DNA from: a phage
Length of the DNA stretch: 64,000 bases
Reading direction: 5' to 3' (one strand)
Sequence record: PV805638.1
Position numbers and translations under genes: made by a program. This document shows positions 1 to 64,000 of the stretch, one piece after another. The notes below the pieces were generated by a model that was given only the letters and a program-made list of their open reading frames with translations, did not search any database and was not told the origin of the DNA. The first letter of the stretch is position 1. The number at the start of each line of letters is the position of its first letter.

Positions 1-87
1 TGACTGGGGCTACACCCTTACACTCAACCATCCCCCCCGGTATGTTGACCCTGTAGCCACTACCCTACCCCACCTTACACGTTACAC

Positions 88-100
88 GTTGCTCCGCAAC
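88..100 (+). promoter_or_regulatory. vRNAP-type hairpin early promoter candidate (5-bp stem, 3-nt loop; top strand GTTGC-TCC-GCAAC)
   Basis: Perfect 5-bp inverted repeat with 3-nt loop; template-strand reading GCGGAGC puts G at loop centre and G three positions into the stem, as I recall for N4 vRNAP promoters; 44 nt upstream of first ORF; same core at 767 and 5108. Confidence 0.55.
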
Positions 101-143
101 CTATGGACATGTCGTCCTATCATCAACTATTGGAGCTATCATC

Positions 144-467
144 ATGACTACTACCGCTACTGTACGTATGACCGCAGGAACTCTGCTGGGTACTGTTAAC
201 TCTGCTGCTACTACTGTTGCAGATTCATTCGGTGCTGCTACTAAAGCAGTTGGTATGCTTAATTCTTACGTAGCTACTATGGCAAAGAAACAAGCCATTC
301 GTACTAAATTAGAAATGCATACTTTCGAAAACAAATTAGCTGAAGAAACAGCTATGAACGAGACTATGCGTAAGAAAAGTATCGAAGAATTCTGCAAAGA
401 CCCAGAAAACGCTCGTATCTACAACGCAGAATATTCAAGAATAATTGACATCCTGTCTAAAGACTAA
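144..467 (+). CDS. hypothetical early protein
   Basis: ORF 107 aa, GGAG RBS upstream, first gene after hairpin promoter. Confidence 0.6.
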   Translation: MTTTATVRMTAGTLLGTVNSAATTVADSFGAATKAVGMLNSYVATMAKKQAIRTKLEMHTFENKLAEETAMNETMRKKSIEEFCKDPENARIYNAEYSRIIDILSKD

Positions 468-470
468 ATC

Positions 471-497
471 AATAGGAGGCTCTTCGAGCCTCCTATT
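471..497 (+). other. perfect 12-bp stem / 3-nt loop hairpin (AATAGGAGGCTC-TTC-GAGCCTCCTATT), no U-tract
   Basis: Perfect inverted repeat read directly, immediately after stop of ORF 144..467; not followed by T-run so not a classical intrinsic terminator. Confidence 0.5.
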
Positions 498-556
498 AAG
501 GGCATTAGATAGATAGATAGTCAGTTCTGTATAAAAAGATAGGAGAGATACCTACT

Positions 557-703
557 ATGAGCAAACTAAAAAACGCATTCATGCTGATTGTCAGTGTCCT
601 TGCACTTGTTGCTATGGTTTCCGTATACATTGGAAAACCTCTGGTAAACACTGACTATGGTCATGGTCAGAAAGTAAAATCCATCCTGCTAATGGATAAG
701 TAA
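557..703 (+). CDS. small hydrophobic protein (48 aa, one predicted TM helix)
   Basis: ATG with AGGAGAG RBS 8 nt upstream; hydrophobic core LIVSVLALVAMVSVYI; below the ORF-track length cutoff. Confidence 0.4.
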   Translation: MSKLKNAFMLIVSVLALVAMVSVYIGKPLVNTDYGHGQKVKSILLMDK

Positions 704-766
704 AATGTCCTTGAATCTAAATCACCGTAAGAAACTCTGGATATCTTACATACCCTAAAAGACAAC

Positions 767-779
767 GACGCTCCGCGTC
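767..779 (+). promoter_or_regulatory. vRNAP-type hairpin early promoter candidate (GACGC-TCC-GCGTC)
   Basis: Same GCTCCGC core and 5-bp/3-nt geometry as 88..100; upstream of ORF 888..1271. Confidence 0.55.
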
Positions 780-887
780 TTATGGATGATGTAAATGCAT
801 CCACTAATCATTGAAATTTTATCCTTTTGTTTGGGTGTTCTCACCGACGAGTTCACCCGTCAATCACATAAATCTGGAGAGTACAAA

Positions 888-1271
888 ATGTCTATTCAAA
901 AATTCACTTTCGGTCAATCTAACGCTGCTGCTACTTCTACTGCTAAAACTGATAAACCAAAAGCTCAGTTCTGGCTGAACATTGGTTATGTAGCTAATGA
1001 AGGCTCTGATGATGAGAAATTCATCTCGCTGCCTACTGGTATTCCACTGGATACTCAGGAACCACTGCCAACTAACAGCAGCAATGCTGACTTCCGTGCT
1101 ATGCGTTGTGCACAGAACGATTTGTTAGAACAGTTAATCGAATATGCTCAGAACCTGAAACCAGGTGAAGAAGGCATCATTAACCTGCAAGTTCAACTTC
1201 GTCGTGTGAAAGCAGAGGCTGCTGACATCCCAGCAGACGAGAATAAATATGCTCGTAAACTGACTTTCTAA
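888..1271 (+). CDS. hypothetical early protein (127 aa; ORF track begins at 795 but the RBS-supported ATG is 888)
   Basis: GGAGAG RBS 7 nt before ATG 888; followed by intrinsic terminator. Confidence 0.55.
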
Positions 1272-1281
1272 TCAACCACTG

Positions 1282-1309
1282 GACTCCCTTCGGGGAGTCT
1301 TTTATTTTT
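1282..1309 (+). terminator. rho-independent terminator
   Basis: GGACTCCC-TTCG-GGGAGTC hairpin followed by TTTTATTTTT. Confidence 0.7.
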
Positions 1310-1414
1310 AACTCAGCGATAAACTAAGTTTAACTTTTAGGGGCTTTTCGACGAAGAGTCACTAAAACTTAAACGTAAACAGAAGCAGATAACTTAGAGT
1401 AAGGAGTAATCAAG

Positions 1415-1714
1415 ATGCGTACACTATGTAACCGTTATAATCCAACCGGACTGATTAACATCATGGCCTTATATGGTAGCAAAATGACTTATGGTGCTCG
1501 TTGGCAAGTGTCTGTAGAAGACAAGAATGGCAAATGTCATGACCACTACTTCGTAGCTAAGCCTACTCGTAAACAAATCCGTAAACTTCACAAAGTACGT
1601 AAGCATTACTTACTAAGTAAATGCTACGAATGTGGCAAAAGGATAGAACTAGGTAAAGAATTTACTTTTGATGATCTCAACTATGCTCACAATAACTGCT
1701 TAGGAACTAAATAA
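1415..1714 (+). CDS. hypothetical protein with Cys/His pairs (possible zinc-binding)
   Basis: ORF 99 aa; CHDH ... CYECGKR ... HNNC pattern. Confidence 0.5.
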   Translation: MRTLCNRYNPTGLINIMALYGSKMTYGARWQVSVEDKNGKCHDHYFVAKPTRKQIRKLHKVRKHYLLSKCYECGKRIELGKEFTFDDLNYAHNNCLGTK

Positions 1715-1715
1715 A

Positions 1716-2120
1716 ATGACTACTCATAAAATTGTAAAAAGCTGGACTACTGAAGCTGGTTTATCTGCTGTAATCCTGCTAGTAAATGATGGTTCTCACC
1801 ATTGTGGTTACGTAGCATTGCCTGCTGATTTAGCAGACAAAGACTTTATTAATTATGATCCAGAAGAATCCATTTCTGTTCATGGTGGTGTTACCTATCA
1901 AGATGCACTTCCTCAATTAGAGGATAAAATCGCTATCGGTTTTGATTGTGCTCATCACGGTGACCTCATGAAATGCCCTGAGAAGTACAAAGGTACTCCT
2001 CTGGAAGGACTGCGCATGTATTCAGAAGGTGTATGGCGAGATGAGCAATATTGCACCAATGAGTGTGAGTCTATGGCTAAACAACTAATGGCAATGTTGC
2101 CTAAACAACTAGAAGGATAA
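1716..2120 (+). CDS. hypothetical protein
   Basis: ORF 134 aa, start adjacent to stop of previous gene. Confidence 0.5.
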   Translation: MTTHKIVKSWTTEAGLSAVILLVNDGSHHCGYVALPADLADKDFINYDPEESISVHGGVTYQDALPQLEDKIAIGFDCAHHGDLMKCPEKYKGTPLEGLRMYSEGVWRDEQYCTNECESMAKQLMAMLPKQLEG

Positions 2121-2124
2121 TGCT

Positions 2125-2277
2125 ATGAAGCTACTAGCAGAGATTCTGTGTATTTTATTAATGATACTGCTGGTAGCTGCATTTCCGTGGCTATTAGCCG
2201 TAGGCATTATTATTGGTATGCTCGTAGCCGGAGCGAGTGATGCTCGTGGCAGAGATGAGCCAGGTGGAGATGTGTAA
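2125..2277 (+). CDS. small membrane protein (50 aa)
   Basis: ATG 2125; strongly hydrophobic LLAEILCILLMILLVAAFPWLLAVGIIIGMLVA; below ORF-track cutoff. Confidence 0.4.
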   Translation: MKLLAEILCILLMILLVAAFPWLLAVGIIIGMLVAGASDARGRDEPGGDV

Positions 2278-2606
2278 ACACTGCCAGAAGAGTATGTACG
2301 GGGGAACCAGTGATATTCACTAACATTGAGGATGCCATTGAAGAATGTATCTTCCGTAGATATCACACTGGAGTACAGAAACGACACTATGGTGTTGTGC
2401 AACTCAATGGCTATCAAATGGCTGTAAGAATTGTACGTAACAATAAACCTTTTAACTTTATGTGGAGTACTAAACATGCGTAAGTCATTAATCATGGGAA
2501 CCAAAGCTGACGTACAAAAGATGAAAGAGCGTCTGGCTGCTAAGCAACAGGCATCTGAATCAGTACGTAAGATTGTTACCTTCAATCATCCGTGCATCAA
2601 ATAGTA

Positions 2607-2645
2607 AGGAGTCCTCCAATAGGAGGCTCCTATTTTTTATTTTTG
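2607..2645 (+). terminator. rho-independent terminator
   Basis: GGAG(T)CCTCC-AATA-GGAGGCTCC hairpin with one bulge followed by TATTTTTTATTTTT. Confidence 0.65.
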
Positions 2646-2681
2646 AATAGTTAAATATGTATTTAAATAGGAGAAAGAACC

Positions 2682-2990
2682 TTGAATGAAATAGTATGCA
2701 TACTTCCACACTTAGCTAAAGTAGCTGATAGGAATATACGGATACATTTACCCTTCCCATTAAGTAACCCATTCACTCGTAATGAAAGAACCACAGTAGA
2801 GGATATAGAGGTAGCTTATGAAGCTTACCTTCGTAATCGTCTTATTAGTGGTGACAAATTAATTACAGCAGAGATGGAAAGGATTGCTGGCTTTGTCACA
2901 GATAGTACAAAGAAACCTGTTGGTTTAATTGGTACTGAATCTGATGTTAACGTTATTCGTAAAATATTAATGGAGGCATTAAGCCAATGA
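2682..2990 (+). CDS. hypothetical protein (TTG start)
   Basis: ORF 102 aa; AGGAGA RBS upstream; stop overlaps next ATG (ATGATG). Confidence 0.5.
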   Translation: MNEIVCILPHLAKVADRNIRIHLPFPLSNPFTRNERTTVEDIEVAYEAYLRNRLISGDKLITAEMERIAGFVTDSTKKPVGLIGTESDVNVIRKILMEALSQ

Positions 2991-3208
2991 TGTACTCAAA
3001 CGATTATGGTATATGCCCAGTCTGTAAGAAAGGACGTGGAGTTGCCAATCATAAGCGTTGTAGTCGTATATTGCAGAAGCAACGGAACCAGGAAGAATGG
3101 GCTAAGGTGCTGGAAAATCAGCATAAAGAAGAGAATCAACAGATGGCTGTTAGGGCATCTACTCAACGTATTCGCCGTATTAACTATATACAGGGGTATC
3201 AGAAATGA
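2987..3208 (+). CDS. hypothetical protein with CPVCKK motif
   Basis: ORF 73 aa; coupled ATGA junctions on both sides. Confidence 0.5.
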   Translation: MMYSNDYGICPVCKKGRGVANHKRCSRILQKQRNQEEWAKVLENQHKEENQQMAVRASTQRIRRINYIQGYQK

Positions 3209-3564
3209 AACTGATTGTAGCTGGTGGACGTGACTTCACTGACACCAATCGTATGATTATTGAATTACAAAAGCTAGTGGAATCTGGTGAAATAATTGAT
3301 TCACCTGAACTTGTATGTGGTATGGCTAGAGGAGCAGACATTACAGCATACAATCTCTGGAAAGGAGCAGGAATGATAATACATGAATTTCCTGCTGACT
3401 GGGACAGACTAGGTAAGCGTGCAGGTTATGTACGTAATACCGAAATGGCTAATTTCGCAGATACTCTTGTAGCATTCTGGGATGGTAAGTCAAAAGGAAC
3501 CAAGCACATGATTGATACCATGACCCGGTTCAATAATAAGAAAGTAATAGTGGTGAGGTACTAA
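3205..3564 (+). CDS. DUF2493 (SLOG-family, DprA/LOG-like Rossmann) protein
   Basis: VAGGRDF ... GMARGAD ... EFPADWDRLGKRAGYVRN ... FWDGKSKGT matches the DUF2493 pattern from memory. Confidence 0.6.
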   Translation: MKLIVAGGRDFTDTNRMIIELQKLVESGEIIDSPELVCGMARGADITAYNLWKGAGMIIHEFPADWDRLGKRAGYVRNTEMANFADTLVAFWDGKSKGTKHMIDTMTRFNNKKVIVVRY

Positions 3565-3822
3565 GTGATTATTACATTCCCTGCAACTAAATCATTTAAC
3601 TATATGGGACAAACTATTGAAGTCCCATTATGGGTTAAATATGTAGCCTTATTACCTCGACCACAGAAGAGTAAAAATGCCTCACTAATTGGATTTAGTA
3701 GAAAGCCTAAGCTGACTGAAAACTGTATTTGGAAGTCCAGTGGCAGACAAGAGGAAATTGGTTTTTGTGACTACGTACCTCAACCGAATACAGTATATCT
3801 AACCCTGGAGAAAGTAGAGTGA
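3565..3822 (+). CDS. hypothetical protein (GTG start)
   Basis: ORF 85 aa, GTG immediately after previous stop. Confidence 0.45.
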   Translation: MIITFPATKSFNYMGQTIEVPLWVKYVALLPRPQKSKNASLIGFSRKPKLTENCIWKSSGRQEEIGFCDYVPQPNTVYLTLEKVE

Positions 3823-4133
3823 ATAACATTGTAGTAGTACATGATAATACATTTACTGATGTCGATAAGATGATGCGTAATATTGATTACGTATCTCAGA
3901 CTAGTAAAGCATTCAACGAAGAGTTCACTATCTATTGTGAACCAGAATCACCACTGGTTTCTGTATTAAAAGAAGCAGGTCTACCCTTCTCTACAGAGAA
4001 CTTCCCGGAGGAGCCAGAGTATATGATTACATTCATATATGACTTACATGATGGCTCTCCTGCCAGTGAACTAGCTATGAACCAGTGGAGTAGTAAACGT
4101 CCTGTATATGCTTTCCAGGTACTCAAACCATGA
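3819..4133 (+). CDS. hypothetical protein (GTG start)
   Basis: ORF 104 aa, GTGA overlap with upstream stop. Confidence 0.45.
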   Translation: MNNIVVVHDNTFTDVDKMMRNIDYVSQTSKAFNEEFTIYCEPESPLVSVLKEAGLPFSTENFPEEPEYMITFIYDLHDGSPASELAMNQWSSKRPVYAFQVLKP

Positions 4134-4372
4134 TCTATGAAGAATATTATGTATTCAAAAAGGGAGATGATTTTATAGCTATGCCTGATAATTACAGGGG
4201 TTGGCATACAACTCCTGTATTAAAGGAAGCATTTTCCGTACCTAACCTGGAAGAGGTTAATAAAGTAATGAACGGGGTAATGCTAACAAGAGGTATGGCT
4301 TACAAAATAGACGCATTAGAAGGAGCTTCCGTATGCAAAGTAACTACATCCATTGAGGTAGTTAAACCGTGA
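4130..4372 (+). CDS. hypothetical protein
   Basis: ORF 80 aa, ATGA overlap. Confidence 0.45.
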   Translation: MIYEEYYVFKKGDDFIAMPDNYRGWHTTPVLKEAFSVPNLEEVNKVMNGVMLTRGMAYKIDALEGASVCKVTTSIEVVKP

Positions 4373-4749
4373 AAACTATCTCATTAGGTGATAACACCAA
4401 TGCTTTGATGGGTGTATCCGCACGTCCAATTACCATTGTTAATAAACATCACGGTAAATCCGGTGAGTATATTGGGCGTGGCTCACCGTTAGGCAATCCA
4501 TTCGTCATTGGTAAACATGGAACCAGAGAGCAAGTAATTGCTAAGTATAAGGTCTGGCTACAAGAACAGATTGATAAAGGCAATCCAGTTGTACTGGATG
4601 AACTCAATCGTCTTGGTAATAAAGCCATTGATGAAAAAGGTCTGGCCTTACAGTGCTTCTGTTATCCAAAACCATGTCATGGTGAGGTTATTAAAGAGAA
4701 GCTAGTAAAGGCTATGTATAACTACTTTGTAGAAAATCCAAAAGGGTAA
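4369..4749 (+). CDS. DUF4326-family protein
   Basis: GRGSPLGNPF ... LQCFCYPKPCHGEVI matches the DUF4326 signature from memory. Confidence 0.6.
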   Translation: MKTISLGDNTNALMGVSARPITIVNKHHGKSGEYIGRGSPLGNPFVIGKHGTREQVIAKYKVWLQEQIDKGNPVVLDELNRLGNKAIDEKGLALQCFCYPKPCHGEVIKEKLVKAMYNYFVENPKG

Positions 4750-4752
4750 CTA

Positions 4753-5103
4753 ATGAAAGAGATATTCGTATTTACTACCAACATATTAGGTCAACATACC
4801 AATGCTGCTGCCAAGTTAGCTTATAAGAAGCATGGTGCTCGCTGGGGTATGGCCTACGGTCATTATGGTAATAGCTTTGCCATTCCAGTAAGGGATGGCA
4901 ATGGTAACCGAATTAAAGAGGGTGCTATCTATGGCTTCGTTGAAGGCTTTATTTCCTATGCATCTACTAATCCACAGTGGGATTTCAAAGTAATGGGAGA
5001 TGACTTTCTGGACCCATACCTGTTCAATAATGTTACTGGCAATGTACTGTTACCAGAAGCATGGCGTAAACACTTAGGTGATGCTTACAACTACTGGTCA
5101 TAA
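4753..5103 (+). CDS. hypothetical protein (possible Rossmann-like fold)
   Basis: ORF 116 aa; FVFTTN...G...AA motif; family not recognised. Confidence 0.5.
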   Translation: MKEIFVFTTNILGQHTNAAAKLAYKKHGARWGMAYGHYGNSFAIPVRDGNGNRIKEGAIYGFVEGFISYASTNPQWDFKVMGDDFLDPYLFNNVTGNVLLPEAWRKHLGDAYNYWS

Positions 5104-5107
5104 GAAG

Positions 5108-5120
5108 GGTGCTCCGCACC
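5108..5120 (+). promoter_or_regulatory. vRNAP-type hairpin early promoter candidate (GGTGC-TCC-GCACC)
   Basis: Third copy of the GCTCCGC 5-bp/3-nt hairpin, just after the stop of ORF 4753..5103. Confidence 0.5.
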
Positions 5121-5135
5121 TTAAGGAAGTAATCA

Positions 5136-5365
5136 TGGCAGTATCCATTCAGGAAATCATTGTTAAGAGGCACAAGAGAAAATGGGAAAGCTATTACAAG
5201 CTAAAAGAAGTAATTAATGCTGCTTACCTTAGTAAAACAGGTCATGCCAAGATTGAGCTAAATAGTGCATGGCCTTGGAGACATAACATCTATACAGATA
5301 ATCTAATCCTGTTCTATAGCTATGGAAATGAGCATAAGGGTAGCTGTCTAGTTGTAATAATGTGA
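5136..5365 (+). CDS. hypothetical protein (76 aa)
   Basis: ATG 5136 with AAGGAAG RBS downstream of hairpin 5108..5120; ORF-track start 5078 lies inside the previous gene. Confidence 0.45.
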
Positions 5366-5387
5366 TTAACTAATTGGAGAATATGCG

Positions 5388-6206
5388 ATGTACTCATCTA
5401 TCGAACATCAGAAGCAGCTTGAAGTCCTATTCAATAAAAATCAATTACTGCCTCGCATGAGGAAGGAATTCGAGGACTCCAAAGAAATTGACTTTAAGGC
5501 ATTCGCTGCCTATTTAGAAATTGATTATAAGCTGCTCATTGATGCAATGGTGCAGATTGCCCTACATAAACGTGCTGACATCCAGACTATGATTGGCTCT
5601 CTTATGAGTCACTCAGATGATGCTCAGTATATCGCTGACTGTCTGTATAAGATGGCAGAGAATGACTGCTTCAACTATGACCCTACCATCGACAAGTTCG
5701 GTGTTATCTATGAGATTAGTGAAGATGTCCAGATGGAACTGGAAGCATTCCAGTATCCGTTACCTATCGTAAGTGCTCCTAATCCTGTCAGATCTAACAG
5801 GGATACTGGTTACTACCAGACTAGGGGAAGCATTATCCTCAAAAAGAACCATCATGAGATGGATGTCTGCCTTGATCACATCAACCGTATGAACAATCAA
5901 CGCCTCTGTATTAACTGGGATGTTGCTAACTATGTAAAAGATTCTCGTCCTAACATGGATAAACCCAAAGAGGGTGAAACCCGTCAGGAATATGAGAAAC
6001 GTGTTAAAGCCTTTGAGAAGTACAGTCGTACTGCTAAGGAAGTAATGGAGTTAGTGACTCAAGAAGGGAATAACTTCTCACTAGGCCACAAATACGACAA
6101 ACGTGGGCGTACCTACGCTCAGGGCTATCACATTAACTATCAGGGAACCAGCTACAACAAAGCTGTTCTGGAGTTCGCTGATAAGGAGCTGGTAAACGAT
6201 GATTAA
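5388..6206 (+). CDS. phage RNA polymerase II small subunit (T7-like RNAP N-terminal half, N4 RNAP1-like)
   Basis: 272 aa; YDKRGRTYAQG resembles the T7-RNAP D-x-x-GR motif; immediately upstream of a gene carrying motifs A/B/C. Confidence 0.6.
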   Translation: MYSSIEHQKQLEVLFNKNQLLPRMRKEFEDSKEIDFKAFAAYLEIDYKLLIDAMVQIALHKRADIQTMIGSLMSHSDDAQYIADCLYKMAENDCFNYDPTIDKFGVIYEISEDVQMELEAFQYPLPIVSAPNPVRSNRDTGYYQTRGSIILKKNHHEMDVCLDHINRMNNQRLCINWDVANYVKDSRPNMDKPKEGETRQEYEKRVKAFEKYSRTAKEVMELVTQEGNNFSLGHKYDKRGRTYAQGYHINYQGTSYNKAVLEFADKELVNDD

Positions 6207-6359
6207 TAATCGTGCAGTAGAAGACTTCTATGCTCATAGAGAGTTGGTACTGAAACGTATCAATGAAGCAATGAAACGTGAAGCAGAAGCTAAAGCTAAA
6301 CGTAACCGTAAATAAATCCAAATGCGAGCCAAGTGGCTCAAGACGCTAAGGAATACAAA

Positions 6360-6791
6360 ATGCAACTGTTAACTGCCCGTGAATACCTGAAAGTAGATAT
6401 CGCTAACAACTATGGCTTAGACAAGAAGACATGGGATGAGCGTATTAGCTGGTTCGATGAGAATGAAGCTAACCTGCTTAATCTGGTAGATGAAGCTGAA
6501 GAATCTGCATTGTTCTATGCTGGTGTAAACGCATGGAAAGATATGAAAGCCGGTAAGCCTATCGGTTATGCTGTAGCTCTGGATGCTACATCATCCGGCT
6601 TACAGCTACTGGCTTGCCTGACTGGTGACCGTTCTGCTGCTGAACTGTGTAACGTAGTTAACTACATGGGGGAGAATGGTAAGCCATTACGTCGTGATGC
6701 TTATACAGTTATCTATCACAAGATGCTGGACATCCTTGGTGAAGCATCTCGTATTAAACGTAGTGATACTAAGCAGGCCGTTAACCTATAA
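6360..6791 (+). CDS. phage RNA polymerase II large subunit (RNAP2), 5' exon / N-terminal fragment
   Basis: DATSSGLQLLACLTGD resembles T7 RNAP motif A (DGSCSGIQH); ORF stops inside the motif-B region (SDTKQAVNL*). Confidence 0.6.
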   Translation: MQLLTAREYLKVDIANNYGLDKKTWDERISWFDENEANLLNLVDEAEESALFYAGVNAWKDMKAGKPIGYAVALDATSSGLQLLACLTGDRSAAELCNVVNYMGENGKPLRRDAYTVIYHKMLDILGEASRIKRSDTKQAVNL

Positions 6792-7596
6792 GTCATGGCG
6801 GCCTTTAAACCGGGTGAACTCATGGAACATCCCTAGTGGACAATCATGAGCCAAGTTGGTAACGTAGAAAGCTCAATAAGGAGCATTCTATGTCAGAATT
6901 CAAAACGTGCAGTCGATGTAAAGAATTACTTCCTATCGAAGTATTCCCAGAGACTAAAAAAGCAATCACAGGACTCAAGACTAATTACGAGAATCGTTGC
7001 AGACCTTGCAAGGCTGCTGCTGCTCGTGAATGGCGTAAAAATAATCCCGGTTACACTGGAACTGGGATTCTTAAGGCAATACCGGAAGAGCATCGTAAAT
7101 GGTATTCAGCAGTCTCACTTAGACTGAGAGATGCAAAGAGCAGATGTAAAAAGCTCGGTAAGCCTATGCCTGATTGCACAGTAGAGTACTTATTTGAAAT
7201 CCTTAAATCACAGGAATTCAAATGTGCTTTAACTGGTGCAACCTTAGTAATTGAGTCGGGACATCCCTTGTGTCTATCATTAGACCAGATAGAGCCAAGC
7301 AAGGGATATAGTATTGATAATGTTCAATGGTTAGCTTGGTGTGTAAACCGAGCAAAGGGTGACCTTTCTACCAATGACTTTATTGATATGTGTGATGCTG
7401 TTTTGAATAACCAAAAGGTGCAGAGACTATCGAAAAGCAGCGTAAGCTGAACTTAGTAGAGTAGGCCCAAGTGGGTCGAAGCGCCCGGCTAGACTAATAG
7501 TCTAGATGATATAGTCCGAACTCACTGGTAACAGTGAGATGCAGGTAAAGCTGCTGGGGAAGATTAACGACCTTCCTTGAACATAATGTATGACTG
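6790..7596 (+). mobile_element. putative group I intron (about 0.8 kb) with HNH homing endonuclease ORF, interrupting RNAP2
   Basis: RNAP2 homology stops at 6791 and resumes at about 7590 in motif B; no RBS before the 3' part; GNRA-capped hairpin 7521..7538 and other hairpins; boundaries are approximate (+/-10 nt). Confidence 0.45.
6890..7450 (+). CDS. HNH homing endonuclease
   Basis: 186 aa; strong AAGGAG RBS; N-terminal Cys cluster and SLDQIEPSKGYSIDNVQWLAWCVNRAKGD HNH-type motif. Confidence 0.7.
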   Translation: MSEFKTCSRCKELLPIEVFPETKKAITGLKTNYENRCRPCKAAAAREWRKNNPGYTGTGILKAIPEEHRKWYSAVSLRLRDAKSRCKKLGKPMPDCTVEYLFEILKSQEFKCALTGATLVIESGHPLCLSLDQIEPSKGYSIDNVQWLAWCVNRAKGDLSTNDFIDMCDAVLNNQKVQRLSKSSVS

Positions 7597-8384
7597 CATT
7601 CTATGGTTCAGAAGCCAAGCCTAAAGAAGTATTCGGTGAAGGTATTCGTCTCAAGACTTTTGAGAATGTAATGGAAACAGTTGCTAGTGGACCTTGGGCA
7701 CTGAACAAGTTCTTACTGCAATGTGGTAACCCGGATGCTAGCCGTTACGTATGGGTACTGCCTGACAATTTCCATGCTGTCATTAAGGTCATGGTTCCAG
7801 AGGTACAGACCGTTAACTTCTTAGGTAAGCCATTCGACATCACTCGTATGGTTCAGGGTACTGAAGATAAGACTCGTATGCTCTCTGCTAACATCACCCA
7901 CTCTATTGATGGAATGGTGGTACGTGAGATGCTGCGTCGCTGTAACTTCGACATGAACCAGGTGAACTATATTAAGTCCCTCTGTGAAGGGACCAGTGAG
8001 TATATGCTGGGTACTAGCGAAAACTACGACATGGTTAGTCAACTGTGGCATAACTATGAGAAATCAGGATTCCTGTCTACCCGTATCTTTGATTATCTGG
8101 ATTCTGACTCAATTAAACTGGTTGATACAGATGTAATCATGGCTATGCTTAATACCATGCCTAAGAAACCATTCCCTGTAATGACCGTACATGACTGCTT
8201 CCGTTGTCATCCTAACTATGGCAATGACTTGCGTCGTCAGTACAATCAGATTCTGTCTGACATTGCTAAGAGTGACCTACTGGGCTTCATCCTGTCTCAG
8301 GTACTGGGGCAAGAGTTCTCTGCTGGTAAGCTGGATGACAGCCTCTGGCAGGACATCCTTGAAACGGATTATGCATTAAGTTAA
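7590..8384 (+). CDS. phage RNA polymerase II large subunit (RNAP2), 3' exon / C-terminal fragment
   Basis: AFYGSEAKPKE resembles T7 motif B (LAYGSKEFG); TVHDCFRCHP resembles motif C (HDSFGT); exon 1 + exon 2 is about 410 aa. Confidence 0.6.
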   Translation: MTAFYGSEAKPKEVFGEGIRLKTFENVMETVASGPWALNKFLLQCGNPDASRYVWVLPDNFHAVIKVMVPEVQTVNFLGKPFDITRMVQGTEDKTRMLSANITHSIDGMVVREMLRRCNFDMNQVNYIKSLCEGTSEYMLGTSENYDMVSQLWHNYEKSGFLSTRIFDYLDSDSIKLVDTDVIMAMLNTMPKKPFPVMTVHDCFRCHPNYGNDLRRQYNQILSDIAKSDLLGFILSQVLGQEFSAGKLDDSLWQDILETDYALS

Positions 8385-8392
8385 TAAACTGG

Positions 8393-8427
8393 CCTCATAC
8401 CTTCGGGTATGGGGCTTTTATTTTTTG
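8393..8427 (+). terminator. rho-independent terminator
   Basis: 10-bp GC-rich hairpin followed by TTTTATTTTTT. Confidence 0.7.
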
Positions 8428-8443
8428 CTTGGAGGTAGTCAAC

Positions 8444-8626
8444 ATGACAGACATCTATGATGTTATTACTAAAACCGTACTGATAGTTTTATCTGCTATT
8501 GTGGTATTCACTATAGCCAATATTCATAAAACCAAGTTTTCCTATTGCTACTATGGGGCATATTCTGCCGGATGTTTTGTATTAGCCGGTTGGATAGCTT
8601 ACTGGATTTACCGCATCAACAACTAG
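8444..8626 (+). CDS. small membrane protein
   Basis: GGAGG RBS before ATG 8444; two hydrophobic segments. Confidence 0.5.
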   Translation: MTDIYDVITKTVLIVLSAIVVFTIANIHKTKFSYCYYGAYSAGCFVLAGWIAYWIYRINN

Positions 8627-8655
8627 CCACCCTCATGGGTGGCTTTCTTTTTTAT
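8626..8655 (+). terminator. rho-independent terminator
   Basis: AGCCACCC-TCAT-GGGTGGCT hairpin followed by TTTCTTTTTT. Confidence 0.65.
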
Positions 8656-8700
8656 CAGCCTTCATAATGATTAGGCATATTTACTCAAGAGGATACATGT

Positions 8701-9522
8701 ATGCCAACCCTAAAGATTGCGTTTAATAAAACTACCAACGTTGCTATCGTGCTTGATTCAGATGGTAGTGTTCCAGATGGTTTTGCGGAAGTAGGTACTT
8801 TTGTACATCCTGATGCCACTTACCCTGATAGCTTAGTTATCTATCACGGTGTACGTGACCTGTTGTATAAACGTTCTGCTGAAGACCCTGCTGAAGAAGG
8901 TTTCTGGCCTAACAACATCGTGGATATGCAGTCAATCACTATTACCCCACAACTGACTATTGCTACCGAACTGCCTAATGAAGTCTCTGCCAACGAAGGT
9001 GAAGATATTAACTGGCATGTTGATGTAGCAGGCGGTAAAACACCTTTTACCTATAAGTGGCAATACAAAGCAGATACTGATGGTGCAGTATTCACTGATA
9101 TTGATTCTAGTGATAACGCATCTGCTGCTACTGCAACATTGACCCTTAATGGCGTAACCGCTGCTTCTGCTGGTACTTATAAAGTGATTGTTACTGATGC
9201 TAATGGAACCACGGTGGAAGATACCTCACTGCTGGTTGTAAGCTACCCCGAAGCAAGCTCACTGGTAGCTACTCCTGATTCACTGGAACTGTCTGTTGCT
9301 GACGATGCCACTGATGGTAAGACTGTAACCATTACTGCTTTGCCTGTAGGAGCATCTGTTGGTACTTTATCTATCAAAACTGCTCCAGATTCTGCCCGTG
9401 CTACAGCTACCATTTCTGATAACGTACTGACAGTTAAACCTGTGGCAGAAGGTGAAGCTACTTCTGTAGTAGTTACCAACGGTACTGTCGATGTAACCAT
9501 CGCTATTACTGTTGCAGCATAA
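8701..9522 (+). CDS. Ig-like domain protein (tandem Ig/BIG-like repeats)
   Basis: 273 aa, Thr/Ala/Val-rich beta-strand pattern; two repeats ending in GTYKV-like / ATSVVVTNG motifs typical of Ig-like folds. Confidence 0.55.
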   Translation: MPTLKIAFNKTTNVAIVLDSDGSVPDGFAEVGTFVHPDATYPDSLVIYHGVRDLLYKRSAEDPAEEGFWPNNIVDMQSITITPQLTIATELPNEVSANEGEDINWHVDVAGGKTPFTYKWQYKADTDGAVFTDIDSSDNASAATATLTLNGVTAASAGTYKVIVTDANGTTVEDTSLLVVSYPEASSLVATPDSLELSVADDATDGKTVTITALPVGASVGTLSIKTAPDSARATATISDNVLTVKPVAEGEATSVVVTNGTVDVTIAITVAA

Positions 9523-9572
9523 GGGTATCCCTTATTTGGGGTTATAAACCCTGAAAGGAATCCCTCTAGTTT

Positions 9573-9602
9573 GACCTCCCTATTAAAGGGAGGTCTTTTT
9601 TT
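9573..9602 (+). terminator. rho-independent terminator
   Basis: 9-bp hairpin GACCTCCCT-ATTAA-AGGGAGGTC followed by TTTTTTT. Confidence 0.7.
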
Positions 9603-9627
9603 GACTTAAACAAACCGGAGCCAGGAA

Positions 9628-9816
9628 ATGTATAAAGAGATTGCATTCTTCTCGTTCTTGCTAGGTGGGTTAATTGGTGCAGGAATTGTAGCTATTTCTA
9701 ATAACTACTTTGGTTCTACTCCAAACTCTGTAACACAAACCCTCAAGCATGAATGTGAATTGAATATCCCTCGCAACCAAAACTGTGTAATGCAGTTCGT
9801 ACCGGAGAAGAAATGA
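9628..9816 (+). CDS. small membrane protein
   Basis: 62 aa, N-terminal TM helix. Confidence 0.45.
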   Translation: MYKEIAFFSFLLGGLIGAGIVAISNNYFGSTPNSVTQTLKHECELNIPRNQNCVMQFVPEKK

Positions 9817-9998
9817 AACTTACTCTGTCCCAAGCAATTTTCCTTCGCATGGTTCAAGGTGGTTCTGCCACCAACAACCGTAATAACAAAACCGCACAGT
9901 CTCTTAAGAAGCTGGGCTTAGTACAGTTCAATGCTGGTCTTGGGTGGTCATTAACCCCTACCGGCGTACTTCAACTCAACGAATTAAAAGGTAACTAA
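9813..9998 (+). CDS. hypothetical protein
   Basis: 61 aa, ATGA-coupled. Confidence 0.4.
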   Translation: MKLTLSQAIFLRMVQGGSATNNRNNKTAQSLKKLGLVQFNAGLGWSLTPTGVLQLNELKGN

Positions 9999-10325
9999 AT
10001 GAAAACTTTAATTGCTGTTGTTCTTGTAGCTCTATCAGTTCTGTCATTCGGTGCTCAGGCATCTAGTCGTGCAACCTTATTGGAAGCTGCTGCTGATTAC
10101 AAAGCCAATAATGCAAACTTTGTGAACCAGGGTTACTTCATGGGCATGGTTACTATGGGTGTGGAAGCAGGAAAGAATTGTGTACCTGACGGTATAAAAT
10201 TAGGGCACATTTTTGACAGAGTGGCCTCTATTATTCTGTATGACCGAAAGGTTAATGCAGTAAAAGTACCATCAGACATGGTTCTGTTAGCGATTAATAC
10301 AGCCTATCCCTGCGTTAAATCTTAA
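9999..10325 (+). CDS. secreted/periplasmic protein (signal peptide, likely cleavage after AQA)
   Basis: N-terminal MKTLIAVVLVALSVLSFGAQA signal-peptide pattern; 2 Cys in mature part. Confidence 0.5.
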   Translation: MKTLIAVVLVALSVLSFGAQASSRATLLEAAADYKANNANFVNQGYFMGMVTMGVEAGKNCVPDGIKLGHIFDRVASIILYDRKVNAVKVPSDMVLLAINTAYPCVKS

Positions 10326-10359
10326 TTAGTAATTCCATTAACTTTAGGAGAGTAAGTAA

Positions 10360-11412
10360 ATGGCGAGCATTGACTCCTTGACTGTATGTAATACACGTCA
10401 AGCCCGTAACTTTATTATCCGTGCCTTGCAAGCAGGTAACGTACCGTTCCTGACTTCATCACCGGGTATGGGTAAGTCTGCAATTATTCGTTCTATTGCA
10501 GAAGAATTTGGTATGAAGCTGATTGACCATCGTTTGTCTACTTCTGCCCCGGAAGACTTATCTGGTCTACCATTCCGTAATGGTGACCGTGCAGAGTTTA
10601 TCCCTTTCGCTGACTTATTCCCTATCGAGGGTGACGAAGTACCAGAAGGTTATAATGGCTGGCTCCTGTTCCTTGATGAGTTCAACTCAGCTAAAAAGGA
10701 AGTAGTAGCTGCTGCATACAAACTGATTCTAGACCGTATGACCGGACAGAAAAAACTTCACCCTAATGTGATGATTATCTGTGCCGGTAACAAAGCCACT
10801 GACCGAGCCATAGTTAACCCGCTGGGTACTGCAATGCAGTCCCGTGTTGTCCACTTCGAAATGGAACTCGACTTCGACATCTTTGTTGAAGACGTAATGA
10901 TTCCTCAAGAATGGGATGAGCGTCTGGTTGCATTCTTACATGCTAACCCTGGTTATCTGCATGACTTCGACCCTGCCCACAAGAACAAAACATTCTGTTG
11001 CCCTCGTACCTGGGACTTTGTTAACAAAGACCTCAAGAACCGACCAGAAGGTGCTTTGCCTGATGAAGATTCTATCTACTATGCTGGACACGTTACTGCC
11101 GGTAAAGCTACAGAGTTTGTTCAGTTCACTCAGGTATACAATCGTATGATTACGATTGAGAAGGTAGTCAAAGACCCATTAGGCTGTGCACTACCGGAAG
11201 ATAATAACCTGTGTTGGGCTACTGTTAACCATCTGGCTAACAAAACTACTGAAGATAACTTCGCTGATGTTCTTCAGTACATTGAACGCTTTAAAACGTT
11301 CACCCATAAGATTCTGTACTTCCGTACAGTAGGCAAAGCATTACCAGAAATTCAGGCTACCCCTGAATGGCGTAAGGCTGCTGCCAATATCTCTCGTTAC
11401 ATTCACGGATAA
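10360..11412 (+). CDS. MoxR-like AAA+ ATPase
   Basis: Walker A SPGMGKS, Walker B LLFLDEFN, MoxR-type sensor region; AGGAGA RBS. Confidence 0.7.
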   Translation: MASIDSLTVCNTRQARNFIIRALQAGNVPFLTSSPGMGKSAIIRSIAEEFGMKLIDHRLSTSAPEDLSGLPFRNGDRAEFIPFADLFPIEGDEVPEGYNGWLLFLDEFNSAKKEVVAAAYKLILDRMTGQKKLHPNVMIICAGNKATDRAIVNPLGTAMQSRVVHFEMELDFDIFVEDVMIPQEWDERLVAFLHANPGYLHDFDPAHKNKTFCCPRTWDFVNKDLKNRPEGALPDEDSIYYAGHVTAGKATEFVQFTQVYNRMITIEKVVKDPLGCALPEDNNLCWATVNHLANKTTEDNFADVLQYIERFKTFTHKILYFRTVGKALPEIQATPEWRKAAANISRYIHG

Positions 11413-11419
11413 TCACAAC

Positions 11420-12595
11420 ATGAACCAGATACCTCAGCACACACTTAGTGATGAACAACTCATGCGTGAGTATGACCGTATTCAGGCCCAAGCCTTCCTA
11501 GGCAAGTCTGCTGCGTTTTTTGGTTCATTGCTGTGTAGTCTTAAGTTCTCATGGAAACGTGAGGGTTGTCCCACTGCATGTACCGATGGGATAGAACTCC
11601 ATTTCAACCCTGACTTCTTTATCTGGATGTGCCCTGATGCAAGAGAAACAGTGCTAATGCACGAACTCTGGCATGTGGCATATCTGCATGGCATCCGTTG
11701 TGGAAGCCGTGACCCGGAAGTCTGGAACCAGGCATGTGACCACTTCATTAACCTTCAGTTAGAAGAAGATGGTTACAAGTTCACTGGTATCGACGAAGGT
11801 ATTTGCAAAGACCCTCAATATAAAGGATGGGTCGAAGAAGACATCTACGATGACCTGATGAAGAACCCTCAGAAAAGGCAGAAGCCGTCGGGGGGAGCTG
11901 GAGCAAGTCTTGCTGGCGACATGAAAGCCCCCTCTTCGGGGCAGTCCCAGGGTGCTGTTGTCAACAACGTAGTGCGTGCAATGCAAAGCCAGAAGATGGC
12001 TGGTGGAACAATGCCCGGTAAAGGTGCTGGTCGTATGGAAGAGGTTATTACCCAATTCCTTAAACCAGTAGTTCCATGGCAGGAAGTTCTGATGAACTTC
12101 TTTACCGACATTGATGACACACATTATACGTGGGCCAGACCTAACCGTCGCTTCACTGACGTCTATCTACCTTCTCTGGAAGATGATGAAGGACGCTTAC
12201 GACACTTAGCCTACTTTGAGGATGTATCCGGTTCTATTAGTAGTGCTGACTCTCTGCGTTTTAACTCAGAGGTTGCCTACGTTAAGAGCCAGTTCAATCC
12301 TAAGAAGATGACCCTAATTACCTTCGACGATATTATCCAAGAAGAAATAGACATCACTGAAGAAGATACTTTTGAAGAGATTAAGATTACTGGTCGTGGT
12401 GGTACAAACCTTGAACCAGTGCGCGAATGGATTATTAAGAATAAACCAACCGCTGCAATCATATTCTCCGATATGTATGTTCGTCCAATGGAAGAATTAC
12501 CATTTGATATCCCTATCATCTGGTGTGTTCTGAATAATCCTAATGCTACCGTACCTTTCGGGGAGGTAGTTCATATCCCTAAAGGAATGAAATAA
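11420..12595 (+). CDS. vWA-domain protein with N-terminal putative metallopeptidase (HExxH) domain (DUF2201-like)
   Basis: MHELWH HExxH motif; DVSGSISS MIDAS-like DxSxS; directly downstream of the MoxR ATPase. Confidence 0.6.
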   Translation: MNQIPQHTLSDEQLMREYDRIQAQAFLGKSAAFFGSLLCSLKFSWKREGCPTACTDGIELHFNPDFFIWMCPDARETVLMHELWHVAYLHGIRCGSRDPEVWNQACDHFINLQLEEDGYKFTGIDEGICKDPQYKGWVEEDIYDDLMKNPQKRQKPSGGAGASLAGDMKAPSSGQSQGAVVNNVVRAMQSQKMAGGTMPGKGAGRMEEVITQFLKPVVPWQEVLMNFFTDIDDTHYTWARPNRRFTDVYLPSLEDDEGRLRHLAYFEDVSGSISSADSLRFNSEVAYVKSQFNPKKMTLITFDDIIQEEIDITEEDTFEEIKITGRGGTNLEPVREWIIKNKPTAAIIFSDMYVRPMEELPFDIPIIWCVLNNPNATVPFGEVVHIPKGMK

Positions 12596-13101
12596 TGATT
12601 GTTAATGGTAATTCTCTATACCGTTCATCTCAATTGCTGGATGTCCCAGACCGTAAAGTATCCGAGCATGGTGTAAGCTATGGATTAGGTGAAGCTGGTT
12701 ATGATATTCGTATCAAACAAGACATTACCTTCTATCGCTTATTTGGATTGATTCCAATGGTGAAAATCGCTGATGGAAAACAAGTATCACGCCACTTCGG
12801 TAAGTTTGCATTGGCTTCAGCAATTGAGAAATTCAACATGTCCCCGTCCTGTGTAGCTATCGTTCACGATAAGTCCACATGGGCAAGACGTGCATTATCT
12901 GTGTTCAATACCGTAATAGAACCAGGATGGAAAGGGTATCTTACCCTCGAACTGGTCTATCATGGTCGTAAGAAACTGCATATCCCGGCTGGTGCTGGGA
13001 TAGCTCAAGTATTATTTCATCTGGTTCAAGAGCCTGCTAACTACAATGGCAAGTATCAGAACCAGGAAAACAAACCAGTTGCTGCAAGAAGCAGCAAATA
13101 A
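12595..13101 (+). CDS. dCTP deaminase / dUTPase-superfamily protein
   Basis: DPGWKGYLTLELVYHG ... IPAGAGIAQVLF ... YNGKYQNQ resembles dCTP deaminase conserved blocks. Confidence 0.65.
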   Translation: MIVNGNSLYRSSQLLDVPDRKVSEHGVSYGLGEAGYDIRIKQDITFYRLFGLIPMVKIADGKQVSRHFGKFALASAIEKFNMSPSCVAIVHDKSTWARRALSVFNTVIEPGWKGYLTLELVYHGRKKLHIPAGAGIAQVLFHLVQEPANYNGKYQNQENKPVAARSSK

Positions 13102-13110
13102 GGAAACAAC

Positions 13111-13311
13111 ATGTCAGTATTTCAAGTATCTCCTGTTGACAGTACCCAACGTAAAACTATTGTTGCAACTAACGTAGTAGATGTAGATGAAACCCCGACT
13201 GGTGCTGTAATTCATCTGATTGATGGACGAACTGTAACTGTAAAAGAAAGCTATCGTTCAGTACGTGGATATGTTCGTAAAGCTTTGACTGCTGACTCTG
13301 ACGCAGAGTAA
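13111..13311 (+). CDS. hypothetical protein
   Basis: 66 aa, AAGGAAA RBS. Confidence 0.45.
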   Translation: MSVFQVSPVDSTQRKTIVATNVVDVDETPTGAVIHLIDGRTVTVKESYRSVRGYVRKALTADSDAE

Positions 13312-13384
13312 GTAGCTGCCTAAATAGCCCAACTATGTTGGGCTATTTGTGAAGAAACTATCTCAACCTCACATAGGAACCATC

Positions 13385-13645
13385 ATGGAATCTTTAGCAG
13401 CAATCCTCGTTCTGTTATTTGCACTTGCTGTATACCTTATCCCTACTATTATTGCTTTTGCACGAGGCCATGCCTCTAAGTGGGGCATTGGTGTACTCAA
13501 TATCGTATTAGGCTGGTCTTTAGTCTTCTGGGTAGTAGCACTGATTTGGTCACTGTCTAATAAAGAACAGTCTCAGACTACAATCGTTAACGTTGGTAGT
13601 GGTAACCAGTACAACGTGTCTCAAACGAGCCTGTCTGATAAGTAA
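13385..13645 (+). CDS. membrane protein (2 TM)
   Basis: ATG 13385 with AGGAA RBS; ORF-track start 13349 falls in the upstream hairpin. Confidence 0.5.
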   Translation: MESLAAILVLLFALAVYLIPTIIAFARGHASKWGIGVLNIVLGWSLVFWVVALIWSLSNKEQSQTTIVNVGSGNQYNVSQTSLSDK

Positions 13646-13720
13646 CTAACCTAAGCATCATTGTATAGTGGTGCTTGTGGAAGTTACTTCCAGCTCATTA
13701 CTTATCCATCTCCTAATCCA

Positions 13721-13746
13721 AGCCCACCTAACCCGTGGGCTTTTTT
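13721..13746 (+). terminator. rho-independent terminator
   Basis: AGCCCAC...GTGGGCT hairpin followed by TTTTTT. Confidence 0.65.
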
Positions 13747-13762
13747 AATTACAGGTACTCTT

Positions 13763-14143
13763 ATGTCAAACAGACAAAATGGTAAGTCTATCTTATATGG
13801 ACTGGACTTAAGTAAACTGGAACAAACTGCAATGCTTACTTTAGGTATACATGACCAAGTAGAAGTGAATGGAATTGGTCCTGATGTTTGTGCAGCAATG
13901 CAAGCTGCTATTCAGAAAGGATGGACTAGTAGATCATTTAATGTTTTCCCATACATCCCTCCTGAACCTCATCTGAAATCTAAGGTAGACAGAATCATAG
14001 ATAAGTTCTGGCTTAGCCCATGCGGGGATGACATGCATCTTTACCTGGCTCAAATACAAAAGAATCCGCGTACTAAAGATGTGTTCAAAGGCAAAAGCAC
14101 TACCCACCATTACCCTTGGTATAGAAGAGGTAGTAAATACTAA
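13763..14143 (+). CDS. hypothetical protein
   Basis: 126 aa from the first ATG after the terminator; the ORF-track start 13661 reads through the terminator. Confidence 0.45.
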   Translation: MSNRQNGKSILYGLDLSKLEQTAMLTLGIHDQVEVNGIGPDVCAAMQAAIQKGWTSRSFNVFPYIPPEPHLKSKVDRIIDKFWLSPCGDDMHLYLAQIQKNPRTKDVFKGKSTTHHYPWYRRGSKY

Positions 14144-14586
14144 TGCGTATCCCATTCCTAAGAAAAAGGGAACGAAATCCTGTTCTTTATAATAAAGGTA
14201 TAGAGGATGAGTACGAACTCAACCGTAAAGCCCGTTCCTACGCAACAAAATTATTCATGGGGACTAGCAACCCTAATAGATTACTGGACTTTGTTTTCGA
14301 ACAAGTCTTTATCATATACAGCTTAGCTATGTCTGCTGGTTCACAAGAAGTAAGTGATAAGGCAAGATATGCTCTCTGTATGCTCCGGAAAGAGTATGAA
14401 GCCATCATGTATGAAGACTTGTACTCCTTTAAGAAAGAAACCGCTGTAGCGTGTTCTGTGGCTCTTACTGAAGGTATAGCAGTATTACAAGAACTACCCC
14501 GTAGTGAGTTTAAGCTGGTATATGTCCAGGCCAGGAGAATTACAGAAAACCGAAGTGGTATTACCAACTATCTAAGGTCATTCTAA
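14143..14586 (+). CDS. hypothetical protein
   Basis: 147 aa, TAATG coupling. Confidence 0.5.
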   Translation: MRIPFLRKRERNPVLYNKGIEDEYELNRKARSYATKLFMGTSNPNRLLDFVFEQVFIIYSLAMSAGSQEVSDKARYALCMLRKEYEAIMYEDLYSFKKETAVACSVALTEGIAVLQELPRSEFKLVYVQARRITENRSGITNYLRSF

Positions 14587-15530
14587 TGATTAAGGCAACT
14601 GTCATTGCAGATTCCGTTCATCATGTAACGGGTACTCGTATTACTACCTTTGAATTGGTTTATCCTCGATTCATTCACAGTGAGTTTATGACCCACCGTG
14701 TATTCAACCGAAATGCTTCAAGTAGTCGTGCTATCCCTACTTCTAAGTTTATTGAACAGGTTCGTAATGAACCAGTGATGCCAAGTCACTGGGGCAAGAA
14801 CCAGAAAGGTATGCAGGCATTTGAAGAATTGTCTGAAGACCAACGTAGTGATGCAACCTTTATCTGGGAACAGGCTGCATCCAGTGCTGCTACCTATGCA
14901 GAAATGCTTCGTCGTGGACAAGTACATAAGCAGATTGTTAACCGTATTCTGGAACCATTCACACATATTCGTGTAGTGGTAACTTCAACTAGCTGGGCTA
15001 ACTTCTATGGATTGCGTGACCATGAAGATGCTCAACCAGAGATTCGTGAATTAGCTCAAGCAATGCGTAAGGCTCATAATGAAAGTGTTCCATCTAAGCT
15101 GTCCCAAGGTGTGTGGCATCTGCCTTATATTCGCAAGATTGATTGTATTAACGCTTACGATCATTGCAAATATCAACGAGTTACTTGTGATAAACCAAGT
15201 GATGAAGAAGTTATAGGCTTACTGCTTAAAGTCTCTGCTGCTCGTTGTGCTCGTGCCTCCTATAACAACTTTGAAGGCAAGCCATCTACTATTAGTGATG
15301 ACCTTGCTCTCTTTGCTAAGTTGGTAGAGAAACAACCAATTCATGCATCACCTACTGAGCATCAAGCTACCCCGATGGACTTCAGTACCAAGTTTGTTAA
15401 CAACCAGAACCCATTAACCTGGGAACAGGGTGTTACTTCAATGGACCGTGAAGGTAAGCTGTATTCTGGTAACCTGTTAGATTTCATCCAATTCCGTAAA
15501 CTAATCCCCGGAGAAACAATTACAGAATGA
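14586..15530 (+). CDS. putative FAD-dependent thymidylate synthase (ThyX-like)
   Basis: THRVFNRNASSSRAIP resembles the ThyX RHR-x7-S motif; sits next to a dCTP deaminase. Confidence 0.5.
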   Translation: MIKATVIADSVHHVTGTRITTFELVYPRFIHSEFMTHRVFNRNASSSRAIPTSKFIEQVRNEPVMPSHWGKNQKGMQAFEELSEDQRSDATFIWEQAASSAATYAEMLRRGQVHKQIVNRILEPFTHIRVVVTSTSWANFYGLRDHEDAQPEIRELAQAMRKAHNESVPSKLSQGVWHLPYIRKIDCINAYDHCKYQRVTCDKPSDEEVIGLLLKVSAARCARASYNNFEGKPSTISDDLALFAKLVEKQPIHASPTEHQATPMDFSTKFVNNQNPLTWEQGVTSMDREGKLYSGNLLDFIQFRKLIPGETITE

Positions 15531-15763
15531 AACGCTTAGCTATCCAAGCAATGATTGTAAGTATCATCCTGGTTCTGGAATTTGTATTTGCACTACATGG
15601 TGCACAGAGCCTGGAAGAGATGTTTTTCGTAGTAGCTCGTTTCTCTGCGTGTGTTCTTGGCTTATGGTGTGTGTATTACTATGCACGCGACTATGTAGCT
15701 ATCAAGGAACATGATGATGCTAAGGAACGTCTACGACAATTCGTAGAAGAGAATCGTAAGTAA
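15527..15763 (+). CDS. membrane protein
   Basis: 78 aa, two hydrophobic helices, ATGA coupling. Confidence 0.5.
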   Translation: MKRLAIQAMIVSIILVLEFVFALHGAQSLEEMFFVVARFSACVLGLWCVYYYARDYVAIKEHDDAKERLRQFVEENRK

Positions 15764-15768
15764 ACCTA

Positions 15769-15795
15769 AGACCTCCTCCGGGAGGTCTTTTTTTG
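15769..15795 (+). terminator. rho-independent terminator
   Basis: AGACCTCC-TCCG-GGAGGTCT hairpin followed by TTTTTTT. Confidence 0.7.
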
Positions 15796-15822
15796 GTTTC
15801 ACTTACTGTCCCAGGAGGACTT

Positions 15823-16047
15823 ATGGCTAGTTGGTATGCAACTATGTTGGAGAAAGATTCCAATGGACTATACAGGGAATCCGTCGGTAGTTTTAAAAAC
15901 ATCTGTATAGATGGGCGTTTATGCACGATTAACGCAGTAGATATTGCAGAAGAAACCCTGTCTAAAGAATCAGGATATGCAGGGTTTAAGCTGGAAAAAC
16001 TTAATAAAGCCTGGAATTACAGAAATCCTTTTATTTATAAAAAATAA
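15823..16047 (+). CDS. hypothetical protein
   Basis: AGGAGG RBS before ATG 15823. Confidence 0.45.
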   Translation: MASWYATMLEKDSNGLYRESVGSFKNICIDGRLCTINAVDIAEETLSKESGYAGFKLEKLNKAWNYRNPFIYKK

Positions 16048-16056
16048 GGAAACAAT

Positions 16057-16269
16057 ATGCCTGCTAAATACCGTATCAAAGACACACCTTTAATGTGTGA
16101 GGGTGAGAAGGGTGACATTGTATATGCCTGTATCCAGGATGATTTCAATGCTGCTCTGATGTTAACCCAAATGACAAACACACTGCATGTATCAGTAACA
16201 CTGGACCCTACCGGTGACTATCCATGCTTCCCTATCCCTGCTCATAACCTGGAGCAAATCCATGATTAA
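16057..16269 (+). CDS. hypothetical protein
   Basis: 70 aa, AAGGAAA RBS. Confidence 0.45.
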   Translation: MPAKYRIKDTPLMCEGEKGDIVYACIQDDFNAALMLTQMTNTLHVSVTLDPTGDYPCFPIPAHNLEQIHD

Positions 16270-16570
16270 TCCTGAAGTTATTCATAGTAAAACTGGTAAA
16301 GCTGTTCCACTTAGCGATATTGCAGTTACCGGTGATATTGCTGCTTGTCCAGCTAATATCGCTTCCCTGTGTATGTGCATTGCTGCACTGGCAGAGGAAC
16401 GTAAATTATGGCTGGAACCAAGCAAAGAAATGGTACTGGCTGGTATGTCTGAACTGAATGCACTTCTGAAAGAAATGTATGACGAGAATGGTCAATTAGT
16501 TGAACCAACTGATGACCAAATTTCAGACGCTGTAGTATTTGTCCTTCAAGCAATGGCAAGTAAACGTTAA
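16262..16570 (+). CDS. hypothetical protein
   Basis: ATGATTAA overlap with previous stop. Confidence 0.45.
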   Translation: MINPEVIHSKTGKAVPLSDIAVTGDIAACPANIASLCMCIAALAEERKLWLEPSKEMVLAGMSELNALLKEMYDENGQLVEPTDDQISDAVVFVLQAMASKR

Positions 16571-16610
16571 TAAATATTAAGAAGCAACATTTAATCTGGA
16601 GAGTAAATAA

Positions 16611-19175
16611 ATGTTAGTCGCAGATTCCAATCAATCAGCCACTTCAGCGACACTGGGTGGCAAAGAAGCAATCGCCTTTGGCATCTCTGATGACCCGGCA
16701 TTCTTTCACGTATTAAGTACTTCCTTATATAACAACCCTACACTGGCAGTAGTCCGTGAGACTATCTGTAATAGTTGGGATGCTCATATTGAAGCAGGTA
16801 AGACTGATACTCCTATCCGTATCACTATTGATACTGACAATTTTATTACCTTCCGTGACTTCGGTAACGGGATACCAGATGAACTCATTGGTTCCATTTA
16901 TGGCGTCTATGGTGCATCTACCAAGAAGTCCAACAGTAGTGTTACTGGTGGCTTTGGCCTGGGATGTAAATCCCCATTCGCTTATACAGATAGCTTCCAG
17001 GTTACTTCATGGAACCAGGGAAAGATGTCGGTATATAACGTAGCTAAGGCTGCAATTGAGAATGATGGTAAACCGGGTATTGTTCCTATCGTTACTGGTA
17101 TTCCTACTAAGGAATCTGGTCTGGAAGTTAAATTCCAGCTAGGTAAACATGATGTGAATACCTTTGTGCATTACATCACGTCAATTGTATTTAACGGTGA
17201 AATTAAGGCTGAGCTTAGTCTTCCCAAACTTGTTCGTGAAGAAACGGGTAATAGTATTCAGCAGGGTAACTATACTCTACTGAATACACTAGGTATGTCA
17301 TTTGAACCTGGTTCATATGATATGTCTGATAGATGGTATCAAGGATATATGAGTAGCAGTAACATCTTTGTTCGCTACGGTAACGTAATGTACCCAATAG
17401 TATCTAGCCCGGCTAGTGAAGAAGCTGTAGGTCTTATTCTCAACTTCATGAATATCATTGGAGCTGATAATTTAGTAGTTCAGGCTGCACCAAATACACT
17501 AGCGATTGCTCCTAGTCGTGAAACTCTGTCTAACCAGAAGTTAACCGACGACGGCATTACTGCTCTATGTGTAGACTTAGTAGACCGTATGGAGAAAGAG
17601 ATTAAGGCTAAGATTCCTGAAGCTATTAAGCAGATTGAAGAATATGCCTCCCAATCTTCTACTCGTTACTGGGAATATCCATCTTTCTTGGGTGCTGTTA
17701 CATACAGAACTGTTCAACGCTATATGTCCTCTAGCTTGTGGGCTAAGCAACGTAAGCATCATATTAAGCACTGGCGTAATCTATCCAATAAGGCATTACT
17801 AGCTCGCCCTGAATATGCAGGTCTTAAGAGAATGTATGGTAAGGCTATGCGTGCTCTTAAGGATACCCGTAAAGATAGTACCAACCATTCTTTCCAGGAT
17901 TTGGTATATCGACATCTGCACTTACCTCAGCTTGCTGCTTTAAAAGCTACTGGTGTTAAGTGGTCTGGTTACATAATGAACCAGGGTAACAGTGTTGGCC
18001 TGGTAAAAGGTAAACTTACTGACTACTTTAAGATGGGCTATAACTCCCACCTAGGTATCGGTATATTCACTACCAAGAACGTTGTAGTTACCCGACGTTT
18101 CTCTGACTGTGCAGACTCTTTCTCATACTTCCCAGAGTACAACCGAGGTGACCTGGAGCGTACAGCTTTTGTTCACGTCGTTGGTCCTAAGAAGGGAGAA
18201 GCAGAAAAAGCTGTAGCTAAGTTCACTGCTATGGGTTATCGGGTAATTGACCTTACTCAATATAATGAGTGGGACAAGCCAACTAACTTCCGCAGGGAAC
18301 AAGCTAAGTTAGCTGCCGAGAAGCGTGCTAAGACAATAGCTGCCAATAAAACCAAAGTAAGCGGTAAAACTAATGCACTGGTTTCATTGAATGCAGTACT
18401 TGGTACTACTCTTGTACGAGATAAAAGTGGTGATTTGGTAACTAAACCGGTCATTGACAAGGCTTTTGCTGACCCAGCACGCCATGAGAAGTATGGTTTC
18501 GTCGAAGTAGAACAGCCTAAGTACTACGTACCAGCCAGTCAGGTTGTTTCTGGTAGACCAGAAACTGCCAAGATTGGAACCATGTGGAAATGGTATGAAC
18601 TGTCTGATGAGATGAAAGCAGGAACTGTTGTCTGTCGTAATCAAATCGAAGTTAACAAAGCCAAACGTCGTGGGGCTATTCACATTGACGATATTCGTCT
18701 TAATGAATTGATGTCTGTTATTACCAGCAAGGGATTCAAGAAGTACGCCACTGAACAACGTAATGGTGTTCTTGAGTATCTTGATTTAAATGACAAAGAG
18801 TACTGTGAAATCCTCGATATTCTTGGACTAACATTCAAACCATTACAGAGTCTGGTTCTTAAACCAGAGTATGAATGGGCATGTAACTTCCTAAGAAATC
18901 ATTCAAGTAACAAAGATAAACTGGTTGAGATGGGCCTCATTAAGTCAGTAGATGACTTGGAACCATATGTAAAGATGGTTAATCCTCGTATGCATAAGCA
19001 TTTCAAAGTACTTAACGAGTACAAAGGGTTATTTAGATATAGCTGGAATGATAATGACATCCTGCAAAGCCTGGATTTGAGTAGATTAATCAAACATCTC
19101 AAGAAAAATCCGGAGGATATTCCTGGATTTAAGTCCCTCTACCGTAATCGTCTAAATAAACTGAAAGGTAACTAA
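16611..19175 (+). CDS. rIIA: rIIA-like protein (N-terminal GHKL/Bergerat ATPase fold)
   Basis: 854 aa; N-box ETICNSWDA, G1 DFGNGI, G2 TGGFGLG; size and position as in N4-like phages. Confidence 0.65.
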   Translation: MLVADSNQSATSATLGGKEAIAFGISDDPAFFHVLSTSLYNNPTLAVVRETICNSWDAHIEAGKTDTPIRITIDTDNFITFRDFGNGIPDELIGSIYGVYGASTKKSNSSVTGGFGLGCKSPFAYTDSFQVTSWNQGKMSVYNVAKAAIENDGKPGIVPIVTGIPTKESGLEVKFQLGKHDVNTFVHYITSIVFNGEIKAELSLPKLVREETGNSIQQGNYTLLNTLGMSFEPGSYDMSDRWYQGYMSSSNIFVRYGNVMYPIVSSPASEEAVGLILNFMNIIGADNLVVQAAPNTLAIAPSRETLSNQKLTDDGITALCVDLVDRMEKEIKAKIPEAIKQIEEYASQSSTRYWEYPSFLGAVTYRTVQRYMSSSLWAKQRKHHIKHWRNLSNKALLARPEYAGLKRMYGKAMRALKDTRKDSTNHSFQDLVYRHLHLPQLAALKATGVKWSGYIMNQGNSVGLVKGKLTDYFKMGYNSHLGIGIFTTKNVVVTRRFSDCADSFSYFPEYNRGDLERTAFVHVVGPKKGEAEKAVAKFTAMGYRVIDLTQYNEWDKPTNFRREQAKLAAEKRAKTIAANKTKVSGKTNALVSLNAVLGTTLVRDKSGDLVTKPVIDKAFADPARHEKYGFVEVEQPKYYVPASQVVSGRPETAKIGTMWKWYELSDEMKAGTVVCRNQIEVNKAKRRGAIHIDDIRLNELMSVITSKGFKKYATEQRNGVLEYLDLNDKEYCEILDILGLTFKPLQSLVLKPEYEWACNFLRNHSSNKDKLVEMGLIKSVDDLEPYVKMVNPRMHKHFKVLNEYKGLFRYSWNDNDILQSLDLSRLIKHLKKNPEDIPGFKSLYRNRLNKLKGN

Positions 19176-19179
19176 TCTG

Positions 19180-21231
19180 ATGAAAATCGAACTGATTTCT
19201 ATCATCGCACTGGCAGTTGACAGTCGTAACCTTACACTGTGGAAGCCAGATGGCTCTACGGTTGTATACCCTCAGAGCGACCCACGGGTTGCTCGTATTG
19301 TATCTGAAGCACAGACTAAAGGTCTGGGCACTACCCAGGATCAAATAGAAGTAAACATTGCACCAGAAGTAGAACTTCGTACTGAATACCTGGAAGCAGA
19401 GAAAAACACCAACGGATTCGTTCGTTTCTTTAAGGTAGCTAAAGCTAAACTCAAAGAGTTCTTCGAAGATGGTACGGGTGTTTCACCAGCCCGTATCGTC
19501 TCAGATATTAAGCTAGGTAATCCTACTAAGACGCTGGTGTCTAAAGCTATGGATACCTACCTGGCTATTCAGGCTAATGAACCAGAAGTAACAGTAGCAG
19601 ATGGTTACTACGACAAACGTGACAATCTGATGTGGGTTACTGGTTGGGATAAAGACCATAACCATCTTGCACTGGTTCGTTTTATTAACGACGTACTTTG
19701 TTGGAGTCATAAGCATACTGATCATATTCTTGCACAGGAGTGGCCTATTGCAATTCGTGCAGTATCCGATGATGAAATGGGTGAGTTTGCTAAACAAGCC
19801 CAATACATCAAAGGTGTACACATTGTATTTACCAACCGTGGGGAAACACCACTGCCTTATGTGGAAGTGGTTAAAACTACGAACCAGGATAAGCTGGCTG
19901 CTGCTTCAGAGAAGCTGGCTGCATTAGGTGCTATCAGTACCGATGATGCTAACTTCCATACTGATGTGAAGGAAGACGAGGTGGTTGTTGCTGTTACCAA
20001 TAGTGGGGTTATCCCTGGAGTTGAGAACCTGCAACGTCATCTACGTCAGTCTGCCAAGCTGAAAGACTATAAGGGCTTTACCAAGTTCCTTGAGCGTCTG
20101 GCTCCGGTTATCAAAGACCGTCTGCACTCAGTGGAAGACCTGATGAAGTTCATGGAAACTGCTGAACTGCCTATCGCTGATGATGGCTCCATCCTGTTTC
20201 TGAAACGACTTAAGATCAAAGGCGAAGAAAATGGTAAACGTGTATTCGTTGACTGTCACTCAGGCAACATCCGTCAATGGGTAGGCTGTAAAGTACAGGT
20301 ACGAGAAGACCTGGTAGACCCTGACCGTCGTCGGGACTGCTCCAATGGCCTGCACGTAGCATCCATGAGCTACATCCGCACCTTCGGTGGTAACGTAACT
20401 ATCCTAGGTAAAGTAGCACCAGAAGATGTATTTGCTGTTCCTGAGTACAACACTAATAAGATGCGTGTAGCTGCGTATCACATTATTGCTGAACTACCGG
20501 AAGAGGAACGTTGCAACGTTAACAATGGTATCTATCTGTCTAATACAGAAGTAGGTAAGAAGTTACTTAATGATGCCATCGTTGGGAACCATAGTTCACC
20601 TACCACACTTGTTATGGTTGGCGGACATCGTGGCACTAACCTCAAATACACCAATCTATCATCTGGTTCCGTAGAACAATTCCGTACAGTTGCTAATAAA
20701 GAGGCACTGAATATGGAAGAGTCACTGAATGAAGCTTTAGCTGCTGAACCAGTGAAGGCTACTGACCTTAAACCTATTGTTAATAAGGCTCCTACCGTGA
20801 AAGAACAAATCCAGGAACTGATTAAAGAGTTCCTTAACGCAACTACTCCGGAAGATAAATTAGCTGCTGCTGACTTACTTGTGGAAATGCGAGGTAAGGC
20901 TCGTAAGCCATGGGCTGCTTTAGGTGTTGGTTCTGATGTGGTGGCTAAGATTGCTGATGTACGTACAACCTACACAGCTAAACCTATTGGCAAACCAAAA
21001 CCAGTGAAGCAAGCTAAGGTTCATCGCTCGGCTACTGCCACTAAGGTAGCACCGTCAGGTAAACACGCTGATAACCTGCGTAGCATCCTGAACGATACGT
21101 CCTACTCTGACTATCAGAAAGGTCATGCTCTGCAAGACTATAAGCGTCATGCTAAGAAGTCATTCACTGCAATGGGACTGACAGAAGAAGAAGCTAAGTT
21201 GGCTACCAAGCTGGTCAAGGCCGTTAAGTAA
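19180..21231 (+). CDS. rIIB: rIIB-like protein
   Basis: 683 aa, immediately downstream of rIIA (synteny only). Confidence 0.5.
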   Translation: MKIELISIIALAVDSRNLTLWKPDGSTVVYPQSDPRVARIVSEAQTKGLGTTQDQIEVNIAPEVELRTEYLEAEKNTNGFVRFFKVAKAKLKEFFEDGTGVSPARIVSDIKLGNPTKTLVSKAMDTYLAIQANEPEVTVADGYYDKRDNLMWVTGWDKDHNHLALVRFINDVLCWSHKHTDHILAQEWPIAIRAVSDDEMGEFAKQAQYIKGVHIVFTNRGETPLPYVEVVKTTNQDKLAAASEKLAALGAISTDDANFHTDVKEDEVVVAVTNSGVIPGVENLQRHLRQSAKLKDYKGFTKFLERLAPVIKDRLHSVEDLMKFMETAELPIADDGSILFLKRLKIKGEENGKRVFVDCHSGNIRQWVGCKVQVREDLVDPDRRRDCSNGLHVASMSYIRTFGGNVTILGKVAPEDVFAVPEYNTNKMRVAAYHIIAELPEEERCNVNNGIYLSNTEVGKKLLNDAIVGNHSSPTTLVMVGGHRGTNLKYTNLSSGSVEQFRTVANKEALNMEESLNEALAAEPVKATDLKPIVNKAPTVKEQIQELIKEFLNATTPEDKLAAADLLVEMRGKARKPWAALGVGSDVVAKIADVRTTYTAKPIGKPKPVKQAKVHRSATATKVAPSGKHADNLRSILNDTSYSDYQKGHALQDYKRHAKKSFTAMGLTEEEAKLATKLVKAVK

Positions 21232-21246
21232 TAGCCTGTTCAAATG

Positions 21247-21270
21247 CCCTCACTTATAATAAAGTGAGGG
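21247..21270 (+). terminator. terminator-like hairpin (weak U-tract)
   Basis: 8-bp stem CCCTCACT/AGTGAGGG with 8-nt loop, after rIIB. Confidence 0.4.
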
Positions 21271-21293
21271 TAAATTTGAAGAGGAAATGTACT

Positions 21294-21689
21294 ATGAGTT
21301 CTGTATACAGAGTTAATCGCAAAGCAACTGATGAAGACATCATTCGTATGAATGCTGTTGGTCTGTCCCTCGCAACTATCGCTAAGACGTTAGGGGTTCA
21401 CCCCACTACGGTTACTCTGCGATTGCGTTCTTTAAACATTGAACCTGCCGACACACGTCGGACGTTCATGGAGAATGTACTCCGTCCATTACCAACCCAT
21501 GTGGTAGATTGGCTATCAGAGCAAGTTGGTCCTGCTTATGAGATTCGTTCATATGTAAGGGACTTGATTCTGGAGGCATATAATAATCGCCACCTTAACC
21601 AAGAGAGTGAGCATGACAAGTTCATCCGTTTGTACGCTGGAAAACACACGGCAATGGTTTCTAAAAGCCGTACCGAATCCGACGAGTAA
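21294..21689 (+). CDS. putative helix-turn-helix DNA-binding protein
   Basis: AAGAGGAAA RBS; MNAVGLSLATIAKTLGVHPTTV HTH-like segment. Confidence 0.5.
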   Translation: MSSVYRVNRKATDEDIIRMNAVGLSLATIAKTLGVHPTTVTLRLRSLNIEPADTRRTFMENVLRPLPTHVVDWLSEQVGPAYEIRSYVRDLILEAYNNRHLNQESEHDKFIRLYAGKHTAMVSKSRTESDE

Positions 21690-22065
21690 GAATATTAGTA
21701 CCCAGATTGGTTGCCATCTGGAAGAAGTAGCAGAAATGCTAAACGCTATTACCAGTAAAACACCAGAGCGTGCCTCACAGATCGAGGCACTACGTGCAGC
21801 AATTGACCATGTGGGTAATCTGCTTAAAAAAGATAACAATATTGTTATCAAAGACTCAGTAGAACTACTGGACTCACTGGCAGATCAGATCGTTACAGCA
21901 ACTGGCGTCGGTACTTTCCTTGGGATGAATGTCCCTGGAGCATTGGCTGAGGTCAATCGCTCAAACTATTCCAAGTTCGAAGATGGAGAACCTATCTTCA
22001 ACGAGAACAAGAAAGTCATGAAGGGGAAAGATTATACTCCCCCGGATTTAACACCTTACATCTAA
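21607..22065 (+). CDS. MazG-like nucleoside triphosphate pyrophosphohydrolase (start uncertain)
   Basis: HLEEVAEML, ELLDSLADQIV, NRSNYSKF blocks; the only in-frame ATGs are 21607 (83-nt overlap with upstream gene) or 21736. Confidence 0.5.
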   Translation: MSMTSSSVCTLENTRQWFLKAVPNPTSKNISTQIGCHLEEVAEMLNAITSKTPERASQIEALRAAIDHVGNLLKKDNNIVIKDSVELLDSLADQIVTATGVGTFLGMNVPGALAEVNRSNYSKFEDGEPIFNENKKVMKGKDYTPPDLTPYI

Positions 22066-22086
22066 CCCTCTACGGAGGGTTTTTTA
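22065..22086 (+). terminator. rho-independent terminator
   Basis: ACCCTC-TACG-GAGGGT followed by TTTTTT. Confidence 0.65.
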
Positions 22087-22098
22087 CTGGAGATTTAA

Positions 22099-23408
22099 AT
22101 GTTTTCCAAACCTACCAAAGCCCCATTGAACCAGGGGCAAGAAGCGGTTGCGAAGGAGTTCTTCGACTTCCTGCTCGACCCTAATGCCACAGAGTTCGGA
22201 ATCAGTGGACCTGGGGGGACTGGTAAGACATTCCTGATGTCGCACCTAATTGATGACACTATGCCTGCGTATATGGAAACCTGTTCTCTGATGGGAACCA
22301 AGCCTCTGTATAACGAAGTTGTCATGACTGCGACCACGAACAAAGCTGCTGAAGTTCTGGCTCAAGCTACTGGGCGTCCAACGTCTACCTATCACTCCTT
22401 CCAGGGACTGATTGTTAAGAATGACTTTAAGACTGGTGAGGCTAATGTCGTACCGTCTAAGTCATTCTCTATTAAGAAGAACAAAATCATCTTCGTAGAC
22501 GAAGCATCCATGATTGACCGTCAGTTACTTAGGTATGCTCGTGAAGGTACTCACCAGTGCAAACTGGTATTCGTAGGCGATGCTTCTCAGCTTCTACCTG
22601 TTAAAGAGAGTAAGTCTCCAGTGTACGCAGGTAATATCCCAACACACTATCTGACTGAACAGATGCGTACCGATTCACCAGACTCAAAGCGTTGCATCAG
22701 CAATTGCGTGATACGGTGGAAGGTAAGACAGGCTTCCTGCCTATTAAATGTATTCCAGGCATTATTGACTGGGTGCAAGGGGAAGAGATGGAGAAACTGG
22801 TTCTCAGTCACTTCACTCAGCCTACCAATAGCCGTATTGTTGCTTACACCAATGACCAGGTTATTAATTACAATAACTACATTCGTGAAGCTAATGGCTA
22901 CGTAGGTGAATACTCCATTGGTGAACAACTAGTTTCTAACTCAGCTGTTCGCTTGGGCGGGGAAGACCGTCTGTCTATTGAGCAGGACGTAAAACTCATC
23001 GACCAGGATAGTAGTACTCGAATGATTAAGGTTACAGGTGACCTGGAACTGGAAGTCCGTGATAGTACTCTAGACCTTGGTTATGGTGGTATTGTTAGTG
23101 AAGTACCAATTCCTACCGACCCAGACTACTTCAACCGTTTGGTTAAGTGGTTAGGTAAAGAGAAGAACTGGGAACCTTACTTCCGTCTTAAAGAAACTAT
23201 TCCAGACCTGCGTGCTACTCATGCATGTACTGTTCATAAATCACAAGGCTCTACTTACGACACAATCTTCATTGATGCAGATGACCTCTCAAGCTGTCGC
23301 CAACCTGATATGGTTGCCCGTCTGCTTTACGTCGCTGTGTCTCGTGCCCGTAAGCGAGTAGTGTTCTATGGCAATCTTGCCAGTAAGTACGGTGGCCTAA
23401 CTTTCTAA
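22099..23408 (+). CDS. Dda/RecD-like SF1 DNA helicase, split between two reading frames (-1 shift near 22685..22695)
   Basis: Walker A GPGGTGKT and Walker B FVDEASM in frame 1 (to about 22690); helicase C-terminal motif VHKSQGSTYD...VAVSRAR in ORF 22692..23408. Confidence 0.6.
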
Positions 23409-23418
23409 GGGAGGGTAT

Positions 23419-23949
23419 ATGCCTCAGATTGGTTCAGCGACTATTGGTCAGGTTGCCAATAGCAGTGAGATAGTCAAACACCTGTTCTTAGCAGAACTGG
23501 TTCGTCTTGATGGTGTGTTAAATGGCATTATTGATAAGAATGATCGTATCAATGGCGTAGACGTATCGGCTGGATTCCTTCACCAAGGGGAGTTCTATCA
23601 GCGTTCCAATGCTACCAGACCCCCAACCTACGGTGAGCGATTAACGCTTAATCCAGAACTTTGGCCTGCAATGGACAAGTATCTGAAAGCCTCCAGTCGT
23701 CTGATTATGGAAGTACACCTTGTGAACCAGACTGTATATCGACTGGTTCGTGGTTGTATGTCCTATCAGGATGTACGTGATGCTCTACCTGAATGTCTGG
23801 TAGCACAAGACCAGACTGGTCAGTACAAAGGACTACCACGTACTCGTGAAGCAGCATGGACTCTTGCTGGTGATGCTATGGCAATCAAACAGTATGAGAA
23901 GATTCTTCCTTCTATTGAGTACTATGCAGCTTCACATCTGATCTTCTAA
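23419..23949 (+). CDS. hypothetical protein
   Basis: 176 aa, GGAGGG RBS. Confidence 0.5.
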   Translation: MPQIGSATIGQVANSSEIVKHLFLAELVRLDGVLNGIIDKNDRINGVDVSAGFLHQGEFYQRSNATRPPTYGERLTLNPELWPAMDKYLKASSRLIMEVHLVNQTVYRLVRGCMSYQDVRDALPECLVAQDQTGQYKGLPRTREAAWTLAGDAMAIKQYEKILPSIEYYAASHLIF

Positions 23950-23958
23950 GGTAAAGCT

Positions 23959-26538
23959 ATGCGTTACATCACCTCTCAGGATACTGGCAAGTATCCTATT
24001 GCTATCCTCGGTCATCAAATCCGAAGGGAGGAGATGATTAAAACCTACCTGCTGCCTTATGACCTAAGCATGGAAGATTTCATCTTCCTTGAACTTCATT
24101 CTGCCCCAGGCAAAAAGAAGACCCCTGCAAGGGAGATTAAGGAGTTCATTCAGCAGGAACTGCAACAAGTACTGGATGATGCAGAGACTCAATACATTAT
24201 CTGTACCGATTCTGACTACTTTAAAATACTGACTAAGGAAGCTAAAGCAGAAGCTAACCTCGGCTATGTTTGTGATTCGGTATGGGGTAAGCAGAAGGTT
24301 ATCTATACACCCAGCTACAGACAGGTCTTCTACGACCCACCTGTAGTAAAGGCCAAGATTGCTCAGGGTATGGATGCATTACTTAACCACATCCGGGGAC
24401 AGTATGCTGAACCAGGGCAGGGAATAATTGAGTTTGAAGCCTACCCAGATACACCCGAAAAGATTAAAGCCTGGTTGGACCAGTTGCTTGAGATGAATAA
24501 GCCTCTGGCTATAGACATCGAATCGTTCGGTTTAAAGCACTATAACGCAGGTATAGGAACGATTACGTTCTGTTGGAGTAAGACACAAGGCATAGCCTTT
24601 AATGTGGACTATGAGCCGATTAAGGGGGCTACTGAAGCTCCTTATGGGCGTATTAACAGGAACGATGTTGTTCGTAACCTGTTACGTGAGTTCTTCATTA
24701 AGTACACTCAACGGCAGATGTATCACAACATTAGCTATGACGTGTACATACTTATCTATCAGTTATTCATGGATAACCTGATTGATACAGAAGGCTTACT
24801 ACATGGCATGGAAATCATGCTGCGTAATTGGGACTGTACTAAGTTAATCACCTACCTGGCTACTAACAGTTGCGCCGGTAATCACCTTAGTCTGAAAGAA
24901 CAGGCTCAGGAATATGCTGGTAACTATGCTCAGGACGATATTAAAGACATACGTCTTATTCCTAATGAGCAACTGTTACGCTACAACCTCATTGATGGTT
25001 TATGTACGTGGTACACCTACGAGAAGCACTGGGATACTCTCATTGCTGATGACCAACTGGATGTTTACAACAACATCTTTAAACCAGCCTGTGAAGACAT
25101 TATTCAGATGCAGTTAACCGGTATGCCCATGAACATGGAAACCGTTAACCAAGTGGCTGAAGAGATGGAAACTGACAGGAACCAGGCTTTGAAAACTATT
25201 CGTGAATCTAAGCTCATGAAGAATTTCACCCTGATGCTGCGTCAGGAATGGGTAGATGATAAGAATGCTAAGCTTAAGAAGAAGCAGGTAACACTGGCCG
25301 ATTGTGACATTGAGTTTAATCCTAACTCCGGTCCTCAATTACAGAAGCTGTTATTTGATTATATTGGCTTACCGGTTCTTGGTCTTACTAAGAGCAAGCA
25401 ACCTGCTACTGACGGTGACACTATTAAAGCACTGCGTACACATACGCAGAGTGAAGATGTTAAGGAACTGCTCAATGCACTTATCGACTATAAACTTGTG
25501 GATAAGATTATCACTAGTTTTATACCAGCTTTCAGGAATGCCCAACCGGGGCCGGATGGCTGGCACTATCTGTTCGGAAACCTCAATCTGGGAGGCACAG
25601 TCTCCGGCAGGTTATCGGCTTCAGAGCCAAATCTACAAACAATTCCATCCGGCTCTAAATATGCCAAGAAGATTAAGAAATGCTTCGAAGCCCCTCCTGG
25701 CTGGATATTTTGCGGTTTGGACTTCGCCTCGCTGGAAGACAGAATATCTGCATTGACTACTAAAGATCCTCAGAAACTTAAGGTGTATACCGATGGTTAC
25801 GATGGTCATAGTCTTCGTGCGTATGCTTACTTTGGCGAGCAGATGCCAGATATAGTAGACACAGTTGAGTCAATCAATTCTATTCAGACGAAGTACAAGC
25901 ACTTGCGCAGCGATTCTAAAGCCCCAACATTCTTGCTTACCTATGGTGGCACGTATATGGGCTTGATGAAAAACTGTGGCTTCTCAGAAGAGAAAGCTAA
26001 AACAACAGAGAAACGTTATCACGACCTCTATGTAGTTAGTGATATGTGGGTTCAGTCTAAGCTAGACGAAGCTGCTAAGACTGGTTATGTAACTGCTGCA
26101 TTTGGTTTGAGAGTGCGTACTCCTTTACTGGCTCAGGTTTTACGTGGGACATGTAAGACTCCATATGAAGCAGAAGCTGAAGGTAGAACTGCTGGTAATG
26201 CTTTAGGGCAAAGCTGGTGTCTACTGAATAACCGTGCTGGTTCAGAGTTTATGCGTAAAGTCAGAGCCAGTGAGTTCAGATTAGATATACGTCCTAGTAT
26301 TCACATTCATGATGCCCAGTACTTCATGATTCGTGACAATATGGATACCTTGCAATTCACGAACAAGCATTTGGTGGAAGCCGTTAACTGGCAAGACCAT
26401 CCTGATATTGCTCATCCAGAAGTTGGTTTGGGTGGGGAACTATCCTTGTTCTACCCAACGTGGGCTAACGAGATTGAGATTCCAAATCACGCTACCCCAG
26501 AAGAAGTTCATCAAATAATTCAAAAGGCATTCGCATGA
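23959..26538 (+). CDS. family A DNA polymerase with 3'-5' exonuclease domain
   Basis: 859 aa; exo motif DIESFG; RSDSKAPTFLLTYGGTYMGL (motif B-like) and IHIHDAQY (motif C-like). Confidence 0.75.
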   Translation: MRYITSQDTGKYPIAILGHQIRREEMIKTYLLPYDLSMEDFIFLELHSAPGKKKTPAREIKEFIQQELQQVLDDAETQYIICTDSDYFKILTKEAKAEANLGYVCDSVWGKQKVIYTPSYRQVFYDPPVVKAKIAQGMDALLNHIRGQYAEPGQGIIEFEAYPDTPEKIKAWLDQLLEMNKPLAIDIESFGLKHYNAGIGTITFCWSKTQGIAFNVDYEPIKGATEAPYGRINRNDVVRNLLREFFIKYTQRQMYHNISYDVYILIYQLFMDNLIDTEGLLHGMEIMLRNWDCTKLITYLATNSCAGNHLSLKEQAQEYAGNYAQDDIKDIRLIPNEQLLRYNLIDGLCTWYTYEKHWDTLIADDQLDVYNNIFKPACEDIIQMQLTGMPMNMETVNQVAEEMETDRNQALKTIRESKLMKNFTLMLRQEWVDDKNAKLKKKQVTLADCDIEFNPNSGPQLQKLLFDYIGLPVLGLTKSKQPATDGDTIKALRTHTQSEDVKELLNALIDYKLVDKIITSFIPAFRNAQPGPDGWHYLFGNLNLGGTVSGRLSASEPNLQTIPSGSKYAKKIKKCFEAPPGWIFCGLDFASLEDRISALTTKDPQKLKVYTDGYDGHSLRAYAYFGEQMPDIVDTVESINSIQTKYKHLRSDSKAPTFLLTYGGTYMGLMKNCGFSEEKAKTTEKRYHDLYVVSDMWVQSKLDEAAKTGYVTAAFGLRVRTPLLAQVLRGTCKTPYEAEAEGRTAGNALGQSWCLLNNRAGSEFMRKVRASEFRLDIRPSIHIHDAQYFMIRDNMDTLQFTNKHLVEAVNWQDHPDIAHPEVGLGGELSLFYPTWANEIEIPNHATPEEVHQIIQKAFA

Positions 26539-26840
26539 CTAAAAGTACTAAAGAAACCGTCGTCAAAAAATATCATTGGATGGTGGCAGCACAGGTAATC
26601 TTCCAGCTTCCTAAAGCCGATGATGGTTCCCTACTTACCATGAACACAATGCTGCTCACTGACGAACCTCATGTGACTTATAAAGATTTGGCCCGTGTCA
26701 ATCACTCCCTGAAGATTAGTCTGGACCAGCGTTTCGACACCTCAGTTGACCTGAAAGACATTGTTTATCTGTCTATTAACAATCTGGGTCTGATGTCTGA
26801 ACCAGAGTTCCAGGCAAACATGATTCCCAAGGGGGAATAA
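26535..26840 (+). CDS. hypothetical protein
   Basis: 101 aa, ATGA coupling. Confidence 0.45.
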   Translation: MTKSTKETVVKKYHWMVAAQVIFQLPKADDGSLLTMNTMLLTDEPHVTYKDLARVNHSLKISLDQRFDTSVDLKDIVYLSINNLGLMSEPEFQANMIPKGE

Positions 26841-27124
26841 TGACTAAGCTCTCCGGTGGTCTTAATAACTACTATGTAGTTTTAATTAAAAATCCCCAAC
26901 GGAAAGAGCAAGAGCCATATCAAGCAGAGTGTGAGGATATTATCCAAGCACTGGGCATGACCTTCGATGAAGGTTGTGCCTTTAAAGCTCTATGGCGAAA
27001 TGCTGCTGCCCGTATGGGTAATGGTAAACCAGGTAACTCTTCGGTGTACGACTCAGAGAAGATTGTGCATTATGCCAATCGAATATTGAAAAAGGCTTAC
27101 AATGAAAGTAACCAACAACCATGA
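26840..27124 (+). CDS. hypothetical protein
   Basis: 94 aa. Confidence 0.45.
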   Translation: MTKLSGGLNNYYVVLIKNPQRKEQEPYQAECEDIIQALGMTFDEGCAFKALWRNAAARMGNGKPGNSSVYDSEKIVHYANRILKKAYNESNQQP

Positions 27125-28082
27125 TGTCTCACTAGCTCTGGCTGTATGGCTATTGCATGATGAGTATGATTATGTAGACAATCCTAAGTACCTGTCTGCT
27201 ACTACATTGCTTAAGCCTATTAAGCAAATCGTCATGAAGCATCGTGTAGATTTCAGTGACCAGTCCATTGATGTTATGGATTTTGTTTCCACATCAATGG
27301 GTACTGGCTTACATGATTCTATCGAGAAAGCCTGGAAGCTGGGTCATAAGACTGCATTGAAGAAGCTGGGTTATCCTCAGCGAGTAATTGATGCAGTAGT
27401 CATTAACCCAACCAAAGAAGACTTTGCTGCTAACCCTGACCTTATCCCAATCTACATTGAACAACGTGGAACCAAGCAGGTTAAGGGATGGACTATTGGT
27501 GGTAAATTCGACATCGTAACAGAAGGTCTGTTGCAAGACTTCAAGTCTACCTCAACCTATTCCTGGGTTGCTGGTTCCCGTGATGATGAACACAAGATGC
27601 AAGGCAGCTTGTACCGTTGGATTCACAACGACATCATTACTGAGGATGTAATTCGTATTAACTACATCTTCACCGACTTCATGAAACACATGGCTAACAG
27701 CAATCCGAACTATCCTGCTAATCGTATTATGCATAAGGATATTCCGTTACTGTCTGTCGAGAAGACTGAGCGTTGGGTGGAAGAGAAGATTCACTTAATC
27801 GAAAAGTACTGGGATGCACCTGAAGAGGAAATCCCTGAATGTACTGACGAGGAGTTGTGGCGAACAGAGCCACAGTTCAAATACTTCTCTGATGCTTCTA
27901 AGGTAGATGTACCTGGAGCCAGAAGTACCAAAAACTTTGGCGATATGGCATCTGCCCGTATCTTCATGACTGAAAAAGGTGGCAAGGGTGCTATCAAGGT
28001 TGTGGAGGGGCAGGTTAAACGCTGTTTATATTGCCCTGTCGCATCCATTTGCAAACAAAAAGAGAGATATTTCCCATCATGA
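27102..28082 (+). CDS. PD-(D/E)XK nuclease (Cas4/RecB-like, C-terminal Cys cluster)
   Basis: GKFDIV ... QDFK nuclease core and C-terminal CLYCPVASIC. Confidence 0.5.
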   Translation: MKVTNNHDVSLALAVWLLHDEYDYVDNPKYLSATTLLKPIKQIVMKHRVDFSDQSIDVMDFVSTSMGTGLHDSIEKAWKLGHKTALKKLGYPQRVIDAVVINPTKEDFAANPDLIPIYIEQRGTKQVKGWTIGGKFDIVTEGLLQDFKSTSTYSWVAGSRDDEHKMQGSLYRWIHNDIITEDVIRINYIFTDFMKHMANSNPNYPANRIMHKDIPLLSVEKTERWVEEKIHLIEKYWDAPEEEIPECTDEELWRTEPQFKYFSDASKVDVPGARSTKNFGDMASARIFMTEKGGKGAIKVVEGQVKRCLYCPVASICKQKERYFPS

Positions 28083-30232
28083 GTATTGACCTTACCGGAG
28101 TAGTGCATCATCAGGCGATTGAAGAAATCGTAGATGTGCTCTGCAATAAAACCCAGAATAACGACCGGGGATTCTTCCGTGTCGAAGTAGCCTACTTCTT
28201 GGCTAAAATGGCATCCTGCATGGGTGCAACCATCGTAACTAAAGACCGTGGTGACCTGCCGGTAAACATCTACGCTATGGCGTTGGCTACATCTGGTTTC
28301 GGTAAAGGTCACTCGGTAAATATCATTGAAGACGGGTTCATGACTGGCTTCCGTAAACGTTTTATGGAAGACACCATGCCCGTCATTGCAAATGACCGTT
28401 TATGGAAGATTGCTAACGAACGTGCTGCTCGTCAGGGTACGGACCAGAATGATGAGTTCGATAAAGTTGAGGCAGAGTATAAGCGTGCTGGGGCATTCCC
28501 ATTCACATTCGACTCTGGTACAGCACCTGCTGTAAAACAGCTTCGTCACAAGCTGCTTATGGCTGGTTGTGGTGCTATTAACTTACAAATTGATGAGATT
28601 GGTTCCAACCTCATTGCCAACGTTGAAGTTCTTAACCTGTTCCTTGAGTTGTATGACCAGGGGAAAGTAAAACAGAAGTTAACCAAGAACACTGCTGAAA
28701 GTATTCGTGGTGAAGAACTGGATGGTAAAACTCCTGCTAACCTGCTGCTGTTCGGTACTCCGAGTAAGCTGCTGGATGGTGGTCAGACCGAAGACCAGTT
28801 CTATGATTTCCTCGATACAGGGTATGCACGTCGTTGTCTATTTGCCATTGGGCACTTAGATAAACGAGCACATGCAACGATGACTCCGGAAGAAATCTAC
28901 CATAACCTGATTAAGCAGGATAACGTTCAGTCTCTTGGTAAGTGGGCCAACCACTTCCATAGTCTGGCTGACCCAAACCTGTTTGGCTTTAAGATGATTG
29001 TGGAAGATGCAGTGGGTATTGCTCTGATTGCTTACAAAATTGATTGTGAGAAACAAGCAGAGGCTATGGCTGACCACGAAGAAATTCGTAAGGCTGAAAT
29101 CTCCCATCGTTACTTCAAGGCTCTTAAACTGGCAGGTGCATTGGCGTTTGTTGACCAGAGTTCATTCATTGAGATGTCTCACCTTAAACAAGCAATCCTG
29201 CTCGTAGAAGAATCTGGGGCAGCATTCCAGGGTATTCTCAATCGTGAGAAAGCCTATGTGAAGCTGGCTAAGTACATTGCCTCCGTAGGTAAAGAGGTTA
29301 CTCATGCTGACTTGCTGGAGTCGTTACCATTCTATAAGAGTGGTAATGCAGCTCGTAATGAGATGATGACTCTTGCTACAGCATGGGGTTACAAACAGCA
29401 CATCATTATTAAGAAGACCTTCAATGAAGGTATTGAGTTCTTCCGTGGGGAGACTCTGAAAGAGACTGACACCAATGAGATGATAGTGGCATATAGTGAT
29501 AGCTTTGCTTATGACTATGTTGGTGAACGTGTACCGTTTGACCAGCTACATGTATTAACCCAAGCTCCCGGTATGCACTGGGTAAACCATCACATGAAGA
29601 ATGGGCATCGTTCTGAAGAGAACGTTATTCCAGGATTTAACATGATTGTTATTGACTGTGATGGTGGAGTACCACTGCATACGTGCCATGAACTGATGAA
29701 GGAATATAAGTTCATGACCTATACCACTAAGCGTCATACCGATGAAGAGAACCGTTTCCGTTTGATTATTCCAATGAACTATGAGTTACACCTCGACACT
29801 GAGGAATACAAAGAGTTCATGAATAACGTTATGGCTTGGCTACCATTCGAAACGGATGAGTCTGCTAACCAACGAGCTAAGAAGTGGATGTCCTGTGAGA
29901 CTGGTTCCTATCATTACAACCTTGATGCGAATCTGTTGGATGTACGTGACTTTATTCCTCGTACCAGTAAGAACGAGCAGTTCCAGAACCAGATGAAGGA
30001 AGTTCAGTCGTTGGATAATCTGGAGCGTTGGTTCGCTGGTCGTATTGCCTCCGGTAATCGTAATAATCAAATGATTAAATACGCACTGGCATTAGTAGAC
30101 AGTGGTTGGGACTTTGCTCAGGTACAGCAAGCCGTCTACTCATTCAATAAGAAACTGGCTAATCCATTACCAGATGATGAATTGAATTCAACCGTAATGG
30201 TCACCGTGGCTAAACGCTTCGCTGGCAAGTAA
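28079..30232 (+). CDS. putative DNA primase (N4-like replication module)
   Basis: about 717 aa; position between nuclease and ATPase/SSB as in N4-like phages; no motif confirmed by eye. Confidence 0.4.
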   Translation: MSIDLTGVVHHQAIEEIVDVLCNKTQNNDRGFFRVEVAYFLAKMASCMGATIVTKDRGDLPVNIYAMALATSGFGKGHSVNIIEDGFMTGFRKRFMEDTMPVIANDRLWKIANERAARQGTDQNDEFDKVEAEYKRAGAFPFTFDSGTAPAVKQLRHKLLMAGCGAINLQIDEIGSNLIANVEVLNLFLELYDQGKVKQKLTKNTAESIRGEELDGKTPANLLLFGTPSKLLDGGQTEDQFYDFLDTGYARRCLFAIGHLDKRAHATMTPEEIYHNLIKQDNVQSLGKWANHFHSLADPNLFGFKMIVEDAVGIALIAYKIDCEKQAEAMADHEEIRKAEISHRYFKALKLAGALAFVDQSSFIEMSHLKQAILLVEESGAAFQGILNREKAYVKLAKYIASVGKEVTHADLLESLPFYKSGNAARNEMMTLATAWGYKQHIIIKKTFNEGIEFFRGETLKETDTNEMIVAYSDSFAYDYVGERVPFDQLHVLTQAPGMHWVNHHMKNGHRSEENVIPGFNMIVIDCDGGVPLHTCHELMKEYKFMTYTTKRHTDEENRFRLIIPMNYELHLDTEEYKEFMNNVMAWLPFETDESANQRAKKWMSCETGSYHYNLDANLLDVRDFIPRTSKNEQFQNQMKEVQSLDNLERWFAGRIASGNRNNQMIKYALALVDSGWDFAQVQQAVYSFNKKLANPLPDDELNSTVMVTVAKRFAGK

Positions 30233-30288
30233 GTAAACAGGAGTCTTTCTTTGGTTTGAAGGACTCCTAAACTAAACGAGGAAAAATA

Positions 30289-31041
30289 ATGTCCGAAGAA
30301 ATCTCCAATGATATGAACACTCAGCTAATTCTGATTGCAGGATTCTCAGCGAGTGGTAAATCAGCATCATTGCGTAATATCCGGAACCAGGATCGCTGGT
30401 TGTATCTGAATACGGAAGCAGGTAAGCGTCTACCTTTCCGTAATAAGTTCAACACCTACAACATTGAAGACCCATATCAGATTTGGGAAGCATTTGATGT
30501 TGCATCTCCGGGTGGTGAAATGGCAGACGATGTTGATGGTATCATTATCGACTCTGCTACCTTCATGATGGACATGCTGGAATCCCAGTATGTATTGCCA
30601 TCTGCTAATACCCAGAAAGCCTGGGGAGACTTTGCACAGTTCTTTAAAATACTGCTGCAACAAAAAGTCGTTAAGTTTGGTAAGCCAGTAATCATTACTG
30701 CTCATGCCAAAGATGAACTCGATGAAGCTGCTGGTGTGATGAAAACATTCATCCCGGTTAAGGGTTCACTGAAGAACAATGGCCTTGAGGCTTACTTCTC
30801 TACAGTGGTTTATGCAGAACGCGTAGACATTAAAGAACTGGAGAAGTATGGCAACAAGATGCTTGATATTACGGAAGAAGAACGTGACTTAGGCTATAAG
30901 CACGTATTCCAGACTCGCCCAACCAAGAAGTCTGTTGGTAAACGACTTCGCTCACCAATGGGTATGTTTGATAAGTCGCAGACTTACATTGATAATGATG
31001 CCCAAAAACTCTTAGACCATCTGGCTGAATACTACGCTTAA
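30289..31041 (+). CDS. P-loop ATPase (RecA-like / Sak4-like)
   Basis: Walker A GFSASGKS; Walker B-like IIIDSATF; 250 aa. Confidence 0.5.
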   Translation: MSEEISNDMNTQLILIAGFSASGKSASLRNIRNQDRWLYLNTEAGKRLPFRNKFNTYNIEDPYQIWEAFDVASPGGEMADDVDGIIIDSATFMMDMLESQYVLPSANTQKAWGDFAQFFKILLQQKVVKFGKPVIITAHAKDELDEAAGVMKTFIPVKGSLKNNGLEAYFSTVVYAERVDIKELEKYGNKMLDITEEERDLGYKHVFQTRPTKKSVGKRLRSPMGMFDKSQTYIDNDAQKLLDHLAEYYA

Positions 31042-31081
31042 GCGTTTGCCTGGTTGTTAATCACTTATTAGGAAAAATATT

Positions 31082-31885
31082 ATGGCACTGTTCGGTAACT
31101 TGAAAGAAAAGACCAAAAACGTTGAAGCTGCAAAAGACTCCCTTGGTGGTGGTGGCTTCGGTGCAAAAGAATCCGATATCTACACTGGTACTGTAAAAGT
31201 AGCTTATGTAGGTAAAGCTGACTCTGGTGCAGACTGGATGCAGTTAATCATCGAAAACCTGAAAGGTTCTGACGGCAATGATGCTGGTGAGTTCCGTGCT
31301 CAGGTGTACTTTACTTCTGGTAATGCTAAAGGCAATAAGCCAACTTACGAGAAGAACGGTAAAGAGTACTTCTTGCCTGGTTACACTGTCATTAATGACA
31401 TGATGCTTATGGCTACTGGTTGTGAACTGCCAGATGCAGACTTCGAAGAGAAGATTGTTAAAGTCTATGACTTCGATCTGAAAGCTGAAACCAATAAGTC
31501 TGTCATGGTTCCAGTTGACCTGGTTGGTCAGACTGTTACCTTCGCTCTGGAAAAGGTTCTGGAAGCTAAGCAGGTTAAAGGTGACAACGGTTACGTTGAC
31601 TCCGGTGAAACTCGTGAAGTAAACGAGATTCAGAAAGTGTTTCATCCGGAACTGCTGGTCACAGTCGTCGAGGCTCAGGAAGCAGAGAAGGCTGAGAAAG
31701 AACTGACCCCAGAACTGGCTGTATTCTATGGAGCATGGCTGGAAAAGAACAAAGGTAAAACCCGTGATAAGACCAAGGGTTCTACTGGTGGTAATGGTAA
31801 AGGTGGCTTGCCTCCTAAACCAGGTGCAGGTGCTGGCACAGGTACTACTCCAGCTGGTGGTAAATCTCTGTTCGGTAAGCGTTAA
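31082..31885 (+). CDS. putative single-stranded DNA-binding protein
   Basis: 267 aa, Gly-rich C-terminal tail; size and position match N4 SSB as I recall it; synteny-based. Confidence 0.45.
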   Translation: MALFGNLKEKTKNVEAAKDSLGGGGFGAKESDIYTGTVKVAYVGKADSGADWMQLIIENLKGSDGNDAGEFRAQVYFTSGNAKGNKPTYEKNGKEYFLPGYTVINDMMLMATGCELPDADFEEKIVKVYDFDLKAETNKSVMVPVDLVGQTVTFALEKVLEAKQVKGDNGYVDSGETREVNEIQKVFHPELLVTVVEAQEAEKAEKELTPELAVFYGAWLEKNKGKTRDKTKGSTGGNGKGGLPPKPGAGAGTGTTPAGGKSLFGKR

Positions 31886-32439
31886 TGAAAATCCCAATTG
31901 TCGGTGCAGACATTAGTCTCCGCAATTGGGGATTAGCTCGTGGGATGCTGGACATTGAGTCCGGCGTCTTCGAGCAGGTCGAACTTAAACTGGTTCAAAC
32001 TGAAGTTGACCACAACAAACAAGTTCGAACCAACTCCAAAGATATACAAGCTGCCCATGATTTGTTTCTTGGTTGTGAAGAATGGTTACGGTCTGCTAAA
32101 GCAGTATTCGTAGAAGTACCAGTAGGCTCTCAGTCTGCTAATGGTATGAAGTCTTATGGTGTATGCGTAGGATTAATCGGTGCATTCCGCGCATTGGGTT
32201 GCCCAATCTTTGAAGTATCCCCAATTGAAAACAAACTTGCACTGGTCGGTGATAAAACCGCATCCAAAGACACGATGATTCGTGCTGCTCATGCCATCTA
32301 TCCCGAAGCCAACTGGCTCACGGATAGTAAAGGTAAACTTCTGAATAAGAACGAGCACTTAGCTGATGCAATCGGTGCAATCCACGCTGGGGTAAATCTT
32401 CCAGCTTTCCAGAATCTCATTAAATTAATAAAGGCATAA
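31885..32439 (+). CDS. RuvC-like Holliday junction resolvase
   Basis: IVGADISLRNWG N-terminal catalytic-Asp motif and HLADAIGAIHAG C-terminal motif. Confidence 0.55.
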   Translation: MKIPIVGADISLRNWGLARGMLDIESGVFEQVELKLVQTEVDHNKQVRTNSKDIQAAHDLFLGCEEWLRSAKAVFVEVPVGSQSANGMKSYGVCVGLIGAFRALGCPIFEVSPIENKLALVGDKTASKDTMIRAAHAIYPEANWLTDSKGKLLNKNEHLADAIGAIHAGVNLPAFQNLIKLIKA

Positions 32440-32440
32440 T

Positions 32441-32890
32441 ATGCAAATCGTTCTGAACCAGTCTGAAGTAGAAGCTGCTATTGAAGCTTATGTAAATGAG
32501 CAAGTTAATCTTGCCGGGGACATTAATATCCTGGTGAATGCAGATGGTACTGCCACAATCGGTATTAATGAAGAGGCCGGTCATAGTGATGACACTCCCC
32601 CCGTGGTAGAGAAGAAGACTCGTCGTTCTCGTAAGAATCCACAAGAAGCCAAACACCGTCCGGTAGAACCGGAACCGGTTGTTGAGGATGAAGCCGAAGA
32701 AGAGGTAAAGGAAGAAGAAATCCCGACCTCTACTGGTGGACCGAACGGGAGTTCTACGCCGGAACCTGAAGAAGTAGTAGCTGAACCAGAAGCACAAGAA
32801 GAAGTTGTGCAGGAGGAAGTTAAGGCAGAAGAACCAGCAGAGAAACCTGCTGCGAAGCCTTCACTGTTCGCTGGCCTAAAACGTAGTTAA
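32441..32890 (+). CDS. acidic low-complexity protein (Glu/Pro-rich C-terminus)
   Basis: 149 aa; EEEVKEEE and PEPEEVVAEPEAQEEVV tracts. Confidence 0.5.
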   Translation: MQIVLNQSEVEAAIEAYVNEQVNLAGDINILVNADGTATIGINEEAGHSDDTPPVVEKKTRRSRKNPQEAKHRPVEPEPVVEDEAEEEVKEEEIPTSTGGPNGSSTPEPEEVVAEPEAQEEVVQEEVKAEEPAEKPAAKPSLFAGLKRS

Positions 32891-33609
32891 TCTGGTAGGT
32901 GGCTCAGAAGCTGCTGCTAGGTGTGGTAGTGTTTATAGTTCTGATGCTACTACTGGTCAGGATTATAGACGTGTCGGCTCCATACATAGCTTTTATCATC
33001 ACTGTCATTATCCTGTGGAAATGCAGTGGTAAACACGGTGGTGACAAGCCGCCAGAATAACAACAACCGAACCAGTGGATTGGAATACTCTCCCCAGTCC
33101 ATTGGTTCAACCGAGGCTGATATGAACAAATTTACTATTCACTGGCTCAATGGAAAGGTTAGTTCTTTCATGGGTGGAGAACCTGTTGAAGGAAGCATTG
33201 AAAAAGAGTAGTTAATATCGTGAAGGGTTCTGTTAGAATCCTTTGAGATAGGAACTCCTATCATAACCATTCTTAACTTAATCCTGCCGTATGGCACTGA
33301 CGCTAGGGGTGGCCCCCCATCCGTCAGACAGACTATTTTAAGAATAGGTTATCACAGAAAATGTAAAGCAACATTTGGGTTAATCAATGGCCTCTCCTAT
33401 AGGGGCCATTTCTGAATCTCAGGCTATATCCCAAAGATTAGTGTCTTTGGGATAAGGCTTCAGATCCCTTATCAAACTAACGCTCATGTTGAGCACAACA
33501 TTAACCAATAATGTCGGATAGTTCGTTACGCTATTCATTCAGCATCGAGATGTTAGGTCTTACATGTAAAATAAAACATAGGGTAAAGAGGGACTCATCC
33601 TCCCTCTCC

Positions 33610-33925
33610 TATTATAATGGTCGAGGTAGCACGTAGGCATGTGTAGAAGGTCGCTACTTCTCTCGCTGGTTCGAGTCCAGATGCCGGAACCAATTCGTGA
33701 GAACTCTTATCTTGGCTACCGGGAAAGGAGTGAAAAATATTCGTAAACTACTCCCCAATTAGGTTCAACTCCTAAACCAGGGTAAGTGTTCTCACAAATT
33801 GGAAGAATTAAGACGGGTCTGGTGAAGTAGATGGGGTTCGATTCCCTCCGGTGGAGTAATCCACTAGCGTGCTTGGTGCACGAATAAGACTTAATACTGG
33901 TGGTTCGATTCCATCCCCCGTTACC
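33610..33925 (+). tRNA. tRNA-like elements: three T-arm motifs (GGTTCGAGTCC at 33668, GGTTCGATTCC at 33835 and 33902); cloverleafs not verified
   Basis: Three canonical T-stem-loop motifs in 250 bp of an ORF-free region, one followed by ...GGAACCA; I could not close standard acceptor stems by hand. Confidence 0.3.
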
Positions 33926-34335
33926 CGAAGTCGCCAGGTACTTATGGCAAACAACGAGGTAGTAACGAACTAGTCATTCGTCAAACGCCTCACCTAATTA
34001 TGAGTCAGCAAGAGCGCCTTCACTTAAACTTAAACAAAAAAGCTTAACGCAATAATTATGTAGGGGTATGTAAGGATTGCGAAGAAGGAGCCAGTTAGAG
34101 CCTGGCATGACTCTCCCATTTAGCAGTAACATAGTCCTGATTGCATAGCACTCTAAAGACAACACTGGTAAGACAGTCCAGTGGCTGCTAATGTATTGAT
34201 ATTCCCCTCGACGGGAATTTCGCTAGTGAAGGTAACACTTAAAAATCCAAACCTACGTCTTACTACTATCGGGCTATCAACCCACTAGTGATAGTAGTTT
34301 GACGGCCTGCCTCGTTGACTGCGTTAAAGTCACTA

Positions 34336-34372
34336 AGTCCCTCGGAGCCGTCACTCTGGGGGACTTTTTTAT
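34336..34372 (+). terminator. terminator-like hairpin with U-tract at end of ORF-free region
   Basis: AGTCCC...GGGGACT stem followed by TTTTTT. Confidence 0.5.
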
Positions 34373-34803
34373 TTGAGAACTACTTATTGGACGATTCATA
34401 TGATTGACCTAATCTTAACCCCGTATGCCTATGAGGTAACGGATAACCGAGGACGTAAGTCTTTGGTGTTTGCAGGTAGCGTAGCCTATAACAACGCAGT
34501 CATGTTTAAATACAAACTTAAACCGCTCTATGAGGCTAACAATGGAATTTGATGATTTAGATTTTGAAGCTATTGAAAAGGCGAACCAGGAGAAACTGGA
34601 ACAGGCTAATCGTGAAGCTGAAGAGTTGGAAAACGCTAAAGATAACAACGATTGCACTAGTGGTGGTTGCACCATTTAACAAACAGGTATATGGTAGTTT
34701 TTACCGAAAGGTACTAAACTACCCGACATGTAGTAAGGCTCATGAAGCCAAAACAAAACAAGCCCTCTTAGTGAGGGCTTTCTCATATCTGTAGGAAACT
34801 ATT

Positions 34804-35034
34804 ATGACGCAAGTATCTATTACCTCTGTTGTTCGTGAAGCCATTCTCAATAATACCGTCCGTACGTATTCATTCGATGAAATCGCAGAGAAGCTAGGAG
34901 TAACTCGTTACGTAGCTAAAAAACTCTACTTCACATTCCTATGGTTCCCTACGGAAGAAACATTACGGAAGATTAAAGAGACTGGTAAATTTCCAAGTGA
35001 AGGACGTAAGCCTAAAATGTGGAAAACACCCTAA
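34804..35034 (+). CDS. small putative HTH DNA-binding protein
   Basis: AGGAAA RBS; FDEIAEKLGVTRYVAKK HTH-like; followed by bidirectional terminator. Confidence 0.45.
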   Translation: MTQVSITSVVREAILNNTVRTYSFDEIAEKLGVTRYVAKKLYFTFLWFPTEETLRKIKETGKFPSEGRKPKMWKTP

Positions 35035-35043
35035 CTTCTAAAA

Positions 35044-35077
35044 GCAAAGCCCCTCTTTTGAGGGGCTTTCTTATTTT
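35044..35077. terminator. bidirectional intrinsic terminator between convergent gene blocks
   Basis: 9-bp hairpin AAGCCCCTC-TTTT-GAGGGGCTT flanked by A-run and T-run; between + gene end 35034 and - vRNAP stop 35076. Confidence 0.7.
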
Positions 35078-38000
35078 AGTTTACTAAGTTCATCCAAGGG
35101 TTTAGGTTGTGAGCACGAAGCCCCTGACCAAAGCCCCATGAGTAATCCAGACTACCCTTAGCAGCAATACTAAAGATGTTGTCCTGAATAGGTAAGCCAA
35201 CGTTACCAAACATGGTAGGAGTTGGAGCCAGCATCGCCATTGCTGCATGTACTGGGTTATTGCGAATCATGGACACTGCAACCTTAGCTGAACGAATCTT
35301 AAAGTTGTAGAACCACATTAAACCAACGCTTTCCATATACCCACGGAAACGGCCCGGCAGACGGTCATAGTTAATGAACTCTTCGGTTACACGTCCCAGT
35401 GCTTCTTCACGAGTCTTACCTTTACGCTGGGTCAATTCATCATAGATGATTGCTTTAGCGATAAAGTCAGAGTACTCAACCGTCTTCTGGATACCCTGGA
35501 ACAGAGCAGTATCCTTAGTGATAAGTGCATAACGACCAGCAGCACGTACAGACTTAGGTAACTTATCCGCCAGCTTTTCCATGTATTCGTGAAGTTTACC
35601 TTCAGTAATCAGGATGTCATCACGACCAATACCAGCATCTGCAATTGAAGAGAACTCACCAGCTTCTATCAGAGGCCAGATACTCATACGCTTATGGCTA
35701 TCAGTAATGGACTGAATCTCAGCCTTAAGTTTACGAATCTGGTTCGGGTTAGTAGCTGCACGTAATTCTGCTTCTGCATCTACCTGACGTAAACGAGATT
35801 TAAGGTACTGGTTAATCTCAGCAGTCTTCCGTGGAATGCTCTTAGCAATGTTCTTAACCGGTACACCACGAGCAACCATCTGGTAAAGGTTAGCCAAAAA
35901 GTTAACAACAGGTACGACTACTGACTTAACTACAATCAGAGTCTTAGCATCTTTAACTAAGTTTTGAACCAGGTTCTCACCACCCATTAAGTACTTATAG
36001 GCACGGTTACCGGCTAAACCCAGAATAGCTTTTTTAAAGGTATTAAGCGTTTCCGGGGACCAACGAGAATTACCAGACCAAGCATCACCAATCGAAGCTG
36101 CACGATAGCCAAGTGCATCATTCAGCATGTCCCGACGTACCCACAGTTCACCCTCACCAAACAGTTTTTCTGCTTTCCGTCGAGTTTCGCTGTTCATCAG
36201 CTTAAGAGCATCAGCAGTTACTGGGTCCAGTTTAGAACCAAAAAGGTTCACGTACTGGGACTTATTAGCAGCAGACATCTTAATGTCTTCCTTGTACATG
36301 CTATACAGGTTCTCAATCAGCATATCGTTGAAACGCTGAGCCTTAGCTTCTTCCACCTGACGACCACGCCATACACCAATTGCACGGGCAAGATGATTTT
36401 CACCTTCAATATGCTTCAGCATATTAGGGTTAATTGATTCCTCATAAGCAACCACATCACCTTTAGCATTATATACGGGCAATAGTGGTTCATTACCACG
36501 TTCACCACGAGCTAGTGCTTTAGCGATACGGTCTACAGAAGGCTTGTCAGTAATACGACCAGCTACCATGGAACCCATCGTAAAGCCTGTACCGAGGTCT
36601 ACACCACCAGCAGTATTACGAACGTTCTGTAGAATACCTTGTGAGAACGGAGCCTGTGCCTGTACTGGGGCAAAGTAGTAGCTACGTGCCAGACCTCGGT
36701 TAGCAGAGCTACCTTGATAAGTACTCAGACGTACATAGGACTTCTCTATCAAATCACCAAACTGGCTATCTTCAGCAACAACCAGACTAACACCCTGTTT
36801 AGTCTCACTAGGGATATACCCTTTGTACTGGTTCAGGGTTGCACGCATATTAGATTTGGCTTTAGCCATTTCATCTTTACGCTGCCCAACCAGGTAAGAA
36901 GTAGCAAAGTCCATTCCCTCAACTTCTGTCTGAGCCAGTGAAGATAACATCTCACGGTCGGACTTGTTCATTGCTTCCAGTGCATACAGGGTAATAAGTT
37001 TATCCAGTTGAGCTACATCTACAATAGAGCGAGTAGTCTTACGTTCACCTAACATACGAGAGATTGCAGTAGCATTCCGCAGCAAGTTTTTACCGACTGT
37101 GCCATTAATCATGTACTGAGCCAGTTGCTTAGATTTACGGTTAATCAGAGGCCAGTTACGACCAGCTTGTTTCTGCAAATCTGCTTCCAGCTTATTCACT
37201 TCACGGTCAACAATCTTCTGGTCAGATAGCAGGTCACGGATTTCAGCCAGAGACATGGTGTCACGCAGGACAGCTAAGTCAGTTTTACCCATACCAGTGT
37301 ACATTGCTTTCCACTCATCCTTAGTCAGCTTACGGCTGAACTTAGATGCGATAGTGGTAGGCAGGTGTTCACGGAACTGCTGACGGTCAGCCTGCACCTG
37401 TGCACGAACTGCTTTAATCAAATCGTATACAGAAGCATTACTCTTAGTACGACCGGTTAAGTCATTAACCAGGTCATGGAAAGGTTGCCATACTTTACCC
37501 TGGTTCATTGCAACCATAACGCCTTCAGCTACGTTTGCACCATTCTTCTCTGTAGCAATAGCAGCCATTAGTTGTGCAGCATGAGCAGCACCCTTAACCA
37601 ATGGATTTTTGGTATTGGCTGCAACTTCACGAGCACTTTCTAAAACACGGGTAGACAGTACATCAATAGAGTCCACCAAATACTGGTTAGCACGGTCAAT
37701 AGCATTACCACTAGGAGTAGCAACGGAATCATAGAATGACTGTGCATTAAGGCTAGTCTGCATGATTGTTTGAGCCAGTGCATCCATACCTTCCTGTACG
37801 TTGGTAGCTTTAGTGTCACCTGCTACACGAGCATTCAGGCTTGCCATTGCAGCAGTACCAATGTTAGTCAGCATTGCATCGACGGTATTCCCAGATTTCT
37901 TATCTGCTTTCATAACAGGAATGTTAGCCAGTACATTACGTACCTCTTCACTTACCATTGCCAGACCAACAAAGGTAGGCAGTATTGAAGAACGACCCTG

Positions 38001-41000
38001 CGCATCAAACTCAATATTGTTAGCACCCATGATGGTATCGAACTTCTGCTGTGCATAGTAACGGTCAGCAGGGTTAGTACTATCTGGGTCAGTCATGAAT
38101 GATTCAACAGTCAGGTTCTTAGTAACGTGTGCATAGTATTCCTGTGCACGAGAAAGAGCAGCCGGACTAATAGCAGCTTCAGTAGCGAGTGCAGCAACAA
38201 TGTTAGTAAAGAGACGCTGCTCCTGCATATTCATAGTGAAGCCATGAGCCTGAACATCACGGGTTACTTTAGTTGCGTGCTTTTTCGCATCAGAGAACTT
38301 ACCTTCACGGATTACTTGCTGTACTGGTTCTGAACCAATGTAGTTAGTAATCAGCTTATCAAATGTCTGTCCTAACTCTTCCAGACGGGTATTGTCACCA
38401 TATGCTTTGTTATGGAACAAGGTAGTATCTTTGGCTACAGCAGCCGTAGGAGCCTGTCCACGCATAACTACTGAAGAGTTAAACAGTAAGCCAGAGAACA
38501 TATCATCTGCATTAGCAGGTGCTTTCTTGCGACCAAATACCAGACGTTTGATTGCTTCATATACTGACTGAACCATGGCTTTCAGTGCAGTGGTCTTCTT
38601 CTGCTTACTAATTAATTCACGGTTAGTTAAGCCCCAAGCCATGTACTCATTCAGTGCAGCAGCTTTAGCCATTGCTGGTTCAATAAAGCCGTTAGACAAG
38701 TGACCATTAATGGTATTAAGTGCATCAGCATATGCTTCACGTACTGCCGGAGATTCATCCATAACATCCAGATTACGGAACTGGTTCATCAAGTCTTCAA
38801 TATTCTGGACTGCTTCATTAGGAGTACCCTCATAGTGAGCCAGTACAGATTCAAAAGTAGAAGCATGTACTAATTCATGAACCAGAGTCTCTAGGGAAGG
38901 GGTAACTAAGTAGATGGTTTTATCATCAAAGTTAGTCCAGCCATACGCATTACCAGCTTCGGCAGCTTCAATATCTTCCGGTGCTGGACGAGTAATGTTC
39001 TTCTCAATAGCATAGGCATCCAGTTGAGCAGGAGTACCGTAAACAACTTTGTAGTCTTTAGCAGCAAGGGATTTCTGTATCTCTTTCAATACTGCTTGCT
39101 GTTCTGGAGACATCTCTTTAGCCAGCTTGGTAATAGCAGTATTAGACAATAGACGTACACCAGACTTAAGTACACGACCAACTTGTTCCATTGCTGGCAC
39201 TTCTTTAACAGGTGCTTCTTTAGTAGGTACTTCTTTCACTGGATCTGCTTTAGCAGCACGTACTGCATCACGACGCTTATTTAATTCAGCATCAAACAGT
39301 TCGTTCAGCTTAGCTACTTGCTGGTCTACAGTCAGTCCCTCAAGAGAAATTTTACCGTTGTTCACATAAGGAGCACCTACAGCAGCCATCTGGTCAACAG
39401 TGGTCTGTACCTGGTTCATTACTTTGTGGCGAATATCCACACTTAAAGCAATGTTACGCAGGTTACGCTCAATAAGGTTAACACCTGAATTCTTAATCAT
39501 ATCAATCTTATACTGCCTGTCTCCCTCAACGCGACTGATATGAGAAAGCTGTTCAAAATCTAAAGCGGAACGGGCAATGTCATCAATTGTCTTATCTGAC
39601 AACTTATCAAAGTCTACATTCTTCAAGAACTCAGAGAAGGATTCATATACAGCCTTGATAGGATTCCCCTGCCAGGAAGTGTATACAGCCTCGTTTGCTT
39701 TACGACTTGCATCAGTGATGTCACTAATACCAATGTTCATACCATCAAAGATTTTCAGGGTATTCTTCGGAGCACCTTTCATAGTAGAAAGGGTCTGCAT
39801 CATCATGCCATCACCAGTACCGATGGTCATAAATGGAATACCTGCAACACCTGCTTGTGAAGGAGCATAGATGCTCATTGGCACACGCATACGGTCATCT
39901 AAGTTGGTAGCCAGTACTTGGTTAGCAACGTCAGTACTCTCACTGCCAGCAAGGTAGAAAGTCTGTGAGCCAGTCTCAATCATTGGAGCCAATGGAGATA
40001 ATGATTCCTGGATTTCATTCAGTTCTTTCTGTGTTAAGAAATCACCCTTCTTCCAGGTTGGGTCTTTTTCTTTTTCTGCTAGCTTAGCCTGTACTGCTTG
40101 CTGGAACATATCCTGCAATACCAGAGACTGAATCTGAGTAGCCTTCTGCAAGTTCTCAGTAGAGTACATCAGACCTTCACCAACAGTATTACGGATACCG
40201 GTACGCATTGGCTCAACGAACAAATGGAGCATGTTCTCTTGTAAGTTCTTCAGAGCATTACCGGATACGGTAAATTTCTGAGGGTCTAACTTACCAGTCA
40301 GAGCACCATCTACTTCCTTAATAAATAACTTACCTTTACGCTTAGCTGGAATCTTACCGGTCAGTGCTTCCATAGAAGTAAGGAAGGTATCCAGCATAGC
40401 CTGAGCATCTGCCTCAGACGCAGCCTCCTTACCAAACATTGCCATAGCCGGGGAAATGCTAGGGTCAGCAGCACGTGCTTGCAGAACGTCGCTGAAGCGT
40501 TCGTAGATGGTGTCAGTAATTGCACTGACCATCTTGCCAGCAATACCACGAGCACCAGAACCATAGATGGTAATGGTCAGAGGGTTCTTAGCGATACCAC
40601 GTTTCAGGTCCAGAGTACCATCTTCATTCAGGTTAAAGTCTTTAATGAACAGGTCCATTAACTTCTGGAGATGATTTATCTGGTTCATAACTGGAACGTT
40701 GTTACGGTAAGTAGTACGTAACTCATTCAGTGCTTGTTGCAGACCATTGGTAGATGCTTCATACAAGTCAACATTATCGTCGATAGAACAGTGTTCGTTC
40801 ATCGTTTTACCAGCGCGACCGAAGAACAGTCCACCTTTAGCAGTGTTCTTAATCCAGTCTGGGGTGAACTTACCACCAGTCATTAATACCATTGCGTTGA
40901 TTGGGCCGTTGGTTACACCATCAGCTTCAACGTACAGAGGGGTAGTAAAATTAGCACGGTCATCACTGTTCAGGTAACGGGCATATTCCATCAGAGCCAT

Positions 41001-44000
41001 GAGAGCTACGAAGGATTTGTTATCACCCAGGGAAGACTTCAGAATATCTACTGCATCAGTAGGTAAGTAGCCAGACTTATCAAACTCGACCATCATATCA
41101 ACAGCAGGTTTCAGATTACCTTCCAGAGCTTTGGTCAGATTTTCAGACATAGCTTCACGGGACATTTTATGTACCTTGATGCCCAATGCCTGAGCCAGAC
41201 CTAGCTGGAAGTCAGAGAACGCTTGGCTGTTTTCATTACTTAAGTCGATAGTAGAGAAGGTTGGCAAAATTGCTTCACGAACCAGCTTACTGGATTGTGG
41301 GTTATTTTTACCAAGCATCTGCATACGACCTACACGGGTCATGTTATAGCCATAGTGAATGGGAGTATCCAAACCATTCTCTTGTTCTTTTAGCTGATTA
41401 ATTAAACCGAACAAGGAATCATATGCCATAGATACTGATAAGTTCTTACCTTCCAGAGATTTGGCAGTGTTTTCATTCAGCAAATCAGGATTAAGAGAAC
41501 CAGCACCCATCAGTTCCAGAATGCCGTCACGCCCCAATGCTTCATAGAAGTTAACCATCGGCATGTGTACACGGAACTCGGTAGCCTGTTCAGCTTTCAG
41601 AGCAGCTTTCTGTTCAGGGGTATTCTTAACAGCAGGGTTACGTAACTGAGTCTGAGCCACAGAAGGAATGTCATCACCAAAGTACATTTTCTCTTCTGGT
41701 TCTAAGAGGACAGCTTCCTCAATAGCAGTAGGGAATTTGTTAATGGCATCATTGTCATCCAGTTTCTCAATAGTATACAGACCAATGGTCTTATTGGAGT
41801 CTGGGTCAATCTCAGACACATCCAGCATAGACTCTTTAACTTCACCCATCTCAATGAGGGAAGACAGAATCTCTGTAGCCATTGCCATTGGGATACCTTT
41901 TGTATAACCCAGTGGTGCATTAGGATTACGATTCAAACCCCAATAAGATTCAATCTTCTGAGCCAGTGAGTTAGTAGCTTCGACCAGAGTCTGGGCATTC
42001 TCGAACTCAGCCAGAATACCTTCTGGTAACAGAGATGCATCTACACCAGTAATAGCAGCTACGTCTTTCATGTCTTTAATGGCAGCATTCTGTGTAGCAG
42101 TCAGTCGCCATTGCAGACCAGCAAGTACAGCAGTCTCTAACAACTGGTCATTAAACTTAAAGGTGTCACCATCACGTTCAACGATATTCAGCAGTTTGCC
42201 ACCTACCCAACGGTTAGCTTCAGTACCTTCTGCAAAACGCTTACCAACGTTCTTGTTAGCAAGGAACTTAGCCAGTCGTTCAGACAAAGTAGTCTTCAGA
42301 GTTTCCCCAAAGTCCATCAAGTCTTGATAACGTTCTAACACATCACCTGTAAGAGCGTTATTTTCTTTTTGAGTGAACGCTTCAAAGCGAGCAGCAGAAG
42401 ACAGTGCTTGCTTAATATCAGCCAAAGGGGATTCTGAACCAATGGTACGGGACTTAGGTTCTTCCGGTAAGGTAAACGCCTTCAGGAACTGGTTCGGTGT
42501 CTTCTCATTGTTATAGACAGGGAACACTGTTTCCATTTCAGAAAGAGGTTTGCCACCTACTGTATAATCTGCTTTCAATTGAGCCAGTGATACTTCATCT
42601 TCCTCCGCGTTGTTAGTGTTAAGACCAGAGGTATCTACACCAACCAGAATATGTGCATTATTGGCTTCAACGAAAGACTGAACAGTATTGAATTGTTCGG
42701 CAGTCAGTTTCTGATTATCGAACAGCTGTAAGGACACAAACGGGTGTTCACTGCCTTTATAGAACATAGAGCGAATAGCACCTGTATCCAGAGACATATC
42801 ACGATAACCATCATGACCAAATACATCGGACAGGCTGATATGGTCGCCATTAGAACCAACCACAGTACCATCAGCAAACAGCCATGGACTTTCTCTATGG
42901 TCACCATACTTATTAAGAGTTTCCTGTGAAATAGTATTTTCTTTCACATAGGCATCTCTTTCAGATTCGGTAGGTTGCTCGATGGTATCCTCATTAGTGG
43001 GGGTAGCATCATCTACAACCGGGCTAGTCTTTTCAGACTTAGGTACTTTCTCTTCCTGTGCAGGTGTAACTTCTGGCTGGGAGAATGTATTACGTACATA
43101 GTTCATAAAATCATTACGTGCTTGAGAAGGAGAAGACCATACTTCCCGTGTGCTACGTAAACTAAAGATTCGACCTTCAGGAGTCATTACGTAAGGTACA
43201 TTTGTTTCACCGTACTTAAATGAAGTGAGTACATCTGACTTACCAGTAACAGTGCTTTCCCCTGGAATGACAATAGTCTTACCACCAGTAGAAGGAGCAG
43301 CACGAACACCCTCAATATCCTTACCAAGAGAAATATACTCTTTACCGTTGTAATCAAAGTACTGACCTATCTGCATATAGGTAGCTTGTTGCTTACCAGT
43401 AAACTCAGCAGTTTTCATCTCCGGGCCGTTAGGTACAGACGTACTTTCAGACTTAGGCTTAGATACTTTCTCTGGTTCTGACTTAGACTCTACAGTGTTA
43501 GGAGCAGTTTTATTGTTTACCACTGGTTTAGCTTTAGACTGTACAGTAGTGACTGGTTCCTGTGTTTTTACAGGTGTTTCATTAACCTGATTCACTGGTT
43601 CATTAGCCTGTTGAGACTGAGTGGCATTAAGACCACCTTGACGGAACTCTTTAACTACCTGGGCAGCTGGCTTGTTCAGACGTGAATCCAACGAGGTAAC
43701 TTTCACATGAGAAACATTAAGCTCCGGGTAAGCCGTAGCAAGTGCATTAGCAATATCAGCTACGGTCTTAGCTTCCAGTGCTACTTGCTGGGCAAACTTA
43801 ACAGACTTGGTATCGTAAGGATTGACACCGAGGCCAGTACGACTACGTACCCATTCACGAGTAGGTGTGAGAGCCTGATAATGAACAGACTTATTCTTAT
43901 CCGCATTCCCAGAAATCAGATGCTCATTCAACGCTCCGACCTTATTCTGCATGTGCTGGGCGAACTTCATAAAATCGCTCAGATAAGCGGAAGCCAAATC

Positions 44001-46355
44001 GAAGTTACCAGAGTTATACGCAGAACGAATGCGTTTCGCATGTTGCAACGCAGAGTACTGTCCTTCATTAGAACGAGACTCGTCGGTTTTAATCTGTTTA
44101 CTAACGATATCTTGACGACGTAAGCCCAGTTCTTCTGCTTTAGCATCATACTCACGTGCACCCTGTAATAGAGCAGCAGCTGATTGCAGGGCAGCACGTT
44201 GACGATTATTCAGTGTAATCTTACCTTCACTCGCATGCTTCAGAACCATATTCACTGAATCTGCGTCCAGTACTTCTGGGGATACATCAGCAGCCATAGC
44301 AATGTTGTTTGCTTGGGCTTGGTTAGCTTCTTCAGTAGCTTTCAGCTTACCTGCTTCAGCCTGTTCCTGAATCATAGAATGGATGGCACGGAATGCACGA
44401 AGTACTTTAGGGGTATTCTGTATGTTAGCCATCAGGCCGGAGAACTGGTCTACGATTGCAGCAGCAGGAGAACCTTGTTCCAGATTAGCCAGAGCACCTG
44501 GGTCACGGTTAATGAAGCTATCCATAGACATGATATTGTCATACATCTGGATTGCAGCTTCCATTTGAACGTTAGGGTCTTCAGCAGTATTAACCAGGTC
44601 AGCCATCTTCTGAATAGCTTCCACACGGTTAGTGGAACCAGAAACGGCTTCACGGATTACTGGGTTAGCTTGTTCCAATTCTACTGGGTCAAACTTCATT
44701 GCCTGAGTTAAGTCAGCAGCATACTGGGTAGCAGCAGCCTTCTCTTCCGGAGTGATATCCATTGCATCTACTGCTTCCTGTACGGTTGCCTGTGCTTGCT
44801 CTGCTTGAGCAGCAGCTTCCTGTGCAGCAGCATTAACCGTAGCATCAGCTACAGGGGATGCTTGTTCATTACGCTTAGCAACTTCTTCACCACGTTGAAC
44901 CAGGATGTTAGTAAGAGGAGATGCAGCTTTTGCTAATGTTTTACCAACCAGAGAAGCACCAGCCAGAGTAGTACGAAGAGCAGGACCAGCAGCAGCACCG
45001 GCAGCTTTAACGGTTGCACCAGGAGCTTGAGCAACCCCAGCACTACCGAAGCCATAGAGTGCACCAAGACCAGCTTGCTCACCGACACCTTTGAGGGTAT
45101 CTCGGGATGCATCAACATTTTCCTTGATTGCACGGTTCTGTGCGAACTGACCAAAGCCTGATTGAGTACCCTCTTCAAAAGTCTGAGCACCAAGGTTAGT
45201 AAGGGCTGCCCCAGCAGAACCAACCCTCATGGGGTTAAGTTCAAACTTAGATACTAACGGACCCATAGCAGCAGCAACTGGAGCAGTTAAGCCAGCAGCA
45301 ATGATACCTGTTTCGGATGCAGTCTGACGACGTGCTTCATCAGGAGATAAACCATCAGCAATATGTTGTTGGTAAACAGGAGACTTACTTGCCAGTTCTG
45401 GATGGGACATCTTCATGATTTCAGAAGCAGTCTGTTGGTATGCACCACCAGCTTCCATACCACCGATTGCAATAGCAGGTGCAGCAACACGACCAGTAGA
45501 CAATGCAACCTGTGCAGGACGTGAACCTAACCCAGCAGCTAAGGTAATACCCTTAACAGCTTTATCACCACCTACCATTACTTTACCGAGTGCAGATACA
45601 CCACGGATAAGAGGACCACCAGTAAAGAGGGAACCAACACCTTCACTCAGTCCATCTGAGGCAGCCATACCATTATCAAGTGTATTAGCAACAGAGTCGA
45701 AAGCATCACGACCAATGCGAGACAGGGAGGCAACCAAATCGCTCTCCCCGTTTTTAATGTCCTGTTCATAGAGTTTCTGATTCTTTTGGGCAGAAATCTG
45801 GTTCTGATTCTGAACAACTTTACGGGTAGCATTCAGTGCATCAGACTGTAGATTGTGTACGCCTTCATTCAACCAATCCATCCCGGAAGCAATGGTTGCC
45901 CCGGCATTATCATTGACCAGACCTGCGCCAAGAGCAGCAATGCCCCCAAGGGTATTAGCAACACCAAGACCAACACCAGAAAGAGTATCGCCAAATGCTT
46001 CTGCGTTAGTACGCTGCTTAGATAAGTCCTGACGTACAGCATCCGCAGCATTAGCTCGGCTATTAAGAATCTGTAGACCTTGCTCATTACCGTATTTATT
46101 AATGATTTCTAATGGGGAGGCTTGAGTGAAGTCTGCCTGAAGTGAACCTGGTTCGAATGCACCGATTCCAAGATTACCTACTCGTCCAGTCTGGAGATTG
46201 TAAGCATTCTCTGGGGTTAATCGGAAAGGGCTTTGCCCTTGTGCAGCTTGCTTCTGAGCGGTTGCAGTAGAGACATCGACTTGCTTAGCATTAGTGATGC
46301 TGTCTGCGAAACCTGCCAGACGGTCAAATGTTGACATAGCATGTTTCCTGTTCAA
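35076..46355 (-). CDS. virion-encapsidated giant RNA polymerase (vRNAP, N4 gp50-like)
   Basis: Single 3759-aa ORF; size and position at head of late block are the hallmark of N4-like phages. Confidence 0.85.
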   Translation of the reverse strand: MNRKHAMSTFDRLAGFADSITNAKQVDVSTATAQKQAAQGQSPFRLTPENAYNLQTGRVGNLGIGAFEPGSLQADFTQASPLEIINKYGNEQGLQILNSRANAADAVRQDLSKQRTNAEAFGDTLSGVGLGVANTLGGIAALGAGLVNDNAGATIASGMDWLNEGVHNLQSDALNATRKVVQNQNQISAQKNQKLYEQDIKNGESDLVASLSRIGRDAFDSVANTLDNGMAASDGLSEGVGSLFTGGPLIRGVSALGKVMVGGDKAVKGITLAAGLGSRPAQVALSTGRVAAPAIAIGGMEAGGAYQQTASEIMKMSHPELASKSPVYQQHIADGLSPDEARRQTASETGIIAAGLTAPVAAAMGPLVSKFELNPMRVGSAGAALTNLGAQTFEEGTQSGFGQFAQNRAIKENVDASRDTLKGVGEQAGLGALYGFGSAGVAQAPGATVKAAGAAAGPALRTTLAGASLVGKTLAKAASPLTNILVQRGEEVAKRNEQASPVADATVNAAAQEAAAQAEQAQATVQEAVDAMDITPEEKAAATQYAADLTQAMKFDPVELEQANPVIREAVSGSTNRVEAIQKMADLVNTAEDPNVQMEAAIQMYDNIMSMDSFINRDPGALANLEQGSPAAAIVDQFSGLMANIQNTPKVLRAFRAIHSMIQEQAEAGKLKATEEANQAQANNIAMAADVSPEVLDADSVNMVLKHASEGKITLNNRQRAALQSAAALLQGAREYDAKAEELGLRRQDIVSKQIKTDESRSNEGQYSALQHAKRIRSAYNSGNFDLASAYLSDFMKFAQHMQNKVGALNEHLISGNADKNKSVHYQALTPTREWVRSRTGLGVNPYDTKSVKFAQQVALEAKTVADIANALATAYPELNVSHVKVTSLDSRLNKPAAQVVKEFRQGGLNATQSQQANEPVNQVNETPVKTQEPVTTVQSKAKPVVNNKTAPNTVESKSEPEKVSKPKSESTSVPNGPEMKTAEFTGKQQATYMQIGQYFDYNGKEYISLGKDIEGVRAAPSTGGKTIVIPGESTVTGKSDVLTSFKYGETNVPYVMTPEGRIFSLRSTREVWSSPSQARNDFMNYVRNTFSQPEVTPAQEEKVPKSEKTSPVVDDATPTNEDTIEQPTESERDAYVKENTISQETLNKYGDHRESPWLFADGTVVGSNGDHISLSDVFGHDGYRDMSLDTGAIRSMFYKGSEHPFVSLQLFDNQKLTAEQFNTVQSFVEANNAHILVGVDTSGLNTNNAEEDEVSLAQLKADYTVGGKPLSEMETVFPVYNNEKTPNQFLKAFTLPEEPKSRTIGSESPLADIKQALSSAARFEAFTQKENNALTGDVLERYQDLMDFGETLKTTLSERLAKFLANKNVGKRFAEGTEANRWVGGKLLNIVERDGDTFKFNDQLLETAVLAGLQWRLTATQNAAIKDMKDVAAITGVDASLLPEGILAEFENAQTLVEATNSLAQKIESYWGLNRNPNAPLGYTKGIPMAMATEILSSLIEMGEVKESMLDVSEIDPDSNKTIGLYTIEKLDDNDAINKFPTAIEEAVLLEPEEKMYFGDDIPSVAQTQLRNPAVKNTPEQKAALKAEQATEFRVHMPMVNFYEALGRDGILELMGAGSLNPDLLNENTAKSLEGKNLSVSMAYDSLFGLINQLKEQENGLDTPIHYGYNMTRVGRMQMLGKNNPQSSKLVREAILPTFSTIDLSNENSQAFSDFQLGLAQALGIKVHKMSREAMSENLTKALEGNLKPAVDMMVEFDKSGYLPTDAVDILKSSLGDNKSFVALMALMEYARYLNSDDRANFTTPLYVEADGVTNGPINAMVLMTGGKFTPDWIKNTAKGGLFFGRAGKTMNEHCSIDDNVDLYEASTNGLQQALNELRTTYRNNVPVMNQINHLQKLMDLFIKDFNLNEDGTLDLKRGIAKNPLTITIYGSGARGIAGKMVSAITDTIYERFSDVLQARAADPSISPAMAMFGKEAASEADAQAMLDTFLTSMEALTGKIPAKRKGKLFIKEVDGALTGKLDPQKFTVSGNALKNLQENMLHLFVEPMRTGIRNTVGEGLMYSTENLQKATQIQSLVLQDMFQQAVQAKLAEKEKDPTWKKGDFLTQKELNEIQESLSPLAPMIETGSQTFYLAGSESTDVANQVLATNLDDRMRVPMSIYAPSQAGVAGIPFMTIGTGDGMMMQTLSTMKGAPKNTLKIFDGMNIGISDITDASRKANEAVYTSWQGNPIKAVYESFSEFLKNVDFDKLSDKTIDDIARSALDFEQLSHISRVEGDRQYKIDMIKNSGVNLIERNLRNIALSVDIRHKVMNQVQTTVDQMAAVGAPYVNNGKISLEGLTVDQQVAKLNELFDAELNKRRDAVRAAKADPVKEVPTKEAPVKEVPAMEQVGRVLKSGVRLLSNTAITKLAKEMSPEQQAVLKEIQKSLAAKDYKVVYGTPAQLDAYAIEKNITRPAPEDIEAAEAGNAYGWTNFDDKTIYLVTPSLETLVHELVHASTFESVLAHYEGTPNEAVQNIEDLMNQFRNLDVMDESPAVREAYADALNTINGHLSNGFIEPAMAKAAALNEYMAWGLTNRELISKQKKTTALKAMVQSVYEAIKRLVFGRKKAPANADDMFSGLLFNSSVVMRGQAPTAAVAKDTTLFHNKAYGDNTRLEELGQTFDKLITNYIGSEPVQQVIREGKFSDAKKHATKVTRDVQAHGFTMNMQEQRLFTNIVAALATEAAISPAALSRAQEYYAHVTKNLTVESFMTDPDSTNPADRYYAQQKFDTIMGANNIEFDAQGRSSILPTFVGLAMVSEEVRNVLANIPVMKADKKSGNTVDAMLTNIGTAAMASLNARVAGDTKATNVQEGMDALAQTIMQTSLNAQSFYDSVATPSGNAIDRANQYLVDSIDVLSTRVLESAREVAANTKNPLVKGAAHAAQLMAAIATEKNGANVAEGVMVAMNQGKVWQPFHDLVNDLTGRTKSNASVYDLIKAVRAQVQADRQQFREHLPTTIASKFSRKLTKDEWKAMYTGMGKTDLAVLRDTMSLAEIRDLLSDQKIVDREVNKLEADLQKQAGRNWPLINRKSKQLAQYMINGTVGKNLLRNATAISRMLGERKTTRSIVDVAQLDKLITLYALEAMNKSDREMLSSLAQTEVEGMDFATSYLVGQRKDEMAKAKSNMRATLNQYKGYIPSETKQGVSLVVAEDSQFGDLIEKSYVRLSTYQGSSANRGLARSYYFAPVQAQAPFSQGILQNVRNTAGGVDLGTGFTMGSMVAGRITDKPSVDRIAKALARGERGNEPLLPVYNAKGDVVAYEESINPNMLKHIEGENHLARAIGVWRGRQVEEAKAQRFNDMLIENLYSMYKEDIKMSAANKSQYVNLFGSKLDPVTADALKLMNSETRRKAEKLFGEGELWVRRDMLNDALGYRAASIGDAWSGNSRWSPETLNTFKKAILGLAGNRAYKYLMGGENLVQNLVKDAKTLIVVKSVVVPVVNFLANLYQMVARGVPVKNIAKSIPRKTAEINQYLKSRLRQVDAEAELRAATNPNQIRKLKAEIQSITDSHKRMSIWPLIEAGEFSSIADAGIGRDDILITEGKLHEYMEKLADKLPKSVRAAGRYALITKDTALFQGIQKTVEYSDFIAKAIIYDELTQRKGKTREEALGRVTEEFINYDRLPGRFRGYMESVGLMWFYNFKIRSAKVAVSMIRNNPVHAAMAMLAPTPTMFGNVGLPIQDNIFSIAAKGSLDYSWGFGQGLRAHNLNPWMNLVN

Positions 46356-46401
46356 ACTTATATCGTATATAGGTAACTTACTCTACAGTAAGCCAGTTAA
46401 A

Positions 46402-46426
46402 GAAAAAAGCCCCGTAGGGCTTTTAT
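46402..46426. terminator. symmetric intrinsic terminator (A5-GCCC-CGTA-GGGC-T5)
   Basis: Hairpin flanked by A-run and T-run, between - gene 46432..48396 and vRNAP start. Confidence 0.6.
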
Positions 46427-46431
46427 TAGTA

Positions 46432-48396
46432 TTACCGATTTTGTCTTGGTTGCATATACTCAGGCAGTCCTTGTGCCTGACGTAAGTACCGTGCAGCACG
46501 CTCTTCATCTTCCTTAGCTCGTGCCCTGTCCACACTAGCCTGTGACTGAAAACCTCTTGGAGCCAGGTTAGCTGGGTCAGCTTGTACTTGTGCCTGTGCA
46601 GCTTGGAGCATTGCAGCAGCTTTAGTAACAGCCTCCTGACGTGCAGGTAACAGAGCAGTAAGACCGGTTTGCCCGGTGTTAATCTTATTCTGGGTATTTG
46701 TCAGTGCAGCTACAGCAGCATCATATGCAGTCTGTGCTGCCTGAATATTCTGCATAGCCTGAGCACGACCTAGGTTGCGTACACTACCTTCCAGTGGCTC
46801 GCCTCGTTGTACGCCTTCAATTAACTGTTCTACCAGACGGTCATTAAGACGCATACCATTACCGGCTTCATTGGTAATGAGTGGGTTAATTGCATCAATA
46901 GCACGGCTAATATAACCTTCCGGTACACCAGTCTGTGCACGTTGCATAACAGCAGCAGCCATAGCTGGTGACATATTCCCACGCTGAGAAATATCATTCA
47001 GTCGGTTCAGTACCCAGTTACGGTCAGCACCTTTAAAATCACCTTCCAACAAACGGTTAGCAATCTCACCTACTGGGGTATTATCCGTGACAGTACCGAG
47101 GAAGTCAGTGTTAAGACTACCGGTATTATCCTGCATAGAACGAGTACCAATCATACCCTGAGCCAGGGTAGATACTGCCTGATTACCCTGATTATTCTGA
47201 ACCATAGCGAGTGGGTCAGCCCCTACCTCAGCTTGGGCAATAACAGGTTTAATCTGTTCCCAAGTCATATCCTTATAAGCACCTGGGGTAGAGTTAGGGA
47301 GTGCAGCCCATGTATCTTTAAGGTTACCGTTCTTACGGGCCTCGAAGATAGCCTTACCAATCTTATCCTGGTTCTCAGGAGAAAGGGGCTGGCTTTGCCA
47401 ATCTGAACCAAGAACTTTAGGAGCGAAGTCTAGCAGAGTAGCTTGGTTAATCTGGAATGCACCAACAGGTGAAGCACCCTGCTTCGTCTTCATACTATCC
47501 TGGTGCTTAATTACATCACCAATACTCATTTGAGTAATAGGAGTAGATGTACCAGCAAACTGGTAAGTAACATCGTAAGGGGAACCCTGACGAGTACCGG
47601 CAGTACCTGGGGCAGACGTAGCACCAACATTGTTACCGTAAACGCCCGGATATGCTCGTGCAAGCATCTCCTGCAAACGTGCCTGTGCAACCGGAGACAG
47701 ATTCTTACTATAAGATTCTGCCAGAATACGGGCATCGTCAGCATTCTCAGCACCGCGAGTAATCAGTGCCATTACACCCGTAGCAGCCTGACTATCAGCA
47801 TCATTACGTTGAGCAACACCCAAATCAAAACGATTCTGTGCCTGATTAATAGCCTGACCACCCTGACCTTGAAGACGACTCAGCATGTCCAATTGCTGGT
47901 CAGCAGGGAGTGCAGACAATGCATCACGGGTCTGACTTAATGCAGCATTAATACGGTTCTGGTCCCCCGACTGATAAGCCTCAGACAGCAAACGAATAGC
48001 AGGGGAAGCATTATCTAATGCAGTGTTAGTATCCTGTAAACGACCAAAGCGATACGCATTGTAGTCATTGGTTCCTTGCTGACCTTGTTGAGTCAGTAAT
48101 GTACCTGCTCGCTCATCCAGATTTTGGAGAGTACGTTGGTTTACCAGTGAAGGGTCAACTCCCTGAAATAATGCACCAGATGCCAAAGCATTACGGTACT
48201 CAGTAGGGTCTTGATACTGCATAGCATTCATCATGACGGCATTGCCAGCCTCCTGCTTGGCAGCGTTCTGGAAATTACCCAGTGCATCACTTAAGCCGGA
48301 GGTGGCGTTACCAATCATGCTACCAAATGTGCGAATGCTGTCACCAACTCCAGAGAAGTTAGGTGCATCAACATTTCTCCACGTTATCTGAGCCAT
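46432..48396 (-). CDS. virion structural protein (N4 gp51-like position)
   Basis: 654 aa, Gln/Ala-rich, in late structural block. Confidence 0.55.
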   Translation of the reverse strand: MAQITWRNVDAPNFSGVGDSIRTFGSMIGNATSGLSDALGNFQNAAKQEAGNAVMMNAMQYQDPTEYRNALASGALFQGVDPSLVNQRTLQNLDERAGTLLTQQGQQGTNDYNAYRFGRLQDTNTALDNASPAIRLLSEAYQSGDQNRINAALSQTRDALSALPADQQLDMLSRLQGQGGQAINQAQNRFDLGVAQRNDADSQAATGVMALITRGAENADDARILAESYSKNLSPVAQARLQEMLARAYPGVYGNNVGATSAPGTAGTRQGSPYDVTYQFAGTSTPITQMSIGDVIKHQDSMKTKQGASPVGAFQINQATLLDFAPKVLGSDWQSQPLSPENQDKIGKAIFEARKNGNLKDTWAALPNSTPGAYKDMTWEQIKPVIAQAEVGADPLAMVQNNQGNQAVSTLAQGMIGTRSMQDNTGSLNTDFLGTVTDNTPVGEIANRLLEGDFKGADRNWVLNRLNDISQRGNMSPAMAAAVMQRAQTGVPEGYISRAIDAINPLITNEAGNGMRLNDRLVEQLIEGVQRGEPLEGSVRNLGRAQAMQNIQAAQTAYDAAVAALTNTQNKINTGQTGLTALLPARQEAVTKAAAMLQAAQAQVQADPANLAPRGFQSQASVDRARAKEDEERAARYLRQAQGLPEYMQPRQNR

Positions 48397-48408
48397 GATG
48401 GTTTCCTA

Positions 48409-48873
48409 TTAACGAGTTAGTTTATTGGCTGCAATGTAAGCATCAGCCGAAGACTGGTCACGGTTTTCTGCTGTAGCACGGCTACGAGCACGGTCTTCCA
48501 GTGCAGTGTTATAAGACTTAATCTGATTATTCAAGTTAGTGTTAGTAACACTCTTAGCAAAATTCAGCTGGTCTTTGGCTAACTTGTTAGCCTGGAAACC
48601 ACTATAGATATTAGCTAAGGAACCAAGTGCACCCAGTCCTAGTTGGAAGGTAGGAATGTTCATGCCTAACTGATTAGCTGAACCAGATAAGAAAGAGGTA
48701 GGGGTAGTTAATCCTGTACCTGCATTCATACCAATAGCTGCACCCGGATTGTAGTTCATAGCTGGGGTATTAAAGTTTTGATTGTTATTAGACATCCAAG
48801 ACATAGCAGCTGGCTGTGGGGTTTGGTTGCCCGTTAAGAATGACAAATCCATGGGGATTCTCCTGTTAAACAA
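48409..48873 (-). CDS. virion structural protein
   Basis: 154 aa, late block. Confidence 0.5.
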   Translation of the reverse strand: MFNRRIPMDLSFLTGNQTPQPAAMSWMSNNNQNFNTPAMNYNPGAAIGMNAGTGLTTPTSFLSGSANQLGMNIPTFQLGLGALGSLANIYSGFQANKLAKDQLNFAKSVTNTNLNNQIKSYNTALEDRARSRATAENRDQSSADAYIAANKLTR

Positions 48874-51517
48874 GGTCAGTATTAAGAGTCATATCAGAGT
48901 AGCTGCCAACCATGTTTAAAGACATGTCAGCTATATCCGAACCAGTCATAAGAGTACGTGAGAGGAAAGAATCCAACGACTCCATTGACACAAATTGCAT
49001 AGGGTCAATTACACCCTGCCCAGCAGTACCAAACATTTCTTCATACTGCTTATTGATTGCCATCATATCAGTATTGTACTGCTGCATTACATTCTCTGCT
49101 TTCTGAATAGTAGCAGCCGTAGATGCATTAATATACTGGCTAATGCCGTTACCTACTGAACTGGTAAGCTGCATGATGTTCTGAGCATTCATCATTTCAC
49201 TGGCTAAAGTAGATAAGGATGTACCGGTAGACATAGCAGTACCAACGTTCATAGCCACCATTGAAGCAACAGCAGCAATGATAAATCCTAGCTTATCCCC
49301 AAACAGTGAAGTGGATACTTTAGTGACAATAGATATCATAATCATTGCAGCAATGGCGTTTGCTACAGCACCTACTATTACAGCAGCTAATCCAACAAAG
49401 CCAAGTGATGCACCAACTGCACCATATGCCCCAAGAATACCTGCACCACCTGCACTACCAGCACCCATAGTAAATACGGATATAACGACAGCAACTACAA
49501 CAACCACAATCTTAAAGGCAGAGGACTGATACCACTTTTTCTTAACCTTTTTATATGAGTTCATTACTAAGTAAGAGCAGGCAGTAGATAACTGAGTACT
49601 ACGAACCAGTGACATTGAGCGATAGATGTTGGTGTGCAGGGGAATAATGAATCCGCTTTCCTCTGCATCACCCATCGCCTCAGCAACATCAATATTTACT
49701 GACTTATTTTTATATACCTTGTTGCTATGATGAAGGCCCAATATCCTAAGTTTACGGTAGGTGTTATTACCATCCTGCCAAAGCAACTCATACTCCTGCA
49801 TAGAATAAAATGTAGGGGTAACTTCTAGTTTTTTGCTAGCACCAGTACGCATGTTCTTACGGGTAAGAGTTATATCCCCTGCATATCTGGCTCGAAGCTG
49901 TCCCTGTTTAGCACCAGACCACGCTTTACCTGAGTGGGTAGTTTCAAATGCGTAGTTCCAACTAATAGTCATGTCATACTTATACTGCTTACTACTGTGT
50001 ACCCTAAACTCCCGCTTAGGTATAACAGGGTATTCTGGCAGAGGTGGAGGTGTTCCAACAGTTTGACCTTCATGCCTGTCCCACCATTCCTCATATGCAT
50101 CGACTGCATCATTTGCTGCCTGATAACCTGCAATCACTGATTCTAATGTAGGGTAGGTTGGGTCAGGTGGGAATGCTTCAGTAGCCATCTGAAAGAAACG
50201 GTAGATGTATTCCTTAGCAGTATCTTCTGGAGTATTAAGAGATACACCGAATGTGCCATAGATGTATTGAATATCGCCTATGTCACCATTCTTCTTAAGC
50301 TCAGTCACTACTTTATCTAGCTTACCACCAGTAGCTTTATAGAGTGCCTTCTTACAGTATGGGTAGATTGGGTCATACTCTACCCATTGTTTATCATTCC
50401 TGATTGGGATGAATGGATAGAATCGGTTATCGGTAGCTTCGGTCTTAAACAGAGAATCGAGTGCAACGTTACCGGAGTTCTGCTTATAGATAAGCATCTT
50501 AGGTGTACCAACAGCAGTCATCTCAGTATCGGTACGAGTAGTCTGGGATGAGTACTTACGAACCAGTGTCTCTGTGGTTGTGGTTATTGTATCTGTGCGA
50601 GTAACACCACCACCTAAATCAACAACATTGGTAATTACAGTAGTACTGGATTGAACCTCACCAAACTTTCTATGAGTCATCACTCTGTCAGATACAACTA
50701 CAGTTACATCATCAGGTTTCTCAGTGTATCCTCTACGGTAAACCTTAACGTAAGAGTTCCAGTTATCCACACTTGATTCAGTAACAGTACTATCCTCATC
50801 CGGTCTACCATCAGAGTAAACAGAATGAGTCTGTACAGTCTTAGTAAGATTAGTTGTGTTAGCTGTAGTATCACTAGAGATTGTGGTCCACAGCAAGGTT
50901 GATGGTAAATCACCCTCATTGCTGTAGACAGTAGTTGGTCCTACTACCGGTGGATTGGTAGCCGGGGACTTATAGAACGTGTAATCAGCATAGAGATACA
51001 AAGCACCTGGTTCAAAGTTAGTAGGTGTGAATGTAATGGGGGAACCTCCATCTAAGGAGGTCATAGTGATTACATTAGTATCTTCATCAATGTCTACGTC
51101 GAATCGTTCCATGATTCGACTTGGGGCATTATCATAAAGATACTGATCACACCATTGCTCAAAGTCAGCAAAGCCAATCTCTGCTGCCTGAACATAGACA
51201 GATTCTCCAGCAGGTGGGGTAATTTGACCCTCTATAACAGTAGGGTCAATCTTAGCCAGTACACCTAACGAAGAACCCGCCATACCAACTTCTGAATCAT
51301 AGTGGTTCTTACTCCAGCTAGAGAACAGTCGCATACGTATACCAGGCCCCTTCAGATAACTATCAGAGATAGTGTCTGCCATAGTGAATCCTGTATCAGC
51401 AACAATCTTACCGATGACTACAGTCTTCATATAGTTTGGACGTTTGTGTATATCCCCTGCCATGTTATAGACAGAGGATGCTACGTATACTTTGGTCTTA
51501 CTACTGAATAAGCCCAT
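48866..51517 (-). CDS. large virion protein with C-terminal hydrophobic/Gly-Ala-rich segments
   Basis: 883 aa; VVVVVAVVISVFTMGAGSAGGAGILGAYGAVGASLGFVGLAAVIVGAVANAIAAMIMISIV membrane-like region. Confidence 0.55.
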   Translation of the reverse strand: MGLFSSKTKVYVASSVYNMAGDIHKRPNYMKTVVIGKIVADTGFTMADTISDSYLKGPGIRMRLFSSWSKNHYDSEVGMAGSSLGVLAKIDPTVIEGQITPPAGESVYVQAAEIGFADFEQWCDQYLYDNAPSRIMERFDVDIDEDTNVITMTSLDGGSPITFTPTNFEPGALYLYADYTFYKSPATNPPVVGPTTVYSNEGDLPSTLLWTTISSDTTANTTNLTKTVQTHSVYSDGRPDEDSTVTESSVDNWNSYVKVYRRGYTEKPDDVTVVVSDRVMTHRKFGEVQSSTTVITNVVDLGGGVTRTDTITTTTETLVRKYSSQTTRTDTEMTAVGTPKMLIYKQNSGNVALDSLFKTEATDNRFYPFIPIRNDKQWVEYDPIYPYCKKALYKATGGKLDKVVTELKKNGDIGDIQYIYGTFGVSLNTPEDTAKEYIYRFFQMATEAFPPDPTYPTLESVIAGYQAANDAVDAYEEWWDRHEGQTVGTPPPLPEYPVIPKREFRVHSSKQYKYDMTISWNYAFETTHSGKAWSGAKQGQLRARYAGDITLTRKNMRTGASKKLEVTPTFYSMQEYELLWQDGNNTYRKLRILGLHHSNKVYKNKSVNIDVAEAMGDAEESGFIIPLHTNIYRSMSLVRSTQLSTACSYLVMNSYKKVKKKWYQSSAFKIVVVVVAVVISVFTMGAGSAGGAGILGAYGAVGASLGFVGLAAVIVGAVANAIAAMIMISIVTKVSTSLFGDKLGFIIAAVASMVAMNVGTAMSTGTSLSTLASEMMNAQNIMQLTSSVGNGISQYINASTAATIQKAENVMQQYNTDMMAINKQYEEMFGTAGQGVIDPMQFVSMESLDSFLSRTLMTGSDIADMSLNMVGSYSDMTLNTDLV

Positions 51518-51518
51518 A

Positions 51519-52361
51519 TTAATTCAGCCCGTTGTTAGACTTCAGCTTGGACAAAATGGTATCAATACTTGCGTTAGTGAATCCATTAGGTGGGTTCAAG
51601 CCTTCATCAATAGTCTTCTGTGTAATCCATGCATCAGTAAACAACTTAGATGCTTTAACTTCTGCATCACGTTGGTAAGAAGTAATCTGTTGAGAGTACA
51701 ACTCTTTCTGCTTACCTACGGAACCAGTAACAGTAGCCCCATCACTTCGGGTATCAAGTGTTTGTGCACGCTGTGCCTCAGTCTGCTCAGTAATTAGTTT
51801 AAGCTGTTGAGGTAACATCTGATCAGCATTAAACAATGCAGCACAGTATGTCTCAGACTCAGTAGCAATTTTCATCTTAGTGAGGGCATATTCACTCTTA
51901 GCAGACAGTGCCTGAATCTTAGCCAGTACAAACTGTGCCTTAGAGGATGCCAATTGAACACGTGCAGTAACTGCCTGAATCTGTGCCATAGCAGCAGCCC
52001 AGTATGCCTGGTCACGACCAAGTAAGAACTGAACAGCATTACTCATGCATGATTCCATCATGGCAATATATGCCTTGGTGTATTCACCACCGGTAATACG
52101 GTTAGCTTTAAACTCAGCTTTAAGATGGTTGTGTGCGGATTCCATTAATGCATCAAACGTACCACTACCACCTACTTCACGGGTAGTAAGTGATTCGTTA
52201 GTTATTTTGCTAATATCACCAAAGATGGGAGAGTCATCCCCACCAGGGATATCCCATTCGGGACCAGACATATCAATATCAGGGAGGGTAAAGTCATCAC
52301 CCTTAGTTAACTCTTCTAGGAGTCGGTTAGCTTCTACCTCAGCAGAACAAGACATAATCAT
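51519..52361 (-). CDS. virion structural protein
   Basis: 280 aa, coiled-coil-like Ala/Gln-rich middle. Confidence 0.5.
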
Positions 52362-52431
52362 TCCTCTCGGTTCAAAAAGAAACGGCCCACGGAGTTACCC
52401 CAGTGAGCCGTGTTGAACTGTAGCTTATACG

Positions 52432-53073
52432 TTAATCGTTCAGGCTACCAGCAGCAATCTGTGCTTGAGCCAGTTGAGCCAATTCTGCTTCAGTCAGCGG
52501 AGGCAATACTTCAATGGAGAACTCACGTGCTTCTGTTGCACGGATATCTGGTAAGCCATTCTTACCTTTACGAGTCGTAATGTTGATGAACTTACGCTCT
52601 TTAAGGAACTCGTAGATACAGTACGGAATATGATAACCATTGTCGGTAACTTCACCGAATGGAACAAACTTACGCACAGTACCCATATATTCGTTAGCTA
52701 CGGTGATAATCTCACCCGGCAGGTCTTTCTTCTTAGGATCAAGGTTCTGGATACGTACACGAATCAGTCGAGTCTGTTCTGCACGAATCTTCTGACCCAG
52801 GGTCATCTTCTTAACACCAGCTTCTTGTTTTTCACCCAAAGGATTAACAGCAGCTTCTTTTACTTCTGGTTCATCTTTTGCTTGTGCAGCTTCAATCTTC
52901 TCACGGAGTTTCTCAACGGAGATGTTGTTAGAGAACTTAATATTCATCAACGTTGCACGTTGCTTAAGAACTTCAAGTTCGCTAGGCATTGCAATATCGT
53001 TAACGGTATCTTCGTTGCCCTGTACGTCCAGTTCTACGCCAGTGGTCGGTTTATCGTTAATGCTCATGTTCAT
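52432..53073 (-). CDS. head-associated protein
   Basis: 213 aa, immediately downstream of major capsid gene. Confidence 0.5.
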   Translation of the reverse strand: MNMSINDKPTTGVELDVQGNEDTVNDIAMPSELEVLKQRATLMNIKFSNNISVEKLREKIEAAQAKDEPEVKEAAVNPLGEKQEAGVKKMTLGQKIRAEQTRLIRVRIQNLDPKKKDLPGEIITVANEYMGTVRKFVPFGEVTDNGYHIPYCIYEFLKERKFINITTRKGKNGLPDIRATEAREFSIEVLPPLTEAELAQLAQAQIAAGSLND

Positions 53074-53102
53074 ATTTCCTGTGGTTCAACTAGTTTTATT
53101 AA

Positions 53103-53129
53103 GAGGGGGACACTAGTCCCCCTTATTTT
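53103..53129 (+). terminator. terminator-like hairpin with T-tract on the + side, downstream of the major capsid gene
   Basis: 7-bp stem GGGGGAC/GTCCCCC, 4-nt loop, followed on + strand by TTATTTTATTT; orientation opposite to the surrounding genes. Confidence 0.4.
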
Positions 53130-53140
53130 ATTTAGGACTA

Positions 53141-54343
53141 TTACAGAGGAGCAACAGTCTTAATCAGAGCCAGACGTTCTGGGCGTTTAACCAGGATACC
53201 GTAGTACCACTTGATGGAACTGAAGCCAGTCTCACCATACGGATCATTACGGTCAGCAGTTTCACGACCAGGCATCTTAGTCATGATGGAGAACTTAACA
53301 GACTTACCATCAGTCTGGAAGCCAATGGTAGAGAAGGAGTCATCACCAACTACCAGCATCGGGAATACGTCGTAGTGTTCCTGACCACTAACCATAGATG
53401 AACGGTAACCAGGGTTAGTAGAGACTTGAGCACCAGCACCTGCCCAATGCAGCATCTCAGGAACCTGGATAATACGGAACTTGTCGATACAACCAATCTC
53501 ACCATTCATCAGAGTACCAGCATCAGCATAGTGCTGAACCTCGACAAATGCTTTGTTACCGAACAGGTCTTTCATCGCTTTCAGTTCTGGAACCAGTTCA
53601 GAACCAACGTACATTACACGAGTACCACCAAGTACTTTGGTATCAGTAAGTTTAGAACCAGTGATGATAGTAGTCTGGGTCGGAGTACGGTTCTCAGTAA
53701 GAATCTGGTCAAGACGCATCAGGTTCTTATAAGAAACTACAGACGGGGTAAGACCTTCACCAGTGATGGTAGCATCAGAGGTAGCAGCACCTGCATACAG
53801 TACAGTACCAGCAGCAGCCAACAGGTCTTTCTGGAGAACAGCTTCAGTCAGCTGTACAGCACCGTTCATCAGTTCACGAGACAGGTGTTCTTTCAGTTGG
53901 TCATCAGAATCAAAGTCCAGGGACTCTTGGGTAAATTCATAGAAGAAACCGAACTTATGAATGGAACCTTCACGGGACAGACGAGTAAAGCCTACACGGT
54001 TAACACGACCACCGTTCTCTGTCAGCAGAGGCAGTTTAGAAGTGATGTTACCAACGTCTCGGGAAGAACCATACAGGTTACCATTAACGATGGTAGCACC
54101 ATTAGCATCAATACCCTGGTCGTTGATGTTCTTATCGTCAAGCAGTGGAACGTATTCGTACACCTTAACAGTCTTACCGTAGTTCTTCGGCATGTTAATG
54201 GTGTTAGCCAGTGGCATGAAGTACTGGTCTTTACGGGACTGAATAATAGCTTTCTTCAGCCAGTAATAGGTATTCATCTGGTCGGAACCAGAACCATCAA
54301 TGCTAGATTTCTGGCCGTCAATTGGGGCGTTATAGTTTAACAT
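53141..54343 (-). CDS. major capsid protein (N4 gp56-like)
   Basis: 400 aa; size and position match N4 MCP as I recall it; shadow ORF on opposite strand. Confidence 0.75.
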
Positions 54344-54359
54344 ATCATCTTATTCCTGT

Positions 54360-55580
54360 TTAAAGACTACCCGGTACTGGGAGTTTAGCGAAATCTTCAT
54401 CACTCATAGCGAGTGGGTTTACAATAGGTGTTGCTTTACGTGTAGCAGCCCGATTAAGGGAAGCTGCTTTAGCTTGCTCACTGTTAGCCAGAGTCTGCTT
54501 AGGTTGTGCTACACGCACTACCGGCTGAACCACTGGTTTAACTGCTTGTACCGGTTCTGGCTTAGCCACTCGGTTAAATGCCCCTTGTTGTGCAAGGAGG
54601 TTACCGACGTGGTTATAAGCCTGAATGAACGGAGTACCTACCGGAATCTGGCCTAACATCTGAAGACGGTTCACTTCGTTTGCAATGGTGTCATAAATGC
54701 CATTCTCACGTTGTTCGTGAATAGTCTGAAGTAGGCCACGATTCTGGTAAAGAGCTTCTTTACTGGCAGCATCCCATGTCGAGCCGATAACACCTAATGT
54801 AGCTTGTCCTTCTTGAGTAGACTTTAAGTCGTCAATTTCGGTTGCAAAATCTGCTTCGGTGTCGGTAACACGGTGATTGCCACCCTGGTAGTTAATTTCT
54901 TCATCTGGATTAAAGTCCAGAGGATCTGTACCAGAGTCTTTGAGCAACTTCTTAATGGCTTCAGGATTCTTTTTATCCAGGTCAATAAGGAAAGAAAGTT
55001 TATCCTCATCCATCAAACCGTTGTTCTGTAACATCAGCATTACCTTACGGTAAGGCTTTAGTTCTTGCATCTTACGAGTATAGTTAGCACCCATCTGCAT
55101 CAGGCTAATGGCCTCCTCCGGTGAACGGGGAGTAATCACTTTGCCGTTAGCTTTAAAAGGAGCCATCAACTTCTCGTAACCTTCTTTATAGTTGAAGTCA
55201 GCAGGCAGACCTTCAGACTGTTTGCCTTCTTCTTTCTGTTCCTGGCCTGGTTCAGTAGTAGAAGGTTCAGCTTTAGTAATCGGCTCGCCGTTACTATCAA
55301 CTTCTGTGTCAACAACTTTATCATCAACTTTATCAGAAGTTAAAGAATTTGCTGAATCTTCTTCGTCTGGTTCGGCTTCAGGGGAGGTTTCTTCAGTTGG
55401 TAGGTCTTCAACAGCAGGGGTGTCAACTTCTTCTTCAGGAGTCTGTACGCCGTTGGTTTCTGGGTTGTTCTGAGTGGAAGTATCTTCCTCAGCGATAATT
55501 GCTGGGGCTTCCATATTCAGAATCTCATCATCCGACATTGCGAGAATGTCGGAAGCTGTGGTTGCAGCTTCCGTAGTCAT
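54360..55580 (-). CDS. putative scaffolding protein (acidic N-terminus)
   Basis: 406 aa; Glu/Asp/Thr-rich N-terminal third; located between portal and MCP. Confidence 0.45.
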   Translation of the reverse strand: MTTEAATTASDILAMSDDEILNMEAPAIIAEEDTSTQNNPETNGVQTPEEEVDTPAVEDLPTEETSPEAEPDEEDSANSLTSDKVDDKVVDTEVDSNGEPITKAEPSTTEPGQEQKEEGKQSEGLPADFNYKEGYEKLMAPFKANGKVITPRSPEEAISLMQMGANYTRKMQELKPYRKVMLMLQNNGLMDEDKLSFLIDLDKKNPEAIKKLLKDSGTDPLDFNPDEEINYQGGNHRVTDTEADFATEIDDLKSTQEGQATLGVIGSTWDAASKEALYQNRGLLQTIHEQRENGIYDTIANEVNRLQMLGQIPVGTPFIQAYNHVGNLLAQQGAFNRVAKPEPVQAVKPVVQPVVRVAQPKQTLANSEQAKAASLNRAATRKATPIVNPLAMSDEDFAKLPVPGSL

Positions 55581-55599
55581 AGGAAATATCTCCGGTTAA

Positions 55600-55944
55600 T
55601 TATTCGTCTTCAGGTTCAGCACGAACTGCGTCGAGTTCTTCTTCTACCTGTAGAATAACGTCAGCTTCGTTTTCGCCCATACGAATGGCGAGGTCGAGCC
55701 AACGACGTAAGTGACCAGCAGCTTGAGCCATGTTCAATGCATCTGCACGGTTATTAGGTTCAAGCAGTGGGTCACCAGACTCTTGCACGTAACGTGCACA
55801 ATCTTCCGTACAGAACTGGCGAAGAATTACTTTACGGAACAATGGATTCTCTAGAAGTTTACGTACATCTTCTGCATGTGCAACTGCACCTTTAGCAGCT
55901 TCTAGTCGATGTTCCAGCCCAGCGATTGTTGATTCTTTACTCAT
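55600..55944 (-). CDS. hypothetical head protein
   Basis: 114 aa between portal and scaffold. Confidence 0.45.
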   Translation of the reverse strand: MSKESTIAGLEHRLEAAKGAVAHAEDVRKLLENPLFRKVILRQFCTEDCARYVQESGDPLLEPNNRADALNMAQAAGHLRRWLDLAIRMGENEADVILQVEEELDAVRAEPEDE

Positions 55945-55957
55945 GTGAAGGTCTGCC

Positions 55958-58228
55958 TTACAGGTTCATGCCAAGAGCCGATGCTGGGTCTTGGCTAGGG
56001 TCATAGTATTGGGAACTAAGTGAATAAGACGGGTCTTGCTGAGCAGCTAAATCCCGTTCTGGTATAGAGTTCACGTTAGTCAAAGTATTATATCCAACAG
56101 CTGCAGATATGTTGGGGGTAGTTTCCCCTTCTTTAATAGGTGTTGTCAATGCCTTAGTTATTTGAAGGTTCTGGTTTCCTTGGGATTGTGCTTTTTGTTT
56201 TTCCATATCACGAGCATGTTTAGTACCAGATTCCTGTTCCAGATAATCCAGGTCTTTAAGGTCACCACTAGAAGCAGCCTCTTTAGCTTTAGCCATATTG
56301 AGTGCAATCTTACTTTGCAACTCTTCATTCTCAAGCTGTGCTTTCTGAATTGCCAATTGCTTAAGCTGTTCTTCCATAGGGTCTGGTTGTGGTTGCCAAG
56401 TACGTAACTCATGAGCCAGGTCAGGCATACGTTTAAGCTCTGCAATCTTAGCTACGAGGGATAATGTAATAGTCTGGTCAACCGTATTACCCAATGTTTG
56501 AACCATGAAGCTCAAGTCCTGGGATTTCTGGTTATCAATTTCAGCAGTGTTAATATCAACCTCAATGTCGAAGTTACCTTTAAGATCTTCACGGTTAATC
56601 TCTACATACTGCTCGTTAGTAATACGTACTACTTCCTTCTCAGATAAGAACACAGCATTCATTGCACAAATCTTAGTACCAATGTCTGCCATACCCTTAG
56701 CTAATCGACGAAGGATTGCCATCTCACGCTTGGATGCTGCATCAAGTGCACCACGAATACCAGCAGCCACATCTCCGTATGCTGAACCAGTTACACCACC
56801 GGAGAATGCTTTAACACCAGTTAATGATTCAGCTTCCTGGTTTTGCATCTGGGTCATTATTATTGCCGACTGAGGTAACTCAGGGAACTTATGTTCCATA
56901 ATGGCTTGACTAGGATTACCCTGCATTGGGTTGTATTCATAGTCTTGCCCATCGTCATAACGACGTCGGTTTAGTGTATCCAACATCCCTTTAGGATAAC
57001 CACGCTGACCATTTGCACTTCGACCTAACAGGTCAATCATCCCACGCATAGTTGCACCAAGAATTGCTTGGTTATCCCCTAATAGTTCAGCATCAGCTTC
57101 ACCAAAGAGTTCACGTTTACGAGGCATGTAAGGAACAACTACTAAAGGTAATTTGCCGTCAGGGAATGGGTTCCTCTCCATACGAATAAGGGTAGAACCA
57201 ATCCAGGTAGCAACAATAGGTTCCAGAGAACCATCATCATTGATGTCGTAGAATCCCCAGTATTCATAAGCAACAACTTTCTTACGTAGTGCATCCTTAA
57301 ACTGAAAGTCACTAGGGGTTTTACTTTCATGGTCTGGGTCAGTCATTGGGCTAGAACTTTCCCAGTCAATCTTATCTAAATTGTGGTAACGGTCTTTGTT
57401 CTTCATGAGGTCTGCTTTGCATGTCTCAAATGAGATAACTGCATACAGAGCCTTATCCAAATCACCGTTACAGCTTGGGTCAATAACTACGTTATTGGGG
57501 TTAAGCATTTCAACGGTAGGTCTGTTAACCAGTGCCTTCTCTACCTCTACTTCAGTAACCCCTGTCTGGATTGCATACGTAGCTTCTCCAGTTTCATTGA
57601 AGTAGTTAACAGCTTCCTTAATATCTTCAGGCATTGTTTCATCATACTCACGAGGATTCTCTGCCTGAAGCTGTAAAGCCTGTTGAAGAACATCTGCCTG
57701 TTCTTGGTTCTCAATTGGATACAACTGGAAGACTGGTGTTTCTGTTTTAATCTTAACGGTCTTACGTTCCCAACCAATACGAGCAATACCAGTACCGTCA
57801 TCTACGACACTGTGTACGTAATCATCTACCAGTTTTACTTTATTAAGCTGTGTACGGAATTGGTAGTTAAGAACTAATTCATTCTGACGTGCAGCTAACT
57901 CATCTTCAAAAGTAACCGGGGTTACTTTAAAGAGTTTGTTAGATGAGAGGAATGGCTCGGATAATGGAGCATATCGCCACTCTGCCTGACGGCGAACCAG
58001 TCTGGGCTGGACTTGTGATCGTCCTTTAACCTTTGGGGGTTTAGCTTTACCTTTAACTTCCATCAGGTCATTCCACTCACGAATCTGTGCCATAATCGCA
58101 TCGTGAGCAGGTTTAGCTGATTCCAAATCACCCTTCAGTAATTGGATACTTGGTTCCTTCTTCCAGTCCGTTAACTTCTCTGATTGAGCCGGGTCTGGTA
58201 AAGGCTTAAAAGTGTCTTGGTGTTCCAT
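55958..58228 (-). CDS. portal protein (N4 gp59-like)
   Basis: 756 aa; size and order (portal-scaffold-MCP). Confidence 0.65.
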
Positions 58229-58236
58229 AGTTAATC

Positions 58237-58737
58237 CTATTCAAAAAGTTTACGGTCAGCCTGAATTTGCTTACCCAACTCAATTAGTTGGTTGTCACGG
58301 AGTCTAACAGTTGCCCGGAGTTCTTCAACCAAACGTCTGCCTTCTTCAAGACTGTTGTCGAGTCTGGCTGCATGGCTTGCAAGACTTCTGCACTCAAGGG
58401 TTCCGGCTTCGGCTTGACGTTTATATACCGATGCTCGTCTTTCAGACTGTTGCATCCGGCTGTCGTAATCACTGCTAACGCGAGCAAGCTCGCTTGCGTA
58501 ATTACTCTCAGCCGTCTGCAACCGGGAAGTAAGTAACCCGACTTCATAACTATGGTTTCTTTGGAGAGCATTGTATTTGTCCTGTAGTTTTTGTGTTGCC
58601 TTCTGGTCTTCAACCTTTTGAGCATCCCATCTCTTTTGGACAGTAGACTGTCCATTGGAATTGCCCCAAAAGTAAATGGTGGCCCCGAGGACCACCACCA
58701 GAAGATAAGGCCAACCTTTAGAGATTAGCATCTTCAT
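58237..58737 (-). CDS. i-spanin (Rz-like; N-terminal TM, periplasmic coiled coil)
   Basis: N-terminal [18 protein letters not shown] then Gln/Arg/Glu-rich helical region; directly after endolysin; start taken at internal Met. Confidence 0.55.
58284..58547 (-). CDS. o-spanin (Rz1-like lipoprotein) embedded in i-spanin gene in another frame
   Basis: Lipobox-like [12 protein letters not shown] then Pro-rich periplasmic part; entirely inside the i-spanin ORF. Confidence 0.5.
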   Translation of the reverse strand: MKSGYLLPGCRRLRVITQASLLALAVITTAGCNSLKDEHRYINVKPKPEPLSAEVLQAMQPDSTTVLKKADVWLKNSGQLLDSVTTN

Positions 58738-59353
58738 TACATGCCTCCAGTGGTACATTACCGATTCGGTTAGCTACCCAACCATACGTAAAGTCTGGCA
58801 TGTTCAATGAGGTGTAGTGGTTCAATTGTTTAGCATCAAGCAACTTAATCATTACCTGACATGCTGCAACTTTGCCTCGTTTTTTCTGTAATGCTTTATA
58901 TGCATTAACAGTACCTGCACCGACTTTACCATCAACTTGTATTTTAGGGTAGTCTTTGCCATCACGGGACATTTCATTAAGGGATTGCTGCAACCACTTA
59001 GCTGGTCTGGTTACACCGGTATTAACACCAGCATCAACCAGTTTGTGTGTTACAGCAGGAGATATATCAGCGAAGGCTACGAAGTTAGGCTTAATAACGT
59101 AGTCATCAATGTATATCTCAGCAGCCATCTCTTTAGATAAACCCTTCATGGAACCATCCCAACCATACTCAGTAGCCAGAACTTCTTTATGAGACTTAGC
59201 TACTGAATGAGTAATACCATGATTAGTTTCCCCGCCTGGGTCACGAGGATTGTTTACGTATCCCCCTTCCATATAGAACACTGCCCCCAGAATAGCAGCG
59301 ATAACTCCTCCCACCGCACCCCCTTTTGCAGCAAGTTTCTGTTTAGCTTTCAT
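58718..59353 (-). CDS. endolysin, GH108 N-acetylmuramidase with N-terminal signal-anchor and C-terminal PG-binding region
   Basis: EGGYVNNPRDPGGETNHGIT matches GH108 signature; N-terminal Gly/Ala-rich hydrophobic GGAVGGVIAAILGAVFY (SAR-like). Confidence 0.7.
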   Translation of the reverse strand: MKAKQKLAAKGGAVGGVIAAILGAVFYMEGGYVNNPRDPGGETNHGITHSVAKSHKEVLATEYGWDGSMKGLSKEMAAEIYIDDYVIKPNFVAFADISPAVTHKLVDAGVNTGVTRPAKWLQQSLNEMSRDGKDYPKIQVDGKVGAGTVNAYKALQKKRGKVAACQVMIKLLDAKQLNHYTSLNMPDFTYGWVANRIGNVPLEACNEDANL

Positions 59354-59603
59354 GAGAATCTTCCTTTGGATGGAATCGTATTAGTCTACCTACAATGTTT
59401 AAGGCAAATAGTGCGATTGTAATACTGGAACCATGTGGAATATCTTCAAGGATGTGACGTGGTAGTCCCGTCAGCATTGGTTGGATAATATCTACTGTAG
59501 AAAACAGAATTACTCCAAATGCACTAATCTGAACAGATGCCCACTTCCAGGACCTCTTCCAGTTAGGAACTAGCCCTATTTTTCTTTTTAGCTTGCGAAC
59601 CAT
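59343..59603 (-). CDS. putative holin (2 TM)
   Basis: Two hydrophobic helices; immediately upstream of endolysin; ORF-track version extends to 59669. Confidence 0.5.
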   Translation of the reverse strand: MVRKLKRKIGLVPNWKRSWKWASVQISAFGVILFSTVDIIQPMLTGLPRHILEDIPHGSSITIALFALNIVGRLIRFHPKEDSHES

Positions 59604-59920
59604 GCGAATATCTCCCGTCTTGCAGCAGCCAATACACCAATGATTGCACCTGCCCCAGCCCATACCCACTTGCCAAAAATTCCAGCACCTGCAACCTTAT
59701 GTTTAATGGTGATGAACTCTTCGATGGTAGGTTCAGACTTAGTGATGCTCTCCTCTACCCGTTTAAGTCGGGTACTAAGGTCACCCATAGACTCACTTAG
59801 TTTTTTAATAGACTCTTCCATTTTCTCCCTATCCCTCGATTCACGAGTTTGGTTTTCGAAAATGTTTCTTAGTCTCTCTTCGAGTCTGGCTAGAGTTACG
59901 TTATCTGGTTCATTTCCCAT
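59588..59920 (-). CDS. membrane protein with cytoplasmic coiled coil and C-terminal TM (holin/antiholin candidate)
   Basis: 110 aa; C-terminal GAGIFGKWVWAGAGAIIGVLAAA TM. Confidence 0.45.
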   Translation of the reverse strand: MGNEPDNVTLARLEERLRNIFENQTRESRDREKMEESIKKLSESMGDLSTRLKRVEESITKSEPTIEEFITIKHKVAGAGIFGKWVWAGAGAIIGVLAAARREIFAWFAS

Positions 59921-60167
59921 AGGGATTTTCTCAGGTTAGTTAAGTCGTAATTGACTAAAACAGTCTACCTAATGACTTGTTTTTGGTACAACAAAAACCC
60001 ACCCCCCGCAACCTAGTTGGGCTGGTTAAAGCCTGAAATATGGAACAGCAGTCACCAAAACAACAAAGACCATACTTAGGGTTGAGACAATCATATGGGT
60101 GGCTATATGCGTATAATATTTTTAGGGAGCAAGTGTATACTTGCTCCCCAGAGTTATCTCAGAGTCA

Positions 60168-62702
60168 TCAGAACACATAATCCAGTTGCGTAAGCTGCTT
60201 CAACTGAATCTGCACGGTACTATCCAGAGTTACTGCCGGAACAGTTAAGCCAGAAACACCGATTGCAAAGTCCGCAATGAACCCGGTAGTAGGATTCTTT
60301 ACTATATCCGCCCCAGTACCCCCAGAACCTGTACTTGCAAACTGAGTCTGCTTAGTACCATAAGCATTCCCTGTACCCGCAATAACTAGTTGCCATACAC
60401 CCCTGCCGAGCGTACCTGGAATACTCAAGCTACCTGAACCAGCAGCCCGAAATATCTTGGTATTCTCATAGAACATACACTCTTGCAACGTGCAGGTACT
60501 TCTCTGCCCGGTACTCACAACCTGATTACCCCGGAAGCTAAAGTTAGTCTGGTCATTCAGAACGAAGTCACACAGCTTAGCCTCTTGCACCCGCACGTTC
60601 ATATCCAGAGTGTTGGCATGAGCAATCAGGGACTTAGGAATACCTTGCACCTTATATCCAACAGCACGATAACTTAAATCCAGAGAGTTGTACTGCTTCA
60701 CGGAGTTGCCAATCAGCTTAACCGTCTGTCCCCGATATACCTGGGATGCGCTAGCCCCAGCGTTAACTATAATAGCCTCGGTTGTGTTATTGACAGTCTG
60801 ACACTTAAGTACAACCGTATTGTGACTGATATCGATATCCTGGTACACCTGGTATGAGCTATCCCCTGCTCCGGTCGATATAGCTACCCCATCAAAAGCT
60901 CTAAGCTCGCAATAGTTGTTGTGAATCTTAACAAAGGGGTTCGGATACGTCGCTGCCGTAGCCTCCCCGCCGCCACCTACATCGATGCTGCGAGTATACT
61001 TTCCACCTATAAGCAGTCCGGAAGTAGCACTAGCAGGAATATCTCTGGAGCGCACATAGTTGTTGCTAACGATGAGGTTGTATGGTTCGTAGTTTGGATT
61101 CCAACCTGCCCCACATTTAGCATATATACCAACTACGCCGTGCTCAAGGCACATGTTCTCCGTGATGATTACCTGCCCACCACCGTGGAAGTCAATACAC
61201 TTACGACGACAGTTCTTAATCTGGTTTTTAGCAACAACTACGTTCCTGATTCTTCGGTTACGCGCATGCGAAATACCGTACCCAGGGTCGTAGCTATCGT
61301 TCAGAACATCATCACCATAAGGGTGTCCAATATTCTGGATATCGTTGGACTCATAGTTTAGTCTGTAGCCGGACAGTACGTAGATACCTGCACTGTAGCA
61401 ATCCTTGATGGTACAGCCCATAACCATAACACCGTCAGGTACATCCGTGTCATTCGTATAATCCGTGCTGCCGTAGGTAGTCGCAATGTTACGGATGCCG
61501 ATACCAATGCCACCAAAGTTAAAACCGGATACGTGCGAGTTCAGAATAAGGATGCCACGGCAGCCGCGTTGCACCTTGATACCATTAGCCCAGCTTCCGA
61601 TGTAACCGCCAAGGAAAGTCCCCCAGGTACTGCGCCACCCATCCAACTGATTACCCGCGTCATCATAGTTAGGGAACTGTCCAGCTACACCAGCATAAGC
61701 ACCAGACGTGTACGCACTGGAGTCAACGGAGTTATTAGGACCTGTAAACAGTGCTGTATCGTATCCGAAACGAGCCTCACCTTTCTCTGCATAACCAGTA
61801 GGCACATCTATAGCAGGGAACTTGTTAGGGCCACGCACAGTCAGCGATACAGTCACGTTCCGGCAATTTACAAGGGCAAGTCCGTCCAGCCCATGCGTAT
61901 TCACAATTATAGTGCCGTTGGAGATACGAATACCTTCCTTATTTACCAGTGCCAGACACGGACTGTAGTTACGTGTACCGTCGCTGAAGTCAGGCTCAGT
62001 AGGGTACGTAGAAGCCAATGCAGGATTTTTTCGAACTAAATATGTCTTTCCTCCTAAATCAATATCTCCAGTGGCGGCGTCGAAACATGCCTGCACTGCC
62101 AACGTATCGTCGGCAACGCCATCGCCAACCGCCCCCCATCCACGTGGATCGCCATTATCACGCCAGCGAGCCATTTGTAGTTCGGGGTATTTTGTTGCAC
62201 CTTCAGGGTCTGAAATCTGTCCTCGTAGCACCACATCCCCAACACTCACCCAAGCACCCAGACCAACACCACCAGAAGTTTTAGGGGTTGAGTCGGCAGG
62301 AACTACTTTAGGCAATACACCATCCCATCGATACTTACCATCGGTAAAGACAACCAGTTCATTCTTGGTATTAACTGTTACACCAGTATCAAATGAACCA
62401 GGTAAGGTTACATACTCTTCACGAGCAACAGCAAGTGCACCTAAGTCCACACTACCAGCAGAGTGTACTAATACCCCAGATGGACTAAGACTTGCAGCAG
62501 TAACCCCTGAACCAATGTCAGCAGGTAAGGAATAAGCACGCTGTGTCTCCTTGTCGTAGATGACTTTGTAACCACTTAGTACAGCACCCACTGAGAAGTA
62601 AACAACCTCAGATTGCTTAACTCCAAAGTGACGGGCTACTGCTTGTTTATTGGTTAAGATTCCAGTTGAACCTTTACCACCTTGAGAGAACATTTCGTTC
62701 AT
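60168..62702 (-). CDS. tailspike with pectate-lyase-like right-handed beta-helix (putative polysaccharide depolymerase)
   Basis: 844 aa; GAVGDGVADDTLAVQACFDAA resembles the pectate_lyase_3 N-cap motif; repeated G/N/I-rich beta-helix rungs. Confidence 0.65.
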   Translation of the reverse strand: MNEMFSQGGKGSTGILTNKQAVARHFGVKQSEVVYFSVGAVLSGYKVIYDKETQRAYSLPADIGSGVTAASLSPSGVLVHSAGSVDLGALAVAREEYVTLPGSFDTGVTVNTKNELVVFTDGKYRWDGVLPKVVPADSTPKTSGGVGLGAWVSVGDVVLRGQISDPEGATKYPELQMARWRDNGDPRGWGAVGDGVADDTLAVQACFDAATGDIDLGGKTYLVRKNPALASTYPTEPDFSDGTRNYSPCLALVNKEGIRISNGTIIVNTHGLDGLALVNCRNVTVSLTVRGPNKFPAIDVPTGYAEKGEARFGYDTALFTGPNNSVDSSAYTSGAYAGVAGQFPNYDDAGNQLDGWRSTWGTFLGGYIGSWANGIKVQRGCRGILILNSHVSGFNFGGIGIGIRNIATTYGSTDYTNDTDVPDGVMVMGCTIKDCYSAGIYVLSGYRLNYESNDIQNIGHPYGDDVLNDSYDPGYGISHARNRRIRNVVVAKNQIKNCRRKCIDFHGGGQVIITENMCLEHGVVGIYAKCGAGWNPNYEPYNLIVSNNYVRSRDIPASATSGLLIGGKYTRSIDVGGGGEATAATYPNPFVKIHNNYCELRAFDGVAISTGAGDSSYQVYQDIDISHNTVVLKCQTVNNTTEAIIVNAGASASQVYRGQTVKLIGNSVKQYNSLDLSYRAVGYKVQGIPKSLIAHANTLDMNVRVQEAKLCDFVLNDQTNFSFRGNQVVSTGQRSTCTLQECMFYENTKIFRAAGSGSLSIPGTLGRGVWQLVIAGTGNAYGTKQTQFASTGSGGTGADIVKNPTTGFIADFAIGVSGLTVPAVTLDSTVQIQLKQLTQLDYVF

Positions 62703-62751
62703 ATAAACCTCATTGTTTTTCTAGGTAAGCCCCCAACTACGGGGGCTTTGA

Positions 62752-64000
62752 TTAAAGCAGTGTGTATTCCACTGTAGATGGAAGGGGGACACCTACTGCT
62801 ACAGGTCTGTTTACTGTAATTACACCAGCAGAGCAAGAAGCAGTATCGTTTGCAGTAGCTGGGTCAACTACCCATGAGCGAACTCTATACGACTTAGTTG
62901 TGTCTGCATTAGGTATAGTTAATGTTCCAGAAGTGGCCCCAATAGCAACAGGAACACTTACTACCCCATTGGTAGCAGGTGTGCCTCTATTAGAACGATA
63001 GTAATTATAAGAATTGGAAGGCTTCAATATTTCCTCAATACCAGTTAATCCGGAATTTTGCACTACAACATCACTAGAACCAGTTAGGTACAACGGATTT
63101 GCCAAAGTACATGAATCAATAACAATACCCCCACCAGTATGGTTAAAAATTGCTATACCCGACCACCCACCGACAAACGTAGACTGGCCGATGTATACAG
63201 GCCCAACATGTTGGCCAGCAATGTTAATACCAATGTTATTATTGAGAGGGTTGGCATTATGCAAATTACAGTGCAAACCAGTAATCGATTTCTGTTGTTG
63301 GATTTGGTTAGCGTTTAAAGAGACTGCAAAAAATTGCTCTGTGGACTCACCATCGCCAGCTATCCATGAATCTGACAGGTTAAATCCACCGTTAACGTTA
63401 ATAATAGCCACGGCATTCTTTCGAATGTAATCCAAATCCAGATTACTCATCTGCAAGTCCAGGCAGTCATCAACATAGATGCCATAATCTACGGAAATAC
63501 ACATAGTTTCCCCATCAATAACGATGGCTTCACTACGAGATCCTGAACTCTGGTCAGGACTCCACGCATACACCCTAGGCTGGATGCGAATGCCAAACGT
63601 GTTACCCAATGTAGAATAATGATCACGGCGGAAATGGCATCCCGTGATATTGATAGAAACGTTTTGCCCCCATAGATGTAACCCCATACGGCAGCTACTA
63701 GTAGTGCAGTTACGCAACGTAGAATGCCACAACCCCTGTAGTTGCATTCCTATTTCAAACACCTCAGCACAAACACCCTGGATATCGAAACCGTAAATTT
63801 GCTGTTCTGCCTCGGCAGTGGATTCAATATCTGTACCAATCCCTATGCCAGTGCCATTCCCCTGCAAGCGGAAATTGTATAAATAACGGCCAGATATCCC
63901 GCCTCCATGCATCAAAACTAACAGACCTTTACCGAGATCAGTGTAGGTTTTAAGACACGAGTTAATACCCTCGCCTCTTAGATTAACAAATGGCTTGAGC
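62752..64000 (-). CDS. second beta-helix tail fibre/tailspike, 5'-truncated by window edge
   Basis: Frame stays open with no stop from 63915 to 64000 on the - strand; Asn/Gly/Ile-rich repeats. Confidence 0.55.
   Translation of the reverse strand, partial: LKPFVNLRGEGINSCLKTYTDLGKGLLVLMHGGGISGRYLYNFRLQGNGTGIGIGTDIESTAEAEQQIYGFDIQGVCAEVFEIGMQLQGLWHSTLRNCTTSSCRMGLHLWGQNVSINITGCHFRRDHYSTLGNTFGIRIQPRVYAWSPDQSSGSRSEAIVIDGETMCISVDYGIYVDDCLDLQMSNLDLDYIRKNAVAIINVNGGFNLSDSWIAGDGESTEQFFAVSLNANQIQQQKSITGLHCNLHNANPLNNNIGINIAGQHVGPVYIGQSTFVGGWSGIAIFNHTGGGIVIDSCTLANPLYLTGSSDVVVQNSGLTGIEEILKPSNSYNYYRSNRGTPATNGVVSVPVAIGATSGTLTIPNADTTKSYRVRSWVVDPATANDTASCSAGVITVNRPVAVGVPLPSTVEYTLL

Follow-up and report, generated by a model that had tools for sequence, protein, structure and literature searches.

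The segment 58237-59920 of the phage DNA analysed here (sequence record PV805638.1; the whole stretch of 64,000 nt is referred to as the window) is very probably an ordinary late-gene lysis cassette of a G7C-like coliphage (Gamaleyavirus, Schitoviridae; N4-family). An ORF scan of the window revealed five closely packed genes on the minus strand, flanked by the tailspike gene at 60168-62702 (phrog_7992, E=3e-114) and by the portal gene at 55958-58228 (phrog_1216, E=1e-275). Neighbouring genes of the cassette overlap by 11-21 nt, or by 42 nt when the i-spanin is taken from its longest ORF. The DNA is 96-97% identical to that of coliphage G7C and the proteins 96.5-98.8% identical to their G7C counterparts, while all of them align over their full length with N4 gp60/gp60a/gp61/gp62/gp63 at 58-73% identity. 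The features considered are the following:

59921..60167, minus strand: non-coding spacer of 247 nt between the tailspike gene and the cassette, with no ORF
60116-60134 and 60139-60157: arms of a hairpin (inverted repeat I1) that includes a 10-bp perfect stem, just past the tailspike stop
59588..59920, minus strand: gp63-like protein, 110 aa (ORF, phrog_5211, N4 gp63 homology)
59343..59603, minus strand: gp62-like protein with two TMDs, 86 aa (DUF7940, phrog_1356, N4 gp62 homology)
58718..59353, minus strand: SAR endolysin (gp61-like), 211 aa (PF05838, PF09374, phrog_315)
58237..58737, minus strand: i-spanin (Rz-like, gp60-like), 166 aa from MKM (phrog_6197, GGAGG, N4 gp60 homology)
58284..58547, minus strand: o-spanin (Rz1-like; G7C gp60', N4 gp60a), 87 aa (lipoprotein rule, conservation, wobble)

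The minus-strand ORFs confirmed the gene order proposed in the initial annotation, namely a TM protein, a holin-like protein, a GH108 endolysin and an i-spanin with an embedded o-spanin, and the two PHROG matches of the flanking genes bore out its placement of the cassette between tailspike and portal. Membrane segments were judged from hydropathy alone (Kyte-Doolittle, 19-residue windows), and families were assigned with Pfam, under curated cut-offs, and with PHROG. Gene anatomy, domains, hydrophobic segments, the lipoprotein signal, dual-coding selection and orthology are established for this sequence, the alignments indicating a gene-for-gene correspondence with N4 gp63-gp62-gp61-gp60/gp60a. 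The cassette is already known, having been annotated in G7C and experimentally tested in N4, and the same reading as that of the initial annotation already stands in the G7C GenBank record. In a preprint, Awuah et al. (bioRxiv 10.1101/2025.11.12.688109) identified by complementation the N4 spanins, SAR endolysin, lysis regulator and pinholin: the N4 homologues complemented S21, R21 and Rz/Rz1 defects, and the N4 cassette lysed E. coli in about 25 min. Because these experiments concern N4 and not the present sequence, the function proposed for each cassette protein is carried over from homologues within the above range of identity.

In the endolysin, a GH108 N-acetylmuramidase domain was found at aa 24-113 (Glyco_hydro_108, PF05838, E=2.8e-19; score 69.9 bits, cut-off 21.2), followed by a PG_binding_3 domain at aa 117-196 (PF09374, E=6.7e-8, 33.1 bits against 24.6), and the whole protein matched the endolysin family phrog_315 (E=3e-41). 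Its EGGYVN..GG.T..GIT stretch can be aligned to 6v3z, a GH108 protein of solved structure, and the solved structure 6v40 was also matched. The N-terminus displayed a hydropathy peak of 1.79 at aa 7-25, and the SAR TMD was placed at aa ~7-27 (nt 59273-59335), its end being adjoined by the EGGYVN motif. The core of this segment, GGAVGGVIAAILGAVFY, contains 53% Gly+Ala and is preceded by K2, K4, K6 and K10, so that the Gly/Ala-rich N-terminal signal-anchor attributed to this GH108 enzyme in the initial annotation was upheld. Identity to N4 gp61 reaches 70%, with a nearly identical SAR segment. N4 gp61 (Stojkovic & Rothman-Denes 2007, as cited in Awuah et al.) proved to be a SAR endolysin that functions with a pinholin, that promotes slow lysis without any holin, and that causes rapid lysis when acidic substitutions are introduced into its SAR domain (Awuah et al.). 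By analogy with N4 gp61 only, the gp61-like protein would be exported independently of a holin, tethered, and released on depolarisation. Sequence alone cannot tell with certainty whether this segment is a releasable SAR domain, a signal peptide that is cleaved off or an anchor that stays in the membrane; however, the abundance of Gly and Ala, the flanking lysines, which resemble those of SAR domains, the nearly unchanged N-terminus and the behaviour of N4 gp61 and of its acidic variants make either of the last two alternatives very unlikely.

Downstream of the endolysin, the i-spanin gene spans 58237-58758 in its longest ORF (173 aa), although its start is probably ATG 58737 rather than 58758. 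This ATG is preceded by a GGAGG Shine-Dalgarno sequence at 6 nt, and residues 8-173 of the long ORF align to positions 1-166 of the phrog_6197 'Rz-like spanin' profile (E=4e-77). The protein, 58% identical to N4 gp60, showed a single N-terminal hydropathy peak of 1.61, corresponding to a TMD at aa ~9-25. A long periplasmic domain that carries a single Cys (C114) follows, and this layout fits a type II inner-membrane protein. A 'terminator' annotated in some relatives sits within the codons of this TMD and was probably called in error.

The o-spanin gene lies wholly within the i-spanin gene, in the +1 frame, extending from 0.38 to 0.91 of its length. This position is close to that described by Kongari et al., in which about 70% of embedded spanins start at 0.4-0.5 L and end at 0.9-1.0 L. 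The longest form of the embedded ORF occupies 58284-58655, and its start is probably ATG 58547, which follows a weak Shine-Dalgarno sequence. Read from MKSGY, the product conforms to a PROSITE PS51257-type lipoprotein rule, with Lys2, Cys32 and Asn at +2, and thus the lipobox TTAGC reported in the initial annotation was recovered, at the end of a signal peptide. The lipobox reads T-A-G|C, the Cys codon being located at 58452-58454 and leaving a mature part of 56 aa; its Thr at -3 falls outside the classical [LVI] consensus and inside the PROSITE rule. Asn rather than Asp at +2 fits outer-membrane sorting, and the only hydropathy peak is found right before the Cys. The protein is 73% identical to N4 gp60a; it gave no match in Pfam and, in PHROG, a weak match to a family of unknown function. 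An embedded o-spanin is also annotated in G7C, Bas96 and Mimir124.

It was considered whether the +1 ORF could be an unexpressed by-product of i-spanin composition, with the i-spanin alone or another factor disrupting the outer membrane. When the codons of the i-spanin gene were shuffled synonymously 5000 times, 17% of the trials produced an ORF of at least 87 aa in an alternative frame, and ORF length is therefore weak proof of an embedded gene; the weak Shine-Dalgarno sequence and the family searches described above could be read in the same way. However, an ORF with a lipoprotein signal appeared in just 1.1% of the same shuffles. Moreover, a +1-frame lipoprotein ORF with its lipobox and a mature part of 54-63 aa was kept in 14/14 relatives examined, from nine host genera, among which the i-spanins fall to ~40% identity with the embedded ORF still present. 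Third-position diversity of the i-spanin frame fell to 0.108 within the mature o-spanin, from 0.357-0.440 elsewhere in the gene, and this collapse of wobble variation, restricted to the mature o-spanin, is a signature of dual coding. The fully embedded, out-of-frame o-spanin claimed in the initial annotation is thus sustained by both conservation and third-position variation. In addition, N4 gp60 and gp60a complement lambda Rz/Rz1 amber mutants (Awuah et al.), on the basis of which the two products would be expected to form a spanin complex and to disrupt the outer membrane. Taken with this complementation, the rarity of lipoprotein signals in the shuffles, the relatives and the wobble pattern already largely refute the reading of the ORF as a by-product, which we consider extremely improbable.

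Both genes located upstream of the endolysin encode membrane proteins, as the initial annotation had stated in calling the first a TM protein and the second holin-like, and TM segments were found in both candidates. However, it is the first of them, and not the 'holin-like' one, that is likely to be the pinholin by N4 homology. The gp63-like protein matched phrog_5211 (E=3e-49) and comprises a cytoplasmic, coiled-coil N-terminal domain and a single C-terminal TMD at ~aa 76-100 (57% Gly+Ala), with one hydropathy peak of 1.59 at aa 81-99. A conserved 'Receiver' motif, PTIEEFITIKHK, was located at aa 64-75. Identity to N4 gp63 amounts to 60% over 110 aa (E=7e-52), rising to 44/49 identical residues in the Receiver and TMD region (aa 62-110), and T65 and T71, the rapid-lysis residues of N4 gp63, are kept. 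Awuah et al. demonstrated that N4 gp63 complements the S21 pinholin defect and not that of S105, that it forms small lethal holes freeing SAR but not soluble endolysins, and that the N4 rapid-lysis mutations lie in gp63, none having been mapped to gp62. The gp63-like protein is, by this homology, probably a pinholin.

A different nature for this protein was suggested by weak PHROG 'hemolysin' matches (E=9e-4 and 8e-3), which raised the candidate of an XhlA-type haemolysin. This candidate was rejected, as no XhlA model was matched: at E up to 1, XhlA was absent both among the Pfam matches listed for the gp63-like protein and among the 25 Pfam families matched by most of 11 gp63 homologues, which were coiled-coil families below cut-offs. 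No Pfam family exceeded its cut-off for the gp63-like protein itself, coiled-coil matches again falling below, and a profile search of PDB sequences returned coiled-coil noise and nothing else.

The gp62-like protein scored 53.9 bits with Pfam DUF7940 (PF25612, E=2.7e-14; cut-off 27) and also matched phrog_1356 'holin' (E=2.7e-31); it is 58.5% identical to N4 gp62. Two hydropathy peaks (1.74 and 1.45) delimit TMDs at ~aa 22-41 and ~aa 59-77, numbered on the 86-aa form. Its likely start is ATG 59603, with GGGAG 8 nt upstream, while the longest ORF starts at GTG 59669 (108 aa) without a Shine-Dalgarno sequence. The 22-codon extension runs across codons for the TMD of gp63. Most close relatives keep its frame open, as do N4, Kaypoctavirus and Gamaleyavirus, whereas Moo19 has it closed; the wobble diversity of the overlapped gp63 codons drops mildly, to 0.275 against 0.392, a figure derived from 22 codons only. 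On these mixed indications, the 86-aa form is preferred. Awuah et al. described N4 gp62 as a lysis regulator that is not essential and whose holin-like activity is late and triggerable, and the gp62-like protein is probably, after this model, a dispensable regulator of lysis timing.

These assignments invert the roles found in GenBank-style annotation, in which the gp62-like protein would be the lysis-triggering holin and the gp63-like protein would act as an antiholin or accessory protein or have a structural or 'tape-measure' role. The gp62 homologue is labelled 'holin' in most related GenBank records, in agreement with the phrog_1356 match; the gp63 homologue of phage Piffle was designated 'putative antiholin' by its curators; and N4 gp62 displays CCCP-triggerable lethality, with late release of both endolysin types (Awuah et al.). 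However, plasmid-driven N4 lysis was unaltered by gp62 deletion (Awuah et al.), N4 gp63 is sufficient for the S21 complementation and carries the rapid-lysis mutations, and Pseudomonas phage Meara possesses a gp63 homologue without any gp62 homologue. As for the other labels, the gp63 homologue is entered in many records as 'hypothetical' or else as 'tail length tape-measure protein', and the latter name reflects coiled-coil similarity only, since all the Pfam matches fall below cut-off. The exchanged roles are thus unlikely, and the gp63-like protein is retained as the probable pinholin.

It may tentatively be proposed, as a possibility that we regard as rather unlikely, that the gp63-like protein, and not the one annotated 'holin', is the lysis clock, with PTIEEFITIKHK as its regulatory input. 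If true, this nearly invariant cytoplasmic motif would have been retained even in phages without lysis inhibition. Alternatively, the 22-codon gp62-like extension might be translated, generating a dual-start, antiholin-like gp62 isoform.

If the cassette works as its N4 homologues suggest, the muramidase would be exported via the host Sec system, and its SAR domain, which is weakly hydrophobic and rich in Gly/Ala, would keep it tethered to the inner membrane; the catalytic EGGYVN directly past this domain may help to hold the tethered enzyme inactive. The tail-anchored gp63-like protein would meanwhile build up in the inner membrane until, at a set time, its small holes collapse the membrane potential. 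Depolarisation would free the SAR domain, and the released GH108 enzyme could then degrade the peptidoglycan around the whole cell. The i-spanin, anchored in the inner membrane, and the o-spanin, an outer-membrane lipoprotein, would have bridged the periplasm beforehand through their C-termini; their subsequent disruption of the outer membrane would most likely proceed through its fusion with the inner membrane. The two-TMD gp62-like protein may modulate the timing of these events and would probably be dispensable.

Regulatory signals were also searched for around the cassette. A sigma-70 consensus scan of the spacer and the cassette yielded sites no commoner than in shuffles, none of them in the spacer, and no T-tailed terminator was detected in the 247-nt spacer. 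RNA folding was also computed for 59960-60060 and did not surpass that of shuffled sequences (z=0.6), and a tRNA scan of the window found none.

Beyond correct annotation, the importance of this cassette is small, as it is a near-identical copy of that of G7C. Its practical value lies in two recurring annotation problems of N4-like genomes, the mislabelling of gp63/gp62 and the o-spanin that often goes unannotated. The o-spanin, in turn, offers with its clean dual-coding signature a good textbook example of overlapping-gene constraint.

The closest known system is that of vB_EcoP_G7C (HQ259105, Gamaleyavirus), which carries the same five genes, gp63-gp62-gp61-gp60/gp60', in the same order and with the same overlaps and nested o-spanin; the portal gene lies downstream of the cassette in both phages. 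A few amino-acid substitutions separate the two cassettes, whereas the body of the adjoining tailspike gene is different, and the 16-bp palindromes that flank the G7C cassette are absent from the window, even with 2 mismatches allowed. In relation to N4, the SAR domain, the gp63 Receiver motif with its T65 and T71, the TMD, and the length of the mature o-spanin (56 aa in both) are kept. However, the canonical IVGC lipobox of N4 is replaced by TAGC, and the alternative start of N4 gp63 at Met17 has no equivalent here, where Leu13 and Leu17 are found. Lysis inhibition is present in N4 and reportedly absent in G7C-type phages, and therefore regulatory details may differ from those of N4. The cassette has no sequence family in common with phage 21 or lambda: its endolysin is a GH108 enzyme instead of one of the T4-lysozyme type, and in contrast to S21, with its two TMDs, the candidate pinholin combines one C-terminal TMD with a long cytoplasmic domain. 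In lambda, periplasmic cysteines that form intermolecular disulfides occur in both Rz and Rz1 (Kongari et al.), while here the i-spanin has one periplasmic Cys and the mature o-spanin none. Despite these differences, phage 21 S21/R21 and lambda Rz/Rz1 follow the same logic as the present cassette, that of a pinholin, a SAR endolysin and a two-component spanin embedded in the +1 frame.

The lysis cassette comprises five open reading frames, which are named after their G7C and N4 counterparts as follows.

Open reading frames of the cassette (ORF listing)
59588-59920, minus strand: gp63-like, 110 aa
59343-59669, minus strand: gp62-like, 86 aa from ATG 59603
58718-59353, minus strand: gp61-like, 211 aa
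58237-58758, minus strand: gp60-like, longest i-spanin frame, 173 aa
58284-58655, minus strand: gp60a, embedded frame, 123 aa, entirely within the 173-aa frame in a different frame

The coordinates and gene order of the initial annotation were found to be correct, since the ORF listing, the sequence reading and the flanking portal (phrog_1216, E=1e-275) and tailspike (phrog_7992, E=3e-114) genes agree. Neighbouring cassette genes share 11-21 nt, and short overlaps of this kind are usual in translationally coupled genes. ATG 58737, preceded by GGAGG at 6 nt, is the probable true start of the i-spanin (166 aa), which is favoured because the phrog 6197 profile alignment begins at residue 8 of the long frame; ATG 59603, preceded by GGGAG at 8 nt, is probably that of the two-TMD protein (86 aa).

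The proposed GH108 endolysin with a Gly/Ala-rich signal-anchor was borne out. The 211-aa protein carries Glyco_hydro_108 and PG_binding_3, both over the Pfam curated cut-offs, and can be aligned with solved GH108 structures, including at the EGGYVN..GG.T..GIT motif. A Kyte-Doolittle scan revealed a single hydrophobic segment, at the N-terminus, whose core GGAVGGVIAAILGAVFY is 53% Gly+Ala and follows four lysines, a composition that is, as judged from the sequence, that of a signal-anchor-release (SAR) domain.

The i-spanin was assigned to PHROG family 6197, 'Rz-like spanin' (E=4e-77), and presents one N-terminal hydrophobic segment. The single hydrophobic segment of the embedded frame lies immediately ahead of a cysteine. 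Read from MKSGY (58547), the embedded frame satisfies the PROSITE-type prokaryotic lipoprotein rule, with Cys at position 32, Asn at +2 and a Lys among residues 1-7, and the predicted mature lipoprotein would have 56 aa. It could be argued that such a frame is a by-product of the i-spanin gene without expression, and its length alone is unconvincing, since 17% of 5000 synonymous-codon shuffles of this gene yielded an alternative frame of at least 87 aa; a lipoprotein signal appeared in 1.1% of them. This reading is very unlikely in view of the 14 comparison loci (G7C, Bas96, Mimir124, Moo19, N4, and phages of Klebsiella, Achromobacter (two), Stenotrophomonas (two), Xanthomonas, Erwinia, Pseudomonas and Burkholderia), in all of which the +1 frame holds a lipobox ORF with a mature part of 54-63 aa, sharing INVKP..EPLS...LQAMQP.ST..L.KA..W..NSG.LLDSV. 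In the codon alignment of the Enquatrovirinae set, diversity at the third codon position was 0.44 and 0.36 in the i-spanin-only parts and collapsed to 0.11 over the mature o-spanin (0.63 and 0.59 against 0.24 for all 15 sequences), and the normal wobble excess was lost precisely at those sites where a third position in one frame doubles as a second position in the other. Because the excess vanishes there, the alignment provides direct evidence that purifying selection acts on both frames, and the comparative evidence for a real embedded gene can be considered decisive, upholding the o-spanin originally proposed. It occupies 0.38-0.91 of the i-spanin length, close to the placement described by Kongari et al. 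(2018, PMC6139136), in which about 70% of embedded spanins start at 0.4-0.5 L and end at 0.9-1.0 L. The embedded o-spanin is missing from the annotation of many N4-like genomes, the RefSeq N4 record included, and is annotated also in Bas96 and Mimir124.

Both proteins first described as transmembrane contain hydrophobic segments in the Kyte-Doolittle scan, a single C-terminal one in the gp63-like protein and two in the gp62-like protein, which also has matches to DUF7940 and to PHROG family 1356 ('holin'). Many GenBank records would make gp62 the holin and gp63 an antiholin or structural protein. This assignment is contradicted by N4 genetics, and in Pseudomonas phage Meara the gp63 homologue occurs with no gp62 counterpart. 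Awuah et al. (bioRxiv 10.1101/2025.11.12.688109) demonstrated that lysis of E. coli by the cloned N4 gp60-63 cluster takes about 25 min, that gp63 is a pinholin, and that gp62, named a 'lysis regulator', is dispensable, with only late, triggerable holin-like activity. In the same study, gp61 rescued endolysin defects with a large-hole holin and a pinholin alike and alone caused slow holin-independent lysis, behaving therefore as a SAR endolysin, and gp60 plus gp60a fully complemented lambda Rz/Rz1. Rapid-lysis mutations mapped to the gp61 SAR domain (G12E) and to the gp63 'Receiver' just ahead of the TMD (e.g., T65I, T71A).

We infer by orthology that the roles of the five proteins follow those in the N4 cassette. 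The N4 model was transferred because the Receiver and TMD of the gp63-like protein are identical to N4 gp63 at 44/49 positions, T65 and T71 are kept, the motif P-[TV]-I-[ED]-[ED]-F-.-.-I-K-.-[KR]-.-.-G-A-G is almost invariant in 11 gp63 homologues, and the TMD is 57% Gly+Ala; the N-terminal 61 residues are only about 36% identical. The gp63-like protein is thus the likely pinholin. The muramidase would be exported and held by its SAR domain until the pinholin depolarises the inner membrane; the freed enzyme would then degrade peptidoglycan, the i-/o-spanin complex would next breach the outer membrane, and the gp62-like protein may modulate timing. The original observation is confirmed and its interpretation supported, with refinement as to the likely pinholin and the start codons.

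In related GenBank records, gp63 homologues are often mislabelled 'tail length tape-measure protein', a label reflecting coiled-coil similarity only. An XhlA-like relationship, hinted at by weak PHROG matches, found no support in a Pfam search of the 11 homologues, which returned no family at cut-off. In Mimir124 (4589-4921 of its locus, corresponding to 59588-59920), the N-terminal cytoplasmic domain of the gp63 homologue resembles that of Klebsiella phage VLCpiP4a, not G7C, whereas the Receiver and TMD are G7C-like, which suggests intragenic recombination at the domain boundary. Stenotrophomonas phage C121 retains the SAR endolysin and spanins and carries one unrelated 111-aa 'class II holin' (1575-1910 of its locus) in place of the gp63/gp62 pair, which shows holin module replacement within Schitoviridae.

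The gp62-like frame remains open for 22 codons 5' of ATG 59603 (59604-59669, minus strand), overlapping the gp63 TMD codons, with GTG 59669 and ATG 59663 as candidate starts and no Shine-Dalgarno sequence found for this extension. The extension also stays open in N4, Kaypoctavirus and G7C-like phages but is closed in Moo19, and the gp63 codons beneath it show only a mild drop in third-position diversity (0.275 versus 0.392). A long form is unproven; the extension may correspond to the 'dual start' noted for N4 gp62, a protein for which Awuah et al. (bioRxiv 10.1101/2025.11.12.688109) give 109 aa and alternative starts.

The adjoining tailspike genes (60168-62702; 62742-64000) show mosaicism. 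In the 844-aa product of 60168-62702, the first ~200 aa match PHROG tailspike N-terminal domains. The body of this gene shares 88-91% nucleotide identity with tail fibre/spike genes from ~39-kb Enterobacter cloacae podophages and from the 158-kb Salmonella phage P46FS4, and the gene at 62742-64000 is 94% identical to the Shigella phage SFN6B tailspike. This pattern indicates that receptor-binding modules have been exchanged between phage families. Directly past the tailspike stop, a hairpin at 60116-60157 (minus-strand spacer 59921-60167) has a 10-bp perfect stem, GGGAGCAAGT n4 ACTTGCTCCC, and no T-tail, and the 16-bp palindromes CCCCGCCGAAGCGGGG flanking the G7C tailspike gene are absent from the window. 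A terminator-like call at 58675-58699 (minus strand; GGTGGTGGTCC..GGCCACC followed by a T-rich tail) lies within the i-spanin TMD codons and is probably a by-product of coding sequence; a 'terminator' feature accompanies the i-spanin match in PhAPEC7.

The cassette is already known from the G7C annotation and from its characterisation in N4. Megablast matches of 96-97% identity assign the region to the G7C group (Gamaleyavirus, Schitoviridae), and the layout is identical to that of G7C. The G7C record enters gp60' beside gp60 ('embedded within ORF60; potential Rz/Rz1-like spanin'), calls gp61 an N-acetylmuramidase and gp62 a putative holin, and gives gp63 as a hypothetical protein. Identities to G7C and N4 were, respectively, 98.2% and 60% for gp63, 96.5% and 58.5% for gp62, 98.1% and 70% for gp61, 98.8% and 58% for gp60, and 97.7% and 73% for gp60a. 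In contrast to N4, G7C reportedly does not show lysis inhibition. Also relative to N4, the gp63-like protein has Leu at positions 13 and 17 and lacks the Met17 alternative start described for N4 gp63, and the o-spanin lipobox reads TAGC, with Thr at -3, rather than the canonical IVGC.

Follow-up and report, generated by a model that had tools for sequence, protein, structure and literature searches.

A receptor-binding module, most likely of the G7C-like N4 type, pairing an Sf6-type domain with an Enterobacter-phage-type beta-helix

Two neighbouring spike genes at the end of a phage sequence (PV805638.1; the whole analysed stretch of 64,000 nucleotides is hereafter called the window) raise the question of what kind of receptor-binding apparatus they encode: are these simply two tailspikes in a row or parts of one complex, and where did their receptor-binding domains (RBDs) come from? 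Comparison with known phages indicates that the two genes, in all likelihood, form the receptor-binding module of a Gamaleyavirus, an N4-type podophage like G7C, with a previously unrecorded pair of RBDs.

Layout of the locus

The two genes are as follows:

60168..62702, minus strand: ORF A, secondary tailspike (by G7C synteny, identity of its head to that of gp63.1, and matches to PDB 4QNL and 4OJ5)
62752..64000, minus strand: ORF B, C-terminal 415 residues, Sf6-type beta-helix and C-terminal beta-sandwich (by matches to 2VBE/2VBK and PF21519)

A sequence-only reading of this DNA had given the coordinates of both ORFs exactly; the strand was absent from it. In the ORF list, ORF A is an ATG-initiated frame of 844 aa, and ORF B (62752..>64000) comprises 415 codons open up to the window edge, its stop codon being at 62752-62754. 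Since the minus strand encodes both ORFs, transcription reaches ORF B before ORF A, and it is the N-terminus of ORF B, not its C-terminus, that is removed by the window. Neither ORF is a chance frame, given homologues with E-values from 1e-71 to below 1e-240. ORF B is indeed rich in Gly and Asn, as had been noticed (11.8% and 7.7%, respectively, vs 5.3% each in the portal protein), and ORF A is equally so (12.6% and 6.3%).

The surrounding backbone is that of G7C, with 95.9% nucleotide identity across the whole of 40000-60000; in particular, positions 59500-60010 are 95% identical to G7C gp63 and the terminator upstream of it, with the lysis cassette and the portal gene beyond. The G7C locus, in the order gp63 / gp63.1 / gp66, has the same strand as the window, and annotated hairpin repeats flank gp63.1. 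ORF A occupies the position of gp63.1, and ORF B, directly upstream, that of gp66. Thus, the earlier view of the two genes as host-recognition genes of an N4-like phage is borne out by backbone identity and synteny, and the comparison with tailspikes of related N4-like phages that had been proposed along with it yielded a G7C-type locus in which both spikes have tailspike homologues.

Within this conserved frame, the comparison of the window with G7C gave no homology between 60011 and 62351. A megablast search of INPHARED found no record covering at least 80% of 60000-64000, a junction-specific 33-mer and 22-mer had no matches in IMG/VR and JGI metagenomes, and the exact-protein look-up of ORF A returned no entry on record. 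The two-spike design is well known; what is new is only the pairing of an Sf6-type domain with an Enterobacter-phage-type beta-helix.

ORF A: a gp63.1/TSP1-type head on an Enterobacter-phage-type beta-helix

Three parts of ORF A are relevant here:

62208..62702, minus strand: head, residues 1-165, domains D1-D2 (by PF18668, PDB matches and nucleotide identity to G7C)
60171..62135, minus strand: receptor-binding part, Enterobacter-phage / P46FS4 type
62103..62135, minus strand: GAVGDGVADDT cap motif at the beta-helix start, residues 190-200 (aligned to 'avgdgiaddt' of CBA120 TSP1)

Residues 1-170 share 71% amino acid identity with residues 1-174 of G7C gp63.1 (62352-62732 being 87% identical to G7C at the nucleotide level), the Pfam family Tail_spike_N (PF18668) is found at residues 91-156 (E 5e-24), and the PDB matches include G7C gp63.1 (4QNL, E 1e-71) and TSP1 of the Kuttervirus CBA120 (4OJ5, E 4e-85), the latter matching residues 1-204 and sharing the plan of D1-D2 head, neck and beta-helix. 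In G7C and CBA120 experiments, gp63.1 binds the XD3 domain of gp66, and TSP1 binds XD3 of TSP4 (PMC8825819). By homology, the head of ORF A would be the module that docks on XD3 of gp66/TSP4. An ORF A trimer would then be attached by its gp63.1/TSP1-type head to the T4-gp10-like XD3 of a gp66-type anchor, which would give a branched two-spike complex at each tail vertex. Hence, of the tandem spikes proposed earlier, the adjacency of the genes stands, whereas the picture of mere succession gives way to a branched complex, predicted by homology, with ORF A docked on a gp66-type adaptor. The likeness to the two model systems has its bounds. With G7C (gp63.1 + gp66 complex; Prokhorov et al. 2017; PDB 4QNL) the module shares the genus-level backbone (96% nucleotide identity), locus, strand, intergenic hairpin-plus-leader layout and a head of the kind that docks on XD3, but both RBDs are unrelated: G7C gp63.1 is an SGNH-type O-antigen deacetylase, whereas ORF A is a beta-helix, and the place of the gp66 C-terminus is taken here by the Sf6-type domain. 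CBA120, in turn, a myovirus, bears four spikes on its baseplate, whereas here two spikes are visible and the tail is that of an N4-like podovirus; its RBDs, too, are unrelated to those described here. The G7C relative Alt63 offers a precedent, the likeness being one of position and description: its gp63.1A, an O-antigen depolymerase of the beta-helix type, occupies the position of gp63.1 in place of the esterase, with consequences for host range (bioRxiv 10.1101/542787; PMC10743462).

The AlphaFold model of ORF A contains a right-handed parallel beta-helix (residues ~190-740) followed by a C-terminal beta domain (~745-840) and resembles tailspikes and glycosidases in a fold comparison. Together with the alignment of ORF B to the solved Sf6 tailspike, this agrees with the beta-helix fold that had been expected for both spikes. 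The GAVGDGVADDT motif is present as reported, with G190, A191, G193, D194, G195, D198, D199 and T200 invariant or nearly so among 34 homologues, but it is not 'pectate-lyase-type': it represents the N-terminal cap signature of the PF12708/beta-helix superfamily. In Pfam, ORF A matches PF13229 (Beta_helix, E 1.5e-10) and, below threshold, PF12218 over the motif, but does not reach PF12708 at E<=0.01, and CBA120 TSP1 also has the motif, so that the motif is uninformative as to lyase vs hydrolase. The catalytic class was also sought among fold neighbours, and this approach was dropped, since the scores do not separate hydrolases, lyases, epimerases and adhesins; with matches equally good to hydrolases, lyases and epimerases, the fold cannot assign the active site.

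The body of ORF A has 46 homologues, mostly in Enterobacter hormaechei prophages or in phages, and relatives were found at 24 loci in IMG/VR. Among phages that carry relatives, the hosts are E. cloacae (64-91% amino acid identity), E. coli (70%) and S. boydii (70%). The closest known systems are the spikes of the E. cloacae phages SDFMU_Pec, vB_Ecl_MII_002 and Kayfunavirus IJM and ORF5 of Agtrevirus P46FS4, which are 89-91% identical to the ORF A receptor-binding part in amino acids and 88-91% in nucleotides but have other N-terminal adaptors (T7-type in Autographiviridae); no published substrate was found for them in the records used. In the Enterobacter IJM phage records, the spike region is split into many small 'hypothetical' CDS. 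The GC content of the ORF A RBD (49% vs 43.7%) is foreign, which suggests recent acquisition. Judging from the hosts of the phages with relatives, the beta-helix of ORF A would recognize, and probably depolymerize, a second surface polysaccharide, akin to those that Enterobacter cloacae phages target.

ORF B: a member of the Sf6 endorhamnosidase family

The visible part of ORF B aligns with the Sf6 tailspike (2VBE/2VBK, E 3e-93) over chain residues 110-512, that is, Sf6 residues ~219-621, and Pfam places Tailspike_C (PF21519, E 2e-18) at visible residues 344-413. Amino acid identity is 95% to Moonfish (Schitoviridae), 89% to SFN6B (Drulisvirus) and 43% to Sf6. The catalytic residues of the Sf6 tailspike, which we take to be E366 and D399 (Mueller et al. 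2008), both have equivalents, in the motifs SRSEAIV and LDLDY that a three-way alignment shows to be common to ORF B, SFN6B and Sf6:

63529..63531, minus strand: Glu equivalent to Sf6 E366, visible residue 157, in SRSEAIV (three-way alignment)
63430..63432, minus strand: Asp equivalent to Sf6 D399, visible residue 190, second D of LDLDY (alignment; coordinates derived by hand)

A tblastn search with ORF B retrieved 8 records only, all of them S. flexneri phages. By sequence, ORF B is a member of the Sf6 endorhamnosidase family, which, with relatives only in S. flexneri phages, narrows the capsule, exopolysaccharide or O-antigen envisaged earlier: for ORF B, O-antigen is retained and capsule is not. 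The protein would bind and hydrolyze the rhamnose-rich backbone of the S. flexneri O-antigen, with sites between the trimer subunits. Relative to Sf6 (PDB 2VBK/2VBE/4URR), which shares the catalytic pair and the C-terminal beta-sandwich, the P22-type head-binding N-terminus is certainly replaced by another adaptor in close relatives of the ORF B RBD, and the specificity for serotype modifications may differ, the identity being only 43%. Moonfish itself forms plaques on S. flexneri serotype Y but not on 2a2 (PMC12160474).

The hairpin between the genes

Four elements flank the two genes:

62727..62748, minus strand: hairpin AAGCCCCCG-UAGU-UGGGGGCUU, a terminator stem without T-tract (fold, cassette comparison)
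62703..62726, minus strand: leader ACCTAGAAAAACAATGAGGTTTAT with GAGG Shine-Dalgarno sequence, before the ORF A ATG (conserved upstream of gp63.1/TSP1-type genes)
60123..60150, minus strand: hairpin with a 12-bp stem and no U-tract, 17 nt past the ORF A stop (-21.3 kcal/mol, z -5.8)
59990..60025, minus strand: terminator-like element, weak stem followed by GTTTTTGTTGT (aligned with G7C and Moonfish terminators)

The intergenic stretch of 61 nt has a fold energy of -18.3 kcal/mol (z = -2.8), a value that none of 200 shuffles attained, and its hairpin has a 9-bp GC stem with a 4-nt loop. The sequence-only reading was right as to the existence of a hairpin and the absence of a U-tract (the stem being followed by ACCUAGAAAAAC), and slightly off in placing it at 62710..62745. 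In Moonfish, an identical hairpin lies 3' of the Sf6-type spike and is followed by TTTTTTGTTGT; in locus L008 it also lies 3' of the Sf6-type spike, with one extra C. Homology to Moonfish stops at 62727, and homology to G7C/PhAPEC7 begins at 62732-62733. The leader TAGAAAAACAAWGAGG is found upstream of gp63.1/TSP1-type genes at 7 other N4-like loci and 2 Ackermannviridae loci, with a diverged form in the non-N4 locus L004. The layout of GC hairpin plus TAGAAAAACAATGAGG recurs in G7C, where the hairpin has another sequence and the T-run that is missing here, and in Moonfish, L008, L017, L021, L025 and L026, while the Ackermannviridae loci L018 and L028 have, as here, a hairpin and this leader before a gp63.1/TSP1-type spike gene. 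Thus, the hairpin is the terminator stem that belongs to the Sf6-type cassette and moves with it; the gp63.1-type leader has taken the place of the T-tract, and a recombination junction accordingly lies here. Such a boundary role of the g63.1/g66 stem-loop in recombination has already been published (bioRxiv 10.1101/542787).

A functional intrinsic terminator was considered for this hairpin and dropped, as a consensus scan found no minus-strand terminators in 59500-64000 and the stem runs into ACCUAG; a promoter of the N4 vRNAP type was likewise dropped, since this is a late structural operon and the cassette comparison explains the hairpin. With the T-tract lost, transcription from ORF B is expected to read through into ORF A, so that the two genes would be co-transcribed. 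Downstream of ORF A, the hairpin at 60123..60150 belongs to an orphan 3' UTR (60011-60159), and G7C backbone homology resumes at the 59990..60025 element, with 95% identity from 60010 downwards. This element is probably the end of the spike transcription unit. It was not retained as a strong terminator: its stem folds no better than shuffles, so it is called terminator-like by conserved position and T-run only.

Two spikes or three, and of what kind

The assignment of ORF B to the gp66 position leaves room for another layout, possible if doubtful, in which ORF B is a second gp63.1-type spike and a separate gp66-type protein, full-length or truncated, lies beyond 64000. The relatives of the ORF B RBD speak for it: all five with at least 91% identity are proteins of 632-720 aa, none of gp66 length, with non-gp66 N-terminal types that in two cases, Moonfish and P0049 (locus L008), are of the gp63.1 type. 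The 95%-identical RBD of Moonfish sits in a 666-aa protein that starts with MNEMFSQGG..., has a head 84% identical to that of ORF A and is preceded by a 377-aa truncated gp66; in L008, a 665-aa protein of the Moonfish kind follows an 874-aa gp66-like protein, and both of these gp63.1-type spikes are followed by the same hairpin as ORF B. Moreover, XD2 of gp66 has no known partner (PMC8825819). However, at 8 of 8 N4-like loci examined a gp66-type gene lies directly upstream of the gp63.1-type gene, each of these loci has exactly one gp63.1-type head, and so does (at E<=1e-20) every Gamaleyavirus record among those listed from the phage collection, so that the three-spike layout is absent from the 8 loci and the listed records alike. 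In addition, RBDs of the ORF B family are joined to at least four different N-terminal types, and RBD similarity is therefore a poor predictor of the N-terminus. Locus synteny, though not the RBD relatives, thus favours ORF B as the putative primary, gp66-type anchor spike, which would begin with a tail anchor and T4-gp10-like XD2/XD3 domains and come directly after gp67. Were three spikes present, the two heads, nearly identical, would have two options: competition for XD3, with mixed virions as the result, or the use of both XD3 and XD2, which would provide gp66 XD2 with a function and the podovirus with a Kuttervirus-like multi-branch complex.

Two further possibilities concern activity. 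ORF A might be a true polysaccharide lyase, acting by beta-elimination on an acidic capsule or exopolysaccharide and not as an O-antigen glycosidase; Alt63 gp63.1 is called a lyase-type depolymerase in a review (PMC10743462), and some ORF A homologues carry PF12708. We consider this unlikely, given that ORF A itself is below the PF12708 threshold, that its cap motif is a fold signature common to hydrolases and found in TSP1, and that the tailspike of HF4s, a P22-like phage of E. coli 4s, is a relative with 45% identity. Still less probable, indeed very unlikely, is that one spike is inactive, binding-only or vestigial, for instance a passenger of recombination, with a single spike setting the host range. 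The gp66-like appendage of Moo19 has no demonstrated host-range role (PMC11654681), the catalytic residues of ORF A cannot be named, and the foreign GC of its RBD points to a newcomer; but neither ORF is disrupted, ORF B retains equivalents of the two Sf6 catalytic residues, ORF A has 27 invariant and many nearly invariant positions among 34 homologues down to 23% identity, with conserved acidic and histidine clusters (e.g. R500, K501, D504, H506), and the enzymatic activity of gp63.1 is needed for G7C infection (PMC10743462).

Cassette exchange and host range

On the preferred reading, a branched pair of active spikes, each RBD was gained as a cassette through recombination. The ORF A cassette has its 5' junction within the head, at the conserved ...FTDGKYRWDG... 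motif, terminator hairpins hold the outer junctions, and the hairpin at 62727-62748 arrived as part of the Sf6-type cassette, its T-tract giving way to the ORF A leader. Each Gamaleyavirus phage has two receptor-binding proteins, whose RBDs come in many subtypes and are flanked by conserved motifs and a terminator (PMC10408124), and these modules are hotspots of domain swapping (bioRxiv 10.1101/542787; PMC10408124). In line with this, both spikes are very probably host-range determinants, as had been proposed from the sequence.

Conceptually, nothing here is unexpected, as the literature on G7C-like phages already describes branched two-spike modules, rampant exchange of RBDs and the stem-loop between the spike genes. 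The junctions, namely the YRWDG head motif, the foot of the terminator hairpin and a site inside the second terminator, are unusually clean, and the locus adds a clear example of exchangeable RBD cassettes bounded by conserved motifs and stem-loops, as published work has proposed. The predicted receptors are the Y-type O-antigen of S. flexneri and a second polysaccharide of the Enterobacter cloacae phage kind, so that the host range may cross genera or serogroups, which is of relevance for phage typing, therapy cocktails and engineering by RBD swaps.

The spike locus in its genomic setting

The locus considered here is an ordinary G7C-type receptor-binding module, the novelty of which is the pairing of its receptor-binding domains. 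The stretch between window positions 40000 and 60000 matches Escherichia phage G7C, which is the type species of Gamaleyavirus (Schitoviridae), along its entire length with 95.9% identity, and dozens of other relatives with 92-94%. Gene order and strand are the same as in G7C, namely, portal, Rz/Rz1, endolysin, holin, gp63, gp63.1, gp66, gp67 and terminase; in that phage, gp63.1 and gp66 are the two tailspikes, and gp63.1 is bordered by annotated 16-bp hairpin repeats. An Rz-like ORF (58237-58758, minus strand) encloses an ORF in a second frame (58284-58655, 123 aa as listed), the same embedded arrangement as is annotated for the Rz/Rz1 spanin pair of G7C, gp60/gp60'. The features of the spike locus are as follows.

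60011-60159, minus strand: orphan 3' untranslated region after ORF A, ~150 nt
60123-60150, minus strand: hairpin in this region, 12-bp stem, -21.3 kcal/mol, z -5.8
60168..62702, minus strand: ORF A, 844 aa, ATG start
62103-62135, minus strand: GAVGDGVADDT, ORF A residues 190-200
62703-62726, minus strand: conserved leader TAGAAAAACAAWGAGG, with a GC hairpin before it and the gp63.1/TSP1-type spike gene after it
62727-62748, minus strand: intergenic hairpin (AAGCCCCCGTAGTTGGGGGCTT), 9-bp stem, 4-nt loop
62752-62754 (stop codon), open to the window edge, minus strand: ORF B, 415 visible codons

Nucleotide homology to G7C extends up to 60010, breaks, and is found again only at 62352-62732, that is, in the leader and codons 1-117 of ORF A. 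ORF A therefore fills the gp63.1 slot; ORF B, directly upstream of it, is in the place of gp66. No phage record spans at least 80% of 60000-64000, and the ORF A/ORF B pairing of domains is absent from the INPHARED collection.

ORF A, a gp63.1-type tailspike

The head of ORF A (residues 1-170) is 71% identical to the N-terminus of G7C gp63.1 and, among solved structures, matches gp63.1 (4QNL, E 1e-71) and TSP1 of the Kuttervirus CBA120 (4OJ5, E 4e-85), as well as TSP3, TSP4 and gp48 of Shigella phage B2; the Pfam domain Tail_spike_N is found at residues 91-156. Experiments on the relatives have shown that gp63.1 depends on XD3, a T4-gp10-like domain of gp66, for its binding to that protein, and that TSP1 likewise attaches to the XD3 of TSP4 (PMC8825819). 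In the AlphaFold2 model of ORF A, built from 34 homologues (mean pLDDT 85, with 85-98 in most 10-residue blocks of residues ~190-740), a long all-beta solenoid is followed by a C-terminal beta domain.

The sequence-only reading had described two consecutive beta-helix tailspikes, the second of them Asn/Gly-rich, and both points hold: ORF A is modeled as a solenoid, ORF B aligns to the Sf6 tailspike, and the Gly and Asn content of both ORFs is above that of the portal protein. The motif GAVGDGVADDT was correctly located in ORF A; its pectate-lyase reading, however, is to be dropped, the motif being a mark of the fold only. On the whole, the observation is confirmed and its interpretation was essentially right.

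ORF B, an Sf6-type tailspike

ORF B is open to the window edge, as had been noted from the sequence; because both spike genes are encoded by the minus strand, the upstream one is ORF B, and the part cut off is its N-terminus. The 415 visible residues can be aligned along their whole length to the solved Sf6 tailspike (2VBE/2VBK/4URR; E 3e-93), contain a Tailspike_C domain, and retain the residues corresponding to E366 and D399 of Sf6, within SRSEAIV and LDLDY, respectively. A tblastn search of 50,697 phage records found matches in only 8 of them, all S. flexneri phages, with identities of 95% for the Shigella phage Moonfish (Schitoviridae), 89% for SFN6B, 49% for Buco and 43% for Sf6. Moonfish forms plaques on S. 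flexneri serotype Y, but neither on 2a2 nor on Salmonella or E. coli laboratory strains (PMC12160474). The best-supported function of ORF B would be that of an endorhamnosidase with specificity for the unmodified or lightly modified O-antigen backbone of S. flexneri. This backbone also occurs in the E. coli serogroups O13, O129 and O135.

In the Moonfish record (PQ613263), the Sf6-type spike is encoded by one ORF of 666 aa spanning the origin of this circular sequence (68140..69166 + 1..974, compared here as loci L003 and L001); only a 311-aa 'tailspike' (39..974) is annotated, and 68080-69166 is left unannotated. The 'tail protein' gp84 of this phage is a gp66 shortened to its anchor/XD part (377 aa).

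Two spikes or three

The standard two-spike layout, in which ORF B is the anchor spike of gp66 type, appears probable. In all eight N4-like loci examined, a gp66-type gene is immediately upstream of the gp63.1-type gene and there is one gp63.1-type head per locus; a single such head is also found in every Gamaleyavirus among the matches listed. These regularities speak against a layout with three spikes, in which ORF B would not be the gp66-type anchor spike. We consider this layout rather unlikely, even though in Moonfish the same receptor-binding domain (RBD) belongs to a protein with a gp63.1-type head, encoded behind the truncated gp66, and in the metagenomic locus L008 an 874-aa gp66-like protein is followed by a 665-aa spike of ORF B's type. 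The relatives that are at least 91% identical to ORF B (5/5) are, likewise, no longer than 720 aa. However, RBDs of ORF B's type occur in combination with four or more types of N-terminus, which again weighs against three spikes.

The intergenic hairpin, the leader and the mosaic junctions

A hairpin without a U-tract had been placed between the spike genes at 62710..62745; the hairpin is real and indeed has no U-tract, as the stem is followed by ACCUAGAAAAAC, and its position is 62727-62748. The 61-nt ORF B-ORF A intergenic stretch folds with -18.3 kcal/mol (z = -2.8). In Moonfish, the same hairpin is found 3' of the Sf6-type spike gene, where TTTTTTGTTGT and then gp63 come next, so that it forms an ordinary terminator; in L008, the same hairpin, with one C more, comes after the spike. 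In the window, the stem is directly joined to ACCTAGAAAAACAATGAGGTTTATATG, which is the conserved leader and Shine-Dalgarno sequence of gp63.1-type genes.

This leader, with a variable GC hairpin before it, is present in 8 N4-like loci (the window, G7C, Moonfish, L008, L017, L021, L025 and L026) and in two loci of Ackermannviridae (L018 and L028); a diverged form is found in the non-N4 locus L004. In most leader-bearing loci, there are 2 to 7 Ts between stem and leader, as compared to none in the window. The leader looks like a 5' cassette boundary common to two unrelated phage families; motifs related to it have been described (PMC10408124).

Homology to Moonfish stops at 62727, and homology to G7C/PhAPEC7 starts at 62732-62733. 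Therefore, the hairpin is the 3' end of an imported Sf6-type cassette, with the junction at the hairpin foot. The 5' junction of ORF A lies at residues 117-121, inside ...VVFTDGKYRWDG.... The 3' side of the ORF A cassette follows the same pattern as that of the Sf6-type cassette: donor homology ends at the stop codon, near 60157-60160. The orphan region 60011-60159 has no homology to G7C or the Enterobacter-phage donors, and its hairpin (60123-60150) has an A-rich, not U-rich, tail; homology to G7C picks up at 60010, within the terminator that precedes gp63. An earlier study described a stem-loop resembling a terminator between g63.1 and g66 and proposed it as a recombination boundary (bioRxiv 10.1101/542787), and a conserved terminator motif has been reported 3' of RBDs (PMC10408124).

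Origin of the receptor-binding part of ORF A

The receptor-binding part of ORF A shares 88-91% nucleotide identity with E. cloacae phage spikes (over 60157-62342) and with the Agtrevirus P46FS4 (over 60199-61997). At the protein level, identity to these spikes is 89-91%; it is 64-72% for other Enterobacter phages, 70% for phages of S. boydii and for Peacock and LS2, which infect E. coli, and 45% for the tailspike of the E. coli 4s phage HF4s. The relatives in protein databases come, for the most part, from E. hormaechei prophages. This part (60168-62351) has a GC content of 49%, whereas the window has 43.7% and ORF B 43.6%; the difference is consistent with recent acquisition from an Enterobacter-type source of higher GC content.

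Locus L004 (ENA ERZ25038442 NODE_494), a podophage contig that differs in its lysis cassette and has a portal of SU10 type, carries at 1532-4066 an ORF A homologue with 91% identity and the same head type, with a similar hairpin and the diverged leader upstream; in the gene upstream of this spike, of which 492 residues are visible, a gp66-type N-terminus could not be detected. The presence of the homologue in such a background indicates that the entire spike gene moves between phage families. In Enterobacter phage 04_vB_Eclo_IJM (OP272493) and the sister IJM/MII records, the annotation splits the spike region into about ten very small hypothetical CDS and the tblastn matches fall into several pieces, which suggests frameshift errors in these assemblies.

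A proposed branched spike complex

By analogy to the relatives in which these steps have been shown, the phage would carry one branched spike complex per tail vertex, with the gp66-type protein serving as the tail anchor and ORF A docked, as a gp63.1-type trimer, onto its XD3. Transcriptional read-through from ORF B into ORF A would be expected at the 62727-62748 hairpin because it has no T-run. The two enzymatic beta-helices would bind and process surface polysaccharides, so that the tail could reach the outer membrane; the outcome may be either a wider host range, as in CBA120, or action on one host, as in G7C.
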